Shown here: in pieces, positions 1-64,000 of the stretch
Numbering within the stretch: the stretch's first letter is position 1
Layout of the letters: each line of letters opens with the position of its first letter
NCBI GenBank assembly: GCA_041675085.1
Contig: JBAYUN010000004.1
Coordinates: 2,032 to 66,031 of the forward strand
Direction of reading: 5' to 3'
DNA length: 64,000 nucleotides
From: Minisyncoccota bacterium
GTDB lineage: Bacteria > Patescibacteriota > Minisyncoccia > Phycocordibacterales > UBA9973
The notes under the pieces: generated by a model
Seen by the model: the letters and a program-made list of their open reading frames with translations, nothing else
Database searches by the model: none
Told to the model about the DNA's origin: nothing
Program-made: the position numbers and the translations under genes

Positions 1-178
1 ACGCTCTCTAACGAAATGTTAGAATTATCTCGGTTTACGAGATAGGGTTTCCCCATTCGGAAATCTCCGGATCAAAGGTTGCTTTGCACCTCCCCGAAGC
101 TTATCGCAACAACGCTACGTCCTTCATCGCTACTTTTAGTCTAGGCATCCACCGTGTGCCCTTAAATTTCCTGTTAAG
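1..178 (-). rRNA. rrl: 23S rRNA, 5' terminal about 178 nt (gene continues beyond the left edge)
   Basis: The reverse complement matches the conserved 23S 5' domain (..ACACGGTGGATGCC.., GCGATGAAGGACGT, GCGATAAGC, ATTTCCGAATGGGGAAACCC). Confidence 0.85.
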
Positions 179-417
179 AAATTTATAAACCACAAATTTT
201 ATTTACTACAATCATAAATAAAATATCAAACACTTTCTTTTTATATATTTTATAAAATTAAAAATTAAATAAATATAAACAACTTGACCGCTCAAGTCTC
301 AGAAAGTTTGCTCCTGTTTATAGAAAGACCCTAATATACTTTGTAGTATATCAGACGACTATAACAGGAATTAAGTTTTCAAATTTCAATCGTTCGGAAG
401 GCCTCTAAGCCAAATAA

Positions 418-446
418 AAAACCGCTTTGTGCGGTTTACAGACAAA
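418..446 (-). terminator. Hairpin (accgc tttgtg cggt) plus T-run on the minus strand
   Basis: An inverted repeat is followed by a T-run when read on the minus strand, between the membrane-protein gene and the 23S 5' flank. Confidence 0.4.
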
Positions 447-530
447 ATAAAGTGTCTATAACTACCGCCACCTTTTTAAACTGTTTTTTATAATTTTCAT
501 ACTGATAAAAGGAGTATATACCAAACGAAA

Positions 531-562
531 AAGGATGTCAACTAGTGACATCCTTTTATCTA
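531..562 (-). terminator. Rho-independent terminator downstream of the 580..1272 gene
   Basis: ggatgtcaactagtgacatcc is a perfect hairpin flanked by A- and T-runs. Confidence 0.55.
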
Positions 563-579
563 AATAACCTATAAATAAC

Positions 580-1272
580 TTACTTTTGATTTACTTCTTC
601 ACTGATTTTTGAAATCAATTTTGAAGCATGATCTTTACCTCCAAGACCGAAAGCTATAGCTCCTGCAATAGCCAACATTGCGATGATTCCTGTGAAAAGA
701 ATTTGCATATATGCTGAGTTTACTCCCAATTGTTCTAGTGCTACGATAAAAGCAAAAGTCCAGACTGCATATTTTGCTACAGTCGCAAGCATATGAGATG
801 AAGACAAACTTAAAGTTTTTGCACCAGCTAAAACAGCTCTTGATATAGCATCAGAAACAATAGTAGCGATGATCAAAACAAAAGCTGCTACGATAACTCT
901 AGGTAAGAAAGTTAATACATCATATCTTAAGAAATCTCCGATTGATTCTAAACCAACCAAAGCCAAAGAAGGTAAGATAAAAATAATCAACACAAACCAT
1001 CTCATGATTTGTCCGATAAAATATCCTGTGTCCAAAGACAAACCAGCTTTATTTAAAACTTCAGACGCACCTGCTTTATTGAAAAGCTTGTCTACATTTA
1101 ATGCTTTGAAAACTTGTTCGAAAGCTTTTGCAATAATCGAACTAATAACCCAACCTAAAATAAAAAGAATAATTGCAAGGATAAGCTTTGGAGCAAATTG
1201 AATAAATCCCCACCATAATTCTTGTAGTGAAGAATTAAAAACCTCACCCCATGTATACCAAATGTTATTCAT
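580..1272 (-). CDS. Polytopic inner-membrane protein (conserved-TM-helix / small MscS-like family, tentative)
   Basis: 230-aa ORF with several hydrophobic helices; no catalytic motif was recognised. Confidence 0.55.
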   Translation of the reverse strand: MNNIWYTWGEVFNSSLQELWWGFIQFAPKLILAIILFILGWVISSIIAKAFEQVFKALNVDKLFNKAGASEVLNKAGLSLDTGYFIGQIMRWFVLIIFILPSLALVGLESIGDFLRYDVLTFLPRVIVAAFVLIIATIVSDAISRAVLAGAKTLSLSSSHMLATVAKYAVWTFAFIVALEQLGVNSAYMQILFTGIIAMLAIAGAIAFGLGGKDHASKLISKISEEVNQK

Positions 1273-1427
1273 AAAAAATAATTTTTAAACTAATAATAAT
1301 TTCCGCCAAGGGCGGATCAGCCTATGGCTGAAATAATAAAACTTTAAAAGTTCGACCTTAGAAAGCTTATTAGTATTATAACAACTTTTAACCCTTTTTT
1401 TAAGACTTATGTGGATAACTTTGAGTA

Positions 1428-3389
1428 TTATTTATTCAAAATAACACGTGATTGAGGTCCTAGTATACCGTCAGCTTTTAGTCCGTTGTCCGCTTGGAAT
1501 TTCTTTAATGCTACTAGAGTATTGTAGCCAAATTGATTCACCTCTCTGCCCCCTTCTGTGCCAGATACGTTGTAACCTTTTTGATTAAGTTTTTGTTGCA
1601 AACATTTTACTTCATTTGAGTTCTTGCCTTTTAGTAAAGTCCTACTGATTGTACAAATATTTGAATTCTTAGAAATACTAGCTCCCAAGACTTGCCCTCC
1701 TACACATTCTGTACTCATTGAAGTTCTCGGGTAAGAACCAGTATTACCTGCTGCCTTCCAAGAGCTAATAGTTTCGGTCTTGTAGTCTCTAGTACTCGTA
1801 GCACTCGGATACCATTTTTGACAATAAGTTAATGGGTCGATATTGGCACCACTACTACCGTCTGGATCTGTTTGCCAAGTGCCAGATGAATCTGTATGTT
1901 GATTTACTTTACCATACCAAAATGAAATGCGTGGAGTTGTATCGACTGATGGAGTTGTAGGTTCTGCTGGGACCACAGGGTCAGGTGTGACAGGATCTGG
2001 AGTGACTGGGTCGGGAGTAGTCGGAGTTGTCGGTTCTGTTGGAGTGGTAGGTGTAGTTGGAGTCTCTACTGGTGTAGTAGGGGTGACTGGATTTACTGGT
2101 GTAACAGGATTTGTGCCTGGGTCTATGACCGGAGTCTCAGGATTTTCTCCTTTTTTATTGATAGTGAAAAAATCTTTTGAAAAATCTTCAGCTTTTTTAT
2201 CATAAGACTCTGGGCCTAGATGGATTTTAAAATTTTTACCAAATACTATGTCTGGGAAGGAGCCCACAGCTAGAGAAATTTTCTCTTCTCCATCATTCGG
2301 GGTACCCTTCACCAAAATAACAATATATTCTTTTTGATTATTTTTATATATTAAAGATATATTTATTTTTTTATCAGCTGAAGCTTTATTATTTTTCCAA
2401 GTTACTAAAATACTTTCATCTAGATTATAAACTTCTCCACCATTAGGTGAAGTAATTTTAAAGAAGTAAGAATTATTTTCATCTTCATCTATACCAGCTT
2501 GAATACATAAATAAGACAACTTTGTAGAAGTGTGATTATTAAAATTGTATCTCTCATGCCAAGTACTAATAGTCTCTAATTTGTATTCTTTGATGCCAAT
2601 AGTTTTTGGATACCATTTTTTACAATAAGTTAGATAATCTAAATTCGCACCAGAGATACCGTCGGGATCTGTTTCCCATTTACCATTGGTTGTATTAATA
2701 TGTTGATTTACTTTCCCCCACCAAAACATAACTCTAGGTAATAAATCATCACTACCTGGTTTGTCTTCTCCTTTCTTTTCTTCCACGATAGCATCATCTG
2801 ATTTTTTGTCTTCTGTTTTTACCTCTGTGGTTTTTGCCTCTTCTTTGACCTCGGTTTTCACTTCACTTACTACTTCTTTTTGAACTTCTTCTTTAGCTTC
2901 ATCTTTCTTCGATTCTGTTGCATTTTCTGAATTTTCTATTTTTTTATCTTCTTCTTTAATTTCTGTTTTTTCTACATCTTTGACTTCGTTGGACTGAGTC
3001 TCAGAAACAACACTTTCTTCTTTTTGGACTTCTTCTGTACAAGTTAATTTATTGATAGTCTCGCGAGTAAGTGGACCCACGAAGCCAGCAGAGACTAGAT
3101 TGTTGTCTCTTTGAAAAGTCCTAACAGCTCCTAAAGTCTGCTCTCCAAAGTATCCATTTGGTTCTGCTTTTAGATAACCTTTTTCTTTTAAGAAATTCTG
3201 CAACAACAAAACATCTCTTGTATTAGACGCTCTGTCAGAAGCACGATATCTCAAACTCTTATTAATAGAAACACAAACAGCAGAATTCTCTGTGTTTTGA
3301 ATTTGCTCTATTTCAGCATTTTGAGCAAAAGAAAAAATAGGGCTAATTATAAAAGTTAAAACCAATACAAGCTTTATGATTTTTTGCAT
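1428..3389 (-). CDS. Secreted cell-wall-associated protein: signal peptide, N- and C-terminal PG_binding_1 domains, Glu/Lys-rich and Pro/Thr-rich linkers, two copies of the YWWGKVNQH..LTYCKKWYP domain
   Basis: 653-aa ORF with PG-binding motifs (LQNFLKEKGY..FG..T..AV..FQ, and C-terminal VKCLQQKLNQKGY..DGILGP). The repeated modules are PRVMFWWGKVNQH.. and PRISFWYGKVNQH... Confidence 0.8.
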   Translation of the reverse strand: MQKIIKLVLVLTFIISPIFSFAQNAEIEQIQNTENSAVCVSINKSLRYRASDRASNTRDVLLLQNFLKEKGYLKAEPNGYFGEQTLGAVRTFQRDNNLVSAGFVGPLTRETINKLTCTEEVQKEESVVSETQSNEVKDVEKTEIKEEDKKIENSENATESKKDEAKEEVQKEVVSEVKTEVKEEAKTTEVKTEDKKSDDAIVEEKKGEDKPGSDDLLPRVMFWWGKVNQHINTTNGKWETDPDGISGANLDYLTYCKKWYPKTIGIKEYKLETISTWHERYNFNNHTSTKLSYLCIQAGIDEDENNSYFFKITSPNGGEVYNLDESILVTWKNNKASADKKINISLIYKNNQKEYIVILVKGTPNDGEEKISLAVGSFPDIVFGKNFKIHLGPESYDKKAEDFSKDFFTINKKGENPETPVIDPGTNPVTPVNPVTPTTPVETPTTPTTPTEPTTPTTPDPVTPDPVTPDPVVPAEPTTPSVDTTPRISFWYGKVNQHTDSSGTWQTDPDGSSGANIDPLTYCQKWYPSATSTRDYKTETISSWKAAGNTGSYPRTSMSTECVGGQVLGASISKNSNICTISRTLLKGKNSNEVKCLQQKLNQKGYNVSGTEGGREVNQFGYNTLVALKKFQADNGLKADGILGPQSRVILNK

Positions 3390-3409
3390 AAAGATATTAT
3401 ATCAGTTAT

Positions 3410-3991
3410 TTATATCTTTTTTAGTGTTTGTGTGGATAAGTCTTTTGCTTGGATTATGATTTTATGAGGAAAATCCAATATATCTCGGACTAGCTTGTCA
3501 TACATACTCAATCTGTATATAAATTCTTTGTATTCAAAGATAGCATAAGTGATCTCTATACCTATCTCAGCTTCGAGCTTCTTTACACCTTCTTCTATTT
3601 TAGATCTGCGCATCTTGTCCCCTACTATTAATAAGTCTATCCTAGAATCTTTATTTTTAATAAAAACACCAGAGACTAAAAGTAATTTTATCTTGCCAAC
3701 TTTTTTAAATAATAAAGGTATAGTATCAGTATTCAAACTATCAGAACTCACCAATAGAGATTCAAATTCTTTTTCATATTTAAAAGTAGAATTGAAATAA
3801 TATCCGGATTGACGCTTTTTAATAAAATCTACACTAGATAATAATTTTAATTCTTTACGAATTGCTGGTGCCTTAACTAGACTTCTTTTTTCGATTTCTT
3901 TGATATCAAATATCTTGCCTTTATTCAACAAGAAGAGTCTCATTATTTTTATACGAGCTGGGCTACCCAATAATTTACCAAGAATTTCCAT
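3410..3991 (-). CDS. Winged-helix (ArsR-like) putative transcriptional regulator; the ORF extends to 4042 but the likely start is the Met at 3991
   Basis: The N-terminus reads GSPARIKIMRLFLL.. as a winged helix-turn-helix. The product call is tentative. Confidence 0.45.
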   Translation of the reverse strand: MEILGKLLGSPARIKIMRLFLLNKGKIFDIKEIEKRSLVKAPAIRKELKLLSSVDFIKKRQSGYYFNSTFKYEKEFESLLVSSDSLNTDTIPLLFKKVGKIKLLLVSGVFIKNKDSRIDLLIVGDKMRRSKIEEGVKKLEAEIGIEITYAIFEYKEFIYRLSMYDKLVRDILDFPHKIIIQAKDLSTQTLKKI

Positions 3992-4032
3992 GACGGGATT
4001 ATACTCTTTTTTGAAGCAAAAGACAAACAAAA

Positions 4033-4060
4033 AGCCCGGCAAGACTAGTCTTGCCGGGCT
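4033..4060 (-). terminator. Bidirectional terminator downstream of rplL
   Basis: agcccggcaagactagtcttgccgggct is a perfect 11-bp stem with T-runs on both sides. Confidence 0.6.
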
Positions 4061-4083
4061 TTTCCAAATAAGCTTTTTATAGA

Positions 4084-4452
4084 TTATTTTAATTCAACTT
4101 TAGCACCTGCGTCTTCAAGTTGTTTCTTAAGAGCTTCTGCTTCAGCTTTCTTCATACCTTCTTTTAGGTTTGCTGGAGCACCGTCTACTAAGTCCTTAGC
4201 TTCTTTAAGACCAAGTCCTAAAGCTTCTTTAACAACTTTCATAACAGCGATTTTTTGTTCACCTGCACCTGCTAATACTACAGTGAAAGAATCTTTTTCT
4301 TCACCTGCGTCTGCAGCGCCTGCAGCTGGACCAGCACTTGCTACAGCAGCTGCTGAAACTCCAAATTTTTCTTCTATTGCCTTAACGAGTTCGTTCAATT
4401 CAAGAACTGTTGCTCCATCAAGGTCTTTTAAAAATGCATCAAATTTTGACAT
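4084..4452 (-). CDS. rplL: 50S ribosomal protein L7/L12
   Basis: Ala-rich hinge and a C-terminal domain ([27 protein letters not shown]..). Confidence 0.95.
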
Positions 4453-4464
4453 ATGTTTTTTCTG

Positions 4465-4540
4465 TGTGAAATAAAATAAATTTTACTAGAGCCTTACCTT
4501 TATGACTTAACGAAGTAAAATTTGATTTTATTTCACGTTA
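4465..4540 (-). promoter_or_regulatory. Large imperfect stem-loop (about 22-bp stem, 28-nt loop) plus a roughly 45-bp direct duplication in the 182-bp rplJ-rplL spacer
   Basis: gtgaaataaaataaattttact .. agtaaaatttgattttatttcac. The unit ctagagcMttaMcttt..acttaacg occurs twice. Confidence 0.35.
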
Positions 4541-4634
4541 TATTTTTTTATAAATAAATTTTTCTAGAGCATTAACTTTTTAACTTAACGCAGAAAGATT
4601 TTATTTATAAAAAACATTAATTAAAACTAATAAT

Positions 4635-5114
4635 TTATTTTGTTTTAGCTACTTCATTAACTGCAATAGCCAAACGTTGCATCGGAGATTGCAATAAGAA
4701 TGCAACCTTTGAAAGCAACACTTCGCGACTAGGAATAGTAGCGATTTCTTTCATATATACTCCGTCCACAAATTTACCACCAAAGATACCACCTAAAATA
4801 TTTAGAGGAACTTTGTAAGTTTTTTGGAAATTGTATATTTCACGAGCTGGAGCTAATTCATCATCTGCATAAGCCATAGCGACTTCACCATTTAATTCTG
4901 GTAATTCACCAGTAGCCTTGCCGTCCAATGCACGCTTCAATAAAGTCTTGCGACTTATTTTGTAGCTCACTCCACTCTTTCTCAAGTCTTGACGCAAGAG
5001 AGTTTCGTCTCCTACTTTCAATCCATGGAAGTTTACGAAAACTACAGATTTACTATTAATAACTGCAGTCTCTAAACCTTTTATCATTTCTTCTTTTGTT
5101 GATTTTTTTAACAT
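4635..5114 (-). CDS. rplJ: 50S ribosomal protein L10
   Basis: Typical L10 sequence, lying upstream of rplL. Confidence 0.9.
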   Translation of the reverse strand: MLKKSTKEEMIKGLETAVINSKSVVFVNFHGLKVGDETLLRQDLRKSGVSYKISRKTLLKRALDGKATGELPELNGEVAMAYADDELAPAREIYNFQKTYKVPLNILGGIFGGKFVDGVYMKEIATIPSREVLLSKVAFLLQSPMQRLAIAVNEVAKTK

Positions 5115-5142
5115 ATTTTTTTACCAATTAATATTGGAAATT

Positions 5143-5166
5143 AAAAAACGGCTTTATTAAGCCGCA
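5143..5166 (-). promoter_or_regulatory. Leader hairpin plus T-run about 30 nt upstream of the rplJ start, consistent with an L10-leader attenuator
   Basis: cggcttaataaagccg is followed by TTTTTT on the minus strand. Autoregulatory attenuation of the L10 leader is established in other bacteria. Confidence 0.4.
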
Positions 5167-5276
5167 AGATTTTCTCCTTTATATATCTAAAATACATAAA
5201 GAATATCGACCCACTCAATAGGACTTATGGACGCCTATCGTCTTTGCGGTAACAGATATAATATAACATATTTTCT

Positions 5277-5426
5277 TTAATTTGCAAATGAAGGATTATT
5301 ATCACTCAATTCTGTACTTGCTGTCTGTTGTTCATCCAAATAACTCACAAGGAAAATGACTCCCAGTCCGAGCACTATCATACCCGTAAATAAAACCAAA
5401 GTTTTCATAAAATGTTTATTAATCAT
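5277..5426 (-). CDS. Small 49-aa single-TM peptide (MINKHFMKTLVLFTGMIVLGLGVIFLVSYLDEQ..); sits where secE would be relative to rplJ, not verified
   Basis: Intact ATG..TAA ORF, absent from the ORF track because it is shorter than 60 aa, with a hydrophobic core. Confidence 0.3.
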   Translation of the reverse strand: MINKHFMKTLVLFTGMIVLGLGVIFLVSYLDEQQTASTELSDNNPSFAN

Positions 5427-5511
5427 AAAGTGATTATACCAAGAATTCTACAATAAATACAAAAACCTCTCCTGTTTAACAAGAGAGGTTTTTGAGTAAA
5501 ATTTTATCCAA

Positions 5512-6006
5512 TTAGCTTTGTAATAAGATAGTAGATACGTTTTGAGATTTATCACAATCCACTAAATAAGTTACAGGTAACTTGCTAGCAGAAAGTTTGA
5601 TAATTTTGAAACCATAAGCTTTGATCGTATAAGTAGAACCGACTTTAACTGTACGTGATACAGGAGCACGGTTGTCTAGCATTATACTTGTGCCATTTTT
5701 GAAAGTCATCTTATCAGGACTTGCTTGGCAAGTTTTATCTAATTGAAGACGAGCATCTTTGTATTTTATTAAAGCTTGCTCATAACTCAAACTAACTGCA
5801 GGTGAAGTAGCTACGTCTTTGTCAGGAGTTGTATCTAATTCCCCTGCTACGTTTTCTTCTACTACAACTTCTTCTTGTACTATATTGTTTTCATTTTCCA
5901 ATACATCATCAGCATCATTTTTTTGTGTCGACATAAAAACAATAACTGCGATAACTACCAACACAATTCCACCTATCATCCAAATATTCTTATTTTTTTC
6001 TTCCAT
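5512..6006 (-). CDS. Membrane-anchored hypothetical protein
   Basis: 164-aa ORF with an N-terminal TM segment. Confidence 0.55.
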   Translation of the reverse strand: MEEKNKNIWMIGGIVLVVIAVIVFMSTQKNDADDVLENENNIVQEEVVVEENVAGELDTTPDKDVATSPAVSLSYEQALIKYKDARLQLDKTCQASPDKMTFKNGTSIMLDNRAPVSRTVKVGSTYTIKAYGFKIIKLSASKLPVTYLVDCDKSQNVSTILLQS

Positions 6007-6090
6007 ATAATTTATTTTTCTAAAAAACTTGATAATATTAATTATAACATTTACAAAATAAATTAGATAGTTTGTCCAGAGCTTTTGTCT

Positions 6091-6501
6091 TTATTTTTTA
6101 AGGGAATGGTAGAGTATCAGAATTACAGAAAAAACAAAATATAGCACAGAGAAATATAAAGCAAATATATCTTTTTCGATTCTAAAGTAAACGTCCCCTC
6201 CGTTCCATGGAGTAATCCATATAATTAAAAAATAAATTATTAAATAAAAAAACAAAGTTTTTATCCAGTATTTAAAAATCTTATTATTTAAAAAAATCAA
6301 AATAAAATTAGGAATTAAAATTGTAACAAATATAAGCAAAAACATTAGCACATAATTCATTGATTGCAAACAAGAACTTTTTTGAATACTACAAATATCC
6401 AACAGGATTGTTTTATTTAAAAATATAAAAAACAAAACAGTCAAAAAAGAGCTAAGCAAAAATAATTTCTTCGCGCTAAACCAATTCAAAATTTTATCCA
6501 T
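6091..6501 (-). CDS. Small polytopic membrane protein
   Basis: 136-aa hydrophobic ORF. Confidence 0.45.
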   Translation of the reverse strand: MDKILNWFSAKKLFLLSSFLTVLFFIFLNKTILLDICSIQKSSCLQSMNYVLMFLLIFVTILIPNFILIFLNNKIFKYWIKTLFFYLIIYFLIIWITPWNGGDVYFRIEKDIFALYFSVLYFVFSVILILYHSLKK

Positions 6502-6505
6502 AAAT

Positions 6506-9500
6506 TTAAATTTTAATAAATCTTTTAATTAAGAAACTGCTCAATAATACTATAAATATAATAACATAAAAAGAAGTATTTTTATTTGTATTTTTTTCTT
6601 TTAAGACATCTACTGATTCCTTCGGGCTATCATCTGCAATCTCTTCTGCTTCTATCTGCACAGCACCTTCACTCTTATTTTCGATCAATACTTTTTCTTC
6701 TTTTTGTATTTTTATATCTTCACTCTGACTAGGTATTTCTGACTCGACTCCTAGAACTATACCGATACTTGGAGTAATATTTTCTGTTTTTGATACTAGC
6801 TCTTTTTTAGCTTCATTATCTTTATTTATCAATATCACTACTCCATGAGAAGACGGAGGAGTAATAGGCTCCGGCGTCGCCACCTTGGGATAAATTGTAT
6901 CTATCGTCCCATCACCGTCTGAATCCACCTTGAGTTCGGCTTTACTAACTTCAAAATCTTCTCCAATATAAAGATACGCCAAAGTCTTATCCGAGCTAGG
7001 TATCATTTCAAAATAATTCTCTTGTATTATATTGTTGCCCTCTTGCCTCTCGACGTCTAAAGTAAAACTACCTTCTTCATAGCCGTCTAATTGCAAAGTG
7101 TACGGAATACCTGCAGGCGCTGAGATGAATTGAACTGTGCCAATCATATCATAATTCACATTAGGTATTTCTTGCTTTATCTCTTTTGTGACGGGATCGA
7201 GTCCTGTATATCTACCCTCTTTATCAAAGATACCCAAGGTTAAAGGTGAGTGTAAGGTGAAATGAAGACGAGCATTACTTGCAACAAAATTCAAATTATC
7301 ATTTTTTAAAACAATCCCTTCGTTGTCAGTGAAAACTTTATCAGTAATTTGCGCCTGAATAAATTGTATTAAATTCTGAATTTCTAAAATATTTTTATGG
7401 TCTCTTCTGGGTCCAGGTAAACTGTTAAAAAGAGGCAAATTAATAACCCACTCCTCCACATTCTCACGATTTTCCATCCACAAAGCACTTGGAAAAGCTA
7501 CTGTCGAATCTCCATCGACCGATACTATCGGTTTATGCGAAACGTATTCTCTACCTAGTCCGAGGAGTTTGCGTTTGATTACATATTTTAATCCTACTTT
7601 TGTTTCTTCGCCCCAACCTGCAACTTCTATGATTTTAGTGTTTGGACTCGGTTGCCAATTGTCTATGACTCCATGAGTTAGTTCTGCTTGAGAATATAAA
7701 TACTCATTTACTATGTTTGGCTTGTCGGTATCACTGACGCTAGGTTTAGCACGCCCGTCACCACCCAAAACAAAATCTTTTAATTCTTCTTTTGTGTTGA
7801 TAGAGCTACCGTATTTAGATATTAAATTTTCTAATAAAGGATGATCTTGGAATGATAGAATTGGATTTTGATCTGTATCTACAGTATTAAAATATCCACT
7901 AGATGGAGCTAGGTTGTATATCGTCGGCATATTCTCTCCGAATTCCCGAGACCGCTCAGAAGGCATCAGTATACCAAAAGGCCCTAAAGGTACGCCATGG
8001 AGCATAGCGATAGTCGCCTCTGGTGTGCCGACTTGAGGCACAGCTATAAAAATTATTTTTTCTATTTGGTTGTAGAGTGGATCATTTGTATCTTTTAATT
8101 TCTGAACCAAGGCTTTGATAACGAGTCCTCCGGTACTGTGGGCTATAAGAGTGACTTTGCCTGTCCTAGAAGTTCTCTGTAATTCACGCAACTCACTCAC
8201 AATAAATGATTCAGAAAAATCGCCACTATTTAAATATGACAAATTCTCTCCGATAACTTTCCCGTTTATAATAATATCTTCTAAAGAAAGTCTCCAATCA
8301 TAAGGAATCAGAGCATAGTCTTCAATCAAACTCAATTCAGTATTTTTCAAATTTCTTAAATCCGCAATAAATGATTTATAAATATTCACAGTCAAAGCTT
8401 CGTCAATAACTCCGAGCTCTCCGCCGTCCCCTTCTACACTCTCAGTATCATTTTTTGTATAAACATTATTTTTACTTTTCCCAAATTCATCTAAGAACAT
8501 AAACTCTTGCAAAACTTTATGTGGTGAAACCCAAAGTTGTTGCTCTCCACAGAACATAGGATCCCTAGGCGTAACCGAACTACAATCAAAAACTTCACCA
8601 TACATTCTAGAACCTTGCACTCCCGGGAAAAACATAACATTAGAATTACAATTTTTTACACACTCTTCTACTGGTGGCCAGCTAGGTAGCCAAGGTTCAA
8701 AAAGGATATGTTCACTCACAGAGTCGCCAAGCCCATTAGGATTTAAATCCACATGATACGGCCCAGTAGCGTCACCCCAATAATTATTGTTAAAATCTAA
8801 ATCTACGTCTCTAAATGTAAAAGCTCCCGATAGAATATTGTTATGTATATTACTTTTATTTGCTGAGAATACTGAGTCGTAAACAACAAAACCATATAAG
8901 TTATCAGTGATCTCGCTATCAGTTATTTTTACAAAACTATCTCCAAAATTATTAAAAACAATAAACCCAGAATCCATAGCCCCAAAGACTTTTACTTTTT
9001 TAAAATTAGCCTGTACGTTGTTGAATAAAGACATACCATAAACACCACAATTCACAGACCCAGTATTAAAATCCACCGCAGAATTATTGTAAACAGAAAT
9101 CCCAGTATTATCACAAGATATCTCAGAATTCAACATATTAAGATGAGAATCATTATAAACTAAAAATCCACCACGACTACCACTTAGGCTCCCGTCTTTG
9201 AAATTCAAATTACTATTACCAAATACAGATATGCCAGAATTAGATTGATCAAGACTCAGGATATCTACATTAGTGAATGATGCTGAAGCATTATTATAAA
9301 TATTTACAATAGAATCTTGATTAAGACTCTCAACTTTAGAATTTTTTAATATTAAATTGCTGTAATCCTGGACTTCTATTTTTGCCTCGCCCGAGAAAAG
9401 AGAGTCATTTATCTCAACCATACTAGAGTCGTACAAATACAAACTCGTCGCTTTTAAATCTGCAAATTCTGAATTAGTTTCAAAAAATAAAATATCATTA

Positions 9501-10477
9501 TTGGTATCTAGTCCAGTCGACTGCGCCCGACCACCCTCATAAAATACAAACAAATTTGACCTATTTATAATATAGTTCAAAACTGAATTTCCCGAATTGT
9601 CCCTAATCACAAGATCCACATAACCATCAAAATATACAGGGTCCTCCTCTGCACCCAAAACTTTCAAAACTCCTTCCACAAAGAAAATACTAGAATTAAA
9701 TTCTACCACTACTCCAGGCTCGATAACCAAAGTCGCTCCCGAGGCAAGAGTGATATCTTCGTTGACTACATACGGACTACCCTCTTTTGTCCAAGTTGTA
9801 TCTGTAGTAATATCGTCTAAGATTACTGTCCCAGTACCACTATCAGGAGAATCATCTTCACTATCTGATAAAATATAATTCACCGAAAGAGAAATAAAAT
9901 CATGCCCCGTAGTTGTACCGCTTGCCGTCGGAGTCGCGCGATATGCTGAAAATCTAACTTTAGTATTATTTATAAGACTCGCAGTATTCAAGACAGAACT
10001 AGCATCCAAGACATCAACATGATCAACGCTAGAAATACCCACAGTAGATCCAGATATCTCGACAAAACCAACTCCATCCCAAACTTCTATCTTCGATCCT
10101 GCCAAAGCACTCGAACGCTGAAATTCATGATTTATTTTTACTTCATTTATCACCGCATTTGCTGGAACATTTGGCGAAAAAATAAATTCGATGTACCTGT
10201 CGGCAACATACGTATTTTCATCTGGCCATTTATCGCTACGCATTCTATCTACTCCATTACCCGGCTCAGAATCAGAAAAACTTAATTTTTCAATATCACC
10301 TTCTGAAAAAATCTCGGCAACACCAGAACTTTGATCCACACCAGAAGTCACATAATAGACCCCCATATTTTCTGCAATAACTACAGAAATAAAAAAACTG
10401 TTCAACAGAACAGCCATAAGAACAAAAACAAAAAAGTTTTTAAAAATAGAAACCCTGGTTTTTCCTACCAGCGACAT
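6506..10477 (-). CDS. Giant (1323 aa) surface protein: signal peptide, parallel beta-helix repeats, alpha/beta-hydrolase (lipase-like, nucleophile elbow AHSTGG) domain, C-terminal TM anchor
   Basis: An N-terminal hydrophobic segment is followed by repeated N/D/G-rich beta-helix-like units. VTLIAHSTGGLVIKAL is a GxSxG nucleophile elbow, and the terminal FYVIIFIVLLSSFLIKRFIKI is a membrane anchor. Confidence 0.75.
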   Translation of the reverse strand: MSLVGKTRVSIFKNFFVFVLMAVLLNSFFISVVIAENMGVYYVTSGVDQSSGVAEIFSEGDIEKLSFSDSEPGNGVDRMRSDKWPDENTYVADRYIEFIFSPNVPANAVINEVKINHEFQRSSALAGSKIEVWDGVGFVEISGSTVGISSVDHVDVLDASSVLNTASLINNTKVRFSAYRATPTASGTTTGHDFISLSVNYILSDSEDDSPDSGTGTVILDDITTDTTWTKEGSPYVVNEDITLASGATLVIEPGVVVEFNSSIFFVEGVLKVLGAEEDPVYFDGYVDLVIRDNSGNSVLNYIINRSNLFVFYEGGRAQSTGLDTNNDILFFETNSEFADLKATSLYLYDSSMVEINDSLFSGEAKIEVQDYSNLILKNSKVESLNQDSIVNIYNNASASFTNVDILSLDQSNSGISVFGNSNLNFKDGSLSGSRGGFLVYNDSHLNMLNSEISCDNTGISVYNNSAVDFNTGSVNCGVYGMSLFNNVQANFKKVKVFGAMDSGFIVFNNFGDSFVKITDSEITDNLYGFVVYDSVFSANKSNIHNNILSGAFTFRDVDLDFNNNYWGDATGPYHVDLNPNGLGDSVSEHILFEPWLPSWPPVEECVKNCNSNVMFFPGVQGSRMYGEVFDCSSVTPRDPMFCGEQQLWVSPHKVLQEFMFLDEFGKSKNNVYTKNDTESVEGDGGELGVIDEALTVNIYKSFIADLRNLKNTELSLIEDYALIPYDWRLSLEDIIINGKVIGENLSYLNSGDFSESFIVSELRELQRTSRTGKVTLIAHSTGGLVIKALVQKLKDTNDPLYNQIEKIIFIAVPQVGTPEATIAMLHGVPLGPFGILMPSERSREFGENMPTIYNLAPSSGYFNTVDTDQNPILSFQDHPLLENLISKYGSSINTKEELKDFVLGGDGRAKPSVSDTDKPNIVNEYLYSQAELTHGVIDNWQPSPNTKIIEVAGWGEETKVGLKYVIKRKLLGLGREYVSHKPIVSVDGDSTVAFPSALWMENRENVEEWVINLPLFNSLPGPRRDHKNILEIQNLIQFIQAQITDKVFTDNEGIVLKNDNLNFVASNARLHFTLHSPLTLGIFDKEGRYTGLDPVTKEIKQEIPNVNYDMIGTVQFISAPAGIPYTLQLDGYEEGSFTLDVERQEGNNIIQENYFEMIPSSDKTLAYLYIGEDFEVSKAELKVDSDGDGTIDTIYPKVATPEPITPPSSHGVVILINKDNEAKKELVSKTENITPSIGIVLGVESEIPSQSEDIKIQKEEKVLIENKSEGAVQIEAEEIADDSPKESVDVLKEKNTNKNTSFYVIIFIVLLSSFLIKRFIKI

Positions 10478-10520
10478 ACTAAAATTATAATTTTTATAAA
10501 ATCAAAACAAAAGACAAAAT

Positions 10521-10553
10521 CTGTGGATAACTATCCAAGGGCATCCCTTGGAT
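10521..10553 (+). repeat. REP element copy A (ctgtggataactatccaagggcatcccttggat); overlaps the 3' end / stop region of the RAYT gene
   Basis: Nested palindromes tggata-ac-tatcca and atccaaggg-cat-cccttggat. The element contains TGTGGATAA, the reverse complement of the DnaA-box consensus TTATCCACA. Confidence 0.85.
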
Positions 10554-11193
10554 GATTTAACCATTCGTCTATTTCTTTTAGAAAATCTTGCTTTGAAGTA
10601 AAATATTCTGGAAAAGCTTTTATGTTTAGAATCAACACTTCCCTTCTAGGTACTTCTAAAAAATCTAAATAGCTCGAGTTGCTGTAACTGTACAAATAAT
10701 CTTTAGTTTTAGATAAATCATTTATACCTTGCTCCTTCCAAGTTGGGTCAAAAATCTTTACAGGATTGAGGTGAATATACATAAAAATATATTTTAAATA
10801 TTCATCAGAATCTAAATGCTCGGCTCGGAACCTACCTTCAAACAATTTACCCGTCCTGTCGTACTTCTTGTTGAAATACATAGAATACGCAGTCGATAAT
10901 TTCTCCATAAAAATACTAATACCGTTTTCTTGTTTTTCTTTTAGCAATAAATGAAAATGATTTGGCATCAAACAATAACTGCCAATATCGACAAGAGTTT
11001 CGCCTCGTTCTATCTTGTCCAAGGGCACCCCTTGGATAGTTTTAAAGACAACTGGTTTCGAGCCATTGCATACAAATAAAAGCTTTATAAACCTCTTGTA
11101 GTCAAAATCATCCAAAAATATCAAGGATTTATTGTTTCCCCTATTGTAAACATGATAGTATTCGTTAATTGAAAAATTTATCTTTCTTTCCAT
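10531..11193 (-). CDS. tnpA_REP: REP-associated tyrosine transposase (RAYT, IS200/IS605-type Y1 HUH transposase)
   Basis: HUH motif (YCLMPNHFHLLL), the HVYNRGNN motif and conserved Tyr residues downstream. A degenerate REP lies inside the ORF (11027-11050). Confidence 0.8.
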   Translation of the reverse strand: MERKINFSINEYYHVYNRGNNKSLIFLDDFDYKRFIKLLFVCNGSKPVVFKTIQGVPLDKIERGETLVDIGSYCLMPNHFHLLLKEKQENGISIFMEKLSTAYSMYFNKKYDRTGKLFEGRFRAEHLDSDEYLKYIFMYIHLNPVKIFDPTWKEQGINDLSKTKDYLYSYSNSSYLDFLEVPRREVLILNIKAFPEYFTSKQDFLKEIDEWLNHPRDALG

Positions 11194-11223
11194 ATTATCT
11201 AAATATCACCACTAACAAATAAA

Positions 11224-11247
11224 ATCCAAGGATTGACCTTGGATTTT
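11224..11247. repeat. Degenerate REP-like palindrome (atccaagg attgac cttggat)
   Basis: Same arms as the REP but a different loop. Confidence 0.5.
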
Positions 11248-11253
11248 ATGATT

Positions 11254-12000
11254 TTACAACTTATTTAATCTATCGATTTCTGTTTGGTAAACTGTTTTAT
11301 TTTGAGGATATACTTCTATCGCTTTATTCCAGACTGCTATCGCTTCGTTTTTCTGTCCATTATTTTCAGCTATGCGAGCAAAGTTGGTCATCAGGTTTAT
11401 CTTTGTTTTTGGATCAACTTTATTCATACCTTGATCGTACACTGCCTTTAAAACAGTAAAGCTCGCAGTAGTCTTTTCGTCCATAGCTACCAACTTGTAA
11501 ATCCAATAATCTGTGTAAGTCGGGTTGAGCTCTATCGCTTGGTCTATCATCTCGAGTGCTTTATTCCAATCCCCTTTGGCGCTATATGCAGAGAAAAGTC
11601 TCACATAAACTACATCGGATTTGCTATAAGTCAGAGCTTCATCAAAATAACTTATTGCTTTAGTGTAATCTTTATCATTAAAAGCAGTCGAACCATTAGC
11701 TAAAGCTGTATTGAATTTTGTTTTATTGGTATTTACTACTGGTTTTACTGTTGGGTCTGTCGCACTCGTATTAGTATTTTCTTCTACTTTTTCTGTTTCT
11801 GTAGTAGTGTTCTCATCTATTACCGTACTAGTATTATCTAAATCAATATTTTCTATATCTTCATCAATACCTTTCTTGTAATCCATGAGTCCAGCAATAA
11901 CCAATATGGCTATCATTGCTCCTATTATTATATAATTGATGTATTTTTTATTCATAGTATTAATTATATAGAAAAACAACAAAGAATCAATATTTACCAT
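11254..12000 (-). CDS. Membrane-anchored TPR-repeat protein (likely start at the Met at 11955)
   Basis: A TM segment is followed by TPR-like helical repeats. Confidence 0.6.
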   Translation of the reverse strand: MVNIDSLLFFYIINTMNKKYINYIIIGAMIAILVIAGLMDYKKGIDEDIENIDLDNTSTVIDENTTTETEKVEENTNTSATDPTVKPVVNTNKTKFNTALANGSTAFNDKDYTKAISYFDEALTYSKSDVVYVRLFSAYSAKGDWNKALEMIDQAIELNPTYTDYWIYKLVAMDEKTTASFTVLKAVYDQGMNKVDPKTKINLMTNFARIAENNGQKNEAIAVWNKAIEVYPQNKTVYQTEIDRLNKL

Positions 12001-12036
12001 TTATCCAAGGGATGCCCTTGGATAGTTATCCACAGG
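12001..12036 (-). repeat. REP copy D (reverse orientation)
   Basis: ttatccaagggatgcccttggatagttatccacagg. Confidence 0.85.
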
Positions 12037-12070
12037 TGGGCTTGGGTTGGTTTTTGGCTTAGTTTTTAGT

Positions 12071-13528
12071 TTAGTTTACTGAACTTAGCATCTTTTCTTT
12101 GGTTTTTGGACCTATTAGTCCGTCAGCAGTCAATCCATTATCCTTTTGCCATTGCTTGATAACTGCTATCGTCTTTGGTCCTAATTTACCGTCAACTACT
12201 AGACCTAGGTTTAAAACTTGATTCAAGAATCTTTGCAATTCTTTTACAGCTTCACCCTTGCTGCCATTTTTCAAGATAGTGTTTCCAAAATTGTATTTAA
12301 TTATCGGAGTTGCAGATAGAGTGCCAGTATTCACTACGCAAGACTTACCCGTAGTAGTACTAAAGCCAGTTGTTCTATTATCGCAACCTGGTATAACATT
12401 GTCGGCTACTGTAATACTGATACTAATAGGTACGATAATTTCAGAACCATTAGTAGAAATAGGAGTTACAGTCAAAGTCGGAGTCGCAGACACAACTAGA
12501 GGAGCAGGAGCAGGACTTCCACTTCCTCCACTATGCACCACAGCCACATAATCAAAAGTCGCTACTGGAGAAGTGTTATCAAAAAGATCACAACCTACGG
12601 CTTTGACTGTAGTCGAAGCTGTAACATTGAAAGGATTTGCTGTGAGGCCTGTAGTACAAGTCGGAGTCGAGCCATCTACAGTATAATGAATATCAGTAGA
12701 ACCAGTTGAAGATAAAGTCAGAGCTTGAGATGTGAGGTTTACTAAAATCATATTTGTAACGCTCGAAGTCGGAGTGCTTGGGATCTGACGATCAGATACG
12801 TCTTGGTTTTGAGTTGAAGCATTTGAATTTGCAAAAGGTGAAATATCGCGAACTGCATCAAGAGCTATATCTAAACCTGCTCCAGACCAAAAGTCAGGAT
12901 TAAGCAAAGGTTGAGTTGTAAGATTCACAATAGAAGCATCAGTACCATCGACAGCTGCGGCTGTTATCACTACACCATTAGCGGTCAAATCGAAATCAGA
13001 CCCATTAGCTTCTTGAACCGCTACATCTTCAGAAAAAGTAACTGCTATGTTTGTATTACTTGTGGCACTAGCAGAAACAAAAACAGGATTCTGATCATCG
13101 TTCACAGCCAGAGAAGCTCCATGAGCCACAACTTCATTCGTATCTCCGTTGGTGTCAGTTACAGCCAAAGCATCTACATACAATCCATGACTAGCGTCGT
13201 AAGCAGTAGCTGTATCAGAGAAAGGAGTACCTGCGAAAGTTAGAGTCGCTACCCAAGGGTTACCTGGAGTAGTAATAACAGCTGAGACAGGAGTCAGAGG
13301 GCTCACTCCCCCAGTATTCACGTCTATGTGGAATTTAGAGAAATCGATAGAAGCCAAGTTGTGTCCTGGATTATTAAAATAAACCTGAATAGTATTAGAG
13401 GAAACAATATTTCCTCCAGCTGTACCGATATCGGCAGCGGCATTCGCTTTTAGACTAAAAGAGTAAACAAAGACAAAAACCAAACTCGTCACCAATAAAG
13501 ACAAACTCAACTTTTTTATGATTTGCAT
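12071..13528 (-). CDS. Secreted surface protein with Ig-like/beta-rich repeats and a C-terminal PG_binding_1 domain
   Basis: Signal peptide, with the C-terminus GSKGEAVKELQRFLNQ..DGKLGPKT..IKQWQ. Confidence 0.7.
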   Translation of the reverse strand: MQIIKKLSLSLLVTSLVFVFVYSFSLKANAAADIGTAGGNIVSSNTIQVYFNNPGHNLASIDFSKFHIDVNTGGVSPLTPVSAVITTPGNPWVATLTFAGTPFSDTATAYDASHGLYVDALAVTDTNGDTNEVVAHGASLAVNDDQNPVFVSASATSNTNIAVTFSEDVAVQEANGSDFDLTANGVVITAAAVDGTDASIVNLTTQPLLNPDFWSGAGLDIALDAVRDISPFANSNASTQNQDVSDRQIPSTPTSSVTNMILVNLTSQALTLSSTGSTDIHYTVDGSTPTCTTGLTANPFNVTASTTVKAVGCDLFDNTSPVATFDYVAVVHSGGSGSPAPAPLVVSATPTLTVTPISTNGSEIIVPISISITVADNVIPGCDNRTTGFSTTTGKSCVVNTGTLSATPIIKYNFGNTILKNGSKGEAVKELQRFLNQVLNLGLVVDGKLGPKTIAVIKQWQKDNGLTADGLIGPKTKEKMLSSVN

Positions 13529-13589
13529 ATTAATTTATTTAGAAAACAATTTTAAATTTAATAATAGAAACAAATAACTAAATTAATTA

Positions 13590-13630
13590 TAACACAAACA
13601 AAAAGCTAAATCATAAATTTATGATTTAGC
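13590..13630. terminator. Bidirectional terminator (14-bp perfect palindrome agctaaatcataaa/tttatgatttagct flanked by A- and T-runs)
   Basis: Seen directly in the sequence. Confidence 0.55.
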
Positions 13631-13643
13631 TTTTTGTTCTACC

Positions 13644-13676
13644 CTGTGGATAATTATCCAAGGGCATCCCTTGGAT
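13644..13676 (+). repeat. REP copy E, followed by the gggaaggtc-aga-ccttccc hairpin (13680-13705)
   Basis: ctgtggataattatccaagggcatcccttggat. Confidence 0.85.
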
Positions 13677-13713
13677 TTTGGGAAGGTCAGACCTTCCCTT
13701 TTTTAAGATTAAA

Positions 13714-13956
13714 TTATTCAGTGTAAAAAATATTGTTTATCTCTTCAAGAGTTAGGAATGGTTTCAAAGCTCTGATTATAGCTTTCTGTGTTCCCCTATC
13801 TAATTCGTCATGATTTGGTATTGAGATATTTTGAGTTTCGTTTATATTAACACGACTTAATCTTATATGACTTCCTTTTTGCCTAACAACAACAAAACCA
13901 AGCGCTTCTAATTCTTTAATAATTTCTTTACCTGAAAGTCTTTTAAGATTAGGCAT
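13714..13956 (-). CDS. hicA: HicA-family mRNA-interferase toxin
   Basis: GSHIRL.. and IPNHDELDRGTQKAIIRAL match the HicA/YcfA fold signature. The gene overlaps hicB by 8 nt. Confidence 0.7.
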   Translation of the reverse strand: MPNLKRLSGKEIIKELEALGFVVVRQKGSHIRLSRVNINETQNISIPNHDELDRGTQKAIIRALKPFLTLEEINNIFYTE

Positions 13957-14170
13957 ATATCATATCTGCTAAATCAAAATTAATCATAACAGGATGAGAA
14001 ATATTATCCTTTTGATCAACTTCTTCGAAATACAAATCTGTAGCTTCTTTTATATTACTTACAAGCTCCTCAAAGGTTTTACCTTGAGTTACTATCGCAT
14101 AGTCATTTGCAGAGCCGACATAATAGCCGTCTTCTCCTTTTTCTATTTTAAATAATACTATTTTTGACAT
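13949..14170 (-). CDS. hicB: HicB-family antitoxin (short, UPF0150 domain only)
   Basis: YYVGSANDYAIVTQGKTFEELVSNIKEA motif, lying upstream of and overlapping hicA. Confidence 0.6.
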   Translation of the reverse strand: MSKIVLFKIEKGEDGYYVGSANDYAIVTQGKTFEELVSNIKEATDLYFEEVDQKDNISHPVMINFDLADMIYA

Positions 14171-14236
14171 ATTTATATTATATCACAAAATGTTAGAAAA
14201 GATAGGTTTTATTTTATAAAGGGTCTAAAAAAGGAG

Positions 14237-14269
14237 CTGTGGATAACTATCCAAGGGCATCCCTTGGAT
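14237..14269 (+). repeat. REP copy F
   Basis: Identical 33-mer. Confidence 0.85.
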
Positions 14270-14280
14270 GTGGCAAATAC

Positions 14281-14604
14281 TTATTTTTGTTTTTTCTTTT
14301 CTAATAAGTACACACGAGAAGCTAGTTCGTCAAACATACGATGAGTAACAAATTTATCACCTAGATCCAACATATCTCTACGAGTTGCTTTAACATTTTC
14401 GTCTATTTGTTTTACTTTTTCATCTAAAGCATCAAACTTAGAATCTATGCCATCGAATTTAGCATCTATAGCATCAAATTTAGAATCTATACGTTCAAAT
14501 CCCTTAGCAGTCATAATAGCTAAGTTGTTTACAGTTTCTGAAAGATTGTTAACAGTACCTGCTAAATCTTCGATAGTCATTTTCTTTTTTACGACTTTCT
14601 TCAT
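14281..14604 (-). CDS. Small coiled-coil protein with 8-aa tandem repeats (SKFDAIDAKFDGIDSKFDALD)
   Basis: 107-aa ORF with about 24-bp periodicity in the DNA at roughly 14425-14500. Confidence 0.6.
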   Translation of the reverse strand: MKKVVKKKMTIEDLAGTVNNLSETVNNLAIMTAKGFERIDSKFDAIDAKFDGIDSKFDALDEKVKQIDENVKATRRDMLDLGDKFVTHRMFDELASRVYLLEKKKQK

Positions 14605-14610
14605 TCTTTA

Positions 14611-14640
14611 ATTATATCACACAAGAATTTTGTGATGCAA
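14611..14640 (-). promoter_or_regulatory. Sigma70-like promoter TTGCAT-N18-TATAAT only 6 nt upstream of the ATG, which predicts a leaderless transcript
   Basis: The minus-strand read is ttgcatcacaaaattcttgtgtgatataattaaagaATG. The sequence is identical at 16459-16488. Confidence 0.5.
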
Positions 14641-14925
14641 TCTGTATTTATAAAGGGTCTAAAAAAGGAGCTGTGGATAACTATCCAAGGGCATCCCTTG
14701 GATTGGGAGTTTTGGATTTTGGGAAGGTCGGACCTTCCCAGATTTTGGTTTCTTGGTCTTGGGTAGGTCTGACCTCCCCTTTTTAAAATACAAATTGGAA
14801 CGCAAAAAGCCCTCGCTTTCGCGAGGGCTTTTTGCTGCTTTTTACGGCATCCCCTAAAAGTTTTCTTCTTTATTATTTCTTATTTATAAGATTGCATTAT
14901 TCTTTTAGTTGAGTCAAACTTACAA
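14611..14925 (-). repeat. Composite intergenic cassette, unit 1: promoter + REP copy G (14670-14702) + gggaaggtc hairpins + conserved terminator (14803-14843) + AT-rich tail
   Basis: Long stretches are shared with the units at 15735-15955 and 16456-16732. Confidence 0.7.
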
Positions 14926-15025
14926 ATTATTTTAAAGTTATCCACAATTATTTGCTTTTATTTTTAAAAAAATATATAATATAAGTGTTATTCAAAAAAG
15001 CCACCTGCAAAGGGGGCTTTTTTAT

Positions 15026-15649
15026 TTATATGGATACTACTGGTATTTCTTTCTTTATATTTTCTTTAATATCCAAAAGAGACATATAAAATACTTTATC
15101 TTTCTTTTCACTAACCAAAGCTCGTAGTTTAGTTGAATACACAGCAACAGTAAGCCCAGACTTGATGTCTCGACCAGCATAAGAAACTATTGTAACTTTT
15201 GTAACTCCTTTTTCAAGAGCCTTTCTTATAACATATTCAAAATCTCCATCCCCTGTAAAAATCAACAACTCAACGTCAGGAGCAGATTTATCAATAACAT
15301 CAACCGCCAGTTCCACATCACAATTAGCTTTCTTGCGATATCCCATATTTATAATTTGAATATTATCTTTCAAGCACCCAGAACATTTAAAAGCTATAAT
15401 TTTATCTTTATTTTTGTAAGAAAAAATTGATTTACTTTTAACGATACAACAAGGAGTTTTATTTAATAGATCAAATTCTTTTGCTGTTTCTATATCACCA
15501 TTATCGATACCTGTATAAAAAAGAACCTCAGAACAAGATTTTTTATTTTTTAAAAAGTCAGCTACTTTCATCCAGTCAACAACAAAGTCTAACATTTTTT
15601 CAGTTGTACTTGCTGTATTTTGAACATCCACAAAAGCATATCTTTTCAT
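15026..15649 (-). CDS. NYN-domain (LabA-like) putative RNase; the ORF extends to 15697 but the likely start is MKRYAFVDVQN
   Basis: The acidic residues FVDVQN.., DVELAVDVID and LIFTGDGDFEYVI are typical of PF01936. Confidence 0.65.
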   Translation of the reverse strand: MKRYAFVDVQNTASTTEKMLDFVVDWMKVADFLKNKKSCSEVLFYTGIDNGDIETAKEFDLLNKTPCCIVKSKSIFSYKNKDKIIAFKCSGCLKDNIQIINMGYRKKANCDVELAVDVIDKSAPDVELLIFTGDGDFEYVIRKALEKGVTKVTIVSYAGRDIKSGLTVAVYSTKLRALVSEKKDKVFYMSLLDIKENIKKEIPVVSI

Positions 15650-15734
15650 AAATAAAATTATACTATATTTTTTTCCTTCATTCAATACGATAAACATAAG
15701 CTGGATTTATGAAAGTTAATACATACAATCTGTT

Positions 15735-15955
15735 TTAAAACTAGGCTGTGGATAACTATCCAAGGGCATCCCTTGGATACGGGGTTTTGGTGAGTAGTGG
15801 GTAGTGGATATTGAGATTGGAACCCCAGTCAGTCGCGACTGACTGGGCAAGAACGCAAAAAGCCCTCGCTTTCGCGAGGGCTTTTTACTGCTTTTTGCGG
15901 CATCCCCTAAAAGTTTTCTTCTTTCTTATTTCTAAGATTGAATTATTCTTTTAGT
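15735..15955 (-). repeat. Composite cassette, unit 2: REP copy H (15746-15778) + 22-bp perfect palindrome ccagtcagtcgcgactgactgg (15825-15846) + terminator hairpin (15862-15881)
   Basis: Sequence identity with units 1 and 3 across aacgcaaaaagccctcgctttcgcgagggctttttgctgcttttt..attgaattattcttttagtt. Confidence 0.7.
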
Positions 15956-15963
15956 TCGAGATT

Positions 15964-16452
15964 TTAACTTAGAACTTTTTCTTCTAGGATTTCTATTCTT
16001 CTATCGTGATTATTTACAGTATCAGACATATCATCAAATTTTTCATTTAACTCTTTGAAGTTTTCTCTAGTTTCTATTTTAAATGATTTTAAATCTGTTT
16101 CAAGATTATTAAAATGAGTATTAGTTTCAAGTTTAAAAAGATTCAGATTAGTTTCTAAGCCATCAACTTTATCAGTTAGCTTAGAGACACTAATTGCAAC
16201 AGTTTCAACTAATTGAGTAAGGCTTCCTAGATCACTTTTTATATCAACTATGTCATTCTTAACACCAGCCATATCTCCTTTAAGACCACCTATGTCATTT
16301 TTAATGTCGAGCAAGTCTTCCTTGGTGGCGAAAGACTTTAGGTCTTCTTTGGTAGCGAAAGACTTTAGATCTTCTTTAGTGGCAAGATTTTCAAGATCTT
16401 TTTTGGTTAAGAATATTGAAGCTAATTTTTGTATGTCTTGATCTGTTAACAT
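15964..16452 (-). CDS. Coiled-coil tandem-repeat protein (LKSFATKEDL x3, 27-bp DNA repeats 16315-16395)
   Basis: 162-aa ORF; paralogous to 63119..63604 through the ATKEDL repeats, and shares its promoter with 14281..14604. Confidence 0.6.
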   Translation of the reverse strand: MLTDQDIQKLASIFLTKKDLENLATKEDLKSFATKEDLKSFATKEDLLDIKNDIGGLKGDMAGVKNDIVDIKSDLGSLTQLVETVAISVSKLTDKVDGLETNLNLFKLETNTHFNNLETDLKSFKIETRENFKELNEKFDDMSDTVNNHDRRIEILEEKVLS

Positions 16453-16455
16453 TCT

Positions 16456-16732
16456 TTAATTATATCACACAAGAATTTTGTGATGCAATCTGTATTTATA
16501 AAGGGTCTAAAAATGAACCTGTGGATAACTATCCAAGGGCATCCCTTGGATTTATGGTTTTGGGTTTTGGGGAGATCAGACCTTCCCTTTTCTTTTTTTT
16601 CCTTTTTTAAAATACAAATTGGAACGCAAAAAGCCCTCGCTTTCGCGGGGGCTTTTTGCTGCTTTTTACGGCATCCCTTAAAAGTTTTCTTCTTTCTTAT
16701 TTCTAAGATTGAATTATTCTTTTAGTTCAAAA
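16456..16732 (-). repeat. Composite cassette, unit 3: promoter (16459-16488) + REP copy I (16519-16551) + hairpin + terminator (16633-16652)
   Basis: As for units 1 and 2. Confidence 0.7.
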
Positions 16733-19700
16733 CTATGATTGTACAGTTTGAGAAATTGGAAGATTTTTAACTCCGTATTCTCCTGTCCAGTCATTAGTTG
16801 TTGTTGAGTGTCCTGAAGCTGAAACGTCAGACCAAATGATTGTTACATCAGAGTCAGCAGTTTCTACATCAGCTGCACTATCTGAAGCTGCGTAAGCAGC
16901 ATCACCAGCAAGCTTTGTAACTACGTAGTCAACATCAATGTCAACAGAAGCAGCAGTCATACGTAATTCGTATGTCTTTGTTCCTGAAACTTGTTGTACA
17001 GCTGTAGCATCGAACTCTATAGTTCCTGAAGTGTTTGTAGCACCTACAGTTGTAAGAGTATCAGTACCAGCAACTTCTGCGTTAGCAGTAACATCCCATA
17101 GTACAGCGTTAGTTAATACTGGGTCAGCAGTCTTTGAAACTTCAAAGAACAATCTTGACCATTCAATAGTACCACCGTTTGAAGTGATAGTGAATCTTGA
17201 AAGCACGTTTTCACCTGCTTTTAATTTATCACCACTCAAAGCAACAGCTGTAATAGTTGGAGTTGCAGCGTAAGCATACATTGCATTTCCAGCTGGACCA
17301 TTTTCTAATGCTTCACAAGTTGAGTTTCCACAACCTGCATCGTTAGCTGAAGCATCTGAAGTACCAGTTGAAGTATTTGTAGCTGTGAAAGTTGATAGAG
17401 TTACAAGTTGTGAAGAACCTGTATCACCTGCACCAATTCCAACAGAACCTAATACTAATTTAACAGTCAACACTTTGTTTTGGTTAGCTGGAACATTCCA
17501 GTTAAGACCATTGAAAGTAACTGGACTAGCACCTGGTTTTGAAGCAATCAAAGTAGCACCGTCGTAAAGTTCTACACTTTGTGCCACAGTAGTATTACCT
17601 AATGTGAAAGTAAGATCTGTTACGTTGTATCCAGCAGTAATTGCAGCGAATTTGAATGCAGCAGCAGTAACTGTTTGATTGTCATGGACAATCGCAGCAA
17701 CTGGAGTTGAAGCATCTGTAGTAGCTGTAATTGAAGCTGTACCTGCTGTAATTGTTTGACCAGTTGTAACAGCTGGGGCAACCGCAGTTCCTGAAACACT
17801 AGCTGTACCTGTCAAAGTTAAGTCTATGTCAAAGTCAGTACCTACTGTTGCAGCAGAACCAAGATTTGCATAAAGCTCAATTGACATATTTGTATTCTTA
17901 ACCAATGTGTGATTGATTGAGAAAGCATTTCCTGTAGCACTAACTGTAGCTAAAGGAGAAGGTTGTGAAACAATGTTTCCTGCTGCATCTTTAACAACAA
18001 TATACATGTTTGTTAAATCATCAGCAATATCAAAGTCGTCAGCAGAACCTCCTTCATCAAATGAAACTGTTGTTAAAAGAACATCTTCTACTGAAGAACC
18101 TGCAACGTTCCAAGAACCGATTTTGAAACCAGTAGCTGGAAGAGAAACAGATTGGTTAGCATAAGTTGCGTTCTTTGTAAGACTAACAGTTGCTGAAGCA
18201 ACAGTTAATGTATTACCATTAACAGCTGTACCAGGAGCATTGAATGATCCTAGAGAATCAACTTTTTGAGCGTTTGATGAACCAATAGCGATAACACCAA
18301 TTATAGTATCACCAGCTGTAAGGTCGTTTGTACCGTCATTGTCAAACATATCTGCATGTAAGTCCATAAGTACTGGTGTACCTGGGTTTACAGTGTAATT
18401 CAATGTGTATTGTGTATAAGCAGGTGTTGAAGAGTCTTCCATCAAAGTTGATGTAGAACCGTATTGAACACCACCTATAACGATACGTCCATTTCTTAAT
18501 GAATCTACAGCGTTATCAGAAGTTGTGAATGAAGCACGGATATTTTCGATCTTGATAGGTTCACCGTAAGCTGTAACTTTGTAAGTAGCGATTTTAACAT
18601 CGTTACCAGCTAAAGTTGCGTTTGTTGAAGAAGATGAAACATCTTTTTCAATGATTAATGAACCTCCACCTTGACCTGAAATTGTACTTTCAGTAGCAGG
18701 AGCCCATGGTAATGGATCAGTTGTTACACCACCTACAACACCAGGAACAATGTTAACTCCGAAAGATGAATCTACGAAATCAACATCAGCTGCACTTCTC
18801 AAAGAGAAATGAACTGTTCTTGAAGCACCAGATACGATATCAGCATCAACACGTACTACACGTGTTCCTGATTGTAGCATTACTGGAGTTGAAGTCATGT
18901 CAAAAGTAACATAACCGTTAACATCTACACCAGCAGCTGTCGCAACTTGAACTCCATTTACATAAAGTTTAAAGCCACCGAAAGCATTAGCTGGAGCTGA
19001 TCCAACATTTCTGAAAGCTACTCTTTTCATCCAAACATCTCTTTGTGAGATATTTAAACTTGATTGCCACACTGTTACGTTTGCACCTGGGTTAAGAGTT
19101 GCATTTGTAGGTGTTTCTATTCCAGAAGTAACGCCAGCTAATGTAGCATTAGCTATTGAATGAATGTTACCTGAAAGGTTAACAGTTGAAGTTGTGCCTC
19201 CAGCTGTAACTGTTGCAAGCATCATACCTACAGTTTGACCTGAAGTATTAGCAGCAATGTCAGACTTTACAGAAATAGTTTTTGTACCGTTAACTGTGAA
19301 GATTCCTGAAGGAACGTTGAATGTAACTGTACCGTTGTTTGAAACTGAAGCTGCATCTGTCAAACGTGTAGCACCGTCAAATAGGTAAACGTTTGAAGGA
19401 GTAGCGTCAGCTGAAACTCCGATTCTTTGTAAAGTAACAGCAGTAACTGTGCCTGATCCACTGAAAGTGAAGTTAGCTAAGTTAGCTGTAGCTTGTCCTG
19501 CAACAAGAGTAGATGAAGCTGGATTGTTTGAAGACAATGCAACTGTAACTGGTCCTGTTTGTGAAGTTGAACCTGAACATGGTTGTCCAGTTGTAGAACT
19601 GAATCCTGATGTTGATGAACAACCTGCTGGAAGAGTTGTACTAACTCCTGTAGAACAAGATACTCCTGTGATAGGAGAGAATCCTGCTGATGATGTACAT

Positions 19701-20046
19701 CCTGCTGGATAGTTACCTCCTGTTGAAGTTGTACCTGTCCATGAAGCTCTTGAAGCTGGTCCAAAGATACCGTCTGCTGTTAATCCCTTACTAGCTTGGT
19801 AAGCTTGTACGGCTGTTTTGGTTTTAGAACCGAAGTAGTTTGTTTCACTACCTACTGATCCTGCACCTGAAGTTGAAACAACGAATCCTTTTGAGTTAAG
19901 ACCTTGTTGAAGTTCTTTAACTTGACTGTTGTTTGAACCTAGTTTTAGTGTTGAAGTGATAGCAGCTGAAGCTGTTCCTGTTGAAAGGATAACTGCAGCA
20001 GCAACCATCAAACCTAAAACGAATTTTGATTTGAATAAATTACTCA
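16733..20046 (-). CDS. Giant Ser/Thr/Ala/Gly-rich secreted surface protein with an N-terminal PG_binding_1 domain (S-layer- or adhesin-like); the ORF reaches 20113 but the likely start is MSNLFKSKF at 20046
   Basis: A signal peptide and LKLGSNNSQVKELQQGLNSKGF..FG..T..AV..YQ..KGLTADG are followed by about 1000 aa of low-complexity beta-rich sequence. Confidence 0.7.
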
Positions 20047-20640
20047 TATTTTTTTTAATTACGCCATTAATAAGTTTCGACAAAACTAAAAGCGTATTTT
20101 CTATCGTCCTCATCCCTACTTAATTAATAAATAATAATAATGCGTAGTGACTTGCGAGGACAAAAAGATTTGAACTAAACTTGAAAACATAACTAAAGAC
20201 ATTTGCAATTGTGATGCAAACATTTTTATTGTATTAAGTTTTCAATGACCTTTCTTTTACCGAATCTTTGCAATAAATTTATTTTACTAAACTTAAAACA
20301 AAGACAGGCTTTGATCCTTTGTGTACTAAATCTTTTCGACGAAATTTAGCAACAAGATCTTATACTATATATAAGTATGAGAATAAGACTTTCGTAAAAT
20401 TCTTCACACTAATAATATATACGTATACATTATAATATAGACTCTCGAATAAGAGCAATATTACAACGTGTGGATAACCGATAATTTCGCATAAGAAAAA
20501 TAAATTCTTCGCTAGTTACTCCACCTATCTATATTGGCATATTTTTGACATAAAAGCAAACACAAATTAGGTTCTAGTCGCTAGGTTCTAGGTTCTAGGA
20601 AAATGCAAAAATGCAAAAAACAAAGAAAGGTTATTAGAGA

Positions 20641-21564
20641 TTATTTTTTGAAAAAATATCTGGACCATCTCTTCTCCCCTGTCTTATACAATAGGTTGTC
20701 CTTTACCAGGGAGACGAGTTCTCTCTGGAGAGTCTTCTCACTCATGGTGGTGAATTGACCTTTTGAGAGGGAGCGAACTTCGGTTATCGTGAGTCCGTTA
20801 GGGTTGTCCTTTATCACGGATACTATCTCTGTACGGCGTTCTTGCTTGCTCGTGTTATCTTTGATATTCTCTTTATTTTTATCGTAAACTTTTGGAATAT
20901 TTTTGTTCGTATCTCCTGCCTTGGTCTTCGTCTTTGCTTCGATTTCTTTCAAAGCTTTGAGTAGGGTGCTACCCTTTTGGAGTCCGATATTGGTCGGAGC
21001 TTGTCTGATAGATTTCTTTAATCTCTCCATGTGTGACCTCTGATCTGCGTGAGAGAATTCTTGCTTTACTTCGAACATTTTAGGGCGAGATTCTAGTCTG
21101 TCTTTTATCTCGCGATTTGGATTTTGGAGAGCGTTTTGATTTTGAGTATTTTCTTCATCTTTGAATAAGTCAGATAGTACTTGGTCGCTGTAGGGATTCC
21201 TATTACCGAGAGAATCTTCGACTGACTTTTTGAAAAGATAGAATTCTTTTTTTAAGATATCGGCATTCATCTGAGACATGAGTTTTACATTACTTGAGAT
21301 GTCTAATAGAACTAGAGTTTGAGATATTTTATTTAGTAGTCCGATAGATATGTAGTCTGTCCTTGATGAGAAGGTAGATATGTCCGATATGATTTCTAGC
21401 CCTATATTTCTGAGTTTATTCCTTATGCCTTCTTGTTTGTCCATTATGTCCGTGACCATAAAGAGAGCTGTGATGAGTTTGTGAGACTTGGTGTAAGAGA
21501 AAGACAAAGTTGTGTCTTTTATATGAAAACCGATGTCTCTTGTATTGTTTTCATTATTTTCCAT
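20641..21564 (-). CDS. Hypothetical protein with a C-terminal winged-helix DNA-binding domain
   Basis: The C-terminus reads ..LTITEVRSLS..SEKTLQRELVSLVKDNLLYKTGEKRWSRY; the N-terminal 220 aa are unassigned. Confidence 0.5.
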   Translation of the reverse strand: MENNENNTRDIGFHIKDTTLSFSYTKSHKLITALFMVTDIMDKQEGIRNKLRNIGLEIISDISTFSSRTDYISIGLLNKISQTLVLLDISSNVKLMSQMNADILKKEFYLFKKSVEDSLGNRNPYSDQVLSDLFKDEENTQNQNALQNPNREIKDRLESRPKMFEVKQEFSHADQRSHMERLKKSIRQAPTNIGLQKGSTLLKALKEIEAKTKTKAGDTNKNIPKVYDKNKENIKDNTSKQERRTEIVSVIKDNPNGLTITEVRSLSKGQFTTMSEKTLQRELVSLVKDNLLYKTGEKRWSRYFFKK

Positions 21565-21606
21565 GTGTCCATTATATATTTCTCTCGGACTTTTGCAAGC
21601 CCGAGA

Positions 21607-21715
21607 TTAGGTTCTAGTTTCTAGTTACTAGGGGCTAGGTTCTAAAATTAGTTTCTAGTTTCTAGTTGATAGGTTCTAGAAAGCAAACAACTAAACACTA
21701 GCACCTAGAAACTAA
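21607..21715. repeat. Array of CTAG-containing direct repeats (taggttctag / tagtttctag) phased at about 10-11 bp; shorter arrays at 20568-20599 and 26041-26068
   Basis: At least seven TTCTAG cores within 75 bp, in the divergent region between the winged-helix gene and ftsK. Confidence 0.6.
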
Positions 21716-21741
21716 TACCTAATCTATGCTAAAATATATCA

Positions 21742-23964
21742 ATGGCGAAAAAGAAATTAAAGAGGGTTAAACGAAATGAAACACAGAAGGCGGAGGTAGA
21801 AAAAAATAATTCTTTAAGTTTAAAAACAGAAACAAAACACGGAATATTGGCTGTTGTTTTTTTTGTTATAGCATTATTTTTATTTATGTCAGCTTTTGAA
21901 ATGGGAGGAGTAGCGGGAGAATTTTTTTATAAAATTCTTTCTTATGTATTCGGAGTTGGGTATGTATTGTTGCCGATACTTTTCTTGTTGTTAGGATCAT
22001 CTTATATCAAATCTGAGAGTCCAAATCTTGGAGGTGTGCGTATTGCGAGTTCTATTTTATTCTTGCTCTCAGGTCTCGGTATTATCGATATCGCGACTAG
22101 TAGCAATCCAGGAGAATTTAGTGGAGATCATGCGGGAGGATTTTTAGGAAAAATTCTCGCGACTCCACTCGTAAATCTTTTTGATGTGTATGCGAGTATC
22201 GTATTCCTCGGAGCGTTGCTCATCATCTCGATACTAATCATGTTTGATACAAAACCAAACTTGATAAAATTCTTTAACAGCATTTACAATTTCTTTACTG
22301 GTAAAAAAGACGAGAGTCTCGAAGGTGAAGAAGAGGACGAAACAGACGAGGAAGAAGAAACAGAAGACGAGGAAGAAGTAGTCGAGAAAATAAAAAAAGT
22401 TCCAGCAGTCGCAAGTACACGCGAACCTGAAATGAAAATCGCAGAGAAAGAAGAAGAGATGCCTATCAAGAAATTGAAACCTAGCACCATGTCTAACTAC
22501 GTCCCTCCTCCTCTGTCTCTACTAGAAGAAGATAAAGGTAAAGCCAATACCGGAGACATAAAAGCAAATTCAAATATCATAAAAAGAACTCTTATGAACT
22601 TTGGTATCGAAGTCGAAATGGACGAGATAACTATCGGGCCGACAGTGACCCGTTATGCATTGAAGCCTGCCGAAGGAGTGAAACTCTCTCGTATACTCGG
22701 ACTGCAAAATGACCTATCACTCGCACTCGCTGCTCACCCTCTCCGTATCGAAGCTCCTATCCCAGGCAAGTCTCTCGTCGGTATCGAAGTCCCAAACAAA
22801 ACTAAATCTACAGTCGGACTCGCTACCCTACTCGCTGATGATAAATTCCAACATTCACCAAAACCACTAACTCTAGCACTCGGTCGTTCTATCTCGGGCA
22901 AAGCGAGTTTTGGAAACTTGGCAAAAATGCCTCACTGTCTAGTCGCGGGTACTACTGGATCTGGAAAATCTGTGACCATACACTCGATGATAACTTCTCT
23001 ACTATATAGAAACGGACCTGAGGACTTGAAATTCATCATGGTAGACCCAAAACGTGTCGAGCTCACTCTATACAAAAACATCCCTCACCTATTGACCCCA
23101 GTCATCACCGAAGCCAAGAAAGCCATCCTCGCTCTAAAATGGGCGGCGAAAGAGATGGATAGAAGATACGACATATTGGAGCAAGAGTCTGTGCGTGATA
23201 TCGAATCTTATCACAACAACGTATTAGGAAAGAATAAGTCTCGAGCGGAAGGTGAAAAAGAATTAGAGCGCATGCCTTATATCGTGATATTTATCGACGA
23301 GTTGGCGGACATCATGACCACTTATCCTCGTGAACTCGAGTCTGGTATCGTGAGACTTGCTCAAATGTCTCGTGCGGTTGGTATTCACCTAGTACTATCT
23401 ACTCAAAGACCAGAGGTAAACGTCATCACAGGACTTATCAAGGCCAACGTCCCTGCTCGTATAGCTCTAAAAGTATCTTCACAAATAGACTCTCGTACAA
23501 TACTCGACACAGGAGGAGCCGAGAAATTGCTCGGAGCGGGAGACATGCTCTACTCTTCAGGTGAGGCACAACCAGAACGTCTACAAAGTGCCTTTATATC
23601 TGAGACTGAAGTTAAGAAAGTCGTGAGTTATCTATCTGATGCTTATAAAGATGAAATCAATGCAGAAATAAATCTAACTCCTGCTAGCGTGGGAAACGAC
23701 AAAGGGATATTCGAAAGTACTCTCGACGGCGAGGATGAAGTCGACGATGAGATGTATGAAGAAGCTCGTGCGACAGTTATCGAAGCTGGTAAAGCTAGTA
23801 CTTCATACCTACAAAGGAAACTCAAGCTCGGATATGCTCGTGCAGCGCGCCTAATAGACGTACTCGAAGCGAGAGGAGTTATCGGTCCTGGAGACGGAGC
23901 AAAGCCGAGAGAAGTATTGGAGAAAATCAACAGAGATGAGAACGGCGATAACGTCATGGAATAA
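21742..23964 (+). CDS. ftsK: DNA translocase FtsK/SpoIIIE
   Basis: N-terminal TM helices, an acidic linker, Walker A (VAGTTGSGKSV) and a C-terminal gamma (winged-helix) domain. Confidence 0.9.
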   Translation: MAKKKLKRVKRNETQKAEVEKNNSLSLKTETKHGILAVVFFVIALFLFMSAFEMGGVAGEFFYKILSYVFGVGYVLLPILFLLLGSSYIKSESPNLGGVRIASSILFLLSGLGIIDIATSSNPGEFSGDHAGGFLGKILATPLVNLFDVYASIVFLGALLIISILIMFDTKPNLIKFFNSIYNFFTGKKDESLEGEEEDETDEEEETEDEEEVVEKIKKVPAVASTREPEMKIAEKEEEMPIKKLKPSTMSNYVPPPLSLLEEDKGKANTGDIKANSNIIKRTLMNFGIEVEMDEITIGPTVTRYALKPAEGVKLSRILGLQNDLSLALAAHPLRIEAPIPGKSLVGIEVPNKTKSTVGLATLLADDKFQHSPKPLTLALGRSISGKASFGNLAKMPHCLVAGTTGSGKSVTIHSMITSLLYRNGPEDLKFIMVDPKRVELTLYKNIPHLLTPVITEAKKAILALKWAAKEMDRRYDILEQESVRDIESYHNNVLGKNKSRAEGEKELERMPYIVIFIDELADIMTTYPRELESGIVRLAQMSRAVGIHLVLSTQRPEVNVITGLIKANVPARIALKVSSQIDSRTILDTGGAEKLLGAGDMLYSSGEAQPERLQSAFISETEVKKVVSYLSDAYKDEINAEINLTPASVGNDKGIFESTLDGEDEVDDEMYEEARATVIEAGKASTSYLQRKLKLGYARAARLIDVLEARGVIGPGDGAKPREVLEKINRDENGDNVME

Positions 23965-23969
23965 TAGAT

Positions 23970-24320
23970 ATGGAAAAAGACTTTAAAACCAAATTAATAA
24001 TAGGAGCGACTGCGTTTTTCTCATTATTTATATTAGTTTATGCGGTTTTCCAGTTTAAAGATGTGATATTTGGAATACAAATACAAGAAGTAAATATCGT
24101 CGACGGTAGTACTATAGATCAGAATCCCTTACGCATTACTGGAATAGCAAGACATGCAGTATATCTATCTCTCAATGGTAGAGAGATATCGATAGACAAG
24201 GACGGAAATTGGGACGAGACTATTGCCCTACTCTCGGGATATAATATAATAGAAATAGAAGCCAGAGATAAATTTGGCAACACTGACGCAAAGAATTACA
24301 AACTAATGTATCCATTATAA
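23970..24320 (+). CDS. Small membrane-anchored hypothetical protein
   Basis: 116-aa ORF with an N-terminal TM segment. Confidence 0.45.
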   Translation: MEKDFKTKLIIGATAFFSLFILVYAVFQFKDVIFGIQIQEVNIVDGSTIDQNPLRITGIARHAVYLSLNGREISIDKDGNWDETIALLSGYNIIEIEARDKFGNTDAKNYKLMYPL

Positions 24321-24352
24321 AAGTTATAAATTATTAATATTAAATTAAATAT

Positions 24353-25408
24353 ATGAAGAAAAAAGAAAAAAAGGCAGATAAAGTAGTCGGAGGTGATAGT
24401 AGTATCTTAGAGAATACTCTAAAGGCTATCCAAACCAAGTTTGGTGAAGGCTCTATTATGAAGCTCGGTGATACACCGAAGGTGAATATAAATTCTATAT
24501 CTACAGGCTCACTAGGCCTTGATATGGCGCTAGGAATAGGAGGAATACCAAGAGGTAGAATCATAGAGATATTTGGACCAGAGTCTTCAGGTAAGACTAC
24601 CCTATCTCTCCACGTAGTCGCAGAGGCGCAAAAGCTCGGTGGAGTTTGTGCTTATATCGACGCGGAGCATGCTATGGATCCAGAATATACAAAGAAATTA
24701 GGCGTAAATATCAACGACCTGCTAATCTCTCAACCTGATAACGGTGAACAAGCGCTCGAAATAGTAGAGAGTCTAGTACGTACAGGTAAAATAGACGTCG
24801 TAGTTATCGACTCTGTAGCGGCTTTGACTCCAAAAGATGAAATCGAAGGAGATATGGGAGCGTATCATGTCGGTAAACAAGCTCGCCTTATGTCTCAAGC
24901 ATTACGTAAACTCACAGCTATCGTCGCAAAATCTAAAACTGCGGTGATATTTATCAACCAAATCCGTATGCAGATAGGAGTTATGTTCGGTAATCCTGAG
25001 ACAACACCAGGAGGTAAAGCTTTGAAATTCTACACTTCAGTCCGTCTAGATATCCGTCGTATTGCTCAAATCAAAAAAGGTGAAGAAGTAGTCGGAGGAA
25101 GAACACGCGTCAAAGTCGTAAAGAATAAAGTCGCAGCTCCTTTCAAACAAACTGAATTTGATATAATTTACAATGAAGGTATATCACGTGAAGGAGAAAT
25201 CATGGCTCTCGGCGAGAAGCTCGGTATTATAGAGAAGTCTGGGGCTTCATATTCATACAAAGGTAAAGACGGAGAAAAGATTTCTATGGGACGTGGATAT
25301 GATGCTACTCGTACATGGCTAAAGGAAAATCCTAAAGTAATGAAAGATTTTGAAAAAGAAGTCCGCACACGCTTTGGAGAAATACAAGTAGCTAGTTCTG
25401 GGGAATAA
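24353..25408 (+). CDS. recA: Recombinase RecA
   Basis: [10 protein letters not shown] Walker A and the canonical RecA core. Confidence 0.95.
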
Positions 25409-25444
25409 CTTGAAAATTATCAGATAAAAGTATAATATACCAAT

Positions 25445-26032
25445 ATGGCAACTTTAGAATACAGTGAAATAAGAGAAAAGAAGATTATTATTCATGATGA
25501 TGAACCTTGTGAAGTTATCGAGTCTCATGTAGCTCGGACTCAACAACGTAAACCTCAAAACCAAGTAAAACTAAAAAGTCTTGTCTCAGGAAAGACTTTT
25601 GCAGCTACTTTCCACGTATCTGATAAGGCAGACGAAGCTGATATCGAGAAAAGAGATGTAAAGTTCTTGTATGCAAACAAAGGTGAATACTGGTTCGCGG
25701 ATCCAGAAGACCCAAAGAGTAGATTTAAATTAGATGCGGCTTTGGTATCAGATTCAGCTAAATTCTTTAAAGAAAACGGACTAGTCCAAGCTATGGTCTG
25801 GGACGACGACGGTGAAGAGAAGACTATTAAAATCACTCTACCTATCAAGATAGACTTTAAGGTCAAAGAAGCTCCCCCTGCAGTCAAAGGTAATACCGCT
25901 CAAGGAGGCAACAAGATAATTACTCTAGAGAACGGCACTACTGTGAACGCTCCTATGTTTATCGAAGAAGGCGACGTTGTATCTGTAAATACTGAAACTG
26001 GGACTTATGTAGAGCGTGTGACTAAGATATAA
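25445..26032 (+). CDS. efp: Elongation factor P
   Basis: EF-P KOW/OB signature; 195 aa. Confidence 0.85.
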   Translation: MATLEYSEIREKKIIIHDDEPCEVIESHVARTQQRKPQNQVKLKSLVSGKTFAATFHVSDKADEADIEKRDVKFLYANKGEYWFADPEDPKSRFKLDAALVSDSAKFFKENGLVQAMVWDDDGEEKTIKITLPIKIDFKVKEAPPAVKGNTAQGGNKIITLENGTTVNAPMFIEEGDVVSVNTETGTYVERVTKI

Positions 26033-26083
26033 GAATTTGGTACTAGTTTCTAGTGACTAGGTTATAGGTTTAAATACAACAAT

Positions 26084-26120
26084 AAAAAAGCCCTCAGCCT
26101 AAGGCTGAGGGCTTTTTTAT
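26084..26120. terminator. Bidirectional terminator between convergent efp and rpsR (gccctcagcc taa ggctgagggc)
   Basis: Perfect 10-bp stem with A- and T-runs. Confidence 0.65.
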
Positions 26121-26137
26121 TTAATATTTATAGAATA

Positions 26138-26338
26138 TTATTTAGCTACGAAAGGCAATAATCCCATAAATCTAGCGTGCTTGATAGCATTTGCTAAAGA
26201 TCTTTGATTCTTTGCTGTTACACCTGTACGCTTATGGTTTAAAATCTTACCATTAGGGTTGATGAACTTTCTAAGGATATCAGTATCCTTGTAGTCTATA
26301 TATTTTATATTATTTGCTGAAAAGTAATCTTGTTTCAT
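26138..26338 (-). CDS. rpsR: 30S ribosomal protein S18
   Basis: S18 signature. Confidence 0.9.
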
Positions 26339-26351
26339 ATATTTATCTCTA

Positions 26352-26375
26352 CCCTGTCAGTCGCGACTGACGGGG
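26352..26375. repeat. Family-2 palindromic element ccctgtcagtcgcgactgacgggg, in the ssb-rpsR spacer
   Basis: Near-perfect 24-bp palindrome, also present at 15825, 62728 and 63646. Confidence 0.7.
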
Positions 26376-26394
26376 TTAACTTATAATTTAATTT

Positions 26395-26853
26395 CTAAAA
26401 TGGAATGTCTTCTGGGTTTATATCTTCTTCTGGATATTCTATAGAGTCCATTTCCCCTCCGTCTTGAGGCTTTGAAGCTTGAGCATTGTTCTCAGTTGGA
26501 GTATAACCACCGGTTGCGCCAGTCGGCTTTGGTCCAAATTGAGTCTTGTCAGCTACTATTTCGGTGCGGTATTTCTTCTCTCCACTATTCTTGTCATCCC
26601 AACTACGAGTCTGCATTCTTCCTTCGACTAGCATTGAGTTGCCCTTTTTCATGTATTGAGCAACAGTTTCTGCTTGGCGACCGAAAACCACAACGTTGTG
26701 ATAATCAGTAGATTCTTGGCGAGCTCCGTTTGCATCTTTCCAAACGCGATTCGTTGCTAAAGAAAAACTACAAACCTTGATTCCTGATGGCAGGGCTTTG
26801 AGCTCTGGATCACGAGTAAGGTTACCTATTACTATTGCTTTATTTAAATACAT
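26395..26853 (-). CDS. ssb: Single-stranded DNA-binding protein
   Basis: OB-fold core and an acidic C-terminal tail ending DIPF. Confidence 0.9.
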   Translation of the reverse strand: MYLNKAIVIGNLTRDPELKALPSGIKVCSFSLATNRVWKDANGARQESTDYHNVVVFGRQAETVAQYMKKGNSMLVEGRMQTRSWDDKNSGEKKYRTEIVADKTQFGPKPTGATGGYTPTENNAQASKPQDGGEMDSIEYPEEDINPEDIPF

Positions 26854-26878
26854 AATTTAATTAGTTAAATAATAAGGT

Positions 26879-27379
26879 TTACGCAGACACCATCTTCTCT
26901 ATCTCTTCATCGATTTCTTTTTCATCGATTGGAGCGACTTCTTCTTCACCTTCTTTTTTAGCGGTGAAAGTTTTTCTCTTGATACCACCTTCTTTAGTAG
27001 GAAATCTCTTTTGAGCAAGAGTATTTTCACGAACGGTCTTAAGTATCAAAAATCTAATAATGTTTGGATCTAGGTCTAGTTTCTTCTTTAATTCTAAGAT
27101 ACCGACTGAATCCATCTCAAACTTAACCCAACCGAAGTAAGCATCATCAAACTTACTACGCACGTTTTGCACCACCTTTAGCATTGTGTAGGCTAATGGT
27201 ATCATCTTTGGCATCTCTTCAGAGATGAATTCACCTTTCAAACTTGAAACAAGCTCTTTAAGGTTACCAACGATGGTAGGCACTTCTTCTTCAGACAAAG
27301 TTGGCGCCAAAAGGTAGCCCACTTCGTAGATTTTTGTGTTTAATTCGACTTCTTCTAAATTTTTTTCCTTTTCCTTCAT
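26879..27379 (-). CDS. rpsF: 30S ribosomal protein S6 (with a C-terminal acidic extension)
   Basis: S6 core, in the conserved rpsF-ssb-rpsR arrangement. Confidence 0.8.
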   Translation of the reverse strand: MKEKEKNLEEVELNTKIYEVGYLLAPTLSEEEVPTIVGNLKELVSSLKGEFISEEMPKMIPLAYTMLKVVQNVRSKFDDAYFGWVKFEMDSVGILELKKKLDLDPNIIRFLILKTVRENTLAQKRFPTKEGGIKRKTFTAKKEGEEEVAPIDEKEIDEEIEKMVSA

Positions 27380-27531
27380 ATCGCTATATATTAGCAGAAA
27401 GAGTCGGATATGTAAAGAGAGCTAAATATGAGGTAAAAATGATGTAAACAATAAAAATCTAAGATTTATATTTAAATAATAACAGTTGGTTTTTTGATAT
27501 TAACCATAAAAATGATAATATCATTAATATA

Positions 27532-28089
27532 ATGCATAAAAAAATAATTTTATTTGATTTTTTTGGAGTATTGTCTGGGTCAATTTATACGAACATTATT
27601 GAAAAATTCTTACCAACAGAAGATTATAATCTTTGGCTAGAAAAGCTAAATGAGCACGACAAGGGATATTTTTCTGAAATTGATTTTGTGAAGATGATTT
27701 CTAGAGATTCTGGAATTACAGAGAAAGAAATTTGGGTAGAAGTTACTAAACAATTTAATTTAAATATTGAATTGTTATTATTCATCAAAAACATTAAAAA
27801 TAAACACGGAATAGGATTACTTACCAATGCTACAAAAAGTTTAATTGAAAGAGTTTTAGGATCTTATATTGATATCTTTGATAGAAAATTTATTTCCTCG
27901 GAAATTGGACTATTAAAACCAGATCCAAACATTTTCAAATATGTTTTATCAAAAATTGACACGAATCATTATGAAATAATTTTTATTGATGACAATCCCA
28001 TAAATATAGAAGTAGCTAAGAGTTTTGGAATTAAAGGAATACTATACAAAAATAATAAATCTTTATTTTCAAAGATAAATAAATTTTAA
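27532..28089 (+). CDS. HAD-superfamily hydrolase (subfamily IA)
   Basis: Motif I FDFFGVL and motif IV IFIDDNPINI. Confidence 0.65.
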   Translation: MHKKIILFDFFGVLSGSIYTNIIEKFLPTEDYNLWLEKLNEHDKGYFSEIDFVKMISRDSGITEKEIWVEVTKQFNLNIELLLFIKNIKNKHGIGLLTNATKSLIERVLGSYIDIFDRKFISSEIGLLKPDPNIFKYVLSKIDTNHYEIIFIDDNPINIEVAKSFGIKGILYKNNKSLFSKINKF

Positions 28090-28091
28090 AA

Positions 28092-29474
28092 TCATCTTTG
28101 TGTTTTATACTTTCTGGGGCGTTCTTGGGTAATCAAATATCTTATTATAGCTATCCATGGACCAAAGGAATCAGTAAAAACTAAGAATATTGTTGAGTAA
28201 GAAACTTTAAACATGGATAGACTTTTTAATTTATTAGCATAAACTCCAAGTTTCTGTTTTTCCAAAATGCTTGGTAAATTTTTTAGCAAATAAAGTACTG
28301 GTAAAACCTGAAAAATAAAAAGCCCCACAACCCCAAGCACTATAACTATTATATTTTGATAAAAAAACCCAAAAATTATCGGGAAAAGATATAAAAATGA
28401 AGACACGAGCCAATACGAACCTCTTCCAATGCCTACAATCAAAAGTTTTAATTTTCGAGTCATTGATACATCTTGAACTTTTTTATCAAAAAAACACGAA
28501 AAATATTCAAGATAATTCCAAAACCAAACATTTCTTTGTTTGATATAGGAAGTAAAATCAAAAGGCACGTCTGCTACTTCTAAAACATCCAAATTTATAA
28601 TTGGAACTTTTTTAGCTGACAAAAAATATCCCAAAGTAAGGTCTTCTGTTAGTAAATTTTCTGGATAACCACCATTATTCAATAAAGTAGAGAATTTCAT
28701 TGAGGAACCATGACCAACAGAATAACCGAGCTGACTATTAAACAGTTCTTTCATGAACGGGATTTTTTGCTCTGCAATACTAGAAGTACTTATTTCATAA
28801 TTTTTAAGAATACGATTTTCGTGACCCAAGCAAAACCAGGTTTGATACAAAGAAAGTGCATTTACAAAATTATTCTTACCTATATCTTTAATAAATACAC
28901 AGGGTTGTTGTATTGCAAAATTATCCTCAGCAGAATGCTTTTTTAAATATTCTGTAAAATAATTTAAGGTTAAACTAGAAGGACGCGAATCAGCATTATA
29001 CAAAATATACGCCTCTTCTTTGTTTTTTATATCTAAACCCACTATTTCGTTAACAGCAAAATTTAACTGGGTTGCCATGTTTGAATTTTTATTCTCTTCA
29101 TTGAGTAATTTAATTCGGTCAGTATTATTATCCCACAAACGATTTTCTATGTCTTTTTTTATAAAATTAAACGTAGAATGCTCACCAATTTCTCTACTAG
29201 ATGTAATAATCACAATAAAAACATAAGGAGTGTTGAAATTTTCTAAAAAATAAGAAATAGTTTCTCTGTAAATTTTCTGTTCATTTAAAAGTGGAAGTAA
29301 AATAAAGATTTTTCTGGAACCATTTTCTTTAGCAGAAAAGAAATTATCATCTTTATTTTTTAATTTCTTTAAAAAAGTAATTAAATGTATGAAGTCTGGA
29401 ATACCTCTAATAGCTTGTAAAAATAAACAAATAAATGCTAATATAAATATATTCATATGAAATACAATAATCAT
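28092..29474 (-). CDS. Membrane glycosyltransferase family 2 (processive, cellulose/chitin-synthase-like)
   Basis: NADSRP, TEDLTLGY and QRNVW (QxxRW-like) motifs, with C-terminal TM helices. Confidence 0.55.
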   Translation of the reverse strand: MIIVFHMNIFILAFICLFLQAIRGIPDFIHLITFLKKLKNKDDNFFSAKENGSRKIFILLPLLNEQKIYRETISYFLENFNTPYVFIVIITSSREIGEHSTFNFIKKDIENRLWDNNTDRIKLLNEENKNSNMATQLNFAVNEIVGLDIKNKEEAYILYNADSRPSSLTLNYFTEYLKKHSAEDNFAIQQPCVFIKDIGKNNFVNALSLYQTWFCLGHENRILKNYEISTSSIAEQKIPFMKELFNSQLGYSVGHGSSMKFSTLLNNGGYPENLLTEDLTLGYFLSAKKVPIINLDVLEVADVPFDFTSYIKQRNVWFWNYLEYFSCFFDKKVQDVSMTRKLKLLIVGIGRGSYWLVSSFLYLFPIIFGFFYQNIIVIVLGVVGLFIFQVLPVLYLLKNLPSILEKQKLGVYANKLKSLSMFKVSYSTIFLVFTDSFGPWIAIIRYLITQERPRKYKTQR

Positions 29475-30443
29475 ATCATTTTAGAAGGACTTTGGGGAGT
29501 AGGAAAAACTAGAGTACTAAAAGAATTAGCAAAAAGTGGTTTTACTATTATTAAAGAACCAATCTATTATAATAAATACAAAAATAATGATAAAGATCGT
29601 TCTTTATGGTATGCAAAAAAGCACAAAGACAGAGAAAAATTAATTTTAAGTGAACTAAACCCTATCGCACTAGAAAGATCAGAGCTTTCCAATTTTGCTT
29701 ATCAATACGCAACAAAAAATAAACTACCAAGCAAGAAAGATTTATCTTTCTTGTCAAAAGTTGTAAGTTTAAAAAAAGTTTTATTAGTATATCTTTCTAT
29801 TAATAAAAACAACTCAATCATTAAAACAAATGACTTAATGCATGGAAAAGAAATAAAAAAAATAACTGAAAACAAAAAACGAATTAACTTATACGAACAT
29901 TGGTATAAATCAATATTACCTGAAAAATTTAATTTAACGTTATTGGAAATAGACCTAATTAACAGTGCGAGGAAAACACCCAATACCATATCAAACGAAA
30001 TACTGAAATGTTTAAAAAGCAATAGAGTTGCTCAAGTAAACATAGTAGTTTGTAGATATAATAATTCAAATGAATTAGAAGTTTTAGTATTGAAAAGAGC
30101 AAAAGACAGAGGTGATTTTTGGCAAACTATCACAGGAGGAATCCACATCGGAGAAAGTTTTTTACATGCTGGGAAAAGAGAACTTAAAGAAGAACTTTCT
30201 ATTGAAGTTAACAAAGTTTCATATGCAGATTTTTCATACTCCTTTACAGGCAATGAAGGCTATAAATTGAATGAATACGCTTGTTTTGTTTTATTAAATT
30301 ATAAAAAATCATTAAATATAAAAATAAGTGATGAGCACGTAGAATACAAATGGCTAGATCCAAAAAGTGCTATGAGTCTTTTAAAATTTAAAGAGAACAA
30401 AAGTGCCATAAAACATTCAATCAAAAAAATAGCACCCCGTTAA
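29457..30443 (+). CDS. Deoxynucleoside kinase - NUDIX hydrolase fusion protein
   Basis: N-terminal P-loop GLWGVGKT plus the dNK ERS motif (IALERSEL); C-terminal Nudix box GGIHIGESFLHAGKRELKEELSI. Confidence 0.65.
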   Translation: MKYNNHIILEGLWGVGKTRVLKELAKSGFTIIKEPIYYNKYKNNDKDRSLWYAKKHKDREKLILSELNPIALERSELSNFAYQYATKNKLPSKKDLSFLSKVVSLKKVLLVYLSINKNNSIIKTNDLMHGKEIKKITENKKRINLYEHWYKSILPEKFNLTLLEIDLINSARKTPNTISNEILKCLKSNRVAQVNIVVCRYNNSNELEVLVLKRAKDRGDFWQTITGGIHIGESFLHAGKRELKEELSIEVNKVSYADFSYSFTGNEGYKLNEYACFVLLNYKKSLNIKISDEHVEYKWLDPKSAMSLLKFKENKSAIKHSIKKIAPR

Positions 30444-31048
30444 TAACAGGGTGCTTGTATTATAGCCTCAACTTCTTTTTTGATAAGATCATGTATCTCA
30501 TCAACAGAACAAGTGGCATCTAAAATATGCCACCCTCTATCATTAGCAATTTGCAAATAAGTAGATTGAATTAATTCAAAATAATCATCAGACCTGTTTT
30601 CAAATCTCTCAAAATGCCCTCGCAGCCTCCTTCTTTCACGTGCTATTCCAGGAGAAAGTTTTAAAACAAATCCTAAATCTGGAATCAATTGATTGAAAGC
30701 TAACTGATTGAGCTTAATGCGCAAATTTTCATCATTAGATAATTCACCGAAATTTGAGTGATAAGCTAGATAACTTTCATCCCATCGATCAGCCAAAACT
30801 ATCTTGCCATTTTTTAAAGCGTGAATTGTATCTGAATGTTGCTGTGCATGTAAAGCTTGAAAAAGAAACATGATAGCCATATCATTCGTCCAATTATTCA
30901 TGTAACCACGCAAAATAATTTTTGCTTCGTGGTCATAAGCTTTAGTTATTTTAACTAAATGTTTGTTTCTGGTAAGCCAACCCGACAACATGTCAATCTG
31001 TGTCGATTTGCCACACCCATCAATTCCTGTAATTACAATAAGTTTCAT
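30440..31048 (-). CDS. tmk: Thymidylate kinase (dTMP kinase) family
   Basis: ITGIDGCGKSTQ P-loop and the LADRWDESYLAY (DR[YW]..S..AY) motif. Confidence 0.65.
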   Translation of the reverse strand: MKLIVITGIDGCGKSTQIDMLSGWLTRNKHLVKITKAYDHEAKIILRGYMNNWTNDMAIMFLFQALHAQQHSDTIHALKNGKIVLADRWDESYLAYHSNFGELSNDENLRIKLNQLAFNQLIPDLGFVLKLSPGIARERRRLRGHFERFENRSDDYFELIQSTYLQIANDRGWHILDATCSVDEIHDLIKKEVEAIIQAPCY

Positions 31049-31049
31049 T

Positions 31050-31505
31050 TTAACCTCCTTTTTTTAGATTTAGAAATTGGTTTGGTACGCACAATAATTT
31101 TTCTAAGTCATCCCATAATTGTTTTTTCAATCTTTCTGGGAAAAGTTCAAGAGACGATAATTCTGTTTTAAAGAACCATCGACTTTCTGCAACTATTCCT
31201 CCATTATCTAAATGAACTTTAGGTAAGACTGAACCATTTTTTGGATAAGCCAGCCAAAACATCTCAAGGTAAACCTCAGTCGAATTTGGTGAAAACTCCT
31301 GTAAATAGAGGAATCTATCCAAAGTTGCTTCTAAACCAGTTTCCTCTAAAATTTCTCTTGTGATACAATCAGATAGACTTTCTCCTGATTCTAATCCTCC
31401 TCCAGGAGGATACCAGAAATTTGCATTTTTATTTCTGACCAACAAAATACTTTCTTGTTGCTTGTCTAAAACAACTGCTCTACAAATAACACGCCTTTTT
31501 TTCAT
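31050..31505 (-). CDS. NUDIX hydrolase
   Basis: Nudix box PGGGLESGESLSDCITREILEETG. Confidence 0.8.
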   Translation of the reverse strand: MKKRRVICRAVVLDKQQESILLVRNKNANFWYPPGGGLESGESLSDCITREILEETGLEATLDRFLYLQEFSPNSTEVYLEMFWLAYPKNGSVLPKVHLDNGGIVAESRWFFKTELSSLELFPERLKKQLWDDLEKLLCVPNQFLNLKKGG

Positions 31506-31607
31506 GACTTAATCTACTTTTTTGATTTATTAATGTACATTTTTAGAAATCCATAATGGAAATCTTTTCCATACACACTATATCATGAATTTTTGTTTTT
31601 GCAATAC

Positions 31608-32546
31608 TCGCGTAATGGTTCAATAGCTTGGCACCACTCAAAGGAATACCATTGAGATATGCCATATACAACAAACAAAAATATGCCAAGAATTAGAAGA
31701 GAAGCTGCGGACTTAGTTCGTAGAGGTTGGAGTGCAAGAAAAGTAGGTAGAAGATTGGGGTTCCACCATACTGCAATCATGGAATGGGTAAGAAAATCTA
31801 AAATTATGGGATATGGGAATATACCAACAAAAAGTTCTCGTCCGTATTCACATCCTAAACAATTAAAGGAAGAAGTAATCATTAAAATCGTAAAGAAAAG
31901 ATTAGAGCATGGAAGGTGTGCTGAAGCTGTACATAAACAACTTCAAAACGATGGACTAAAAGTTTCTTTGTCTTCTGTAAAGAGAACTTTGGAAAGAAAA
32001 TATTTAATCAAGAAACGAAGTCCATGGAAACGATATCATCCACCTGTAGAACGTCCATATCCCCTTAAAAGTGGTGATTTAGTAGAGATTGATACTATTC
32101 ACAGAATGATAGACAAGAAGAAACGTTTGTATGTATTTGTATTGATAGATGTGTATTCTAGATGGATATATGCTAAAGCATATGAAAGAATGGGTGCAAA
32201 GGTTGGAGTGCGTTTTGTCAAAGAAGCACAGAGACATGCACAGTTTAATTTTAATATGTTACAAAGTGATCATGGACCAGAGTTTTCTAATTGGTTCGTA
32301 TCACGTATTGAAAAGAAACATAGATATACAAGAATTGGTAAACCTAATGACAATGCTCATATTGAAAGAGTTAACAGAACTATTCAAGAAGAATGTTTAG
32401 GTAAATTACCTAATGATGTTAAACAAATTAATTGCGAACTTAAAAAATATTTGCAATACTACAATTACAAAAGAGTACATGCAGGAATTAATTATTTAAC
32501 TCCTATGCAAGTGGTGTGAAGCTATTGGTTAGAATACGTACTCGAA
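31608..32546 (+). mobile_element. IS481-family-like insertion sequence (single DDE transposase ORF; candidate imperfect terminal inverted repeats (TIRs) at 31625-31642 and 32510-32527)
   Basis: CAATAGCTTGGCACCACT matches the reverse complement of agtggtgtgaagctattg at 16 of 18 positions; it encloses the transposase gene. Confidence 0.55.
31659..32519 (+). CDS. DDE (rve/integrase-core) transposase, IS481/IS3 superfamily
   Basis: An N-terminal HTH; ..DTIH..LIDVYSRW.. and the QSDHGPEF..KPNDNAHIERVNRTIQEE integrase-core signature. Confidence 0.8.
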   Translation: MPYTTNKNMPRIRREAADLVRRGWSARKVGRRLGFHHTAIMEWVRKSKIMGYGNIPTKSSRPYSHPKQLKEEVIIKIVKKRLEHGRCAEAVHKQLQNDGLKVSLSSVKRTLERKYLIKKRSPWKRYHPPVERPYPLKSGDLVEIDTIHRMIDKKKRLYVFVLIDVYSRWIYAKAYERMGAKVGVRFVKEAQRHAQFNFNMLQSDHGPEFSNWFVSRIEKKHRYTRIGKPNDNAHIERVNRTIQEECLGKLPNDVKQINCELKKYLQYYNYKRVHAGINYLTPMQVV

Positions 32547-34181
32547 TTATTTATTTGTTAAATCCAACTCTACAGAGAAAGTAGAACCAGCGCCTTCGCC
32601 TCCCGACTCCGCCCAGACACGGCCTCCATGAGCCTCTACTACGAGCTTTACAGAGAACAAACCATATCCAGTACTATCTACGTTTACCTTTACGGAATTC
32701 TTGCCTCTACCACCTTCGGTAAATAAATTCTTTTTATCTTCATCATTAATACCTACGCCGGTATCTTTAACAGTGAACAATAATTTATCATTATTTTTAG
32801 CTAGACCGACAGTAATGCTACCCTCTTTGGTATAACGGACTGCGTTTTCTATCAAATTATTTGTAACTTCTTTTAACCAAAAAGCGTCTCCTGAAATAGT
32901 AAAATCAACATCTTGAATTTCTAAATTCATCTTTAATCCTTTGGCCTCGGCTGGAGCACGACGAGATTCGGCACTATCTAGCACCATAGCTTTGAAGTCG
33001 AGTGGAGCCATCTCGTATTTCACTATTCCCTTTTCTAAGTTGAATGCATTTAATACAAGGTCTACAGTCTTAATACCTTCATTATCAGAGTCGAGTCCTT
33101 TTTTAGACATGTCTTTTAATTCGGCACTTAATTCACCAAATCCTCCACCCACCATCTCAGCAAAAATATATTTAGAGCGAGTAAAAGAAGCTTTGACTTT
33201 GTGAGTGATAAGGTGAACTAGAGATTCTCTCTGAGTGAGCAGTCCTTTTAATTCTTCATTTAGAATCTGGAGTTTTTCCCTTTGTTCTATTTCACGACGC
33301 ACCGAACTCACTAAAGCGCGACCTAGGAATAAAGTAAAGGTCAGCGTGAAAGCAACAACCAGCCTCACGTTTTCGATATTTCTAATAAAAGCGATAGATA
33401 GTACAAGAAAACCTAGAGAAAAAACTAGAGCTTGAGTACCGAGTAATTTGATATTGAAAGTCTTAAAACGCACTATCATGTACGCCAAGAAAGCTGCAAA
33501 AATAGGCATACCAATAAGCCCAGCTTGAGCTAAAACCCAATCCTCAGTAAAACTACCGATAAGATTACCCCAAGAAAAAGCCAAAAGAAACAAAACCATA
33601 CCAATACTAAATATACGTATTTCTTTTTTGCGAGCTATTTCTTTAGATTTAATAAATTCTAAAACTGAAAAAATAAATAAGCTCAAAATAATAACCAACT
33701 CCACAAAATAAGTATAGTATTGAGCTAGAGGACCTTCTATTGCTGTACAGTCATCCAGATTCACTCCTTGTAGATTTAATGAGGTGGTAAGAAATATAAT
33801 AATAGGAGCATATAAAGTAAGTAATAAAATTTTAAACTTAAAAGGTAAATCCCTTTCTTTAATAAATACATAAGACAAATAGAAAGCAAAAAGATAAACC
33901 AGAGGCTCTACCAGAACTTGGACAGACCAAGCAAACATAACGATGCGTGGATCGTTGGTAGCCCAGAGCACAAGGTCGATGAGAGACCAAATAGAAAACA
34001 TAATAGTCGTGATAAGTAGAGTGACGCCGACTTTGGATTTCTGAGTCTTGTAGTACACAATGAACCCTGCTAGTAATGCTACTATTAGTGCCGGAAAATG
34101 AGAGTAAAAGAATAACGTCGGTATGTTGCTAGAATAAATATAATAACTTGCTGATTCCCAAGGGCAAAATAATTGTTCCAT
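32547..34181 (-). CDS. Membrane sensor histidine kinase (multi-TM sensor, HisKA + HATPase_c); no response regulator adjacent
   Basis: N box NLIENAVRYT, G1 VKDTGVGI and G2 GYGLFSVK, with at least seven N-terminal TM helices. Confidence 0.8.
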   Translation of the reverse strand: MEQLFCPWESASYYIYSSNIPTLFFYSHFPALIVALLAGFIVYYKTQKSKVGVTLLITTIMFSIWSLIDLVLWATNDPRIVMFAWSVQVLVEPLVYLFAFYLSYVFIKERDLPFKFKILLLTLYAPIIIFLTTSLNLQGVNLDDCTAIEGPLAQYYTYFVELVIILSLFIFSVLEFIKSKEIARKKEIRIFSIGMVLFLLAFSWGNLIGSFTEDWVLAQAGLIGMPIFAAFLAYMIVRFKTFNIKLLGTQALVFSLGFLVLSIAFIRNIENVRLVVAFTLTFTLFLGRALVSSVRREIEQREKLQILNEELKGLLTQRESLVHLITHKVKASFTRSKYIFAEMVGGGFGELSAELKDMSKKGLDSDNEGIKTVDLVLNAFNLEKGIVKYEMAPLDFKAMVLDSAESRRAPAEAKGLKMNLEIQDVDFTISGDAFWLKEVTNNLIENAVRYTKEGSITVGLAKNNDKLLFTVKDTGVGINDEDKKNLFTEGGRGKNSVKVNVDSTGYGLFSVKLVVEAHGGRVWAESGGEGAGSTFSVELDLTNK

Positions 34182-34203
34182 GTTTATATTTTACACTTTA
34201 ATT

Positions 34204-35136
34204 TTAATAAGTGGAAGTAGTATAAAGTAAATAACTGCCAATTAAAATAATAATAATAGAAATTAAACGATGTATTATATGACCTTTTGAAATCCTTTCC
34301 ATAACGTATTTAGGTAAAAATATAGTCATTAAGATAGCAAAAAGAAAAACAAAAAGAGGTTGATATGTACCAACAACCAGAACTAGCACAACAGGTGCAA
34401 GCAAGAAAGCATAACTTGTAGCCAACCCACCCAACATAAATAATATTTCACTAAAAATATTAATCGAAGCAAATTTAAAATTTAAACCCATAATCATATC
34501 TTTGAAAGCAATTTTAAATTTTTTAGAAAAAATAATTAACCCAAAACCAAACAAAAACAAACCTAAATATTGCCAAAAAACAACAACCCAAAATTCTTCA
34601 ACCAATGCAATCTTCTTAAAGATAACATCATTTAAAGCGTAGAAAAAGGAAGAACCTATGACTAAAAATAAAACTTTTTTCTTAAAAATAAAAGATTTAT
34701 CTATATCTATTTCTACAGACAAAATAAAAGCTCCTACAACTATTATAAAAGAATACAGAAGCTGATTAATTGTTAAAGATTCTCCTAAAACAAAATAACT
34801 TAACACATAAGTAATAATAGGTAGTAGTTGAAATAAAGGAATGACTATTGAGACTTCTTCTGTATCAACAGCCTTCAAATAAAAATAAAAAGCTATAGAA
34901 CTAAAAATTCCCAGTAAAATTAAAATAAAATAATATTGTATGGGTATGCTAAATATTTCATTACTATAAAAAAATAATATAAAAGGCAGAACAATTATTG
35001 AAGATAAACAAGAAAAAGCAAGTAAAGCTTCTACTCCCTTTTCTTTGAAATATCTAAACAACATATATTTATCTATATGATTCACGATAGCCCACAAAAT
35101 AGGTGCAACCAAAGACAATAAAAACCAGTTATTCAT
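34204..35136 (-). CDS. EamA/DMT-family transporter (10 TM)
   Basis: Duplicated 5-TM EamA-like hydrophobic pattern. Confidence 0.6.
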   Translation of the reverse strand: MNNWFLLSLVAPILWAIVNHIDKYMLFRYFKEKGVEALLAFSCLSSIIVLPFILFFYSNEIFSIPIQYYFILILLGIFSSIAFYFYLKAVDTEEVSIVIPLFQLLPIITYVLSYFVLGESLTINQLLYSFIIVVGAFILSVEIDIDKSFIFKKKVLFLVIGSSFFYALNDVIFKKIALVEEFWVVVFWQYLGLFLFGFGLIIFSKKFKIAFKDMIMGLNFKFASINIFSEILFMLGGLATSYAFLLAPVVLVLVVGTYQPLFVFLFAILMTIFLPKYVMERISKGHIIHRLISIIIILIGSYLLYTTSTY

Positions 35137-35458
35137 AAAATTATTCTTGAAGAATTATAAAATCTTGATCAATAAAAGACCTTTGGTATGTAAAAAAAAC
35201 TGAGATTAAAATAGACAGAATAAGTAATACAACTAAAATCCACGACTTTTTATCCATATACATATTCTAACATACCAATACAAACTCGCAAATACAAAAC
35301 ACAACAAGGAATTTTTATTTAGCGCATGTTAGCTTTTAGCAAATTCTATGAACATTAATGATTTAAAGAAAAATTGCAACATGTTTAATTAAAATACTGT
35401 AATCTAAAGTAATATTTTTAAAAATATGGAAATCAAGCAATAAATTTTACAATACTCA

Positions 35459-36898
35459 CTAGTCCATTCTAGGTATTAAAAAAGATTCTTCTTCACTATC
35501 TTGAACAACATATCCTTTTGTAAAAATTTCTTTTTTTAATTTATCAGCTTCTTCCCAATTTTTTACATTTTTTGCTAAAGACCTTCTATGTAAAATATCT
35601 TTCATTGCAGGGTCTTTATTAATTTCTTCGCTTTTTTCACAAAACTCTTTTATATTAAAACCAAAAATTTCGTCAGATTCCATCAAAGCATCGAGTCTGT
35701 CTTGCTCAGAAATTGATTCATCCTTAATAATTTTCCATAATTCGCCGAGTGCTGTAGGTATATCAAAATCATTTAAAATAAATGGGAAAATTCTTTCTTC
35801 AAAAATTCTCACACTACCCACCTGGTTATTTTTTTTTGCTTTTCTGCTCAAATCTACTGCCTTATTATATAAATTCAGTAATGAGTTCTGGGCTGACTCT
35901 AAAGATTTCCAAGTAAAATTTAATTGTTTTTTATAAGAAGTCTGACTAAAAAGATACCTAATGGACAGAACATAAATATTTCTTTTTTTAAGATCATCCA
36001 AGCAATAAGCATTACCTAAACTTTTACTCATTTTACCACCATCCACAAGAAGAAAAGCTCCATGCAACCAATATTTTACAAAATTTTTTTTCAGAGATGC
36101 TGCTTGGGCTTGAGCAATCTCATTTTGATGATGAACATCTTTCAAGTCCTCTCCGCCTATATGAAAATCAAATGTTTGACCCAAATACTTAATACTCATA
36201 GCAGAACATTCTATATGCCAACCAGGGAAACCTCTCCCCCAAGGACTATCCCATTCCATATGTCTACGATCTTCTGGTTTACTGAATTTCCACAAAGCGA
36301 AGTCTCTTAAATCTTTTTTATTTTTATTTACATCAATTCGACTTTGCGCAATATTTTGAGCAATTTTTTCTTTTTCAGTTAAAACATAGTACTCGAAACC
36401 ACTTTTTTCATACTTTTGTACATCAAAATACAGTCCATCGTTAGGAATAGAATACACAAAACCATTTTTGTCTATTTTTTCAATTAGATTTATTTGTTCT
36501 TTAATGTATTCTGTGGCTTTTGTAAATTTTTGTGGATTTTTTAAATTCAATAATCTACGTTCTTTTATAAACTTATCTGAATAATGCGTAGAAATATCCC
36601 AAGCTGACTTGGATAGTTTTTTTGCTTCTTTTTCTAGCCTATCTTCACCTTGATCTGCGTCACCTAAATTATCACCAGTAAGATGACCTACATCGGTTAT
36701 ATTAGTGATAAATTTTACTTCATTTTGAGGGTACCCCACAGTCAAAGTTCTGTAAACTATATCTGTCAAATAATAAGTCCTCCAATTACCGATAGTAATA
36801 TCATTATAAACAGTAGGGCCACACGAGTATAGACCTATTTCTTTTCTGCTTGGTGAATACAATTCATATTCTTTTTTAATATTTAAAATTTTTAACAT
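35459..36898 (-). CDS. cysS: Cysteine--tRNA ligase
   Basis: [13 protein letters not shown] (HIGH region), KMSKSLGN and a Zn-binding Cys. Confidence 0.9.
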
Positions 36899-36973
36899 AC
36901 AAATATATTTTAAAAATCGCTACTAGTACTAATCTAGCACCAGCAGCGATAATTTTACAAACACAATTTTACT

Positions 36974-37513
36974 TTAACATCCACAACAAGCACCATTTTT
37001 GGCATCAATCGGCCAAAAATCCAAGGACGGATTACCAAAATGCTTGGCATGTAAAAGAATAGTGTTGTCTAAATAATCAGGCATTAAAGCATAATTTTCA
37101 TCTTCTGAAATTGTTGGTACATGATGAAGAAAAACACCACCAGCAACTTTGTTACAAAAATCATGATAATTCCTTGTTGAAAGCACGTGGGCATGCCACA
37201 TGTCATCTACTTTTTTCGACATTGGACACCTGAGGCTTGGGTACTTAATTTTAAGGAAAAGAAATTTTCTGTACTCCTCTTCCATCTTGTCAGCAATTTC
37301 TTTACTGTACCCAGCCCTTTCAATAAGCCAAGTGTTCTGTCTTGACAAATCCCAATCTAAAATTTTTTTGTAAAGATTAACATCTTCTTTACTATTAACA
37401 CCATGATGAGAAAAAGCATTAAGCGATTTTTCTATCTTCCCTAAGGAGGTAGGGTTCGTTGAAACTAACGATGCGTATTCCATAAGCCAAAAATGGATTT
37501 TGTTTGATTCCAC
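36974..37513 (-). CDS. Hypothetical protein (possible DUF1399/GRDP-like domain: D..WHAHVL....Y..FC)
   Basis: Only weak motif recognition; the protein ends CCGC. Confidence 0.3.
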   Translation of the reverse strand: MESNKIHFWLMEYASLVSTNPTSLGKIEKSLNAFSHHGVNSKEDVNLYKKILDWDLSRQNTWLIERAGYSKEIADKMEEEYRKFLFLKIKYPSLRCPMSKKVDDMWHAHVLSTRNYHDFCNKVAGGVFLHHVPTISEDENYALMPDYLDNTILLHAKHFGNPSLDFWPIDAKNGACCGC

Positions 37514-37581
37514 GAGACATTTCGAAGAACTTTTAAATCCATATCAAATAATAACTCTTATTAAGAGTATTTGTCAAATTT

Positions 37582-38118
37582 TTATTTTATTATCTTTTTT
37601 ACATCTCGATACAAAAAATAATCCTTAGCAAGTGGAATAAAATGTTTTAAATATATTTTCAAATTATCACTTTCTATTTCTGGCAAGTTATCTAAGGAAA
37701 AAATATTGCAATCAAGTGCCTCGTCTACACAAAACTGTTCTAGAGGTTCTTCTGTCTTTACAGCATAAAAAAGAATATAAGCTGGATTTGGATAATCCTC
37801 TCCAGTAGCTTTATTTATTTTAGGAATATCATTCATTATTTCAAGATAACCAACAGGCTCTCTAGAAGATTCAAAATGCCTAATACCAGCTTCTTCAAGT
37901 ATTTCTCTAGCAAGGGTTTCTTTTAAAGATTCACCTATCTCTCTATGACCGCCTGGTAATTCCCAGCCTCTATTGTGATTTTTAATCATCACAAGACCGT
38001 CTGTGTGAAAAGGTATTCCAAAAACAGCCGTGACGTTATCTTCATTTGGTATAGTTCCAGAGGTAAACAATCTCCATTCAGCATTTGCCCATCTACCTTT
38101 TTCTTTAAAGTTTTCCAT
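37582..38118 (-). CDS. NUDIX hydrolase
   Basis: Nudix box ELPGGHREIGESLKETLAREILEEAG. Confidence 0.8.
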   Translation of the reverse strand: MENFKEKGRWANAEWRLFTSGTIPNEDNVTAVFGIPFHTDGLVMIKNHNRGWELPGGHREIGESLKETLAREILEEAGIRHFESSREPVGYLEIMNDIPKINKATGEDYPNPAYILFYAVKTEEPLEQFCVDEALDCNIFSLDNLPEIESDNLKIYLKHFIPLAKDYFLYRDVKKIIK

Positions 38119-38123
38119 AATTT

Positions 38124-38630
38124 TTAAAATTTAAGATTATTCATCTTGCTAGACAATTTCTCTAATTTTTTAAAATCAGCTTTTGGTCCATCATTAGAAG
38201 ATATATAGCCTTCATATTTTTTAAAATAATCAGAATTATCACTTAAATACTGCTTCCAAATACCCTTTTTCATATGTGCGGTACCATGCATCGGTGTTAG
38301 TTTTATGTGGGCATGATCAATACCTGTCCCTTCCATAATTAAACCAACTCTACCAACATCTTTAAATACTTCAATAAGTTTCTTTGAAATTTTTTTAGAA
38401 ATTAACAAAAACTGACTTAATTCTTTATCAGGCATTTGCAGAACATCTGAACCATAATGCTTTTTCGGTATCACTACAGTAAACCCTTCGGTATTAGGAA
38501 AAGGAGACAACCAAGCCATGTATTTCTTATCTTCATAAATTTTACTATTACCCAAAGGTAACATTTTCCCAGATGCTATTTCACAAAAGATACACTTTCC
38601 TTCTTTGGTTTTTGAATCATATTTTGGCAT
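38124..38630 (-). CDS. HIT-family (histidine triad-like) protein
   Basis: CIFCEI near the N-terminus and a DHAHIKL His cluster. Confidence 0.5.
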   Translation of the reverse strand: MPKYDSKTKEGKCIFCEIASGKMLPLGNSKIYEDKKYMAWLSPFPNTEGFTVVIPKKHYGSDVLQMPDKELSQFLLISKKISKKLIEVFKDVGRVGLIMEGTGIDHAHIKLTPMHGTAHMKKGIWKQYLSDNSDYFKKYEGYISSNDGPKADFKKLEKLSSKMNNLKF

Positions 38631-38795
38631 TATTTAATTTTAACACTTTTAAGATTATTTTAATATACTGAACTTTATACTAAATAATTTTATTAATAAA
38701 TAAAAATACAAAAACCATTCCTCTGTTTGAGGAGTGGTTTTTGGAGAAATATTTATTTAGGAATATTATATTTTTGAAATTAAATTAAATGACGA

Positions 38796-39278
38796 TTATA
38801 AACCACCGATGCCCATACCCATCATGTGACCTATCTTTTTGCCTTTACCCTTTCCTGCTTTGTCACCCATTTTTTCTAAACGAGCTTGCATGAAAGTCAT
38901 ACGTGCATCTGCTTGAGCTTGCGTTATCACTCCTTTTGATACGAGAGTAGATAATTCGACTTTCATCTTTTCTTGTGCTGTGGCTTTCATCTTGGCTTTT
39001 AGTACTTCTTCGGTAATGCCTTTAGATTTAGCGAGTTCCATAAAACTAGTACCTTTAGACCAAGCTTCTTTGACTTCAGATACACTTAGGCCCAAGAGCT
39101 TAGCTTGTTCTTCGAACATGGTTTGATGCATGTTCGCTTTTTCTTCTACTGTAAATTTAGAAAACTGCCCCATACCGCTATTGCCTAAAAAGGCTGAAGC
39201 TGGAGAAGTAAAACCAAAATAAAAAGCTAAAGCGAACGCACCGAGACCGACATAAGATAATACTTTTTTATTTTTCAT
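38796..39278 (-). CDS. Secreted hypothetical protein (signal peptide, Lys/Gly-rich tail)
   Basis: 160-aa ORF. Confidence 0.45.
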   Translation of the reverse strand: MKNKKVLSYVGLGAFALAFYFGFTSPASAFLGNSGMGQFSKFTVEEKANMHQTMFEEQAKLLGLSVSEVKEAWSKGTSFMELAKSKGITEEVLKAKMKATAQEKMKVELSTLVSKGVITQAQADARMTFMQARLEKMGDKAGKGKGKKIGHMMGMGIGGL

Positions 39279-39369
39279 ATTTTTTGAATTTATCCTGATG
39301 TTAAGCAGGACAGAATTAGTTAATAATATTTAGCAGTGATATCTCCTGCTATATATTATTACAAGCGAG

Positions 39370-39942
39370 TTACTGAAATATTTCAATACGATATGTTCTC
39401 TGTATCTGAATATTCCCTTCGGGACGCATCATAGGTCTATTCTTAAAATCTATTTTTTGAATATCACCACGATAATATCTATGCATCGGACCAAAGACTG
39501 GCACACGAGGATCTTCGCCCCATCTAGGGATACGATTTTGTCTATCTATTTTTGCCATAACAAAACTAAATAAAACCACAAAGAAAACAAGTACAAATAA
39601 AGTATAAGCAATAGGCTTCTTGTAAACAAAAGAATATTTACGGACCAATATCTCTAAAACTAAAAGCATACCCAGAGAGAATAAAAATATTAGCCAAGGT
39701 AAAGAAAAAATAAATCTACTCCAAGCCAAGAATGATCCCGGATAACCACCAAAAGCTACTTTTTCTTTAAAAACTAAAACTAGAAAACTAGAAAAATACA
39801 ACACTATCAGAAAACCAACTATAAAAAACAAAATCTTTAAAAGAGATTTTAACACAAAATACCAACGAGGCTTCATCTTGATTTTGCCTTGTTCTATCAA
39901 GTCTGTTATCTTTTCTTCTATTTTTTTTATTTGCTCAGTCAT
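39370..39942 (-). CDS. Membrane protein; candidate anti-sigma factor (translationally coupled to the ECF sigma gene)
   Basis: Overlaps the sigma gene by 4 nt (ATGA) and has TM helices. Confidence 0.4.
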   Translation of the reverse strand: MTEQIKKIEEKITDLIEQGKIKMKPRWYFVLKSLLKILFFIVGFLIVLYFSSFLVLVFKEKVAFGGYPGSFLAWSRFIFSLPWLIFLFSLGMLLVLEILVRKYSFVYKKPIAYTLFVLVFFVVLFSFVMAKIDRQNRIPRWGEDPRVPVFGPMHRYYRGDIQKIDFKNRPMMRPEGNIQIQRTYRIEIFQ

Positions 39943-40526
39943 AAACTTTTATCTTTAATTAATACTTTTAATTTTTCTTTAGCACGAATTATACGTACAC
40001 CCACAGTAGATACAGGAATAGCCAAAACTTCTCCAATCTGTTTGTAGTCCATCTCTTCATAAAAATAAAGAACTAATACTTCGCGATATTTTGGGTCCAA
40101 TTTATTTAGATATTCTTCTAGTATCTTCTCGGTAAAAAAAGCTTCGGTATCAGTATCTGCTTTCTCAAAAGCTTCGGGATGCGGGAAAAAAGTATCAAAA
40201 TCTATTGGCAAAATCTTTTGGGTTATTTTCTTTCTTATCTGATTTACGAATTCATTGTGAGCTATGCGGTATATCCAAGGCGAGAATTTCCTCGACTCAT
40301 CAAAGCTTTGAATATTCTGAAAAGATTTGATAAAAACATCTTGGACCAAGTCTTCGATATCTACCCTATCTTGCATAAACTTTCTCGCATAACGCTTTAA
40401 TTTCTCTACATAACGACTTATCAATATCCCAAATTTTTCTGTATCTCCGTTCTTTATTTCTATGACTATTTCTTCATCTGTTTTGTCATTTAAAATGGCT
40501 TTTGGCTCCATTACTATATAATACAA
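39939..40526 (-). CDS. ECF-type RNA polymerase sigma factor
   Basis: Region 2 (DLVQDVFIKSF..FSPWIYRIAHNE) and region 4 (YREVLVLYFYEEMDYKQIGEVLAIPVSTVGVRIIRAKEKL). Confidence 0.8.
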   Translation of the reverse strand: MYYIVMEPKAILNDKTDEEIVIEIKNGDTEKFGILISRYVEKLKRYARKFMQDRVDIEDLVQDVFIKSFQNIQSFDESRKFSPWIYRIAHNEFVNQIRKKITQKILPIDFDTFFPHPEAFEKADTDTEAFFTEKILEEYLNKLDPKYREVLVLYFYEEMDYKQIGEVLAIPVSTVGVRIIRAKEKLKVLIKDKSL

Positions 40527-40595
40527 CTATTATTGGATTTTATTACAAAAGGCCTGGAATATAAATTCCAAGCCTTTTTGAGTTTTTCCAAAAAT

Positions 40596-41018
40596 TTAGT
40601 TGTTTTGGAACATGGTCTTTTTGAAATTGTCTATTGCTAGATCAATCTCTTCTTTGTGGAGGTTTATATCATAGTCAGGTATCTCTATAATTACACCAGA
40701 GAACACCCTAACAATAATATTTTTTTCTGCAAAAAAATTAATAAGGTTGTCGGCTAACTTAAGATATGAACCTTTGTGGGGTACGATTATCTCAATTTCA
40801 GCAAGGATCAAACCCTTCTCTTTCAACCAAGTCTCGCAAAACCCTATCGTATAGCACATAGAGTCTGCCATTCCGTCTTGAACTTCAGTACTAGCTAAAA
40901 CCCCAATAGGAACTTCAGCAGAAATTTTTAAAGCAAAACTAAGTTTGCATTTCCAATTTCCCAAATCAACAAGAGTAACTTGATCGACTGGGAACATTTC
41001 TAAACTATCACTGTCCAT
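40596..41018 (-). CDS. Hypothetical protein
   Basis: 140-aa ORF. Confidence 0.4.
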   Translation of the reverse strand: MDSDSLEMFPVDQVTLVDLGNWKCKLSFALKISAEVPIGVLASTEVQDGMADSMCYTIGFCETWLKEKGLILAEIEIIVPHKGSYLKLADNLINFFAEKNIIVRVFSGVIIEIPDYDINLHKEEIDLAIDNFKKTMFQNN

Positions 41019-41117
41019 ATATTTAATTGTTTTATTATGAAATTAAAAAACTTGTCTAATTTAATAGAAACATAATTTTTATAAAATGTCAATAATAAAA
41101 GATTCAGTTAACGATTG

Positions 41118-41191
41118 TCCGTCCTCATGGATTCGAACCATGGACCCCAGAGGTATAAGCTCTGTGCTCTAACCAACTGAGCTAAGGACGG
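41118..41191 (-). tRNA. tRNA with anticodon UAU (reads AUA), i.e. tRNA-Ile(UAU)
   Basis: Manual cloverleaf: acceptor CCGTCCT/AGGACGG, D-arm GCTC-AGTTGGTTA-GAGC, anticodon stem CAGAG/CTCTG with loop CTTATAC, T-arm CATGG-TTCGAAT-CCATG, discriminator A. Confidence 0.65.
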
Positions 41192-41245
41192 ATACACCCC
41201 TTTCGGGGCTTTGGTTACTATATATTTTTAACTTAAAAAACAAAT

Positions 41246-43141
41246 TTAAGCAACTTCTAATTCTTTCTTCTTTGGCATGATACCAAACACAGCGATAACT
41301 TTCTCATATTCTTCTTGCTCTAAAGTCTCTACTTCTATCAATTTATCTGCTATAGCTTTTAGAGCTTTTTGATTTTCTCTCAAAACTTCTTCTGCTTTTG
41401 CTAAAGCTCCGTGAATAATCTTTGAGACTTCGCTATCTATGACAGTTGAGACAGTTTCGGAATAAGGAGAATTATCTTTACCTTCACGTCCTCCAGCATA
41501 CGCCACAGGTCCCAATGCATCTGACATACCCCAGCGTGTAACCATAGCTTCGGCCATAGATTTAGCTCCTTGTAAGTCTGAAGAAGGACCAGTAGTCAAA
41601 TCTCCGAAGATCATTTTCTCAGCGACGTATCCGCCGAGAGACATAGCAATATCGTCTAAGAATTCTTTGCGGGATTGGAGTTTGCGGTCTTCGAGAGGAA
41701 GCTTTAAAGTATAACCTCCTGCAGAACCACGAGCAATAATAGAGACTTTGTGCACAGGGTCAGCATTCGGTAATACAGAAGCGACTAGGGCATGACCTGC
41801 TTCATGATAAGCAGTAATTTCTTTTTCTTTCTTAGAAAGTAAATGACTCTTTCTCTCAGGTCCAAGCATGACTTTTTCTATCGCACGGATAAGGTCGAAT
41901 TGAGAAACTTTTTTCCTATTTTCACGTGCTGCTAGTATCGCGCCTTCGTTCATAACAGAATGCAAATCCGCTCCTGAGAATCCAGGAGTACGTTCGGCAA
42001 TAGTTTTAAAATTAATATCTTCAGCTAAAGGTTTCTTCAATGAGTGAATTTTCAATATTTCTTCGCGGTCATTGCGGTCTGGTAGATCTAGCATAACTTT
42101 ACGATCAAAACGGCCTGGGCGGACTAGAGCTGGGTCCAAGACGTCGGGTCTATTAGTAGCAGCCATAACTATGACTTTATCTGTAGGTTCGAATCCGTCC
42201 ATCTCAACAAGGATTTGGTTCAAAGTTTGCTCACGCTCATCGTTACCTCCTCCGTATCCCCCTCCACGCACGCGACCGATAGCATCTATCTCATCTACGA
42301 AAATAATAGCCGGTGCTGCACGTTTTGCCATCTTGAAAAGATCACGTACACGAGAAGCTCCAACTCCGACGAACATTTCTACGAATTCAGACCCAGAAAG
42401 GTGAAAAAAAGGTACTCCCGCCTCTCCGGCGACTGCACGAGCGAGCATGGTCTTACCTGTACCTGGAGCTCCATTTAGCATAACTCCTTTGGGAATACGA
42501 GCTCCAATATCTAAGAATTTCTTTGGGCTTTTTAGGAAATCTACGATTTCTTTCAATTCTTCTTTCGCTTCTTTGGCTCCAGCTACGTCTTTGAAAGTCA
42601 CTCTGTTGTTCTTGTCATTTGGATCAGTGATGCGGGCTTTGGATTGACCGAAAGTAAAAGCTTGCATACCTTGACCTTTGACCTGACGAGATAGGTACCA
42701 GAAGAAAAATACAATAAATAGTATCGGCAATAAGAAAGGTAAAATATTGAGAAGTACGACTAAAGCTCCGCTAGGATTTTTAATCGCTATTTCTACAATA
42801 GATAGAGACTCTTTGTCTACGCCATAGTTATATAAAGTTTGAGACAAACTGGACTCAACTTCTTTTTTAGATTCTTTGGTAGTCTCGTCGTTATAAACTA
42901 TTTGAAGCTTCTCGCCTTCTACTGTTATCTTCTTTACCTCACCTAGAGAGACATCACTCGCAAGTTGTGAGATCGGTATCTCGACTACTGGAGTACCTGA
43001 TTTATCAAGTATCAAATACAATGCTGTCAGAAGCATAAATATTAAAATAGTAGTGACGATACTACCTGAGAGACTGCTCCCCTCTTTTTTGTCTTTGTTG
43101 TTATTATTGTCGTCTTTTTTATTTAAAAATTTAAAATCCAT
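41246..43141 (-). CDS. ftsH: ATP-dependent zinc metalloprotease FtsH
   Basis: GAPGTGKT Walker A, second region of homology (SRH), and the HEAGHA zinc site. Confidence 0.95.
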
Positions 43142-43345
43142 AGACTATATAATAACATAAAATTTGAGAAAATTAAAGGATAAAAAACCGACTTTTAAAT
43201 GTTGGGTTTTGGGTAGAGTTTTGTGATACTCCGCTCGTTTGTACTCGCGGAGTCCTACAAAAATATAATTCTTTTTTGGTTTTGTGGCGCCGTATGATTA
43301 CATACGGCATCCTACAAAAATATAGTCGCTATGCTCCTTATTTTT

Positions 43346-43746
43346 GTGGAGATGACGGGAATTGAACCCGTGTGCAAAAGATGACTATATTAAAATCTAC
43401 ATGTGTAGCTTGTTTATATTTTTAAATTAAAAAATTCTTAAAGAAGCAAAATATTTTTTAATCGAGCTTGAATTTTCATAAATACGTTCAGCACGTGTAT
43501 CTCTTATCCCGATAATATTTTGCCAGTTTTCATATATCGGAAGTCTATGAAACTGACACCAACCTGCGCGCTTAGGCGAAAGCTGGAGCGAAAGCAAAGT
43601 CCTTCATACCGAAGTATGGAGAAACTCCTGCCTTAACCTTAGAAGCTAATTTTGCAATTAGACATTTGAACTTTGATTTACGAGAAAACTTCCCTACTCG
43701 ACATGCATTAATATAGCGAGACCTCTTGTCTATGCCTTGCATCCCC
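43346..43746 (-). ncRNA. ssrA: tmRNA (SsrA), tag reading frame ..GMKDFAFAPAFA*
   Basis: 5' GGGGATGCAAGG.. pairs with the 3' ..CATCTCCAC acceptor; the T-arm is GGGTTCAATTCCCG; the in-frame tag ends AFA then TAA; it lies next to smpB. Confidence 0.75.
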
Positions 43747-43835
43747 CTAAAACACTTGCTAAGCAAGTGTTCGGGCGATCCGCCAAGGGCGGATTTAGCC
43801 ATAAAACCTGTTTAGCACAGTGCGTGACAAATATT

Positions 43836-44096
43836 TTATTTCAAATTGTCAAAATACTTCTGGCGCAATTTTTTCTTAAACCGCGCAGACCATAAGCTCT
43901 TTAAATATCTTTCTCTTTGAAAAGCTTCTGTTTTGTCAGAAATCTCTTCATGGTATAAAAGTTCTAATGGTCTACGTACTTTTGTTGCTTCCACAAAACC
44001 AGAATTATGTCTATGTAATCTGTTTTTTATATCTTGAGTACAGCCAACATATAATTTTCCATCTTTTTTACTTATAAGGATATAAACATAATACAT
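43836..44096 (-). CDS. GIY-YIG nuclease-domain protein
   Basis: YYVYIL..DGKLYVGCTQDIKNRLHRHN. Confidence 0.7.
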   Translation of the reverse strand: MYYVYILISKKDGKLYVGCTQDIKNRLHRHNSGFVEATKVRRPLELLYHEEISDKTEAFQRERYLKSLWSARFKKKLRQKYFDNLK

Positions 44097-44104
44097 AAAA
44101 TTAT

Positions 44105-44548
44105 TTATCTCTTGTATTCTCGACGCAACTCTCTATCTGTCTCGCGTTTCTTGGTAGTCTCGCGTTTGTCGTGTTGCTTTTTACCCTTTACTAGGGCTAT
44201 CTCTATCTTGATTTTACGTCCTTTATTATACAGTGAAATAGGTATTATTGTCAAACTCTTATTCTTCTCACTTTCAGCGAGTTCGGCTATCTCTTTTTTA
44301 GTTAAAAGGATTTTACGATTGCGTAAGGGATTATAATCCTTGGGAGCGTTTTTAGGCTGATAAGGGTCGATATTTGCATTGATCAAGAAAACTTCACCTC
44401 CACGCACGATAACAAAGGCCCCTTCTAAAGACATACGTCCGCCTCGTACGGATTTCACTTCATTGCCCTCGAGCTCTATTCCGCCTTCGTATTTCTCAAG
44501 GACTTCATAGTTAAAGTGAGCTTTTCTATTTTGGATATATGCGACCAT
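44105..44548 (-). CDS. smpB: SsrA-binding protein SmpB
   Basis: NRKAHFNYEV..EGIELEGNEVKS signature. Confidence 0.9.
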   Translation of the reverse strand: MVAYIQNRKAHFNYEVLEKYEGGIELEGNEVKSVRGGRMSLEGAFVIVRGGEVFLINANIDPYQPKNAPKDYNPLRNRKILLTKKEIAELAESEKNKSLTIIPISLYNKGRKIKIEIALVKGKKQHDKRETTKKRETDRELRREYKR

Positions 44549-44966
44549 ATTGTTATCTTAACATAAACAAAAGTTGTCCACACATAAAATTGTCAGAAAA
44601 TTGTATTGGTGATACTATTTTAAATATACATTGTTCTTTTTCTTCACCTAAAATTTAATAAAGCATGAATACAACAAATTAACGTTTTTTTATCACGTAG
44701 TGCCTTTCAATGATAGCTCACAACATCTTGTATGAAGTGAGCTATTTTTATTGATCTTAAAATGAAAAAAAGTTATCCACAGTTAGTATTGAGTTTTTAA
44801 AATAAAAGTATACACTCTTATTTATATAAGGTTCTTTGTAAACAGACTTGGAGATAAGTGAAAATAAGATATAAAAAGTTAGCTCGCCTTGTGCTTAAAA
44901 ATTTTGAGCTTAAAGCGAGTTAACTCTTTTATTTAATTTTATTTAATCACCTTTAAATCTTTAGTT

Positions 44967-45371
44967 ATGAAGCATTTAATTATGTTCCTCTTTCTTATTG
45001 GCTTTGGTACAACCTTTGCCATACCGCCAACAATTTCAACATCAGACAATAATGATGTGGCAAAAATTAGCTGTGTAAGTCAAGCATTAACAGCTGGGGT
45101 TTCGAATTTTCAGATGACAGACGCGACGTTTACAGTCGATGCTGTCCCAATTTCTTTTTCTGGTTGTTTATTAAACCAAGCACAAGATTGCAATGTTGAA
45201 GATTTGCAATCAAATAATGCTGTTATGGTTGAAAAAACGAAGGCTGTGGTTACGAAGTATCAGGTAGGGGCTCTCTCCTTTAAAACTGAAGCTGATATTA
45301 ATGCTTCACAAAATTTGAAAGGTAAAATAATTGCAATCTCCCTGCCTGCCCAGAAAATTTTTTCGTCTTGA
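44967..45371 (+). CDS. Secreted hypothetical protein
   Basis: 134 aa with a signal peptide. Confidence 0.45.
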   Translation: MKHLIMFLFLIGFGTTFAIPPTISTSDNNDVAKISCVSQALTAGVSNFQMTDATFTVDAVPISFSGCLLNQAQDCNVEDLQSNNAVMVEKTKAVVTKYQVGALSFKTEADINASQNLKGKIIAISLPAQKIFSS

Positions 45372-45678
45372 GCCTCCAGGAAATTTAGGAGGCAAAAATT
45401 CGAAATTTTTTTTACTCTATAAAGAGTTCACTTCGGCAAGCCTGCAATTCGCAGGCACAACAGCAACCAACCAAGTCGGGTACTGATTAGCGAAAGCAGA
45501 TCAACAAAAAAAATTTAGTCTTTTAATAAGACAAAAGAGTTTAAGTAGTTTATTTAAACCAAAATTTATTTTTATTTAAATATAATGAAAAAACAAATTA
45601 GCTAAACGCTAAACCTTAGAGCCTTACGTAAGTAAGGCTCTTTTTTTATTTCCTATTTTTATATGTTAAAATTAAGGC

Positions 45679-47055
45679 ATGCCAATAAAACCAACTTTTA
45701 CAGTTTCTGGATACAGAGGTGTCTGGGGAGATACCATGAATACAGAGATAGCGAGCCTTTATGCTCGTGCTTTTATTAAATTTTTAAAACATGATCAAGA
45801 AAATATTCGTCCAAAGATATTAATAGGACGAGACGGACGCGAGAGTGGACCGGAGATAAAAGAAGCAATAATAAAAGAACTTATCAAATACGGAGTGGAT
45901 TTCGTAGATGGAGAGATACTCCCTACCCCGACTGTTATGTTCTCAGTCAGAAAGCACGGCTATGACGGAGCGATAATAATCACCGCAAGTCATAATCCAA
46001 TAGAATACAACGGCTTAAAATTTGTAAACAACAAAGCATTCTTTTTAGAAGAACATGAAGCAACAAAAATAAATAGTTATATGCAGGCGGACGAAGATAT
46101 GTTAGCAGACAAGACTCCAGGTACATGCATCAACGATGTTATGGAAATTCCCAACTTTACAAAAGAGCATGGCGACAAGATAGTAGAGAGCGTAGACAAA
46201 TTCCTAATCCGAGACAAAGCTTTTAGGGTTGCTGTCGATATGATAAATGCTTCGGCTTGCGAAGTCGACCCTTATCTCTTTGGAGAGCTTGGCGTTGAAT
46301 TAGTACCGATAAACAATATTCCAAATGGTAAATTTGCTCACAAACCTGAACCAAATACCGAAAACTTAAAAGACGTATCAGAGTTTGTTAAAAATTCTAA
46401 TGTGGACTTAGGTTTTGTTCACGACCCTGACGCCGACAGATTGGTAGTCATAGACGAACATGGAGAAGTAGTCTTTGAAGAATACACTCTAGCTCTTTGT
46501 GTGGAAAATATATTATCCAAGAATCCAAATCAAAAAATTGCTATCAATCTCTCTACTTCTAGGATGAGTCTCGATATAGCAGAAAAATACGACAGCACTT
46601 GCTATATGGCAAAAGTCGGCGAACCTAATGTAGTCAGAGAAATGATAAAAAATAATACAATTATCGGAGGTGAAGGTAACGGCGGAGTTATCTACCCTAC
46701 TGTCAATCTCGCTCGTGATAGTTTTGTAGGTATAGCTTTGATATTAGAGCTCTTGGCTATGAGAGATCAAAAAGTGAGTGAAGTTATCGCAACCTTACCA
46801 AAACATTTTATGAAAAAAGGAAAATATCCTATGACCGAAGCACTCGATAATAAGATAAATAAACTCAAAGAGCGTTTCAGTGAAGCAAAAAGTATCGAGA
46901 TAGATGGGGTAAGGCTCGACTTTCCTGATAAAGCTTGGCTACACTTGCACCCTTCAAATACGGAGCCAATATTCCGACTATATGGAGAAGCTAGCACGAG
47001 CGAGCGAATCGAGGAGCTTTTTGCCCAAGCCGAGTTGACTTTTGAGTCTAATTAG
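45679..47055 (+). CDS. Phosphohexomutase (phosphoglucosamine mutase / phosphomannomutase family)
   Basis: Active-site TASHNP and metal site FVHDPDADR. Confidence 0.8.
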   Translation: MPIKPTFTVSGYRGVWGDTMNTEIASLYARAFIKFLKHDQENIRPKILIGRDGRESGPEIKEAIIKELIKYGVDFVDGEILPTPTVMFSVRKHGYDGAIIITASHNPIEYNGLKFVNNKAFFLEEHEATKINSYMQADEDMLADKTPGTCINDVMEIPNFTKEHGDKIVESVDKFLIRDKAFRVAVDMINASACEVDPYLFGELGVELVPINNIPNGKFAHKPEPNTENLKDVSEFVKNSNVDLGFVHDPDADRLVVIDEHGEVVFEEYTLALCVENILSKNPNQKIAINLSTSRMSLDIAEKYDSTCYMAKVGEPNVVREMIKNNTIIGGEGNGGVIYPTVNLARDSFVGIALILELLAMRDQKVSEVIATLPKHFMKKGKYPMTEALDNKINKLKERFSEAKSIEIDGVRLDFPDKAWLHLHPSNTEPIFRLYGEASTSERIEELFAQAELTFESN

Positions 47056-47085
47056 GCTAAAATCTTCAAGAACCAAAAAAATAAA

Positions 47086-47592
47086 TTGCGAGAAAGAATA
47101 AACAACCAAATACGAGCAAAAGAACTACGAGTTATAGATAGTAACAATGATAATCTCGGTGTCTTAAGCCTAAAAGATGCTTTGGAGCTGGCAATGAAGC
47201 AAGGTCTTGATTTGATAGAAATATCTGCAACCTCAAATCCCCCAGTCGCAAGAATAACAGATTTTGGAAAGTATCAGTACGAAGCCAACAAGAAATTAAA
47301 GAAAGCTCGTGCAAATGCAAGTTCTACTGAAACCAAATCTATCCAAATCAAAATAGGTACAGGAGATCATGACTTGGAATTAAAAGCAAAAACTGCTTCT
47401 AAATGGTTGAAAGAAGGTCACAGAATTAAAATCGAACTTTTCTTGGCTGGACGTGCAAAATATATGGACGAAAGGTTCTTGAGAGAAAGATTAGAAAGGG
47501 TTTTACATTTTATAACAGAGGAATACAAAATATCTGATGGAATAAAAAAAGGACCGAAAGGATTATTGATCACAATAGAGAAAGCTAAATAG
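47086..47592 (+). CDS. infC: Translation initiation factor IF-3 (non-ATG start, as is usual for infC)
   Basis: IN.QIRAKELRVID.. N-domain and C-domain, lying upstream of rpmI-rplT. Confidence 0.9.
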   Translation: MRERINNQIRAKELRVIDSNNDNLGVLSLKDALELAMKQGLDLIEISATSNPPVARITDFGKYQYEANKKLKKARANASSTETKSIQIKIGTGDHDLELKAKTASKWLKEGHRIKIELFLAGRAKYMDERFLRERLERVLHFITEEYKISDGIKKGPKGLLITIEKAK

Positions 47593-47623
47593 TTATAAAG
47601 TAATAAAAACACAAAACAATTTT

Positions 47624-47812
47624 ATGATGAAAACAAATAAAAGTTTCGCAAAAAGATTAAAGCTGACAAAGACTGGGAAAGTTATTGCTAGAAAAGCGGG
47701 CTTCAACCACTTTAATGCTAAGCAATCAAGAACAACCCAGCTTGCTGGACGTAAAGGTCAAAATTTCGTAATTAAAAACAAACCTAAGAGTCATTTATTG
47801 CCTTTTAGTTAG
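47624..47812 (+). CDS. rpmI: 50S ribosomal protein L35
   Basis: 62 aa, basic, with the L35 signature. Confidence 0.9.
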   Translation: MMKTNKSFAKRLKLTKTGKVIARKAGFNHFNAKQSRTTQLAGRKGQNFVIKNKPKSHLLPFS

Positions 47813-47874
47813 AAAATATTTAATAACAGTTAATATAATTAGTGATTTTCGTAGAAAACGAATAATATAAAACA

Positions 47875-48219
47875 ATGACAAGAGTAAAAAAGGGAGTACA
47901 TGCATTAAAAAGAAGAAGAAGCGTATTGAAGCAAACAAAAGGTTTCCGCCATGGTAGAAGTACAAAAGAACGTCAAGCAAAAGACGCTCTACTTCACTCA
48001 GGTAACTACGCTTTCGCTCACAGAAAAGACAAGAAAGCAGATTTTAGAACTCTATGGAATATCAAGATTAACGCAGGTTCTAGAGAAGTAGGTATGACTT
48101 ATTCTAAACTTATAGCTTCTCTGAAGACTAACAAAGTTGTATTGGATAGAAAAATACTTGCAGACTTGGCTGAAAACAACGTTGATACATTCAAAAGAGT
48201 ATTAGCTTCACTTAAATAA
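47875..48219 (+). CDS. rplT: 50S ribosomal protein L20
   Basis: L20 signature. Confidence 0.95.
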   Translation: MTRVKKGVHALKRRRSVLKQTKGFRHGRSTKERQAKDALLHSGNYAFAHRKDKKADFRTLWNIKINAGSREVGMTYSKLIASLKTNKVVLDRKILADLAENNVDTFKRVLASLK

Positions 48220-48228
48220 AAATTAAAA

Positions 48229-48257
48229 AACCTCTCAACACTGAGAGGTTTTTTAAT
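48229..48257 (+). terminator. Rho-independent terminator after rplT (cctctcaacactgagagg + T6)
   Basis: Seen directly in the sequence. Confidence 0.65.
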
Positions 48258-48276
48258 TTGAGATTGTGTTAATTTA

Positions 48277-48873
48277 CTATAACTTGTATTCCCCTACTTT
48301 GTCAGCATTAATCAAAGTTATCAAATCTTTCACCATTTTCTTTGGGTCATCTGTCGCTACTATCGTCGGGTTGCCTTTATGACTTTTAGCTACTATATCT
48401 TTCAATTGATCGCCCATCTCCCAAGGACCTTCAAATATTCCTATCGGCTTATTTTCTTGCAAGGCTGTAGTAAAGTTGTGAATAGTACCTACACGCCCAC
48501 AACCACAAATCAGCGCGTCTGTAGAGCGGACTAGAAGTATATCTCTACCTCCATAACCAAAACCTGTGTAGATAACTAAGTCCATGTAATCTATCGGTAG
48601 TTTGTATACTTCTATATGCTCGCGTTCGTTGGCTGCTGGAGAAAATCCTATAACCATACCTCCCTCTTCTTTTGCTCCCATAGCTACCCAAAGAGAGAAT
48701 CCAGTCGCAGCTCCCATGACAAGCACTGCACCATTACGAGCTATTTCGCGACCGAGTTCTTTAGCTTTATCAAGAGCATCGATACCACAATGCCCCGTCT
48801 CAGCAGCACCTGATACACATATCTTCAATACTTTATGACCATGCTTATTTAAATTTAAGTTATTTGGATTCAT
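48277..48873 (-). CDS. TIGR00725/LOG-like Rossmann-fold nucleotide-binding protein
   Basis: ..VSGAAETGHCGIDAL.. and GAATGFS.. patterns; 198 aa. Confidence 0.45.
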   Translation of the reverse strand: MNPNNLNLNKHGHKVLKICVSGAAETGHCGIDALDKAKELGREIARNGAVLVMGAATGFSLWVAMGAKEEGGMVIGFSPAANEREHIEVYKLPIDYMDLVIYTGFGYGGRDILLVRSTDALICGCGRVGTIHNFTTALQENKPIGIFEGPWEMGDQLKDIVAKSHKGNPTIVATDDPKKMVKDLITLINADKVGEYKL

Positions 48874-48880
48874 CCCGTTA

Positions 48881-48974
48881 AATGTTTTTGATTAATTTAT
48901 AATTTAATTATACTTTATTTTTTAATAATTATATTTATTTATCTCTACCCGTTTTTTAAAACATTTAACGGGAT
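48881..48974. promoter_or_regulatory. 17-bp perfect inverted repeat (atcccgttaaatgtttt / aaaacatttaacgggat) enclosing a roughly 58-bp AT-rich spacer
   Basis: Seen directly in the sequence, between the beta-CASP gene stop and the LOG-like gene start. Confidence 0.5.
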
Positions 48975-48993
48975 TCATATTTTAATTATATAA

Positions 48994-50358
48994 TTAACAA
49001 ACAAGCGTAATAACATCCCCTTGATCTGGAGCGTAAGCTTCTAGTCCTAGATTGTCTCTCAACTTTTGAACTAAGAATAAAGCGGATTTTGGCTCACCCA
49101 TGACTACGAAAACTTTCTTTAAAGTCTCAGATGTGTCTTCTACGAAGTTTATAAGATTATCACTGTCTTTGTGTCCTGAATATCCTGAGATAGTAGTGAT
49201 GTGGGCACGGACTTCGACGTATTCACCCGAGATACGTACAGTCTTCACCCCTTCTTGAATCATACGTCCTGGAGTGCCAGCAGATTGATATCCAGTGAGC
49301 AAGAGAGTGTTATTAGGATCAGGCAAGAAATGACGCTCATGATGCACTACACGTCCTCCAGAGGACATACCCGAGCCCGCAATGATGACTTTTGGATTTG
49401 GGAAATGATTGATAGTTTTTGATTCTTCAGATTTGAGAGTGGTGTGAAGTCCAGGGAAATCAAATATGTATTTATCGTGCACCATGACGGCTTTAGCTTC
49501 GTCATTAAAATAATCTTTGTATTTTTTGAAAACTTCAGTGAGCTTAATAGCTAGCGGTGAATCAAAGAAAATAGGCATGACAGGGATTCTTTTATTTTCT
49601 ACTAGTTCGTTCAACTCAAATAGTAATTCTTGGGAACGTTCGAGAGAGAAAGTCGGGATTATCAAAGTCCCCTTTCGGTTATAATTATCTTCTATAGCTT
49701 TCTCCAAGAACTTCCTACGGTCATCACGTGATTCGTGATTTCTGTCTCCATAGACTGATTCCATAATCATATAATCAATATCAGTGACTTTATCTGTATC
49801 GGGTAATATTGGGGAGGGACTGTTGCCAAGGTCTCCTGTGAACAATATCTTTTTGCCATTGTAGACAAATTTAAACATAGATGAGCCTAGGATATGACCT
49901 GCATTTAGCATGGTGACTTCAAGATCAGGTGTGATTTGTATTTTTTCATAATATTTAAAACCAGTCCAAAGATTCATAGCTGTCTTGATATTCTCTGGAG
50001 TATAGATAACATCTAAACCAAATTCAGTATTTTTAGAAAGTATCATTGCCGTATCTTCCATCATAGGCAAAGCGAGCGCCTTGGTCGGTTCGGTAGAATA
50101 GATAGCTCCCTTGAAACCTTCAGAGATTAATTTCGGAATACGTCCAACGTGATCGATATGAGCATGAGTTACAAATAAAATATCTATTTCTTTTGGATCA
50201 TAGGGAAATTTATCCCAGTTCAAATCATCAGCGAGTTTTACACCTTGAGTCAAACCACAATCTATTAATATTTTCTTTCCATCAACTTCAAAAAGAAAAT
50301 TTGCACCAGTTACGGTACCTGTTCCCCCTGCGAATGTTATCTTGGCTACTTTTTGCAT
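48994..50358 (-). CDS. MBL-fold beta-CASP family ribonuclease (RNase J / CPSF-like)
   Basis: HAHIDHVG (HxHxDH); 454 aa. Confidence 0.7.
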   Translation of the reverse strand: MQKVAKITFAGGTGTVTGANFLFEVDGKKILIDCGLTQGVKLADDLNWDKFPYDPKEIDILFVTHAHIDHVGRIPKLISEGFKGAIYSTEPTKALALPMMEDTAMILSKNTEFGLDVIYTPENIKTAMNLWTGFKYYEKIQITPDLEVTMLNAGHILGSSMFKFVYNGKKILFTGDLGNSPSPILPDTDKVTDIDYMIMESVYGDRNHESRDDRRKFLEKAIEDNYNRKGTLIIPTFSLERSQELLFELNELVENKRIPVMPIFFDSPLAIKLTEVFKKYKDYFNDEAKAVMVHDKYIFDFPGLHTTLKSEESKTINHFPNPKVIIAGSGMSSGGRVVHHERHFLPDPNNTLLLTGYQSAGTPGRMIQEGVKTVRISGEYVEVRAHITTISGYSGHKDSDNLINFVEDTSETLKKVFVVMGEPKSALFLVQKLRDNLGLEAYAPDQGDVITLVC

Positions 50359-50376
50359 TTACTAATTATAACTTAT

Positions 50377-50769
50377 TTAATCTCTTTTAGAAATATTTTT
50401 AAAAATTAAATACGCAGATACACCACCAGTAAGATCAGCAATCATATCAGTAGAAGTATCAAACAAATCAAAAGTATTTTTGGCTAATAAATCGTTCACA
50501 ACGATTTCATAAATCTCCCAACCAAAGCCCACAAACAAAACTCCAAGTACGATTTTAATAAAATTATCTTTTGCGAGGTTTTTCTTATCTAAATCTTTAT
50601 AAAAAAGCCACAAGAATACTAAACCCAGCCAAAATCCTCCCAAAAAATGCATTAAAACATCAAACCACCAAATAGAAGAATACCAATACAATTTGCTAGC
50701 AGCAAAATTTAAAGAAAATATAAAAAATACACAAAGAGACAATAATAGAAATAAACTTTTTCTTTTCAT
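50377..50769 (-). CDS. Small membrane protein (VanZ-like, tentative); the ORF extends to 50913
   Basis: Three or four TM helices, ending ..ADLTGGVSAYLIF. Confidence 0.4.
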   Translation of the reverse strand: MKRKSLFLLLSLCVFFIFSLNFAASKLYWYSSIWWFDVLMHFLGGFWLGLVFLWLFYKDLDKKNLAKDNFIKIVLGVLFVGFGWEIYEIVVNDLLAKNTFDLFDTSTDMIADLTGGVSAYLIFKNISKRD

Positions 50770-51092
50770 GATATAAATATTATATATTAAAACTACAAAA
50801 TAAAAAACCCTGTCTACTTTACAGTAAACAGAGTTGTCTATTAGGGCTATCTTTTTTTTATTACCGTAGCTTTTTAGGCTAAGTGGGTGATAGACAATTA
50901 AGACCAAAGTCATAACCGATCGAACCTCCCAAAAAATAATGTTCTAGGTAATAATAAAAAATAACCCTACTTAAATCTTACCTTACTCTAAGAATTTTGC
51001 AAGAATTTTTTTCAAAAAACCACAGAAATTTTTAAAAAACAACTTTGACCATACAAAAAAATTGTGTACCAATTTTTATTTTGTTTGACAAA

Positions 51093-51569
51093 TTAATCTT
51101 TGTGCTCAGCGTAGATAAAATCAGTGTCGATTTTTTTGTATGAGAAGATTTCTTCCTCTCCAAAAAATCTTTTTACTTCTATTTCTCCAGTCTCCACAGA
51201 ATCAGATGCGTGTACGATATTTGATTGAGTAGAAAGTGAATAATCTCCTCTGATTGTACCTGCATTCGCTTCCCAAGCTTTTGTTGGTCCGACGATAAGT
51301 CTGATAGCTGAGACAGCATTGATACCAGATAAAGCCATAACAACAACAGGACAAACTGTCATAAAGTCACGAGTACCTGGGAAAAAAGGCTTGTCTTTGA
51401 TGTGAGCATAGTGCTCTTCTATTAAAGCGTCTTTGATAGACATCATCTTTAAACCTACTATTTTTAATCCTTTTTTCTCGAAACGAGCTATGATTTCCCC
51501 TACTAGATTGCGTTGCAATGCGTCTGGCTTGATAATAATTAAAGATTTCTCTTCATTTGGTCTTGTCAT
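51093..51569 (-). CDS. ndk: Nucleoside diphosphate kinase
   Basis: IIKPDALQRNLVGEII and NIVHASDS. Confidence 0.9.
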   Translation of the reverse strand: MTRPNEEKSLIIIKPDALQRNLVGEIIARFEKKGLKIVGLKMMSIKDALIEEHYAHIKDKPFFPGTRDFMTVCPVVVMALSGINAVSAIRLIVGPTKAWEANAGTIRGDYSLSTQSNIVHASDSVETGEIEVKRFFGEEEIFSYKKIDTDFIYAEHKD

Positions 51570-51639
51570 ATATTTTTACAAATTAAATACTAATATCAAA
51601 ACAATACCATATTTAAAGAGTTTATTCAAATAAAGAAAA

Positions 51640-54399
51640 TTATTGCATTCCACTATAACGAGCCATGATCTCAGACTCTACTTCTTCGCGGTCGCGTCCG
51701 TATTTTAGATATGAAAGTTGTTTCAAACTATCTACTATCTTCATACTACCCTCTTCTGGAGCGAGAGTTTGGATATTGAAAGGTTTGGTCGGTTGACCAC
51801 GGACTAGCATCGATACATACGCATTGTAGTTATCTATCTTAGTAATATCTCTTGCTGTGAAAACTGGTTTGAATTTTGCTTCCAAGAAATTCGCATCCTC
51901 AGGTGAAACACGAAACACAGCCATAGAACCTACGTTACCAAAAACCGCATTCTTGATACCTTCGTCAAGTTGAGAGATGTATTGGTGAGCAACATTTAAG
52001 GACAATCTATATTTACGAGCTTCAGACAAAATAGAAGAAATAGAATCTGTGGTCACGTTTTGGAACTCGTCTATGTATAGATAAAAATCATTCATTTGTT
52101 TTCCAAACATATCGACGCGAGATAGAGCCGCCATCTGAATTTTACCAACAAGCACAAGACCGATAAGGTTCGCGTTAATATCACCCAGACGTCCTTTGGA
52201 TAAATTCACTAAAAGAATCTTTTTCTCGTCCATGATTTTCCTAAAGTTAAATACAGATTCTTGTTGCAAGACTACAGGACGCATAATATCGTTACTGATA
52301 AAGTTGTCGAACTTGGATGAGATATAAGGTACAAAGTTAGCGAGAGATTGATCTCCACTCGTCTCTTCGGCAGATTTCCAGAATTGTTTAATGATAGGGT
52401 TCTTGCATTTCGCCAATTTCATATCACGGAAATTCTTGTCGGCTAGGACGCGAGTAATCTCGAGCATAGTCGAACCAGACTCAGGATCTTCCATCACAAG
52501 AAAAGCACTATTTCTAAAGTATTGCTCAAACATAGCTCCTCCTCCGACTTTCATGTCGAAAAGTTTATTGAAAATACCCATGAGTTCATTGACCACGAAA
52601 GTCTTTTGTTCCGGATAACGTGGATCGAATTCCAACATATTTAGACCCATAGGTCTCTCAGTATAAGCAGGATCGAAGTATATCACATCATCCATACGTT
52701 CACGTGGAATACGAGAAAGTATAGTCTGAATATCTGTACCGTGAGGATCGATATAACAAACTCCATCTCCATTCCTAATATCCTGAGTTATCATATTTAA
52801 CAAGATATTCGTCTTACCTGTTCCTGTCTGACCGATGACGTAAAAGTGACGCATTCTATCTTCGCGAGTCATACGAATAGGAGTCTCACGACCTCGATAA
52901 CTATTCATACCGAGAATAATGCCTTCAGAACCCATATCCATAGGTGCCGGAGCAATACCAGACTTTGCTTCTTTGAGTTGAGACATATTGCCGATACCTA
53001 CAGGGAAATGAAAAATAGAAGCTAGTTCTTTTAGATTTAAAGGCAGAACTTTGTCATGAGAAAAGATACGGAAAGAGAAATCGTGAAAAAGTTTCTTCAA
53101 ACTACTACCGTTCATGCGTTCGAAAACTATAGAGTTACTTGCAACTTCAGTAAATTGGTTGAAAGAGGATTCTATTTCAGTTAGAATAGCGTCGGCTCTT
53201 TCTTTAGTCTCAGCGGAAGTTATAATTCTGATGTTAGCTTTCATGATAGAGCTTTTCAATTTATTATTGATTTTCTCAGGTGCGCCTTCGTCTACTGCTC
53301 TCCTACCCTTCATGAATTTTGGGTCATCCTTTTTTTTAGTAGGACCAAAAAATAAATCTTTAGAAGCATTCAAAAAAGCAACGTGGAATTTATAAAATTT
53401 ATCTGATGCATTTTTAACAGAAGTCCCACTCTTTACATCATCTAAAATTTTGTGAAAATCTACGATAAATTGGTTGCCAGCGGGAGCTATCAAGAGTTGA
53501 ATAGAGGCACCTTCACCTTCGGTTTTGAGTTTAGAAAATACTCCCAAGATATTCTTCATCGGATCATGATCGATATTTTCATAGGTACGTATAGGTAATA
53601 CTGGTTTTTCTGACAAATAAGCATAAGCACCCGAAGAATGACCTTCATTATTAAAAATATTAAAATCGTCTTTTACTTCTTTGACTTTAGCATCATGATA
53701 AAAAGCCAAGATTTGTTTCTCAAAAAGATTTAGATGTTTATTTGGAACACTTGCATATATCACTACTTGATCCGTCTGACTATCTAAAGCTACCTCAAGA
53801 GTAAAATATTCTTCTTTGGGATTATTTTTATCGAGCGAAATAGAAGCCATACCAGCATAAAACTGCTCCATAGCTCCGATAAATTCTTTGAAACTTTTGA
53901 CCTTATCGGCTTCATCCTCTGGAGGAGGTAGAGTAATTTCAAAAAGAGTCATTTTTAAAGCTCGGTCTAAATACCCACCTTCAGTGAGGTCTTTCACTAT
54001 TTCACCTGTTTTTAAATATTGGATTAAAAGCCTGTGAAAATCATCATCGATATGAGGATTGTTCATCGCTTCTACGATAGATAGAGTATTGCGTATACCT
54101 TTTGTTAAAACGAGTCCCAAGAGCTCTTCCATAACAGTATCGTGAAGCTCGGGTTTTAATTTGAGCACAATGCCGTCTTGTTCTTTTTGAGTTAGATTGT
54201 GATTTGTGGCGAGGACTTCTTCTTTTGGCGCTTCTTTATAATCGAGAATAGTTTCAGTCACAACCGCATTTTCTGCACTTTCAAAATGACCCAAGCTTAC
54301 TAGCTCTTGTTCTTTTTTTGCAATATGCGCCCGTAAATAAGAAAGTTCTTCTTCAGGGTTTTTAAATTTCGGCATTTCATTTAGAAATGATTTTTCCAT
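51640..54399 (-). CDS. Large soluble P-loop ATPase of the FtsK/HerA/TraD(VirD4) superfamily (type IV coupling-protein-like, no TM anchor); the ORF extends to 54438
   Basis: Walker A GQTGTGKT, DPHG, Walker B FYLYIDEFQ and the coupling-protein-like RKYRLSLNVAHQYISQL. Confidence 0.6.
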   Translation of the reverse strand: MEKSFLNEMPKFKNPEEELSYLRAHIAKKEQELVSLGHFESAENAVVTETILDYKEAPKEEVLATNHNLTQKEQDGIVLKLKPELHDTVMEELLGLVLTKGIRNTLSIVEAMNNPHIDDDFHRLLIQYLKTGEIVKDLTEGGYLDRALKMTLFEITLPPPEDEADKVKSFKEFIGAMEQFYAGMASISLDKNNPKEEYFTLEVALDSQTDQVVIYASVPNKHLNLFEKQILAFYHDAKVKEVKDDFNIFNNEGHSSGAYAYLSEKPVLPIRTYENIDHDPMKNILGVFSKLKTEGEGASIQLLIAPAGNQFIVDFHKILDDVKSGTSVKNASDKFYKFHVAFLNASKDLFFGPTKKKDDPKFMKGRRAVDEGAPEKINNKLKSSIMKANIRIITSAETKERADAILTEIESSFNQFTEVASNSIVFERMNGSSLKKLFHDFSFRIFSHDKVLPLNLKELASIFHFPVGIGNMSQLKEAKSGIAPAPMDMGSEGIILGMNSYRGRETPIRMTREDRMRHFYVIGQTGTGKTNILLNMITQDIRNGDGVCYIDPHGTDIQTILSRIPRERMDDVIYFDPAYTERPMGLNMLEFDPRYPEQKTFVVNELMGIFNKLFDMKVGGGAMFEQYFRNSAFLVMEDPESGSTMLEITRVLADKNFRDMKLAKCKNPIIKQFWKSAEETSGDQSLANFVPYISSKFDNFISNDIMRPVVLQQESVFNFRKIMDEKKILLVNLSKGRLGDINANLIGLVLVGKIQMAALSRVDMFGKQMNDFYLYIDEFQNVTTDSISSILSEARKYRLSLNVAHQYISQLDEGIKNAVFGNVGSMAVFRVSPEDANFLEAKFKPVFTARDITKIDNYNAYVSMLVRGQPTKPFNIQTLAPEEGSMKIVDSLKQLSYLKYGRDREEVESEIMARYSGMQ

Positions 54400-54430
54400 T
54401 TCTAAATTATAGCAAGAAAAAAACATATTA

Positions 54431-54509
54431 AAAAGCAAAATGTTAAAATTTTCATGGTCTGGTTGAGCAAAGCGACCCGAGGACCTGAAAATTTTAATAT
54501 TTTGCTTTT
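54431..54509. promoter_or_regulatory. Imperfect 28-bp inverted repeat with a 22-nt loop, about 35-110 nt upstream of the probable start of the ATPase gene
   Basis: aaaagcaaaatgttaaaattttcatggtc .. gacctgaaaattttaatattttgctttt. Confidence 0.4.
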
Positions 54510-54617
54510 TAATTAAAAAAATAAATAGTATTTAAAAAACGCACATAAAAATCTGCTGATTTTTTGCTATGCTCGGACCGTCGTCCTGTGCAATGTTTTT
54601 TAAATACTATTTCTTTT

Positions 54618-55394
54618 TTATTTTTTAGTTAAAATTTCTCCTCCACTTTTACCTACAGCAATAGTTAATTCAAAGTGCGCGCTGTATTTACCGTCATTGG
54701 TTTTGAAAGTCCAATCATCACTATCAACAAAAACATTTTTAGTTCCCATATTTAGCATCGGCTCGAGAGCGAGGACCATACCTTCTACAAGCTTCTCGCC
54801 TGTACCCTTTTTACCAAAATTCGGCACATAAGGATCTTCGTGAATATATTTCCCAACTCCATGCCCAGAGAGAATATCGACAATCCCGTATTTATGTTTT
54901 TGTTTTCTTACAAAAGTCTCAATAGCATAACCTATATCCCCAACTCTTTTACCAATTTTCGCAGCCTTGATACCTATCATTAGAGCTTCTTCAGTGATTT
55001 GCAAAAGTTTCTTGTATTCATCCTTAATCTCGCCGACAGGTACAGTGATAGCCATATCGGTGAAATAACCCTTGTGCTTTACTCCACAATCAATAGCTAC
55101 GATATCCCCGTCATTCAGAATACGATCAGGACGAGGAATACCATGCACAACTTCGTCGTTAATAGATACGCACAAAGTCGCCGGGAAAGGAGTCTTGGCC
55201 CCGTAAGGTTTATAATTCTTGAAAGCTGGTTCGTCGCCGTATTCACGGATAAGTTTTTCCGCATATTCATCGAGCTCTTTTACCGAAACGCCAGGCGCCA
55301 CCATATCACGCACTTTATAAAGCACGGTAGCTAAATGTTTGCCCCCTTCTCGAATTATCTCTATTTCTTCTTTTGTTTTAATTATTATTGCCAT
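54618..55394 (-). CDS. map: Methionine aminopeptidase type I
   Basis: Metal ligands in AIDCGVKHKGYFTDMA.. and HGVGKYIHEDP. Confidence 0.9.
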   Translation of the reverse strand: MAIIIKTKEEIEIIREGGKHLATVLYKVRDMVAPGVSVKELDEYAEKLIREYGDEPAFKNYKPYGAKTPFPATLCVSINDEVVHGIPRPDRILNDGDIVAIDCGVKHKGYFTDMAITVPVGEIKDEYKKLLQITEEALMIGIKAAKIGKRVGDIGYAIETFVRKQKHKYGIVDILSGHGVGKYIHEDPYVPNFGKKGTGEKLVEGMVLALEPMLNMGTKNVFVDSDDWTFKTNDGKYSAHFELTIAVGKSGGEILTKK

Positions 55395-55397
55395 ATT

Positions 55398-56081
55398 TTA
55401 CGAAATCGTAGTACCTTTGAATTCTTCCCCATCTAAGCATTTAGCTAGATTCTCTATCGGGTTACCATTTAGTATAAAAACAGAGATACCCTCAGCTTCA
55501 GCCATTTTTGAAGCCACAGGATCAAACGGACTAGACAGTCCAGGATTCCATTCAGCTGGTATCAGACTTCTATATTCGCTCCAAGAAATTTTCTCAAATT
55601 TTTTAGCGTCAGGATTCATGCGAGGATCCGAATCATAAACATAATCAATATTGGAAAGATTGATAACTTTTGTAGCGCCGATATTCTTGGCACCCAATAC
55701 TGCACCATAGTCTGTGCTCTGTCCTGGTTTATATGCTGAAGCTACTAAGACTGGTTTCTCAAAATGAAAGTCTAGTGACAAATCTGGGATAACATTATGA
55801 TTTGCATAATCTCCAAACATAACTCTGACTAATTCTGCGTTCAAACGTAGCGCAGCGATACCAATCCAATCCAAATCATCATTCACAGGAGTAGATAAAG
55901 CTTTAGCGCCGTCTTGATATTTGCGACAGATCTTCCCTCCTCCAGTAATTATAAGAAACTTTCTACCTTTATTTACGTGAGATATTATTAATTCTTTAAA
56001 GCTTTTCAGAAATTCAATATCTAGCTCATTCGGAACTATGAGCGATCCACCCAATGAAATTACAAAAGTTTCTTTTTCCAT
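55398..56081 (-). CDS. pyrH: UMP kinase, archaeal-type (amino-acid-kinase family)
   Basis: VISLGGSLIVP.., ITGGGKICRKY and the C-terminal GTTIS resemble archaeal PyrH rather than bacterial PyrH. Confidence 0.65.
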   Translation of the reverse strand: MEKETFVISLGGSLIVPNELDIEFLKSFKELIISHVNKGRKFLIITGGGKICRKYQDGAKALSTPVNDDLDWIGIAALRLNAELVRVMFGDYANHNVIPDLSLDFHFEKPVLVASAYKPGQSTDYGAVLGAKNIGATKVINLSNIDYVYDSDPRMNPDAKKFEKISWSEYRSLIPAEWNPGLSSPFDPVASKMAEAEGISVFILNGNPIENLAKCLDGEEFKGTTIS

Positions 56082-56082
56082 A

Positions 56083-56673
56083 TTAATTATTTAAATTTAA
56101 TGAACTGATAATATCTTGATGAACTTTTTCTATTTCTTGTTGCCCATCAATCTCAATAACTTCTATTCCTTTATTTTTCAAAAATTCCATAGACGGAACG
56201 ACATTGTTCTTGTATTCATCAAATCTCCTCTTTAGACCTTCTTCGGTATCATCTGAACGTCCACGCAACAAATTTCTTCTCATAGCTTCTTCTTCAGAAA
56301 GCTTAATATAAATAATCTTGATATCTGTTCTCTTAAAGAAATTCATTTGTTTCAAAAATTCTTCAGATTGCGATATTGTACGAGGATAACCGTCGGCTAT
56401 CAGGTTCAAGTCTTGATTTAATTCATTGATTAGAATATTTACAAAAATAGAGTTGGTCAAAAAATCAGGTTGGAGACTGCCACGCTCTAAAGTCTCTTTG
56501 ATTAGAGATGAGATTTGATTCTTGGAACTTATTATTTTCCTATATTCGTTACCAGGATAAGCATGAATAGAGTCTTGATTGTTATTTTTCTTTAAAAAAT
56601 CAATCAAGAGATTGATTTGGGTTCCTTTTCCAGAACCAACTATTCCAAAAAAAACAAAAGTTTTAGATTGCAT
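56083..56673 (-). CDS. adk: Adenylate kinase family
   Basis: GIVGSGKGTQ P-loop and an Arg-rich LID (RRNLLRGRSDD). Confidence 0.7.
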   Translation of the reverse strand: MQSKTFVFFGIVGSGKGTQINLLIDFLKKNNNQDSIHAYPGNEYRKIISSKNQISSLIKETLERGSLQPDFLTNSIFVNILINELNQDLNLIADGYPRTISQSEEFLKQMNFFKRTDIKIIYIKLSEEEAMRRNLLRGRSDDTEEGLKRRFDEYKNNVVPSMEFLKNKGIEVIEIDGQQEIEKVHQDIISSLNLNN

Positions 56674-56736
56674 ATGATATAGATAATACAAGATTTAGCT
56701 TGAAAAATCAACATTTTTAGAATAGAATGGATTTAT

Positions 56737-57306
56737 ATGAAAAAAGAGATAATTACTATTAGTGGACTACCTGGAAGCGGCAAAAGTAGCACAGCAGACA
56801 ATGTTGCCAAAAAGTTAGGATTCAGTCGCTTTTCTTCTGGAGATTTTATGAGACGCATAGCTCTCGAAAAAGGAATCAGTCTAAACGAATTATCCAAAAT
56901 AGCAGAACAAGATCAAGGTCAAATAGATAAAGAGATAGATGATAGTGTTACTGAAATGTCAAAAGAAAACAAAGTAGTTTTAGATTCTAGACTCGCTTTT
57001 CATTTTATCCCCAATAGTTTCAAAATCTTTTTAGACCTTCCTCCAGAAATAGCAAAAGAAAGAATCTTGAATAATTTAAAAACAAATACCCTCAGGGCTC
57101 AAAGCGAAAATGCAACTACAACAGATGAGGTGTTCCAAAAAATAACTGAAAGACTAGAGAGTGAAAAAAAGAGGTACCGCGAACTTTATAATCTTGACTA
57201 TACCAATAAAGAAAATTTTGACCTAGTGATAGATACAAATAAAAATAATTTAGAAGAAGTCGTAGAAATAATTCTCAAGGAATATCAGGCTTGGCTACAA
57301 TCTTAA
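56737..57306 (+). CDS. cmk: Cytidylate kinase family
   Basis: ITISGLPGSGKSS..FSSGDFMRRIA. Confidence 0.65.
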   Translation: MKKEIITISGLPGSGKSSTADNVAKKLGFSRFSSGDFMRRIALEKGISLNELSKIAEQDQGQIDKEIDDSVTEMSKENKVVLDSRLAFHFIPNSFKIFLDLPPEIAKERILNNLKTNTLRAQSENATTTDEVFQKITERLESEKKRYRELYNLDYTNKENFDLVIDTNKNNLEEVVEIILKEYQAWLQS

Positions 57307-57343
57307 ATTAAAAATCCTCCCAAATGGGAGGATTTTTAATTTA

Positions 57344-58729
57344 CTATCTAAAGTTGATAACGTTACCGTTCTCAAGAATGATAGCCCCTTCAGGACAGCC
57401 TAATAAGAAATTGGCATAAGCACGAGTAGTTTTGTATGTATAACCCGTAGCTTCGGAAATTACCCAAGGAATTAGCACGTATTGTCTGTATTTAGTTTGG
57501 AATGCACGAATTGCTATTTCAGTATTGCCTCCATACAGGCCGTCTAAAACTAAATTAAAGCCTTCGTATTTGTTCAAAAATGCTTGCCACAATCTAACTT
57601 CTTGAGGATCATTGTTGATATCACCTTTTTTCAAATATTTAGTAAAGACAGGACAAGCTCTTTGGGTATTATCAATAGGAGAATTTACAAAAACTGTATT
57701 GTTGTTATTTATTGGCGGATTCTGAACTTGGATTTGTTGTTGGACTGGTACATACACAGAATTAGATGAAGTACCATTCGGTCCAGTACAAGTCAGGATA
57801 AAGGTTGTAGAAGCAGTCATGTTGCCAATAGTTTGATTGCCGCTATTTGCACTCTTCTCTCCTGTCCAACCATTACTTGCAACACAGCTTGTAGCATCAG
57901 TCACATTCCAATTTAGAGTGACGATACCTCCGTATGGTGTAGGTATAGGAGAAGCATTTAAGAAGACTGCAGGTGGATTTGATATTGGTTGAGACACAGG
58001 CACATATACAGAAGCATTAGAGCTACCTCCAGGACCCGTACAAGTCAAAACGAAAGTAGTACTAGCACTCATATTACCAATAGATTGATAACCACCATTT
58101 GCGTTTTTGGTACCAGTCCAACCATTACTTGCAATACAGTTTGTAGCATTACTGATATTCCAACTTAGGTTAGTAACTCCATTATAGGGAGAAGGATTTG
58201 GAGATGCTGATAGAGATATTTGAGGTGGATTTTGAGGCTGAGCAACATCAGTAGGAGGATTTATCGGAGGGTATGAAACTGGTGGTGTTCCAGATTGAAT
58301 ACACTCTAGAGAAGTAGTAACTCTAATATAGTCCCCTTGCTCGTAGTATTTAGATCTTTTCCAATTTGTAATAGTTTCTACTTTATAATCCCTAATACCT
58401 ATTGTTTGTGGATACCATTTTTGACAATAAGTAAGCTTATCTAAATCAGCTCCACTAACGCCATCCGGATCTGGTCTCCAGAATCCAGCAGGATCTACGT
58501 GCTGATTCACTTTACCCCACCAGTACGCAATACGAGGAGTTGTATCATTACTAGATACTAAAGGCAGAGAAACTTGAGAAGCAGGATTTACCAGATTGCT
58601 AAATTTATCGGCCACGTTATTAAATACACTTGCTAGACTTAATTCTCCAGGACTTTTCAAGACAACAAAACCTACTAATAAAACTCCGAAAATCAAAGAG
58701 AAGAGTGCTACATTTTTTTTAATCAACAT
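57344..58729 (-). CDS. Secreted protein: YWWGKVNQH..LTYCQKWYP domain, two Ig-like repeat domains, C-terminal PG_binding_1-like domain
   Basis: PRIAYWWGKVNQHVDPAGFWRPDPDGVSGADLDKLTYCQKWYP; two near-identical modules of about 75 aa (SPNPSPYNG..TCTGPGG / SPIPTPYGG..TCTGPNG); the C-terminus reads LYGGNTEIAIRAFQ. Confidence 0.75.
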   Translation of the reverse strand: MLIKKNVALFSLIFGVLLVGFVVLKSPGELSLASVFNNVADKFSNLVNPASQVSLPLVSSNDTTPRIAYWWGKVNQHVDPAGFWRPDPDGVSGADLDKLTYCQKWYPQTIGIRDYKVETITNWKRSKYYEQGDYIRVTTSLECIQSGTPPVSYPPINPPTDVAQPQNPPQISLSASPNPSPYNGVTNLSWNISNATNCIASNGWTGTKNANGGYQSIGNMSASTTFVLTCTGPGGSSNASVYVPVSQPISNPPAVFLNASPIPTPYGGIVTLNWNVTDATSCVASNGWTGEKSANSGNQTIGNMTASTTFILTCTGPNGTSSNSVYVPVQQQIQVQNPPINNNNTVFVNSPIDNTQRACPVFTKYLKKGDINNDPQEVRLWQAFLNKYEGFNLVLDGLYGGNTEIAIRAFQTKYRQYVLIPWVISEATGYTYKTTRAYANFLLGCPEGAIILENGNVINFR

Positions 58730-58792
58730 TTAGATATTATAACAAAAAAACATCCAAAGGTGTACTTTGGATGTTTTTTGAATTTATTATAT

Positions 58793-60064
58793 TTAGTATT
58801 CTCTCATTGAGAGTTGAGCGTCTATTTTCTTGATCAAATCTAGAACCACAGACACAACGATAAGCAAAGCTGTACCTCCTAAAGCTAGAGCTGCGATACC
58901 AGAAGCAGCTTGCATAATCAAAGGCAATACGGCAATAACACCCAAGAATAAAGCTCCAAATAAAGTAATACGAGTTAGAACTTTAGAGATATAATCTGAA
59001 GTCGATGCACCTGGACGGATACCTGGAACGAAAGCTCCATTCTTTTGTAGATTGGTAGACAAAGCATCTGGATCAAAAGTAACAGCAGTATAGAAGTAAG
59101 TAAACAAGAATACAAAGATAAAATACAATATACCATACAATAATGATGTTTGAGAGAAAGTACTTAGTGATTGTGCTATTTTTGCAATAGTTGGGTTTGA
59201 AGCTCCTGATAGTACATTACCGATGATTTGTGGGAAAAGAAGGATAGACAAAGCAAAGATAATAGGCATAACTCCAGATTGATTTACACGAAGAGGAATA
59301 TAAGTTGAACCTCCACCGTAAACCTTAGTACCACGTACTTGTTTTGCATAAGTTACAGGTATAGGTCTCTCAGCTTCAGTAACATACACAACTCCAGCAA
59401 TAACAAGCAAACTCAAAACTACGAATAATATATAAAGTGGAATTTGAGAAGGATCGAAAGTAAATATAAGTTGACTGACTTGTGTAGGTAGACTAGCTAC
59501 GATACCAGCAAAGATTATGATAGAGACACCATTACCAATACCGAATTCACTCATAAGCTCACCCAACCACATAATAAGCATTGCACCAGCAACAACTATG
59601 ATAAGATTAGTCATTCTCTCAAAAGTAGTTAGTTCTCCTAAGATACTTTGATTTTCTAATATAGCTAAAAGACTAAAACCTTGGATAGCTGCTAGGGGTA
59701 CGGTCAATATTCTTGAGTATTGAGTAAATTTCTTACGTCCAATATCCCCTTCTTCTTGGTACATTCTCTTTAGAGCAGGCACCATAACAGTTAGAAGTTG
59801 CATGATAATAGAACCTGTAATATAAGGTCCTACTCCAAGCATGATTATAGAAAGATTAGAAAGTCCTCCTCCAGAGAAAATATTTAAAATACCGAAAAAT
59901 TGATTGTTTGATAGGAAACGATTTAATTGCAGAGTATCCACTCCCGGAATTGGAATGGAAGAAAGTAATCTAAATATGATAAGTGAACCTAAAACAAACA
60001 GAATTTTATTTCTGATTTGTTTATCAAACATCATCATTTTCATTTTACTTAGAAATTTTTGCAT
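58793..60064 (-). CDS. secY: Preprotein translocase SecY
   Basis: 10-TM SecY pattern, downstream of rplO. Confidence 0.9.
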   Translation of the reverse strand: MQKFLSKMKMMMFDKQIRNKILFVLGSLIIFRLLSSIPIPGVDTLQLNRFLSNNQFFGILNIFSGGGLSNLSIIMLGVGPYITGSIIMQLLTVMVPALKRMYQEEGDIGRKKFTQYSRILTVPLAAIQGFSLLAILENQSILGELTTFERMTNLIIVVAGAMLIMWLGELMSEFGIGNGVSIIIFAGIVASLPTQVSQLIFTFDPSQIPLYILFVVLSLLVIAGVVYVTEAERPIPVTYAKQVRGTKVYGGGSTYIPLRVNQSGVMPIIFALSILLFPQIIGNVLSGASNPTIAKIAQSLSTFSQTSLLYGILYFIFVFLFTYFYTAVTFDPDALSTNLQKNGAFVPGIRPGASTSDYISKVLTRITLFGALFLGVIAVLPLIMQAASGIAALALGGTALLIVVSVVLDLIKKIDAQLSMREY

Positions 60065-60075
60065 AAAAATATTTA

Positions 60076-60513
60076 TTATTCTGATACGGTACCACCTGCC
60101 TTCTCGATCTTAGCTTTAGCAACAGAAGAAACAATAACTTTTGAGAAATCAGCCTTTACAGCAAAATCATTCTTACCAGCTAAAACTTTTACAGCTGGAG
60201 TAAATCCTTTTCTAGTTTTGATAGCTTTAGCTTCAACTAGGATAGTAGGATTAATAGAACCACCTTTTGGGAAGAATTTAGCGATAGTATCAAGAGAGAT
60301 AGCAGTAGGTTCTTTTGCGAAAGAATTAAATCTATAACCACGAAGTTTTGGCAATTTCTTGATTATAACTCTTAATTCTGGGCGGCGCTTGTTACCAGCA
60401 CGAGCTGTTTGCCCCTTGCCTCCTCTTCCCGCAGTTTTGGCGTGCTTACCTCCACGTCCAACGATACGGTCTTTCTTGTTTTTATTTTTTCTTTTTAAAT
60501 CGTGTATTTGCAT
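60076..60513 (-). CDS. rplO: 50S ribosomal protein L15
   Basis: GRGGKHAKTAGRGGKG. Confidence 0.9.
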   Translation of the reverse strand: MQIHDLKRKNKNKKDRIVGRGGKHAKTAGRGGKGQTARAGNKRRPELRVIIKKLPKLRGYRFNSFAKEPTAISLDTIAKFFPKGGSINPTILVEAKAIKTRKGFTPAVKVLAGKNDFAVKADFSKVIVSSVAKAKIEKAGGTVSE

Positions 60514-60524
60514 AAAATTTAATT

Positions 60525-61082
60525 TTATTTTTCTTCTCTAACTACTTCTTTTCCTGCTACGACTGTTACTTCTGGTGTAGCTTTAACGTATTTTGAAGAG
60601 ATTTGAGAAAGTGCAGATATAACTGCTTTTGAGTTGTTTAATTTATTCTTTGTACCACCTAGAACTTTAGCTGTTACGTCTTTAACTCCAGCTAATTTTA
60701 GTATATCACGAACTACTGTTCCTGCTACAAGTCCGCGTCCTTTGTTTGGCATGATTTTTAGAGCAGAACTAGAGAACTTTGCAGAGATTTCATGAGGAAT
60801 AGACATAGACTTAGTTAGATTTAACTTAATCATGTTTTTCTTTGCATTTCTTAATGCTTTATTGATAGCAAGAGCTGTATCTCCAGCTTTACCAAGACCG
60901 AATCCTACGTTGCCTTTTCTGTCTCCAGCGATTAGAGCGACACTAAAAGAGAATCTTCTTCCTCCTGCTACAACACGTGTAACACGACGAATACTAACCA
61001 TCTTTTGATCAAACTCAGGCTTTGGTCTTCCAAAAGAAGAAGTTCTTCTACCGTTATTCTTTTTTTGATTATCTTTATCCAT
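60525..61082 (-). CDS. rpsE: 30S ribosomal protein S5
   Basis: S5 double-stranded RNA-binding domain and C-terminal domain; followed directly by rplO with no rpmD. Confidence 0.9.
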   Translation of the reverse strand: MDKDNQKKNNGRRTSSFGRPKPEFDQKMVSIRRVTRVVAGGRRFSFSVALIAGDRKGNVGFGLGKAGDTALAINKALRNAKKNMIKLNLTKSMSIPHEISAKFSSSALKIMPNKGRGLVAGTVVRDILKLAGVKDVTAKVLGGTKNKLNNSKAVISALSQISSKYVKATPEVTVVAGKEVVREEK

Positions 61083-61093
61083 ATCGAATTTAA

Positions 61094-61435
61094 TTAAAAT
61101 TTAAGCCCACCCTCGCGTGCTTGATCTGCTACTAATTTAATACGTCCTGTATATTTAAAACCGTTTCTATCAAAAACAATTTGTGTGATCTTTTTTGCTA
61201 TAGCTTTTTTAGCGATTTCAGTACCTACGATTTTAGCGCGTTCAGTCTTTGTGCCTTTGTCCATTTTGATATCACTTGCTTCCACTAAAGTTACTCCTTT
61301 TGTGTCGTCAATGATTTGAGCATAGATGAATTTATTAGAACGGAAAACTGAAAGTCTTGGGCGTGTTTCAACACCATTAACCTTTGCTCTAATTTTCTTC
61401 TTTAATCTTATTCTTTTGTCTGTTTTTGTATTCAT
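61094..61435 (-). CDS. rplR: 50S ribosomal protein L18
   Basis: L18 signature. Confidence 0.9.
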   Translation of the reverse strand: MNTKTDKRIRLKKKIRAKVNGVETRPRLSVFRSNKFIYAQIIDDTKGVTLVEASDIKMDKGTKTERAKIVGTEIAKKAIAKKITQIVFDRNGFKYTGRIKLVADQAREGGLKF

Positions 61436-61453
61436 ATTTTTATAAATGAGTTA

Positions 61454-61987
61454 TTATGCAGTTTTCTTACCTTGCTTACGTCTAATAACTTCGTCATGGT
61501 AACGCATACCCTTTCCTTTATATGGTTCTGGTTTCTTTAAAGCACGTACAGAAGCTGTAAAGCTACCTACTAGTTCTTTGTCGATACCTGTGATTGTGAT
61601 GTTGTTCTTTTCAACTACAGCAGTCAAACCTTCTGGTACAGTGACTACTACAGGGTGAGAGAAACCTAAAGCAAAATGAATTTCTTTACCTTTAAGTTCT
61701 GATTTGAAACCGACTCCTTCTAAGATCAATTTCTTTTCGTATGGAGTCTCTACTCCTTTTACCATGTTGATTATATGTGAAGCATAAGTACCCCAAAGAG
61801 AACGAGAGAATTTATCATTTCTTTTGATGTTTAGAGTTACTTTATCGCCTTCGATATTTACTACGATATCATCACGAAATTCTTTAGTTAAAGTTCCTTT
61901 TGGTCCAACCACTTTCAAAATCATACCATCTTTGGTAACGGTAACTCCTTTCGGTATTATTATTTCTTTTTTTCCAATTCTACTCAT
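61454..61987 (-). CDS. rplF: 50S ribosomal protein L6
   Basis: L6 duplicated-domain signature. Confidence 0.9.
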   Translation of the reverse strand: MSRIGKKEIIIPKGVTVTKDGMILKVVGPKGTLTKEFRDDIVVNIEGDKVTLNIKRNDKFSRSLWGTYASHIINMVKGVETPYEKKLILEGVGFKSELKGKEIHFALGFSHPVVVTVPEGLTAVVEKNNITITGIDKELVGSFTASVRALKKPEPYKGKGMRYHDEVIRRKQGKKTA

Positions 61988-62000
61988 AATATTTTATAAA

Positions 62001-62387
62001 TTACCAAACTTTGAATAATGCTTCCCCACCGACTTGTTCTTTTCTAGCTTCTTTACCTGATAGGATTCCTTTTGGTGTTGAAAAAACAAAAATACCAGAA
62101 CCGTTTCTAACTGTGTGAATATCTGCTACACCGTAATAAACACGTCTTGATGGTTTTGAAATTCTTTGAACTTCTGTGATCTTTGGTTTGTTGTTGTTGT
62201 AAATAAGACCTATTTCTATAACAGGCATACCTTTCTTAGTTTTCTTTGAAACACCAGTAACAAAGCCTTCTTTTTGTAAACACAAAGCTATTGCGTACTT
62301 TAATTTTGAATAAGGAATAGCAACAGACTCGTGTCCTACGAGACTTGCATTCTTTATTGTTATTATCATTTGTGAAATTATATCCAT
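62001..62387 (-). CDS. rpsH: 30S ribosomal protein S8
   Basis: S8 signature. Confidence 0.9.
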   Translation of the reverse strand: MDIISQMIITIKNASLVGHESVAIPYSKLKYAIALCLQKEGFVTGVSKKTKKGMPVIEIGLIYNNNKPKITEVQRISKPSRRVYYGVADIHTVRNGSGIFVFSTPKGILSGKEARKEQVGGEALFKVW

Positions 62388-62405
62388 AAAATTTGATCTA
62401 TTTAA

Positions 62406-62591
62406 TTACCAAGAAGATTTACGTACGCCTGGTAAATTACCTTCGTTTGCTTGCTCTCTAAAACAGATACGACATAAGTCGAAATCTCTCATATAACCCT
62501 TTCCGCGACCACAACGAAAACATCGATTCTTTTGACGAGTCGAAAATTTTGGGGTCTTTAGTGATCTTGCTATTACTGATGTTTTTGCCAT
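62406..62591 (-). CDS. rpsZ: 30S ribosomal protein S14 type Z (zinc-binding)
   Basis: C..C..C..C; 61 aa. Confidence 0.9.
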
Positions 62592-62727
62592 ATATAAATA
62601 TCGTCTTTTATCTAAGTGATATCTTGTGTAATTTCTTAAAGCTTCTTAAAAACCTTAAGGAGAAACACAGATCAGTCTTAAATAATGAAGACTTCTATAT
62701 CCTAGCAAATCTATAAAAATAAGTCAA

Positions 62728-62751
62728 CCCTGTCAGCCGCGACTGACGGGG
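62728..62751. repeat. Family-2 palindromic element (ccctgtcagccgcgactgacgggg), followed by a hairpin terminator at 62763-62783
   Basis: Seen directly in the sequence. Confidence 0.65.
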
Positions 62752-62798
62752 TCAAATAAAAAAGAGGTTATGTATTAACCTCTTTGTAATTTAAATTT

Positions 62799-63014
62799 CT
62801 AATTTTTAGGCAAAATTTTTAATCCTAGATGCGCAACCAGATATCCGATTAATAAAAAACCAAAAAACAAGGGCAAGAATCCTGATTCTACATAAAGATT
62901 ATTTAAAAATTCGGCATAACTCCTTATGCATAAAAGTGGATTCATGTCGCTCGCCTGCAAGCACAGAGTAAACCCCAATAAAAAAACAATTAAACCTAGA
63001 AAATTCCGAGCCAT
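62799..63014 (-). CDS. Small membrane peptide (71 aa), low confidence
   Basis: Hydrophobic ORF between two terminators. Confidence 0.3.
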   Translation of the reverse strand: MARNFLGLIVFLLGFTLCLQASDMNPLLCIRSYAEFLNNLYVESGFLPLFFGFLLIGYLVAHLGLKILPKN

Positions 63015-63118
63015 GGTTTTAAATTTTAAAAATGAAAAGAAATATTATTCCAACTCTTTATACCACAAAGTAATTAAAAAAACAAAATCCCTTTTCGGGG
63101 ATTTTTATTTTTATTAGT

Positions 63119-63604
63119 TTATTTACCCAAGAGTATTTCGTGACGAACTTCTTCTTTAAATGATTTCACATCTTGAGAAATACCAGTTATTTGGTCTTGT
63201 AGTCTTGCTTCGGTTTCTAGTAGGTCTGTTTTAGTAGCAAAAGCTTTTAAATCTTCTTTATTAGTCATATTTTCTAAAATATAAGCAGTAGTTTTTGCAA
63301 TTAAATCTACCTTTGTATCTGTTTCTAGCAAATCGGTTTTAGTGGCAAGAGCTTTTAAATCTTCTTTAGTAGCCATATTTTGCTCCAAAGTACTTAAATC
63401 TTCTTTAGTAGCCATATTTTGCTCCAAAGTACTTAAATCTTCTTTGGTGGCCATTTTTTGTTCCAAAGTACTTAAATCTTCTTTGGTCGCCATTTTTTGT
63501 TCCAAAGTACTTAAATCTTCTTTGGTCGCCATTTTTTGTTCCAAAGTAATAAACCTCCTATTTATAGATTCTAGTAATTCTTTATTGGAGATATCTTTTT
63601 CCAT
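63119..63604 (-). CDS. Coiled-coil tandem-repeat protein (TLEQKMATKEDLS x5), paralogue of 15964..16452
   Basis: Five head-to-tail 39-bp DNA repeats at 63356-63550. Confidence 0.6.
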   Translation of the reverse strand: MEKDISNKELLESINRRFITLEQKMATKEDLSTLEQKMATKEDLSTLEQKMATKEDLSTLEQNMATKEDLSTLEQNMATKEDLKALATKTDLLETDTKVDLIAKTTAYILENMTNKEDLKAFATKTDLLETEARLQDQITGISQDVKSFKEEVRHEILLGK

Positions 63605-63645
63605 GCAACTATTATAATATAAAAACTAAATTTGGGTCAACTCTA

Positions 63646-63659
63646 CCAGTCGCGACTGG
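63646..63659. repeat. Family-2 palindromic core ccagtcgcgactgg, with an adjacent terminator hairpin at 63675-63694
   Basis: Seen directly in the sequence. Confidence 0.55.
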
Positions 63660-63715
63660 AGGATAAAATAAAAAAGGCTCTAATTAAAGAGCCTTTTAAA
63701 AAAAATAACTAAAAG

Positions 63716-63985
63716 TTAGACACCTAGTTCTGCTTTAGATTGCAGGATTTTATCTTTAATTGAGATATAATCTTTTTGATTTTCAAATTTAGGATCTAGG
63801 CAAAGACCCATTGAATTATTAACCATCTTAAATTCTTCATCATCAAAAAACAATTTTTCCAAACTAAATGCAGACCAATAATTATCACAAGCTTTATTTT
63901 CAAAAACAAAGTTGAGATCAAAAGCTGAAAAATAACCTTCATCAAGAGCAAAATACTCACTATATAAAATTTGTACTTCTGACAA
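63716..63985 (-). CDS. Hypothetical protein (may continue past the right edge)
   Basis: 89-aa ORF. Confidence 0.3.
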   Translation of the reverse strand: MSEVQILYSEYFALDEGYFSAFDLNFVFENKACDNYWSAFSLEKLFFDDEEFKMVNNSMGLCLDPKFENQKDYISIKDKILQSKAELGV

Positions 63986-64000
63986 TTTTAATTTTTCATC

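Follow-up and report, generated by a model that had tools for sequence, protein, structure and literature searches.

Patescibacteria account for much of the diversity of bacteria, and their hosts supply them with nucleotides and other building blocks. On a stretch of 64,000 nucleotides from a Minisyncoccota bacterium, here called the window, a large ATPase gene raises the question of what a soluble protein with coupling-protein-like motor motifs does in such a cell. The large minus-strand reading frame described in an earlier note was confirmed at 51640..54438 by the ORF list and the translation, which counts 932 aa from a TTG. Its start was revised. Orthologues with 89-92% identity start at MEKSFLNE (homologue length 919-923 aa), and these starts, together with the promoter position, place the true start almost certainly at the ATG at 54399, which predicts a protein of 919 aa with this same N-terminus. 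The gene and its surroundings are as follows.

51640..54399, minus strand: coding sequence of the DUF8128-family ATPase, 919 aa plus the stop codon at 51640-51642 (ORF list, translation, orthologues, promoter)
54400..54438, minus strand: TTG extension in frame with the mechanical ORF, predicted to be non-coding (orthologue start at MEKSFLNE; -10 box inside this stretch)
54406..54414, minus strand: candidate extended -10 element TGCTATAAT, ending 6 nt upstream of the ATG (sequence check)
54618..55394, minus strand: map, methionine aminopeptidase, upstream neighbour and last gene of the secY-adk-...-map string (Pfam Peptidase_M24, synteny)
51093..51569, minus strand: ndk, nucleoside diphosphate kinase, downstream neighbour (Pfam NDK, synteny)

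A simple promoter and terminator scan of the map-ATPase spacer found nothing, and the -10 box was seen only after orthologue comparison. Among 56 orthologous loci, 42 carry a TATAAT-like hexamer (at least 5/6 positions) that ends 5-9 nt before the ATG, half of them (21 of the 42) with a TGn extension. The ATPase gene thus has its own conserved putative -10 box, and its mRNA, starting from this candidate promoter, is predicted to be leaderless. Within the window, tblastn found no second paralogue of the ATPase.

Judged from its sequence, the protein is a cytoplasmic P-loop ATPase of the Patescibacteria-wide DUF8128 family with intact catalytic motifs. It consists of four parts: a fused N-terminal helical module, a VirB4-N-like domain, a coupling-protein-like motor and a conserved C-terminal helical tail.

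53986..54141, minus strand: N-terminal helical module, aa 87-138 (hhalign, BLAST matches, AF2 helices at 87-130)
52960..53982, minus strand: DUF8128 domain, aa ~140-480, with a predicted fold like the VirB4 N-terminal domain
51760..52932, minus strand: P-loop motor domain, aa ~490-880, coupling-protein-like by sequence (Pfam, NCBIfam, PDB profile search, Foldseek)
52810..52833, minus strand: Walker A GQTGTGKT, aa 523-530 (translation; invariant in family alignment A1)
52738..52749, minus strand: DPHG, aa 551-554, aligning with DPNG of TrwB (translation, phmmer alignment, A1)
52060..52086, minus strand: Walker B FYLYIDEFQ, aa 772-780 (translation, phmmer alignment, A1)
51982..52017, minus strand: RKYRLSLNVAHQ, aa 795-806, aligning with RKAGLRVVAGLQ of TrwB (phmmer alignment to TrwB)
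51652..51744, minus strand: C-terminal helical tail (..LSYLKYGRDREEVESEI..), conserved in A1

All four motifs quoted in the earlier note, GQTGTGKT, DPHG, FYLYIDEFQ and RKYRLSLNVAHQ, were recovered by translation at the places given for them. The catalytic motifs are invariant across alignment A1, as are R795, K796, H805 and Q806 of RKYRLSLNVAHQ, a segment that probably represents the arginine and sensor region. The C-terminal tail also aligns in SPP1 gp32 and in motor-only relatives. The claim that there is no TM segment agrees with a hydropathy scan, a crude test for membrane segments and the one used here: over 19 residues the Kyte-Doolittle mean peaks at 1.54, within the ATPase core, there is no N-terminal hydrophobic segment, and membrane-anchored relatives reach means of 1.9-3.1 at their N-termini.

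Describing the C-terminal half as coupling-protein-like is in fair agreement with our searches. Pfam TrwB_AAD_bind (23.9 versus a cut-off of 20.5) and TraG-D_C (23.0 versus 22) match just above their cut-offs, over short stretches only. NCBIfam SXT_TraD matches with E 1.9e-14 at 53 bits, below its cut-off of 366. In a profile search, TrwB (5.6e-5) and DotL (1.8e-4) are the best sequence matches in the PDB. TrwB, VirD4, TraD and DotL are hence the nearest sequence relatives of the motor domain, and the Walker A-DPxG spacing, the Walker B and the RK...Q segments of TrwB align with the window protein. An AF2 model (built, like all our models, from a 19-sequence alignment; pTM 0.66, inter-domain geometry uncertain) predicts nothing but helices for aa ~597-724, which separate Walker A from Walker B. 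In Foldseek, this model aligns to nearly the whole chain of TrwBdeltaN70 with a TM-score of 0.65 over about 430 columns, and the TrwB all-alpha domain is therefore included. VirB4 carries a helical insertion there too, so that the all-alpha stretch does not separate VirB4 from coupling proteins. The differences from coupling proteins are the lack of an N-terminal transmembrane domain, about 480 extra N-terminal residues with a predicted VirB4-type fold, scores far below the curated NCBIfam cut-offs, and the absence of any linked relaxase or T4SS gene from the neighbours covered.

The N-terminal half, formerly left unassigned, corresponds to DUF8128, and in the structural models it has the N-terminal domain fold of VirB4/TrwK. 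When the N-domain alone was compared by Foldseek, only TrwK chains matched at E<=5e-5, and none of the motor-only structures did. The full-length model is collinear with full-length TrwK (E 3.7e-13). This likeness is one of predicted structure: the sequence profile of the N-domain gave chance-level matches only in the PDB, the profile search that ranked TrwB and DotL first returned no VirB4 chain at E<=1, and neither CagE_TrbE_VirB or AAA_10 in Pfam nor the TIGR VirB4 families in NCBIfam matched at E<=1. The window protein further differs from VirB4/TrwK of R388 in being soluble, in carrying an extra fused N-terminal module, and in that no virB3, virB6 or virB8 neighbours were found for its gene. 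Since the N-terminal half is a DUF8128 domain with a VirB4 N-domain fold, the overall architecture would be VirB4-like and not that of a classical VirD4/TraD protein.

The confident assignment to HerA or FtsK that the earlier note had set against its own label was not found. DUF87 scored 22.0 against a cut-off of 23.2 over 39 residues around the P-loop, NCBIfam HerA scored 15 against 970, PADLOC HerA matches were weak, and no NurA-like neighbour of the gene was found. In Pfam, FtsK_SpoIIIE did not match the window protein. A canonical FtsK is encoded elsewhere in the window, and because of it the idea that the ATPase substitutes for FtsK was dropped.

21742..23964: canonical FtsK with 4TM, alpha, motor and gamma domains

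PF26449 (DUF8128) is precomputed on all of the best 120 of more than 1400 homologues, among them proteins 91-92% identical to the window protein; membership is indirect in that this annotation was read off homologues, and the DUF8128 label is also found in the closely related loci L001-L004. These best 120 homologues show 76-92% identity, and many of them are labelled Nomurabacteria or Paceibacterota. A search with the N-terminal half yielded 1029 clusters (50% identity) at E<=1e-3. More than 600 matches were found in GTDB species genomes, and of the 80 loci kept, almost all bear the label of a Patescibacteria-type MAG. A second protein search with the family alignment added little diversity (63-92% identity only). 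As far as these sequence searches reach, the DUF8128 ATPase family is confined to Parcubacteria-type CPR genomes and is common there. A literature search for DUF8128 or PF26449 found no paper. The gene is a variant member of a family that is recorded, unstudied and very widespread, and whose members are publicly annotated as 'type IV secretion system DNA-binding domain-containing protein' or 'TraM recognition domain-containing protein'.

In other lineages the ATPase is shorter and carries a single membrane helix at its N-terminus, and a small, separate gene lies upstream of it. The helical module of the window protein aligns with the C-terminal part of this small upstream protein (hhalign, A5 versus A4: 97.1%, E 4.7e-11, 52 columns), and BLAST matches tie the two together as well. 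In the lineage studied here, the helical module of the small protein is thus, by these alignments, fused to the N-terminus of the ATPase, where it replaces the single membrane helix of the shorter forms. Some short forms are directly followed by dnaX (L063, L069, L085), in L085 with UDG, ExoIII-like and ExoVII genes also downstream. RmuC lies within 5 kb in L040, L071, L077 and L078. Motor-only relatives are found on integrase/AlpA islands.

Relatives also occur in phages. The profile phrog_5156 matches aa 149-918 with E 2.8e-83 (profile positions 27-811 of 824), such proteins are found in 48 Bacillus/Geobacillus-type phage records, and hhalign to SPP1 gp32 and D6E ORF23 gave probabilities of 99.3-99.7% over about 670 columns. 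SPP1 gp32, GBK2, TP-84 gp48, D6E ORF23 and phage G gp156 have an N-domain of the DUF8128 type, the motor and the C-terminal tail in common with the window protein, at an identity of about 20-22%, and do without the fused N-terminal module. In the phages the genes are accessory and early, and SPP1 gp32, TP-84 gp48 and D6E ORF23 lie in regions for early functions, replication, recombination or partition; the CPR gene, by contrast, is on the chromosome, shows strong conservation and has housekeeping genes around it. SPP1 gp32 has no TM segments, is non-essential and was proposed to form a translocon with the small membrane proteins gp31.1 and gp31.2 (PMC6316719). A TrbC/VirB2 match of gp31.1 (E 0.1) is not significant and serves as a hint only.

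With map on one side and ndk on the other, the gene sits at the end of the ribosomal-protein/secY string, a position that is kept down to roughly 45-50% protein identity. In the close lineage its neighbours include adk, an amino-acid-kinase-family gene that may be pyrH, cmk, ndk and a gene for a SLOG/LOG-like protein; a beta-CASP nuclease and a membrane protein without Pfam match (its L002 orthologue is DUF2238-like) are further neighbours. Conservation of the neighbourhood, one of the checks proposed earlier, is hence given for this housekeeping context in the close lineage; the map-ATPase-ndk synteny does not extend to long forms further away or to any of the short forms. A Pfam comparison of the genes next to it and of the ten largest ORFs in the window, together with a sampling of the recurrent neighbours at 88 related loci, found no linked T4SS, relaxase, com or pil genes. 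Neither were defence or mobile-element genes found adjoining the window gene, and tblastn of the window detected no homologues of the large coiled-coil/DUF5663 proteins that recur as neighbours.

The spacer between map and the ATPase gene is filled by two hairpins, I1 and I2, which stand back to back.

54427..54513, no strand assigned: hairpin I1, an inverted repeat with arms 54427-54454 and 54486-54513 (28 nt, 96% complementary) and a 31-nt G+C-rich loop
54508..54622, plus strand: hairpin I2 with arms 54516-54540 and 54595-54619 and an invariant core 54541-54594, overlapping the map stop codon

Together they fold with -69 kcal/mol, and z = -8.3 versus shuffles places this folding beyond chance. 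I2 belongs to a widespread and conserved type of hairpin element, whose copies usually adjoin the ends of genes. The I2 core contains an exact 24-mer found in 35 metagenome contigs, 16 of its 34 pairs show compensatory changes, and the covariance model scores 102 bits. I1 is followed on the transcript by AUG and then U7. It is the 28-bp inverted repeat of the earlier note, present with slightly different limits (54427-54513); its proposed role as a regulatory site is not supported. I1 is absent from the closest orthologous loci (L001, L002, L004), its loop has no copy elsewhere in 1.15 Mb of related loci even when 6 mismatches are allowed, its left arm covers only the predicted non-coding TTG extension, and it is located upstream of the gene's own conserved -10 promoter. 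On these sequence comparisons, I1 is a variable intergenic hairpin and not a dedicated switch of the ATPase gene. Known RNAs were considered for both hairpins and rejected: Rfam reported nothing at the gathering threshold and, at E<=10, generic long-hairpin miRNA models only, far below threshold.

We propose that the ATPase is an ATP-driven motor that acts, probably on DNA, at the membrane with a partner, and that the hairpins are not gene-specific regulators. We regard this reading as evenly balanced between right and wrong. By analogy with VirB4, TrwB, FtsK and HerA, the protein would assemble into a ring. It would use ATP to pump a polymer, most likely DNA, working at the inner face of the membrane with its partner, and would not be the substrate receptor of a conjugative T4SS. 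The two upstream hairpins would end or insulate the upstream operon, or be selfish hairpin elements, and would not regulate the ATPase gene specifically. DNA is favoured as substrate because of hints from the short-form neighbours (dnaX, RmuC, UDG, ExoIII-like, ExoVII) and from the phage gene regions; substrate (DNA or protein) and partner are both read from weak and variable gene neighbourhoods. A more far-reaching version, which we consider speculative and improbable, would see DUF8128 as a separate branch of secretion ATPases in which a VirB4-type N-domain is kept on a coupling-protein-type motor, and which CPR bacteria have made into a chromosomally fixed, T4SS-independent DNA pump with a possible role in feeding host or environmental DNA into nucleotide salvage, with gp32-type phage proteins as relatives and the fused small protein as a docking or regulatory subunit. 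Such a salvage role would fit the adjacent adk, cmk, ndk, amino-acid-kinase-family, beta-CASP nuclease and SLOG genes.

The VirB4-like N-domain could equally mean docking on a chromosomal T4SS, possibly encoded outside the 64-kb window. In one rival reading the protein would be a true type IV coupling protein of the VirD4/TraD type, which brings DNA or effectors to a monoderm-type T4SS encoded elsewhere and docks via its N-domain instead of a membrane anchor. The coupling-protein HMM matches, the best PDB sequence matches and the public annotations speak for this. So does the paper by Quinonero-Coronel et al. 2025 (PMC12102498), which counts such proteins as T4CP homologues and finds t4cp genes often far from virB4. 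In it, 2,918 Patescibacteria genomes hold 5,713 VirD4-type homologues, about two per genome and mostly unlinked to virB4; that only 148 of the 5,713 are near virB4 speaks for our preferred reading. The paper also states that monoderm-type T4SS are commonly carried by Patescibacteria, so that the earlier premise of organisms without conjugative systems is wrong for the phylum. We nevertheless consider a coupling protein rather unlikely: the membrane anchor is lacking, coupling proteins have no VirB4-type N-domain, the NCBIfam score is 53 bits versus a cut-off of 366, and no linked relaxase or T4SS gene was found in the window or the 88 loci. Moreover, in S. epibionticum the T4SS, described as without recognisable coupling and relaxase proteins, is essential and its unlinked t4cp homologue, which may or may not be a DUF8128 protein, is not.

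Another reading is a housekeeping DNA translocase or helicase confined to the cytoplasm, HerA/FtsK-like, which would act in repair, recombination or segregation and have no role in membrane processes or secretion. This would suit a soluble and very strongly conserved protein (about 77% identity among the best 120 homologues) in a housekeeping context, with dnaX, RmuC, ExoVII and UDG as neighbours of short forms and with weak DUF87/HerA matches. It appears distinctly unlikely, given that the HerA and FtsK models gave no assignment, the window encodes a canonical FtsK, the orthologous short forms carry a membrane anchor, and the N-domain is that of a membrane-complex ATPase. The earlier note had suggested a role in DNA uptake or processing in naturally competent organisms; spelled out, the protein would be the cytoplasmic motor of this process in nucleotide-auxotrophic CPR cells, with imported DNA degraded for salvage. 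The protein resembles DNA translocases, VirB4-type ATPases drive DNA uptake in the Helicobacter ComB system, and the close-lineage neighbours comprise nucleotide kinases (adk, possibly pyrH, cmk, ndk), the beta-CASP nuclease and the SLOG/LOG-like protein. Yet adk and map normally belong to the end of the spc operon, and the presence of kinase genes close by may therefore mean little; more distant lineages do not keep the synteny, the neighbours covered include no comEC, comFA or pil gene, and comEC of S. epibionticum is dispensable for growth. We judge this reading improbable. That the gene is a domesticated mobile-element or phage gene of the SPP1 gp32 type, serving exclusion or defence and not core physiology, seems very improbable indeed. 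The phrog_5156 and hhalign matches, the relatives in 48 phage records and on integrase/AlpA islands and a weak PADLOC mad8 match (6.6e-12) are set against a stable chromosomal position, high conservation over many CPR lineages, the low identity to the phage proteins, and a window without adjoining defence or mobile-element genes. A role as a defence system was dropped because the mad8 match is partial, the HerA matches are weak and defence neighbours are absent.

Quinonero-Coronel et al. (PMC12102498) mention 'exaptation for other functions' as a possibility for T4CP homologues. The window gene is probably one of the 5,713 homologues counted there; the DUF8128/VirB4-like N-domain, the soluble versus anchored forms, the fused small protein and the phage relatives are not described in the passages searched. 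The present analysis describes for the family the predicted VirB4-like N-domain, its anchored and fused soluble forms, the small partner protein and the relatives of the SPP1 gp32 type. These points offer handles for experiments, namely a co-expression partner, a pull-down target and a phage model. For the annotation of Patescibacteria genomes, the labels 'T4SS DNA-binding domain protein' and 'TraM recognition domain protein' should not be taken as evidence of conjugation. The findings also contribute one more case to the question of how VirB4 relates to the coupling proteins.

The gene under study lies on the minus strand within an open reading frame at 51640..54438, whose translation contains every motif quoted for it in an earlier note. 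That note had given the product 930 residues; the reading frame stands, its 5' end does not. Proteins 89-92% identical to the ATPase begin with MEKSFLNE, which corresponds to ATG 54399 in the window, and together with further homologues they define a family length of 919-923 aa. The codons TTG 54438 and ATG 54426 are located inside or upstream of a promoter-like element, and TGCTATAAT (54406-54414, minus strand) ends 6 nt 5' of ATG 54399. Since orthologue starts, the promoter-like element and the position of TGCTATAAT all point to ATG 54399 as the true start, the 5' end of the mechanical reading frame was corrected, and the predicted product has 919 aa. A transmembrane segment had been reported as missing, and a Kyte-Doolittle scan agrees: no segment resembles a membrane helix, and the highest 19-residue mean (1.54) is located in the ATPase core.

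The genome is low in G+C (about 34%), and close homologues of the ATPase are all labelled Patescibacteria, e.g., Candidatus Nomurabacteria or Paceibacterota. Besides a 23S rRNA gene 5' end and a string of ribosomal-protein/secY genes, the window holds the following features.

1428-3389, minus strand: large PG_binding_1 protein
6506-10477: LCAT-like lipase/acyltransferase, 1323 aa
12071-13528, minus strand: large PG_binding_1 protein
16733-20113, minus strand: large PG_binding_1 protein
20568-20599: smaller array of the heptamer TAG(T/G)TTC, 1 kb off the next two
21608-21679 and 21691-21725: arrays of the heptamer TAG(T/G)TTC
21742-23964: canonical FtsK gene
41117-41191, minus strand: tRNA-Ile(UAU) gene, anticodon TAT
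43344-43746, minus strand: tmRNA gene, predicted 27-residue tag AKLASKVKAGVSPYFGMKDFAFAPAFA
48277-50358: beta-CASP nuclease and SLOG/LOG-like genes, adjacent
51640-54399, minus strand: ATPase gene
54427-54513: hairpin I1
54508-54622, plus strand: hairpin I2
57344-58729, minus strand: large PG_binding_1 protein
63355-63548: five nearly perfect tandem copies (96% matches) of a 39-nt unit, within a minus-strand ORF at 63119-63604

An anticodon TAT tRNA-Ile is an unusual bacterial route for reading AUA, and a tag of 27 residues is long by bacterial standards. The four PG_binding_1 proteins, two of which also match an APP_N-like heparin-binding domain, and the LCAT-like protein form a probable set of cell-surface proteins. 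Because a canonical FtsK is encoded separately, the ATPase is not the cell's FtsK, and this identity was dropped.

The C-terminal half had been called coupling-protein-like, which Pfam, NCBIfam and PDB sequence searches support. TrwB_AAD_bind and TraG-D_C match marginally over their Pfam cut-offs, while DUF87/HerA falls marginally under its own. The top NCBIfam matches are exclusively coupling-protein families (SXT_TraD at 1.9e-14, then TOL TraD and CD1115 VirD4-like), all far under the curated cut-offs. A single-sequence search of PDB sequences leads to TrwB, and a profile of 19 family sequences retrieves TrwB (5.6e-5) and DotL/IcmO (1.8e-4) but no VirB4, FtsK or HerA chain better than 0.05. 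A FtsK or HerA assignment is not favoured. Walker A, DPxG, Walker B and RK...Q each align with a counterpart in TrwB, and these positions are invariant across the family alignment. An AlphaFold2 model from this alignment (mean pLDDT 81.7) superposes on nearly the whole chain of TrwBdeltaN70 (Foldseek TM 0.65); HerA, Cag-beta and the VirB4 C-terminal domain can be superposed as well. From these profile and PDB matches, invariant motifs and superpositions, the motor is a catalytically intact ring ATPase of the FtsK-HerA type, by sequence nearest to coupling proteins, with predicted activity.

The N-terminal half had been left unassigned, yet all homologues carry a precomputed Pfam match to PF26449 (DUF8128), an entry on which we found no paper. 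A sequence profile of this region against the PDB gave nothing meaningful, and residues 135-490 were therefore modelled as a stand-alone domain (pLDDT 80.2, pTM 0.81). With this model, 13 TrwK chains are the sole Foldseek matches at E<=5e-5. As motor-only structures (TrwB, VirB4 C-domain, HerA) are missing from the list, the domain resembles the VirB4 N-terminal domain and not the VirB4 motor. The best matches of the full-length model are full-length TrwK chains (about 900 columns, E 3.7e-13), which outscore every motor-only structure. As judged from both models, the protein thus has a VirB4 architecture combined with a coupling-protein-like motor sequence.

Searched by HMMER with the N-terminal half, 1.84 billion representative proteins yielded 1029 clusters at E<=1e-3, and >600 matches came from a scan that took one genome per GTDB species. 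Among the best 80 of these >600 loci, nearly all carry CPR-type MAG labels. Full-length members fall into two classes. Long forms (~905-935 aa) are similar to the window protein and occur, within the same best 80, in genomes labelled Nomura-, Kaiser-, Adler-, Taylor- and Zambryskibacteria. Short forms (~800-840 aa; Sung-, Portnoy-, Niyogi- and Moranbacteria within the best 80) are without the first ~140 residues of the window protein and open with a single helix of strong hydrophobicity (hydropathy mean 1.9-3.1). In ten loci (L062, L064, L066, L067, L069, L073, L075, L077, L079 and L082), the next gene upstream of the short form encodes a soluble protein of 125-156 aa that matches no Pfam family. 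Residues 87-138 of the window protein are homologous to the helical module at the C-terminus of this small protein (hhalign 97.1%, E 4.7e-11); the motif KG..HA..VA..L.D.Y.LD.FHD.L of this module is the one fused at the N-terminus of the window protein. On the basis of this homology, the long form is a fusion of small protein and ATPase that has lost the membrane helix. By the usual reasoning from gene fusions, the two proteins would interact in short-form lineages.

Relatives are also found on phages. The PHROGs family phrog_5156 (824 profile positions), annotated as unknown function, matches residues 149-918 at E 2.8e-83. By tblastn, relatives occur in 48 phage records, mostly of Bacillus or Geobacillus phages (phage G gp156, CP-51, D6E ORF23, GBK2, TP-84 gp48, SPO1-like phages), at ~22% identity over residues ~180-915. 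Against the ATPase profile, D6E ORF23 reaches 99.7% probability (E 3.4e-25) and SPP1 gp32 99.3% (E 3.6e-20, 673 columns); such profile matches confirm homology across both domains. The re-annotation of SPP1 describes gp32 as an early protein that is dispensable and has no membrane segment; its C-terminus was likened to TrwB, VirB4 and FtsK, and together with gp31.1 and gp31.2, two small membrane proteins, it might build a translocon (PMC6316719). The genes of these two multi-helix membrane proteins lie immediately 5' of gene 32; a match of gp31.1 to TrbC/VirB2 is not significant (E 0.1). IMG/VR contigs (L124-L135) encode stand-alone soluble relatives of ~410-430 aa that comprise only motor and C-terminal tail, 28-40% identical to residues ~465-915. 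At least one such gene adjoins integrase and AlpA-like genes (L134), another an M23 peptidase and a PLD-type nuclease (L124).

The start of the gene is conserved in a further respect. Of 56 orthologous loci, 42 have a hexamer with at least 5/6 matches to TATAAT that ends 5-9 nt before the ATPase ATG, with a sharp peak at 6-8 nt and other offsets seen 1-2 times each; 21 of these 42 loci show a TGn extension. By eye, the 6-nt spacer shows no Shine-Dalgarno sequence. A -10 hexamer whose distance to the start codon is fixed, together with this spacer, suggests that the ATPase is transcribed independently, family-wide, as a predicted leaderless mRNA. The ftsK gene has TGCTAAAAT 6 nt before its ATG (~21722-21741), and as this distance is alike, leaderless transcription may be common in the genome. 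Immediately 5' of the ftsK -10 box are about ten tandem heptamers plus inverted copies, and similar short tandem arrays stand just 5' of the ATPase -10 box in L008, L038 and L039. These arrays may be transcription-factor sites in place of a -35 element.

Further upstream, two long hairpins, A+T-rich and with loops rich in G+C, take up the 218-nt spacer between map and the ATPase gene. I1 is the inverted repeat that the earlier note had proposed as a regulatory site. The repeat is present, followed on the transcript by AUG and U7, but its role as a conserved regulatory site is not borne out: the closest orthologous locus (L001) has a hairpin-free spacer of 21 nt, L002 and L003 carry a different hairpin, and L004 has a single hairpin of I1-like stems and I2 core. 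The I1 loop has no second copy among 1.15 Mb of related DNA. A conserved operator was rejected, as the hairpins vary or vanish among orthologous loci; we conclude that the upstream transcription unit ends at them, or that they are selfish foldback elements settled there.

I2 belongs to a family of elements of about 115-130 nt, in which an invariant 36-nt core (CATAAAAATCTGCTGATTTTTTGCTATGCTCGG...) is set within a long covarying stem. An exact 24-mer of the core is present in 35 metagenome contigs; 36 consecutive core positions are invariant in 32/32 aligned copies, and the flanking stem shows compensatory changes in 16/34 pairs. Copies are intergenic, occur in either orientation, mostly have their start no more than about 20 nt from a stop codon, and recur near-identically with unrelated flanks inside one metagenome. 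Rfam holds no matching family. A covariance model built from 25 copies located the element in the map-ATPase spacer of the window, L004 (1297-1411), L006 (4869-4986), L010 (4671-4789, 4812-4924) and L011 (505-618), and also behind the amino-acid-kinase-family gene (L007), right behind the stop codon of secY (L023) and right behind that of the ATPase gene (L029). Further loci are L014, L039 and L089-L123. The core orientation in the window is inverted relative to L004 and L006. The spacer of the 92%-identical sister locus (L002 750-860 / L003) harbours a second, unrelated hairpin element with core AGATTTTTTGAAGCTTAAAAAATCCTGAAGTT, found again on contigs with I2-type elements (L091 ~5312, about 100 nt from the I2-type copy; L100 ~6636). 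I2 may serve as a terminator module, specify an RNA of its own or be a selfish foldback element; the family is an observation separate from the ATPase gene.

On the minus strand the upstream order is secY, a 461-aa peptidoglycan-binding protein, cmk (opposite strand), adk, an amino-acid-kinase-family gene, map and the ATPase; ndk, a 178-aa gene (no Pfam match; L002 orthologue DUF2238-like), the beta-CASP nuclease and the SLOG/LOG-like gene follow. Neighbourhood conservation holds in part: about 25 loci share map-ATPase-ndk-(...)-beta-CASP-SLOG, with protein identity as low as roughly 45-50%, but the synteny is absent from more distant long forms and every short form. The 91%-identical L001 locus has three more genes between the amino-acid-kinase-family gene and map (7191-9197), which encode a 502-aa protein, a DUF7387 protein and a HicA toxin. 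In the sister genome L002, unlike the window, a DGR-like pair (bAvd and reverse transcriptase, 7492-8881) separates the beta-CASP and SLOG genes. Elsewhere, dnaX lies immediately 3' of the short form in L063, L069 and L085, the last also with GIY-YIG, UDG, ExoIII-like and ExoVII genes; RmuC is <=5 kb away in four loci, and a GtrA-like membrane protein gene follows in seven. Eight loci (L062, L077, L082, also L071, L073; L036, L042, L057) encode a coiled-coil and TM protein of ~850-1060 aa, with no Pfam match, beside or near either ATPase form in different lineages. The two groups show no mutual BLAST similarity; a ~104-aa DUF5663-like protein directly follows in 6/8 loci. Both proteins are candidate partners.

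The ATPase family is a Pfam DUF entry, carries NCBI labels (T4SS DNA-binding or TraM-recognition domain protein) and was probably counted among the Patescibacteria 'T4CP homologues' of 2025; hence it is already recorded and not new in kind. In the literature searched, we found no description of its VirB4-like N-domain, of the anchored versus fused-soluble dichotomy with a small partner, of the link to SPP1 gp32-type phage proteins, or of the conserved leaderless-type promoter.

A real T4SS coupling protein or T4SS subunit would be in line with these labels, and a DNA-uptake motor is the role the earlier note had considered; the annotated neighbours of the ATPase include no recognisable T4SS or relaxase gene and no com or pil gene. 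This agrees with a published survey, which places just 148 of 5,713 T4CP homologues of Patescibacteria close to virB4 (PMC12102498). A purely cytoplasmic repair or segregation ATPase would suit the soluble long form and dnaX or RmuC nearby, and has the anchored short forms against it. A domesticated conflict gene would suit the phage and integrase-linked relatives, and has the CPR-wide spread and the synteny of the closer loci against it.

The reading we prefer is that of a motor at the membrane. By analogy to all characterised relatives, the ATPase would assemble as a ring and turn ATP hydrolysis into the movement of a polymer. DNA is the more likely substrate, since by sequence the ATPase stands closest to coupling proteins that pump DNA, and the recurrent neighbours as well as the phage contexts belong to DNA metabolism. 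Action at the membrane together with a partner is suggested by its VirB4-type N-domain, by the anchored orthologues and by the proposal made for SPP1. Taken as a whole, we give this picture about an even chance; in the lineage of the window, the contact to the partner would go through the fused module.

Follow-up and report, generated by a model that had tools for sequence, protein, structure and literature searches.

[quoted passage not shown] It belongs to a large prokaryotic sister family of the GFLD, predicted to share its fold, for which solved structures offer no other example. A preliminary description of the window, that is, the whole 64,000-nucleotide stretch of contig JBAYUN010000004.1 analyzed here, had called the domain unnamed, but Pfam, PDB and fold matches all lead to APP_N, and public precomputed annotation already tags one host protein, p2, with PF01471 and a weak PF02177. 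The Pfam APP_N model scores 52.3 bits (E 7.8e-14, GA 22.1) over two stretches of p2 and 20.5 bits on the other host, p1, slightly below GA. Searching the PDB by phmmer returned APP chains (E 4e-8), and hhalign of the p1 module with human APP, APLP1 and APLP2 gave a probability of 98% (E 1.9e-13). APP_N was also recognized by Pfam scan in 79 of 88 related proteins at E<=1e-3. Animal DNA contamination was considered and rejected. The contig is bacterial and 529 kb long, the genes on it are neighbors of secY and adk, between which they lie, or of ribosomal protein genes, related MAGs have syntenic orthologues, and identity to animal APP is only ~25-31%.

AlphaFold modeling had been proposed as a check on the module, and confident AF2 models (pLDDT 91.8 and, for the p1 module, 89.7) do match APP/APLP2 GFLD structures. 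In a fold search against the PDB, the significant matches of each model were 17 APP/APLP2 GFLD chains and nothing else, with a TM of 0.76-0.86 for the p1 module. The models predict the alpha+beta fold of the GFLD, consisting of short N-terminal strands, one helix and a long C-terminal beta-hairpin sheet. Relative to the GFLDs of APP, APLP1 and APLP2 (PDB 1MWP, 4PQD, 3KTM, 4PWQ, 7MRK), the module differs by a three-residue deletion in the helix region. Taken to the letter, it falls on a well-characterized fold, the outcome that the preliminary description had named as counting against a new domain, yet such an annotation is far from ordinary in a bacterium.

Exactly three copies, as first claimed, were found when all six reading frames across the whole window were searched with the family profile, and the peptides originally quoted for them occur verbatim in both ORF translations. 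All three lie on the minus strand; no fourth copy was found in those frames with the profile, even at E<=10. With the family HMM the domains score 114-134 bits (i-E 1e-37 to 4e-43), and they are 48-52% identical in pairs over ~89 aa, a likeness that exceeds chance by far. One is in the 461-aa p1 (58292..58546, minus strand, aa ~62-146; Cys pair C102/C143; 114 bits) and two are in the 653-aa p2: copy A (2496..2744, minus strand, aa ~216-298; C256/C295) and copy B (1698..1943, minus strand, aa ~483-564; C523/C562; 123 bits). Copy B is the second APP_N stretch of the Pfam scan. The view of a strong, autonomous and conserved module stood, but its length of ~60 aa did not. Because the second invariant Cys sits downstream (C143 in p1, C295 and C562 in p2), the real length is ~85 aa. 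Nor are 57344..58729 and 1428..3389 coordinates of the module, as they had been given; they span the entire ORFs, on the minus strand, of the p1 and p2 genes, whose products were defined as surface proteins by ORF and Pfam.

The p1 protein begins with a hydrophobic signal peptide or signal anchor read from the translation, MLIKKNVALFSLIFGVLLVGFVVLKSPGELSLASV (58625..58729, minus strand), followed by the APP_N module, a Pro-rich linker, two Cys-containing Ig-like repeats and a C-terminal PG_binding_1. The repeats, seen as an internal repeat in the translation, are ~84 aa each with a Cys pair and may form an Ig-like stalk (57710..58213, minus strand, aa ~173-340); they matched nothing in Pfam or among PDB sequences. 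PG_binding_1 (PF01471; 57485..57604, minus strand, aa 376-415) scores 24.6 bits in the whole protein (GA 23), or 27.4 bits when that region is scanned by itself. An identical protein is encoded on ENA contig ERZ27247358 k141_557398, directly downstream of secY, and a syntenic orthologue (L037) has four stalk repeats versus two in p1. In p2, the signal peptide is followed by PG_binding_1 (3057..3215, minus strand, aa 59-111), a Lys/Glu-rich linker and copy A. Then come a weak Kre9_KNH-type Ig-like spacer (PF10342, E 0.0015, 19.6 bits, GA 24.6; 2208..2453, minus strand, aa ~313-394), a Pro/Thr-rich linker, copy B and a second PG_binding_1 (1452..1640, minus strand, aa ~584-646). PF01471, in two stretches, scores 85.7 bits for p2 as a whole, and aa 572-646 match PG-binding domains in the PDB. 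Both p1 and p2 thus combine an N-terminal hydrophobic signal with PF01471 above cut-off, the features by which PG_binding_1-anchored wall proteins were recognized. A syntenic orthologue of p2 (L001) was found as well. Between orthologues the modules are 62-82% identical versus 28-48% for linkers, which indicates purifying selection on the modules.

An exhaustive search placed 703 clusters in the module family, at least 552 of them, at 50% identity, with E<=1e-10. Members occur mostly in CPR bacteria, DPANN and Marine Group II archaea, Myxococcota and Bdellovibrionales, and also in Omnitrophica; a tally of 32 loci in CPR and 24 in DPANN plus Marine Group II was obtained with only one peptide pattern and may be biased. 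The lineage check that had been suggested finds the module in Bacteria and Archaea alike. Episymbiotic, predatory or particle-attached life is common among the lineages that bear it. The current Pfam APP_N model misses most of the archaeal branch, detecting 3 of 22 archaeal members. Carriage by phages was rejected, as a relative appears on merely 1 of 2.9 million IMG/VR viral contigs.

Both window proteins, and almost all of 72 host proteins, begin with a signal peptide. PG_binding_1 accompanies the module in 32 of 88 and 23 of 43 bacterial hosts (two sets). The module had been said to occur always in PG_binding_1 proteins, which is true of both hosts inside the window but not beyond it, where none of 22 archaeal hosts has that domain and many members consist of nothing but a signal peptide and the module. 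Other partners include Kre9_KNH (19 of 88 hosts), Big_7 (12), PKD, fn3, cadherin-like, FG-GAP, Kelch and TSP3 domains. Type IV pilin N-termini are fused to the module in a Paceibacterota protein (L013, N_methyl and T2SSG), as is Pilin_N in Poseidoniales archaea. The module is terminal in 84 of 129 long proteins versus ~40 expected, a figure pushed up by proteins that are cut short where contigs end. While the APP GFLD is found in animals, these modules reside in Bacteria and Archaea, often in two to four tandem copies (63 of 173 proteins). Their surroundings also differ, with PG_binding_1, Ig-like spacers or pilin N-termini in place of the copper-binding domain, E2, transmembrane segment and YENPTY tail of the APP family. 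No APP_Cu_bd, APP_E2 or APP C-terminal family was detected by Pfam in p1, p2 or 153 related hosts.

Cysteine is found at APP position 73 in all 253 module instances and at position 117 in 251 of 253, and 229 of 250 instances have exactly two Cys. APP GFLD has three disulfides (C38-C62, C73-C117 and C98-C105), whereas the window modules keep only the C73 and C117 positions. By alignment, the two invariant Cys correspond to the C73-C117 pair, and by homology to APP the disulfide would be expected to form. In the prokaryotic module C38 is replaced by an aromatic residue (W/Y) and C62 by A, and C98/C105 are missing. Rare members have extra Cys at 38 and 62 (P0070, P0081), at 98 and 105 (P0075, P0094) or at all six positions (P0099). 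Cys-rich variants come from ERZ23491246 scaffold_9381, ERZ27287267 k119_1585146 and the MERC transcript ERR1711865_92961. Scanned with Pfam for signs of a giant-virus or eukaryotic source, the contigs with Cys-rich variants (L070/L071) proved to carry mostly orphan genes, and a word-indexed search with Cys-rich eukaryote-like members returned short, unnamed or CPR proteins only and no named eukaryote. In APP numbering, W37, K40, N42, Q43, H44, W52, D55, D57, S60, G61 and T80 are more than 90% conserved across Bacteria and Archaea, and these positions, many of them polar or aromatic, persist despite differing partner domains. K75 and N102 likewise exceed 90% conservation. The copper ligands of APP GFLD are H108/H110; the conserved module His aligns with H44 instead.

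Because the partners are solely binding, spacer or anchor modules (no enzyme domain was found by Pfam in the 153 hosts scanned), the context is of an adhesin type, and polar and aromatic positions conserved above 90% across two domains of life argue for a conserved ligand. On balance, we favor the reading that the single-disulfide GFLD-type module is the non-catalytic binding head of wall-held surface adhesins, its ligand being most plausibly a glycan or surface polymer. Homology, fold, Cys pattern, export signals, architectures and distribution are what the analysis shows; that the module binds, and what it binds, we infer. In such a scheme p1 and p2 would be exported and then held on the cell wall by their PG_binding_1 domains, with the modules displayed on Ig-like and Pro/Thr- or Lys/Glu-rich spacers. 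The module would recognize a chemically conserved extracellular ligand, likeliest a polymer, such as a glycan, on the surface of a partner cell or matrix, and tandem copies could add avidity.

It is also conceivable, though we think it unlikely, that the module binds a polymer of its own envelope, such as a secondary wall polymer or S-layer glycan, and so helps PG_binding_1 to hold structural proteins. About half of the bacterial members have PG_binding_1 beside the module, and the p1 gene lies in a housekeeping context, next to secY. In p2 both modules are flanked by two PG_binding_1 domains, which suits this alternative and departs from the simple head-stalk-anchor order of an adhesin head. 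However, the 22 archaeal hosts lack a PG-binding domain, and archaea lack peptidoglycan, yet these hosts conserve the same motifs, and many members are free secreted single-domain proteins or pilin fusions that face outward. PG_binding_1 could, for its part, bind the wall of a host instead.

We find it improbable that the module serves dimerization or scaffolding, making homophilic contacts between surface proteins or cells in the manner of cis/trans dimerization of APP E1. APP E1/GFLD does take part in dimerization and synaptic adhesion (PMC10796103), the heparin-induced E1 dimer 3KTM is among the fold matches, and tandem copies are common. But APP E1 needs heparin on the basic loop and/or copper sites, both of which are missing here, and strict polar conservation across Bacteria and Archaea would better suit a small invariant ligand than a co-evolving interface. 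Contactin-APP structures, examined for a GFLD interface, place it on the copper-binding domain and are uninformative for the module.

Little credence can be given to heparin or polyanion binding, in which sulfated or otherwise acidic polysaccharides would be held by a basic surface. The module is homologous to the heparin-binding domain of APP, animal GFLD carries a basic heparin-binding hairpin and a positively charged surface (PMC10796103), and R/K persists close to the hairpin in some copies (high-GC members have the consensus W-R-E-R-G-N). In place of the APP hairpin C98-KRGRKQ-C105-KTHPH (residues ~96-110), however, the module has a neutral loop, two residues shorter and without Cys, whose consensus [RKH]-x-x-G-N-x-x-x-Y-T-S includes no conserved basic residues. 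Median pI for the family is 6.5, with pI above 8 in 24% of domains, and the window copies lie at 5.6-6.8. These prokaryotic proteins should not inherit the label 'heparin-binding' from Pfam. A metal-binding, redox or catalytic center made of the conserved Cys and His, as initially suggested, is very improbable: His44 is 96% and the two Cys are 99-100% conserved and copper sites have been reported in APP GFLD (PMC10796103), but alignment of the Cys with the C73-C117 disulfide makes such a role for them unlikely, and neither an enzymatic partner nor a catalytic signature turned up.

We found no paper on prokaryotic GFLD/APP_N, including as an adhesin module, and a paper on APP-family origins never mentions prokaryotes (PMC3660159). 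Tentatively, and with more doubt than confidence, we suggest that the animal GFLD is a branch of an old secreted single-disulfide adhesin-module family, derived from a microbial module either through horizontal transfer or through deep inheritance, and that the shared motif marks an ancestral ligand-binding function. The family in question would be common among Bacteria and Archaea that live as episymbionts, as predators or attached to particles, and rare archaeal, bacterial and marine-eukaryote (possibly giant-virus) members would have one, two or three APP-type disulfides. The motif common to all is G-K/R-V/L-N-x-H ... W-x-x-D-P-x-G ... Y-C ... Y-P ... T-I-x-x-W ... C. No particular donor lineage among prokaryotes is supported, since human paralogues are equally far (23-26%) from all four groups compared (CPR, high-GC, DPANN and MGII). 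What the APP ectodomain does and how it arose have long been debated, and if the microbial origin is true, the ancestral ligand could inform the debated physiological role of the APP N-terminus. The family also gives a means of comparison by which to tell the ancestral fold core from animal additions such as the extra disulfides and heparin loop, and its modules are simple GFLDs with one disulfide that can be expressed in bacteria, of use in the search for ligands and in structural studies. Few of the molecules are known by which CPR, DPANN and Marine Group II attach to hosts or particles; the module is a recurrent candidate head domain in surface proteins and pilins of these CPR bacteria and archaea.

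Compared with known systems, the putative adhesin head resembles carbohydrate-binding modules (CBMs) and lectin-like domains in being small, often tandem and flexibly linked, with ~11 conserved aromatic positions in 85 residues and conserved Asp, Asn, Gln, Lys and His. It differs from CBMs in that no glycoside hydrolase or other enzyme is its partner in the 153 hosts scanned and its fold is unlike any solved CBM, and carbohydrate binding is only putative. The host proteins are closest in plan to modular wall-anchored adhesins of the Gram-positive type and of CPR; shared features are an export signal, a binding module at one end, beta-sandwich repeats in varying number, low-complexity Pro/Thr or Lys/Glu linkers and a non-covalent wall-binding domain. 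In those adhesins repeat number likewise differs between orthologues; here, the head would be an APP-type fold.

The open reading frames at 57344..58729 and 1428..3389, both on the minus strand, encode the surface proteins p1 (461 aa) and p2 (653 aa) as the preliminary description had stated, and each of its three peptides was found verbatim in the translations. A family profile run against the six-frame translation of the full window recovered exactly three module copies at 114-134 bits, one in p1 (nt 58292-58546) and two in p2 (copy A, nt 2496-2744; copy B, nt 1698-1943), all on the minus strand, and no others even at E<=10. Pairwise identity among the three is 48-52% over ~89 aa. The conserved core is real, but the earlier cut at about 60 residues was too short; ~25 more belong to a domain of ~85 aa, which ends at a second invariant Cys (C143 in p1; C295 and C562 in p2).

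Although it was not at first recognised as a named domain, the module is, on several independent grounds, APP_N, the growth-factor-like domain (GFLD) of animal amyloid precursor protein (APP). In hmmscan against Pfam, p2 matches PF02177 (APP_N, 'Amyloid A4 N-terminal heparin-binding') at 52.3 bits (E 7.8e-14), and p1 reaches 20.5 bits, slightly below the gathering score of 22.1 bits. Searching all PDB sequences with p2 using phmmer matched the APP N-terminal domain (7MRN, E 4e-8; also 1MWP, 4PQD, 4JFN and 3KTM). Profile-profile comparison of a prokaryotic alignment, with the p1 copy as first sequence, against human APP/APLP1/APLP2 gave 98% probability and E 1.9e-13 over 83 columns; the human APP sequence used is consistent with the phmmer PDB alignments. 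AlphaFold2 models are confident (pLDDT 91.8 for p2 copy A, 89.7 for the p1 copy), and with each of them the only significant Foldseek matches in PDB were the same 17 APP/APLP2 GFLD chains (TM 0.76-0.86), after which E-values jump to >=0.3. An alignment of 253 prokaryote-type domains with the human paralogues defines a shared core, in APP numbering, of P32, I34, G39, K/R40, V/L41, N42, H44, G50, W52, D55, P56 and G58 in the first half and L70, Y72, C73, Y77, P78, T93, I94, W97, G101, Y/F115 and C117 in the second.

Exhaustive HMMER searching of 1.84 billion cluster representatives returned 703 proteins at E<=1e-3, 552 at E<=1e-10 and 211 at E<=1e-30, with up to four modules per protein. Animal APPs score no more than about 30-35 bits when compared with single prokaryotic sequences, and we therefore infer that virtually all of the 552 belong to the prokaryotic type. 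Scanning one genome for each GTDB species with a single peptide pattern yielded 68 loci: 32 in CPR/Patescibacteria (Paceibacteria, Gracilibacteria, Peribacteria, Komeilibacteria, Nomurabacteria, Absconditabacterales and others), 24 in Archaea (many Poseidoniales/MGII, also Micrarchaeota, Woesearchaeota and others) and 12 in other bacteria (Sandaracinaceae, Haliangiales, Bdellovibrionales, Omnitrophica and Gammaproteobacteria-labelled MAGs). In IMG/VR, a relative was present on a single viral contig. Two or three APP_N surface-protein genes are adjacent in the CPR loci L003 (Parcubacteria RAAC4_OD1_1), L011, L031, L033 and L039, and such tandem paralogues indicate lineage-specific expansion in several CPR genomes. 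The Marine Group II subfamily (L051-L067, from Poseidoniales or 'Methanobacteriota'-labelled MAGs; within-group identity ~71%) has a ~10-residue insertion after the DPDG motif (…AGAG…GWGDRKLEYCQRFWP…). Of 22 archaeal host proteins only 3 are picked up by the Pfam APP_N model, which leaves the archaeal branch essentially unannotated. One locus, L058, is labelled Salipiger bermudensis yet encodes the same MGII-type protein, so its contig is probably mis-binned.

Both p1 and p2 begin with hydrophobic export signals. In p2 the signal peptide is followed by PG_binding_1, a Lys/Glu-rich linker, APP_N, a weak Kre9_KNH-type Ig-like domain, a Pro/Thr-rich linker, APP_N and PG_binding_1; p1 consists of a signal/anchor, APP_N, a Pro-rich linker, two ~84-aa Cys-pair repeats and PG_binding_1. 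The internal repeats of p1 (aa ~173-340; window 57710-58213, minus strand; consensus …NLSWN[IV]S[ND]AT[NS]C[IV]ASNGWTG…TF[VI]LTCTGP…) have no match in Pfam or among PDB sequences, and the syntenic p1 orthologue in a related MAG (L037, 5127-7058) has four rather than two; this is probably a so far undescribed Ig-like stalk repeat of variable copy number. secY and adk flank the p1 gene in an otherwise conserved ribosomal-protein (spc) operon region (window 56737-60064; L069), with a cytidylate-kinase-like gene on the opposite, plus strand (56737-57306). L037 retains this arrangement, its flanks being 82-86% identical in nucleotides, and a further related MAG holds the syntenic p2 orthologue (L001). 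Orthologous APP_N modules are 62-82% identical, versus 28-48% for linkers. The L037 module (~5319-5585) has a 4-residue insertion directly after DPDG (DPDGTQGLWGAQVDQLTYC versus DPDGVSGADLDKLTYC), the site of the larger archaeal insertion, so this loop tolerates variation in length. The window (GC 34.6%) is a segment of a 529-kb contig in metagenome assembly ERZ27247358. Rfam places in it, on the minus strand, a full-length tmRNA (43344-43746), a tRNA (41118-41191) and the 5' end of a 23S rRNA gene (1-175) that continues past the window start, ~1.2 kb from the p2 gene.

The main partner domains in a set of 88 family members are PG_binding_1 (32 members), Kre9_KNH (19) and Big_7 (12); PKD, fn3, CARDB, Kelch and dockerin are rarer. 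By locus, PG_binding_1 is present in 23 of 43 bacterial host proteins and 0 of 22 archaeal ones, whose partners are Kre9_KNH, FG-GAP, TSP3 and Kazal; neither these host proteins nor the 88 members include an enzyme domain as partner. Many members are a signal peptide and a single module, nothing else. The module usually follows the signal peptide directly. It occupies a terminal position in 84 of 129 long proteins, where uniform placement would predict ~40, with truncated proteins as a caveat. Fusions to type IV pilin N-termini exist in both Bacteria and Archaea. A Paceibacterota protein (L013, 5467-6549) has a canonical prepilin N-terminus, GFTLIELLVV (Pfam N_methyl and T2SSG), then two modules, and Poseidoniales proteins of 1000-1700 aa (L035 3389-8521; L040 5068-8256; L044) carry archaeal Pilin_N with FG-GAP and TSP3, that of L035 also a plastocyanin-like domain. 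Export, wall or pilin anchoring, spacers, tandem copies, terminal position and the lack of enzymes, together with polar and aromatic positions strongly conserved across Bacteria and Archaea, suggest that the module most likely serves as the non-catalytic binding head of surface adhesins, which PG_binding_1 would tether to the cell wall in p1 and p2.

The module might instead target the cell's own wall. The same positions are conserved in organisms with and without peptidoglycan, however, making peptidoglycan an unlikely ligand; for an adhesin head, our preferred guess is a conserved glycan or other surface polymer. Homophilic dimerisation, as for APP E1, would have modules pair with one another. 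Polyanion binding is a third alternative. The basic hairpin of APP, C98-KRGRKQ-C105-KTHPH, is its heparin-binding loop (PMC10796103), whereas the prokaryote-type loop is 2 residues shorter, without Cys and without conserved basic residues. Domain pI has a family median of 6.5 (5.6-6.8 in the window copies), and this value and the missing hairpin argue that the Pfam 'heparin-binding' label should not be transferred to these prokaryotic proteins. Least probable is the Cys/His metal or catalytic site first proposed, as the two invariant Cys are those at APP positions C73 (253/253 domains) and C117 (251/253), which in APP form one of its three disulfides (1MWP). One sits in the sole helix of the AlphaFold2 models and the other in the final strand, and 229 of 250 domain instances contain two Cys and no more.

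As a family and as a fold, PF02177 is well documented in animals, and some of these prokaryotic proteins have already received the PF02177 tag from automated pipelines; p1 has no recorded PF02177 annotation in public data. The literature searched contained no discussion of prokaryotic GFLD homologues and the APP-origins paper (PMC3660159) no mention of prokaryotes. The family is a single-disulfide, non-basic, prokaryotic clade of the APP_N fold deployed in surface-protein architectures. For p1 and p2 this amounts to assigning a domain; the wider family gives the APP field and CPR/DPANN surface biology an unexpected lead that lends itself to experiment.

Unlike the animal GFLD, prokaryote-type domains lack the two other APP disulfides: Y/W/S stands in place of C38, and Ala in place of C62. 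No prokaryotic group is closer to the human paralogues than the others: identity is 23-26% for CPR, high-GC bacterial, DPANN and MGII sequences alike, compared with 39-49% among these groups. These values single out no donor lineage, and any transfer may have run in either direction. Three JGI/Logan metagenome proteins (P0092, P0098 and P0027) carry two additional Cys, at APP positions 58 and 102 (…DADCTSGA… and …NTAGCGQQY…), which suggests an independently evolved second disulfide joining the DPDG loop to the hairpin. APP-type extra cysteines are rare: a 38+62 pair occurs in P0070 (a bacterial cadherin/PKD protein) and P0081 (from Nanoarchaeia), a 98+105-type pair in P0075, P0094 and P0085, and all six in P0099, from the MERC marine eukaryote metatranscriptome catalogue (ERR1711865_92961). 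P0075 (L071 1102-2553) ends in a TM helix and Arg-rich tail, and a eukaryote-specific TCTP adjoins its gene. The locus of P0094/P0177 (L070, 4170-4952), with dense small genes, DHFR, glutaredoxin and many orphans, resembles a giant virus and may be one. The Cys-rich, eukaryote-looking members (P0099; P0075; P0094/P0177) are candidate intermediates: compared with the window copies they reach 64-74 bits, and with the human paralogues 26-48 bits, keeping the prokaryote-type motifs and adding the C98-x6-C105 hairpin Cys pair of APP.

Follow-up and report, generated by a model that had tools for sequence, protein, structure and literature searches.

Tandem in-frame DNA repeats as probable structural modules of small coiled-coil proteins in a Patescibacteria genome

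Three small genes in a 64-kb stretch of patescibacterial DNA contain conspicuous tandem repeats, and they raise the question of what such repeats do: do they mark contingency loci, that is, length-variable genes for surface or host-interaction proteins, as an earlier note on this DNA had proposed, or does each DNA unit correspond to a structural unit of the encoded protein? The stretch analysed (the window, all 64,000 nucleotides) is AT-rich, with a GC content of 34.6%, and is bacterial chromosome, as seen from the 5' end of a 23S rRNA, a tmRNA and ribosomal operons. The three proteins, P1, P2 and P3, and the arrays within their genes are located as follows.

63119..63604, minus strand: P1, a 161-aa acidic coiled-coil protein with 8 candidate beta-layer motifs (5x MATKED, LATKTD, MTNKED and FATKTD), delineated from its ORF, a motif scan, the 5APZ match and the orthologue series
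63353..63547, minus strand: five 39-bp units in P1, head-to-tail, each encoding 13 aa (hexad MATKED plus heptad LSTLEQK), of subtypes A, A, A', B and B' (TRF and unit-by-unit reading)
15964..16452, minus strand: P2, a 162-aa coiled-coil protein in which N-terminal nonads (LTKKDLEN / LATKEDLKS / FATKEDLKS / FATKEDLLD) are followed by canonical heptads and a conserved C-terminal core, FKLETNTHFNNLETDLKSFK...HDRRIEILEEKV
16315..16383, minus strand: array of 27-bp (9-aa nonad) units in P2 (TRF)
14281..14604, minus strand: P3, a 107-aa heptad coiled-coil protein (IDSKFDA / IDAKFDG / IDSKFDA / LDEKVKQ / IDENVKA) with a DUF16-like FVTHRMFDEL segment
14422..14500, minus strand: array of 21-bp (7-aa heptad) units in P3 (TRF)

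That three coiled-coil genes of the window carry in-frame tandem units was borne out by TRF, which placed one array in frame within each ORF: 39-bp units in P1 (63355-63548, 5.0 copies, 96% matches, score 325), 27-bp units in P2 (16315-16383, 2.6 copies, 88% matches, score 110) and 21-bp units in P3 (14422-14500, 3.3-3.8 copies, score 95-98). These are the three highest TRF scores of the window, the next distinct array scoring 60, and the best scores in 30 windows simulated with a first-order Markov model ranged from 39 to 62 (period at least 9). The P1 array had been described as five units, two of them identical, and this is correct, units 1 (63547-63509) and 2 (63508-63470) being identical on the coding strand; the single peptide said to be encoded five times is, however, present in three versions, TLEQKMATKEDLS (three times), TLEQNMATKEDLS (once) and TLEQNMATKEDLK (once). 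The 27-bp period reported for P2 is right, although TRF counts 2.6 copies instead of three, and the period in P3, given as about 24 bp, is 21 bp (7 aa).

Unit 3 of P1 has a single synonymous difference from units 1 and 2. A second subtype is represented by units 4 and 5: three synonymous changes and K->N set it apart from units 1-3, and its two members agree at 37 of 39 bases, with K instead of S at the end of unit 5. Nearly every change from one unit to another being synonymous, the unit sequence is under purifying selection, and the term hypervariable does not describe the sequence of this array.

The motif that recurs in P1 and P2 belongs to a class of coiled coils for which crystal structures are available. 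The beta-layer consensus [aliphatic]-A-T-K-[polar]-[DE] has been described for a family of prokaryotic coiled coils (Hartmann et al. 2016, eLife, PMC4786415). On the archaeal side this family includes the DUF3782 stalks found in PD-(D/E)XK nucleases of Crenarchaeota, and on the bacterial side proteins that stand alone, among them Thermosinus Tcar0761, with 14 MATKDDIAN nonads (PMC4786415). In the structures, the beta-layer is built by the MAT residues of three chains and heptad position e comes next; the layers result from 6 or 9 residues inserted in a heptad background, and the register rules are a-b-c-beta3-e-f-g for nonads and e-f-g/c-beta3-e-f-g for hexads (PMC4786415).

We found the motif [MLIVF]-A-T-K-x-[DE] seven times in exact form in P1, in addition to the variant MTNKED, and three times in exact form in P2, in addition to LTKKDL. 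It is absent from the other open frames of at least 40 aa in the 64-kb window; P3 has no exact ATK motif, and its unit is a plain heptad. Both P1 and P2 follow the published register: the units of P1 have a spacing of 13 and read MAT-KED + LSTLEQK, with L at a and L at d, and those of P2 have a spacing of 9 and read FAT-KED-LKS, with L at a. ATKEDL had been labelled heptad-like, whereas the motif is the very element that interrupts heptads.

[quoted passage not shown] When PDB sequences were searched with phmmer, the Tcar0761 construct (5APZ_A) matched P1 at an E-value of 1e-5 and P2 at 4.2e-5, over short and compositionally biased alignments, and the P2 nonads align with it in register. In the 120 best P1 homologues one motif follows the next at a spacing of 13 (274 cases), 9 (233) or 20 (59), that is, 6 or 9 plus multiples of 7, in a sample that is biased to 13 because the P1 query is itself 13-spaced. 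Near-perfect motif runs occur in many unrelated lineages (for example P0003, P0007, P0015, P0017 and P0137). The top PDB match of P1, a 5x Myc tag on a flagellin construct (EQKLISEEDL against EQKMATKEDL), was dismissed as a coincidence.

P1 and P2, and more loosely P3, fall in a known structural class, and the variation of their repeats has a described analogue. With the Tcar0761 type P1 and P2 share the beta-layer motif, the nonad spacing (P2), the hexad-in-heptad spacing (P1), near-perfect tandem repetition and the lack of a nuclease domain. All three proteins are, however, far shorter (107-162 aa), P1 has a regular 13-residue unit instead of nonads, and the P1/P2 family is restricted to Patescibacteria and has a conserved core of its own. 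None of the three matches PF12644 or PF07788, the latter being the C-terminal PD-(D/E)XK nuclease domain of the DUF3782 + PDDEXK_10 family, and all end inside the coiled coil. An ATK-type beta-layer motif is also found where the trimeric stalk begins in DUF1640 / CCDC90-like proteins (MCUR1), whose bacterial members P0129, P0198 and P0239 have expanded FATKEDLK nonads, but P1-P3 have neither the N-terminal head domain nor the C-terminal transmembrane helix of that family and do not match PF07798.

Cys, Pro and Trp are absent from all three proteins, and the net charges are -10, -11 and +2, P1 and P2 being acidic. There is no hydrophobic segment in any of them (the maximum 19-residue Kyte-Doolittle mean is 0.47-0.96, about 0.5-1.0), and no signal peptide, transmembrane segment or anchor; the suggestion that they are surface proteins finds no support in these features, and we infer a cytoplasmic location. 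AF2 modelled the P1 monomer as helical throughout, interrupted at four of the eight motifs, at low confidence (pLDDT 68, pTM 0.24), and a trimer lies beyond a monomer predictor; P0126, a member of the core family, is modelled as one 90-residue helix (pLDDT 85). Scans of the three proteins against Pfam, NCBIfam, PHROGs and PADLOC returned only generic coiled-coil noise. P2 scored 26.3 bits against DUF2730, for which the cut-off is 24.9, and no Pfam family was passed convincingly by P1, P2 or P3, the Pfam similarities being short and biased in composition.

From motif, register and spacing we consider it probable that P1, P2 and, more loosely, P3 are alpha/beta coiled-coil trimeric rods whose DNA repeats are structural modules gained and lost in register. 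They would be small soluble proteins, acidic in the case of P1 and P2, that most likely assemble into parallel homotrimers, and we infer the trimeric state and the formation of beta-layers from the likeness to the crystallized family. The heptad helices would be broken at every [aliphatic]-A-T-K-x-[D/E] by a three-residue beta-layer contributed by three chains, with the helix resumed at position e. Each DNA unit would then equal one structural unit, namely a hexad plus a heptad (39 bp, 13 aa), a nonad (27 bp, 9 aa) or a heptad (21 bp, 7 aa), and therefore gain or loss of a unit, presumably by replication slippage or unequal recombination between units, would stay in frame and in register. Since such changes would be tolerated structurally, the arrays could grow and shrink in the course of evolution, and perhaps within populations too, which would explain both the recent amplification in P1 and the length series of its orthologues. 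The rise of a coiled coil is about 0.15 nm per residue, and we therefore estimate that the rod grows by about 2 nm per 13-mer. As for the cellular role, a scaffold or spacer rod would be our guess.

The three genes had also been called paralogous. This is true of P1 and P2, which are related at a BLASTP E-value of 3e-10 and share a core, DLIAKTTAxILExMATKxDL...DxKSFKxE, in the family alignment, whereas P3 is linked more loosely, through a weak match to the C-terminus of P2 (E 7e-5) and through a fusion: the N-terminal module of the P3 family, MTIDDLAIMVANGF, is found unchanged on a P2-type C-terminus in P0130, and modules therefore seem to be shuffled among family members. A profile search of 1.84 billion entries with the P2 core (FKLETNxHFNNLETDLKSFK...HDKRIExLEEKV) yielded 139 cluster representatives at E <= 1e-3. 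Almost all family matches are 55-230 aa long; no informative domain fusion was found among the 139 representatives, and no conserved small partner gene follows the family members, the downstream ORFs being mutually unrelated. On the rod reading, P1-P3 are part of a family of stand-alone Patescibacteria proteins, 55-230 aa long and mosaic in make-up, each with a strong promoter, a leaderless mRNA and a terminator of its own. For three genes annotated only as hypothetical, and for many like them in Patescibacteria, the rod model would supply a structural explanation.

What we regard as the closest described analogue is DUF16 (PF01519), membership lying below the Pfam threshold: 19 of 20 family members have sub-threshold DUF16 matches (best E-value 1.6e-4), with 20.5 bits for P3 (E 7e-4) and 13.3 bits for P2 against a gathering threshold of 40 bits. 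DUF16 / RepMP1 proteins of Mycoplasma pneumoniae are coiled coils encoded by 21-nt tandem repeats whose number varies among strains and is used for MLVA typing, and their proximal and distal modules are exchanged as a mosaic via short repeats in or next to the genes (PMC3472980). The two groups are alike in being paralogous small coiled-coil proteins of a reduced genome, with 21-nt (7-aa) units of varying number and mosaic modules, and the DUF16 member MPN010 (structure 2BA2) is a trimer with internal beta-layers. They differ in that the repeat adjoining the genes here is a REP-like palindrome, accompanied by an IS200-like Y1 transposase, and not RepMP1, and in that ATK nonads and 13-mers are not a reported feature of DUF16.

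The range over which unit number varies can be seen among P1 orthologues. In related MAGs and in contigs from metagenomes these are found at one and the same site, between rplE (L5) and rpsN (S14); the shortest has 66 aa and the longest 161, and the number of 13-mers runs from zero to five.

P1 orthologue L005: 66 aa, 0 13-mers
P1 orthologue L004 / L006: 74 aa, 0 13-mers
P1 orthologue L015: 84 aa, 0 13-mers
P1 orthologue L002: 107 aa, 1 13-mer
P1 orthologue L003 (= L001): 124 aa, 2 13-mers
P1 orthologue L009: 135 aa, 3 13-mers
P1 of the window: 161 aa, 5 13-mers

A second site of nonad gain and loss among these orthologues is located after ILENM. The other two genes vary as well: P2 orthologues have no nonads in P0122 and four in P0123, and the P3 orthologues P0236 and P0235 have fewer or different heptads. 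P1 is dispensable, because it is missing from contigs L010 and L014, whose operons are 97.6% identical, and from L011 and L013. The prediction that these genes are variable in length thus holds on the evolutionary scale when copy number is compared across relatives; within a population, the comparison comes down to three units against five, which may reflect a collapse in assembly. We note that in this natural series, from zero to five units at one conserved locus, beta-layer units behave as insertable rod modules, which is of relevance to coiled-coil structural biology and protein design.

The case of three units is L009, which lies with L022 on one 529-kb contig of a Candidatus Paceibacterota MAG, an assembly of the same genome as the window. 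L009 and L022 are 100% identical to the window across 5.6 kb and 14.5 kb; an annotated protein on this contig is identical to P2, and P3 is likewise the same in both assemblies. The distance from P1 to P2 differs between the window and the contig by exactly 78 bp, or two units, and L009 carries units A, A' and B' as against A, A, A', B and B' in the window. This difference could be a real polymorphism or an assembly collapse of perfect duplicates. According to the second view, the arrays are labile in evolution and stable within populations, and the three-unit MEGAHIT contig has collapsed a true five-unit array. The minimal path of a de Bruijn graph keeps each distinct unit exactly once, as L009 does, and collapse of perfect duplicates would give just this outcome (A,A->A and B,B'->B'). 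The L009 array has flanks 100% identical to those in the window, contigs assembled from short reads break off at the array, and the nearest other species differs by whole units at a nucleotide identity of 85-88% elsewhere. On the other hand, a 195-bp array with three distinguishable unit types should resolve at k=141, and a real three-unit allele fits the data equally well, the window and the contig perhaps deriving from different reads. We therefore give collapse a substantial chance, somewhat short of even.

Another view of the array comes from the Logan contig L007 of run SRR6484325, which is 100% identical to the window and begins exactly at the 31-mer where unit 5 first becomes distinguishable from unit 4, so that both units must be present in that run. 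Contig L001, from the L003 species, also begins inside its own array. An exact look-up of ten hypothetical P1 copy-number variants among 15 billion proteins returned none, and is uninformative, as the 135-aa L009 variant is also absent; P1 itself has no exact record there. Copy numbers of such arrays are unreliable in short-read MAGs, and this caution extends beyond the present locus. Should the difference between three and five units prove real, the array would offer a convenient way to tell apart strains of an uncultured lineage.

These data also bear on the idea of contingency or hypervariable loci, in which repeats would give an episymbiotic bacterium frequent, reversible changes in its surface or host-interaction proteins. 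Like classical contingency loci, the three genes have slippage-prone tandem repeats in a coding region, and perfect tandem units do exist; in its favour one may add the three and five copies in two assemblies of otherwise identical sequence, the short-read contigs that begin inside the array (L001 and L007/L012, the latter being one Logan contig), the duplication of units 4 and 5 in SRR6484325 at the start of L007, and the repeat-rich island that holds P2 and P3, with large secreted peptidoglycan-binding proteins to either side of them. However, the units here are 21-39 bp long and, being multiples of 3 nt, are always in frame, so no on/off switching of expression would follow. The products have no signal peptide, transmembrane segment or anchor, the unit sequence is conserved with synonymous differences, P2 and P3 are identical in both assemblies, P1 has a conserved position in a ribosomal-protein operon, and viral or defence relatives were not found. 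We consider contingency loci of this kind unlikely, and the label proposed earlier finds no support in unit length or surface signals; more generally, in-frame minisatellites of coiled-coil genes need not be contingency loci.

The position of P1 among ribosomal genes also calls for comment. The signals around the gene are as follows.

63611..63640, minus strand: promoter-like site of P1, TTGACC-18-TATAAT, with 11 of 12 matches in a consensus scan; the -10 ends 6 nt before the ATG
63672..63697, minus strand: terminator-like hairpin at the end of the gene upstream of P1, which would shield P1 from read-through
63084..63105, minus strand: terminator-like hairpin directly after the P1 stop codon

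With a promoter of its own and terminators on both sides, P1 is predicted to be a self-contained monocistronic unit inside a split ribosomal operon, and the -10 hexamer at 6 nt from the ATG implies a leaderless mRNA. This layout is general in the genome, with a -10-like hexamer at the leaderless position in 13 of 65 genes and a Shine-Dalgarno sequence in almost none.

A tie of the family to the ribosome or translation, for example as a phylum-specific ribosome-associated factor, would account for the core-type members that lie in or beside ribosomal gene clusters. There are four such arrangements among only seven contexts sampled: rplE / P1 / rpsN (8 distinct contigs), rplJ-rplL-x-MS channel / gene / rRNA, infA / gene / x / rpsM, and rplS / gene. 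The family profile also matches the Borrelia hibernation factor 8FMW_W weakly (E 0.008), a match we judge spurious, as AF2 gives a single long helix in place of an alpha/beta fold and no member matches the Pfam hibernation-factor family. Against such a tie, each gene has its own promoter and terminators, P1 is missing from relatives with 97.6% identical operons, and P2, P3 and P0223 lie outside ribosomal contexts; we find it improbable. A composite in which Patescibacteria-specific trimeric rods have their length tuned by VNTR-like unit change within populations and are coupled to the translation apparatus is likewise improbable in our estimation.

P2 and P3 lie in a different setting, a 6-kb island flanked by large peptidoglycan-binding proteins, in which the following elements precede the two genes.

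14605..14665, minus strand: promoter module of P3, with an extended -10 (TGATATAAT) ending 6 nt before the ATG and a CACAA-N5-TTGTG inverted repeat in the spacer
16453..16513, minus strand: promoter module of P2, identical to the P3 module
14671..14703, plus strand: palindromic element, REP-like and 33 bp long, immediately upstream of the P3 promoter module, one of 7 copies between 10521 and 16551
16519..16551, plus strand: REP-like element of 33 bp, immediately upstream of the P2 promoter module

The island also encodes HicA with an upstream partner gene, an NYN-domain protein and an IS200-like Y1 transposase, and each of its intergenic regions has the 33-bp palindromic element together with repeated terminator modules, over which no Rfam family was found. 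An integron-like cassette array was also considered for the 10.5-16.7 kb region but gave way to REP-like elements accompanied by an IS200-like Y1 transposase.

The neighbourhood is informative for a further proposal, that P1-P3 derive from phages and had a structural or lysis function there, for instance as stalks of tail fibres or as XhlA-like proteins. Phage fibres commonly contain beta-layers (PMC4786415), and weak matches to PHROGs of unknown function and to 'hemolysin'/XhlA families point in the same direction; the PHROG matches are, however, at E >= 4e-6 and on coiled-coil segments only, and P1-P3 have no transmembrane segment, unlike XhlA. Scans of IMG/VR with P1 and with the P2-family alignment gave no confirmed relative, PADLOC found no defence-family match for the three proteins, and the neighbours are HicA, the NYN-domain protein, peptidoglycan-binding proteins and ribosomal genes, with no phage genes nearby. 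The phage or host-interaction role suggested earlier finds no backing in these scans, and we regard a phage origin as very improbable.

One further observation of the earlier note, that two of the genes have an identical promoter, is fully confirmed: 62 of 62 bp upstream of P2 and P3 are the same (14604-14665 and 16452-16513). The likeness extends beyond the promoter, the intergenic regions of P2 and P3 being 85% alike over about 300 bp, and in a related genome only a P3 orthologue is present at the position of the island.

Each intergenic region of the 6-kb island that holds P2 and P3 contains one copy of a 33-bp REP-like element, CTGTGGATAACTATCCAAGGGCATCCCTTGGAT, which is made up of a GTGG head and a palindrome with a 9-bp stem. 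The same island encodes a transposase, and three of its intergenic regions are related to one another over their whole length:

10521-16551: REP-like element, 33 bp, seven copies
10531-11193, minus strand: gene for an IS200-like Y1 transposase, matched by Pfam Y1_Tnp at E 6.5e-9
14605-14910, 15700-15960 and 16453-16727: repeated intergenic regions of ~300 bp each, duplicated as whole regions

The transposase gene is flanked on both sides by REP-like copies, its end falls within one of them, and a degenerate copy lies inside its coding sequence. In a related genome (L023) there are only two copies, at 5049 and 5740, and both flank the transposase. Together, the 33-bp elements and the Y1 transposase appear to make up a REP/RAYT system, here in a Patescibacterium. 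Each of the ~300-bp intergenic repeats combines a terminator hairpin module with variable GC-rich hairpins, a REP-like element and a promoter module, and the likeness between them stops exactly at the start codon; these repeats may promote cassette rearrangement.

The perfect DnaA-box 9-mer TTATCCACA occurs 12 times in the 64 kb, against roughly 0.5 occurrences expected, and seven of these copies belong to REP-like elements. The others are located at 1410, 3431, 14938, 20469 and 44773, and no clear origin signal from GC skew was seen in the window. The box at 20469 is close to a second set of repeats, which adjoins the FtsK gene in a divergent region and lies on both flanks of an unannotated 307-aa gene (20641-21564):

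20568-20599: CTAG-rich heptamer repeats (TAGGTTC / TAGTTTC), 4.6 copies
21608-21680: CTAG-rich heptamer repeats (TAGGTTC / TAGTTTC), ~10 copies

When all gene starts of the window were surveyed (examples are those at 3389, 10477, 14170, 14604, 16452, 21564, 21742, 34181, 50358, 58729 and 63604), Shine-Dalgarno sequences were nearly absent, being clear in only 2-3 of 65 genes. In thirteen genes, a hexamer resembling a -10 box (TATAAT itself or with one base changed) ends exactly 6 nt upstream of the ATG, a spacing which implies that leaderless mRNAs are widespread in this genome.

Comparison of positions 62592-64000 with the corresponding loci of the clade (L002, L003, L010, L011, L013, L015 and L009, the last from a 529-kb contig of the same genome) indicated that, within the ribosomal spc operon, the gap between rplE and rpsN forms a variable islet. 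The gap is ~250 nt and free of genes in some relatives, holds a 67-aa membrane ORF alone in 97.6%-identical relatives, and in the window's genome contains as many as four or five accessory ORFs, P1 among them. Members of the small coiled-coil family lie within ribosomal gene clusters or next to them, and the arrangement takes several different forms:

L016, L020 and L021: near rplJ-rplL...rRNA
L024 and L025: at infA / rpsM
L026-L028: after rplS

In the window, the equivalent slot, between the 23S rRNA (1-175) and the MS-channel gene (580-1272), is empty, with no family member present.

The type of ribosomal protein S14 has been swapped between close lineages, given that the window encodes a short S14 of the zinc type (62406-62591; 61 aa, CxxC...CxxC) and that the S14 of L003, a related locus (1138-1407), is the long form (89 aa), amid adjoining genes ~86% identical to the window's.

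Two protein matches were recorded:

1428-3389, minus strand: 653-aa protein with peptidoglycan-binding domains
63353-63547: P1 repeat peptide LEQKMATKEDL (residues 20-84)

The first also matches Pfam APP_N (E 7.8e-14), the amyloid A4 N-terminal heparin-binding domain, which is not expected in a bacterium. The second is close to the Myc epitope tag, EQKLISEEDL, and because of this resemblance the best PDB match of P1 is a 5x Myc-tagged construct (E 1e-9), a pitfall for automated annotation.
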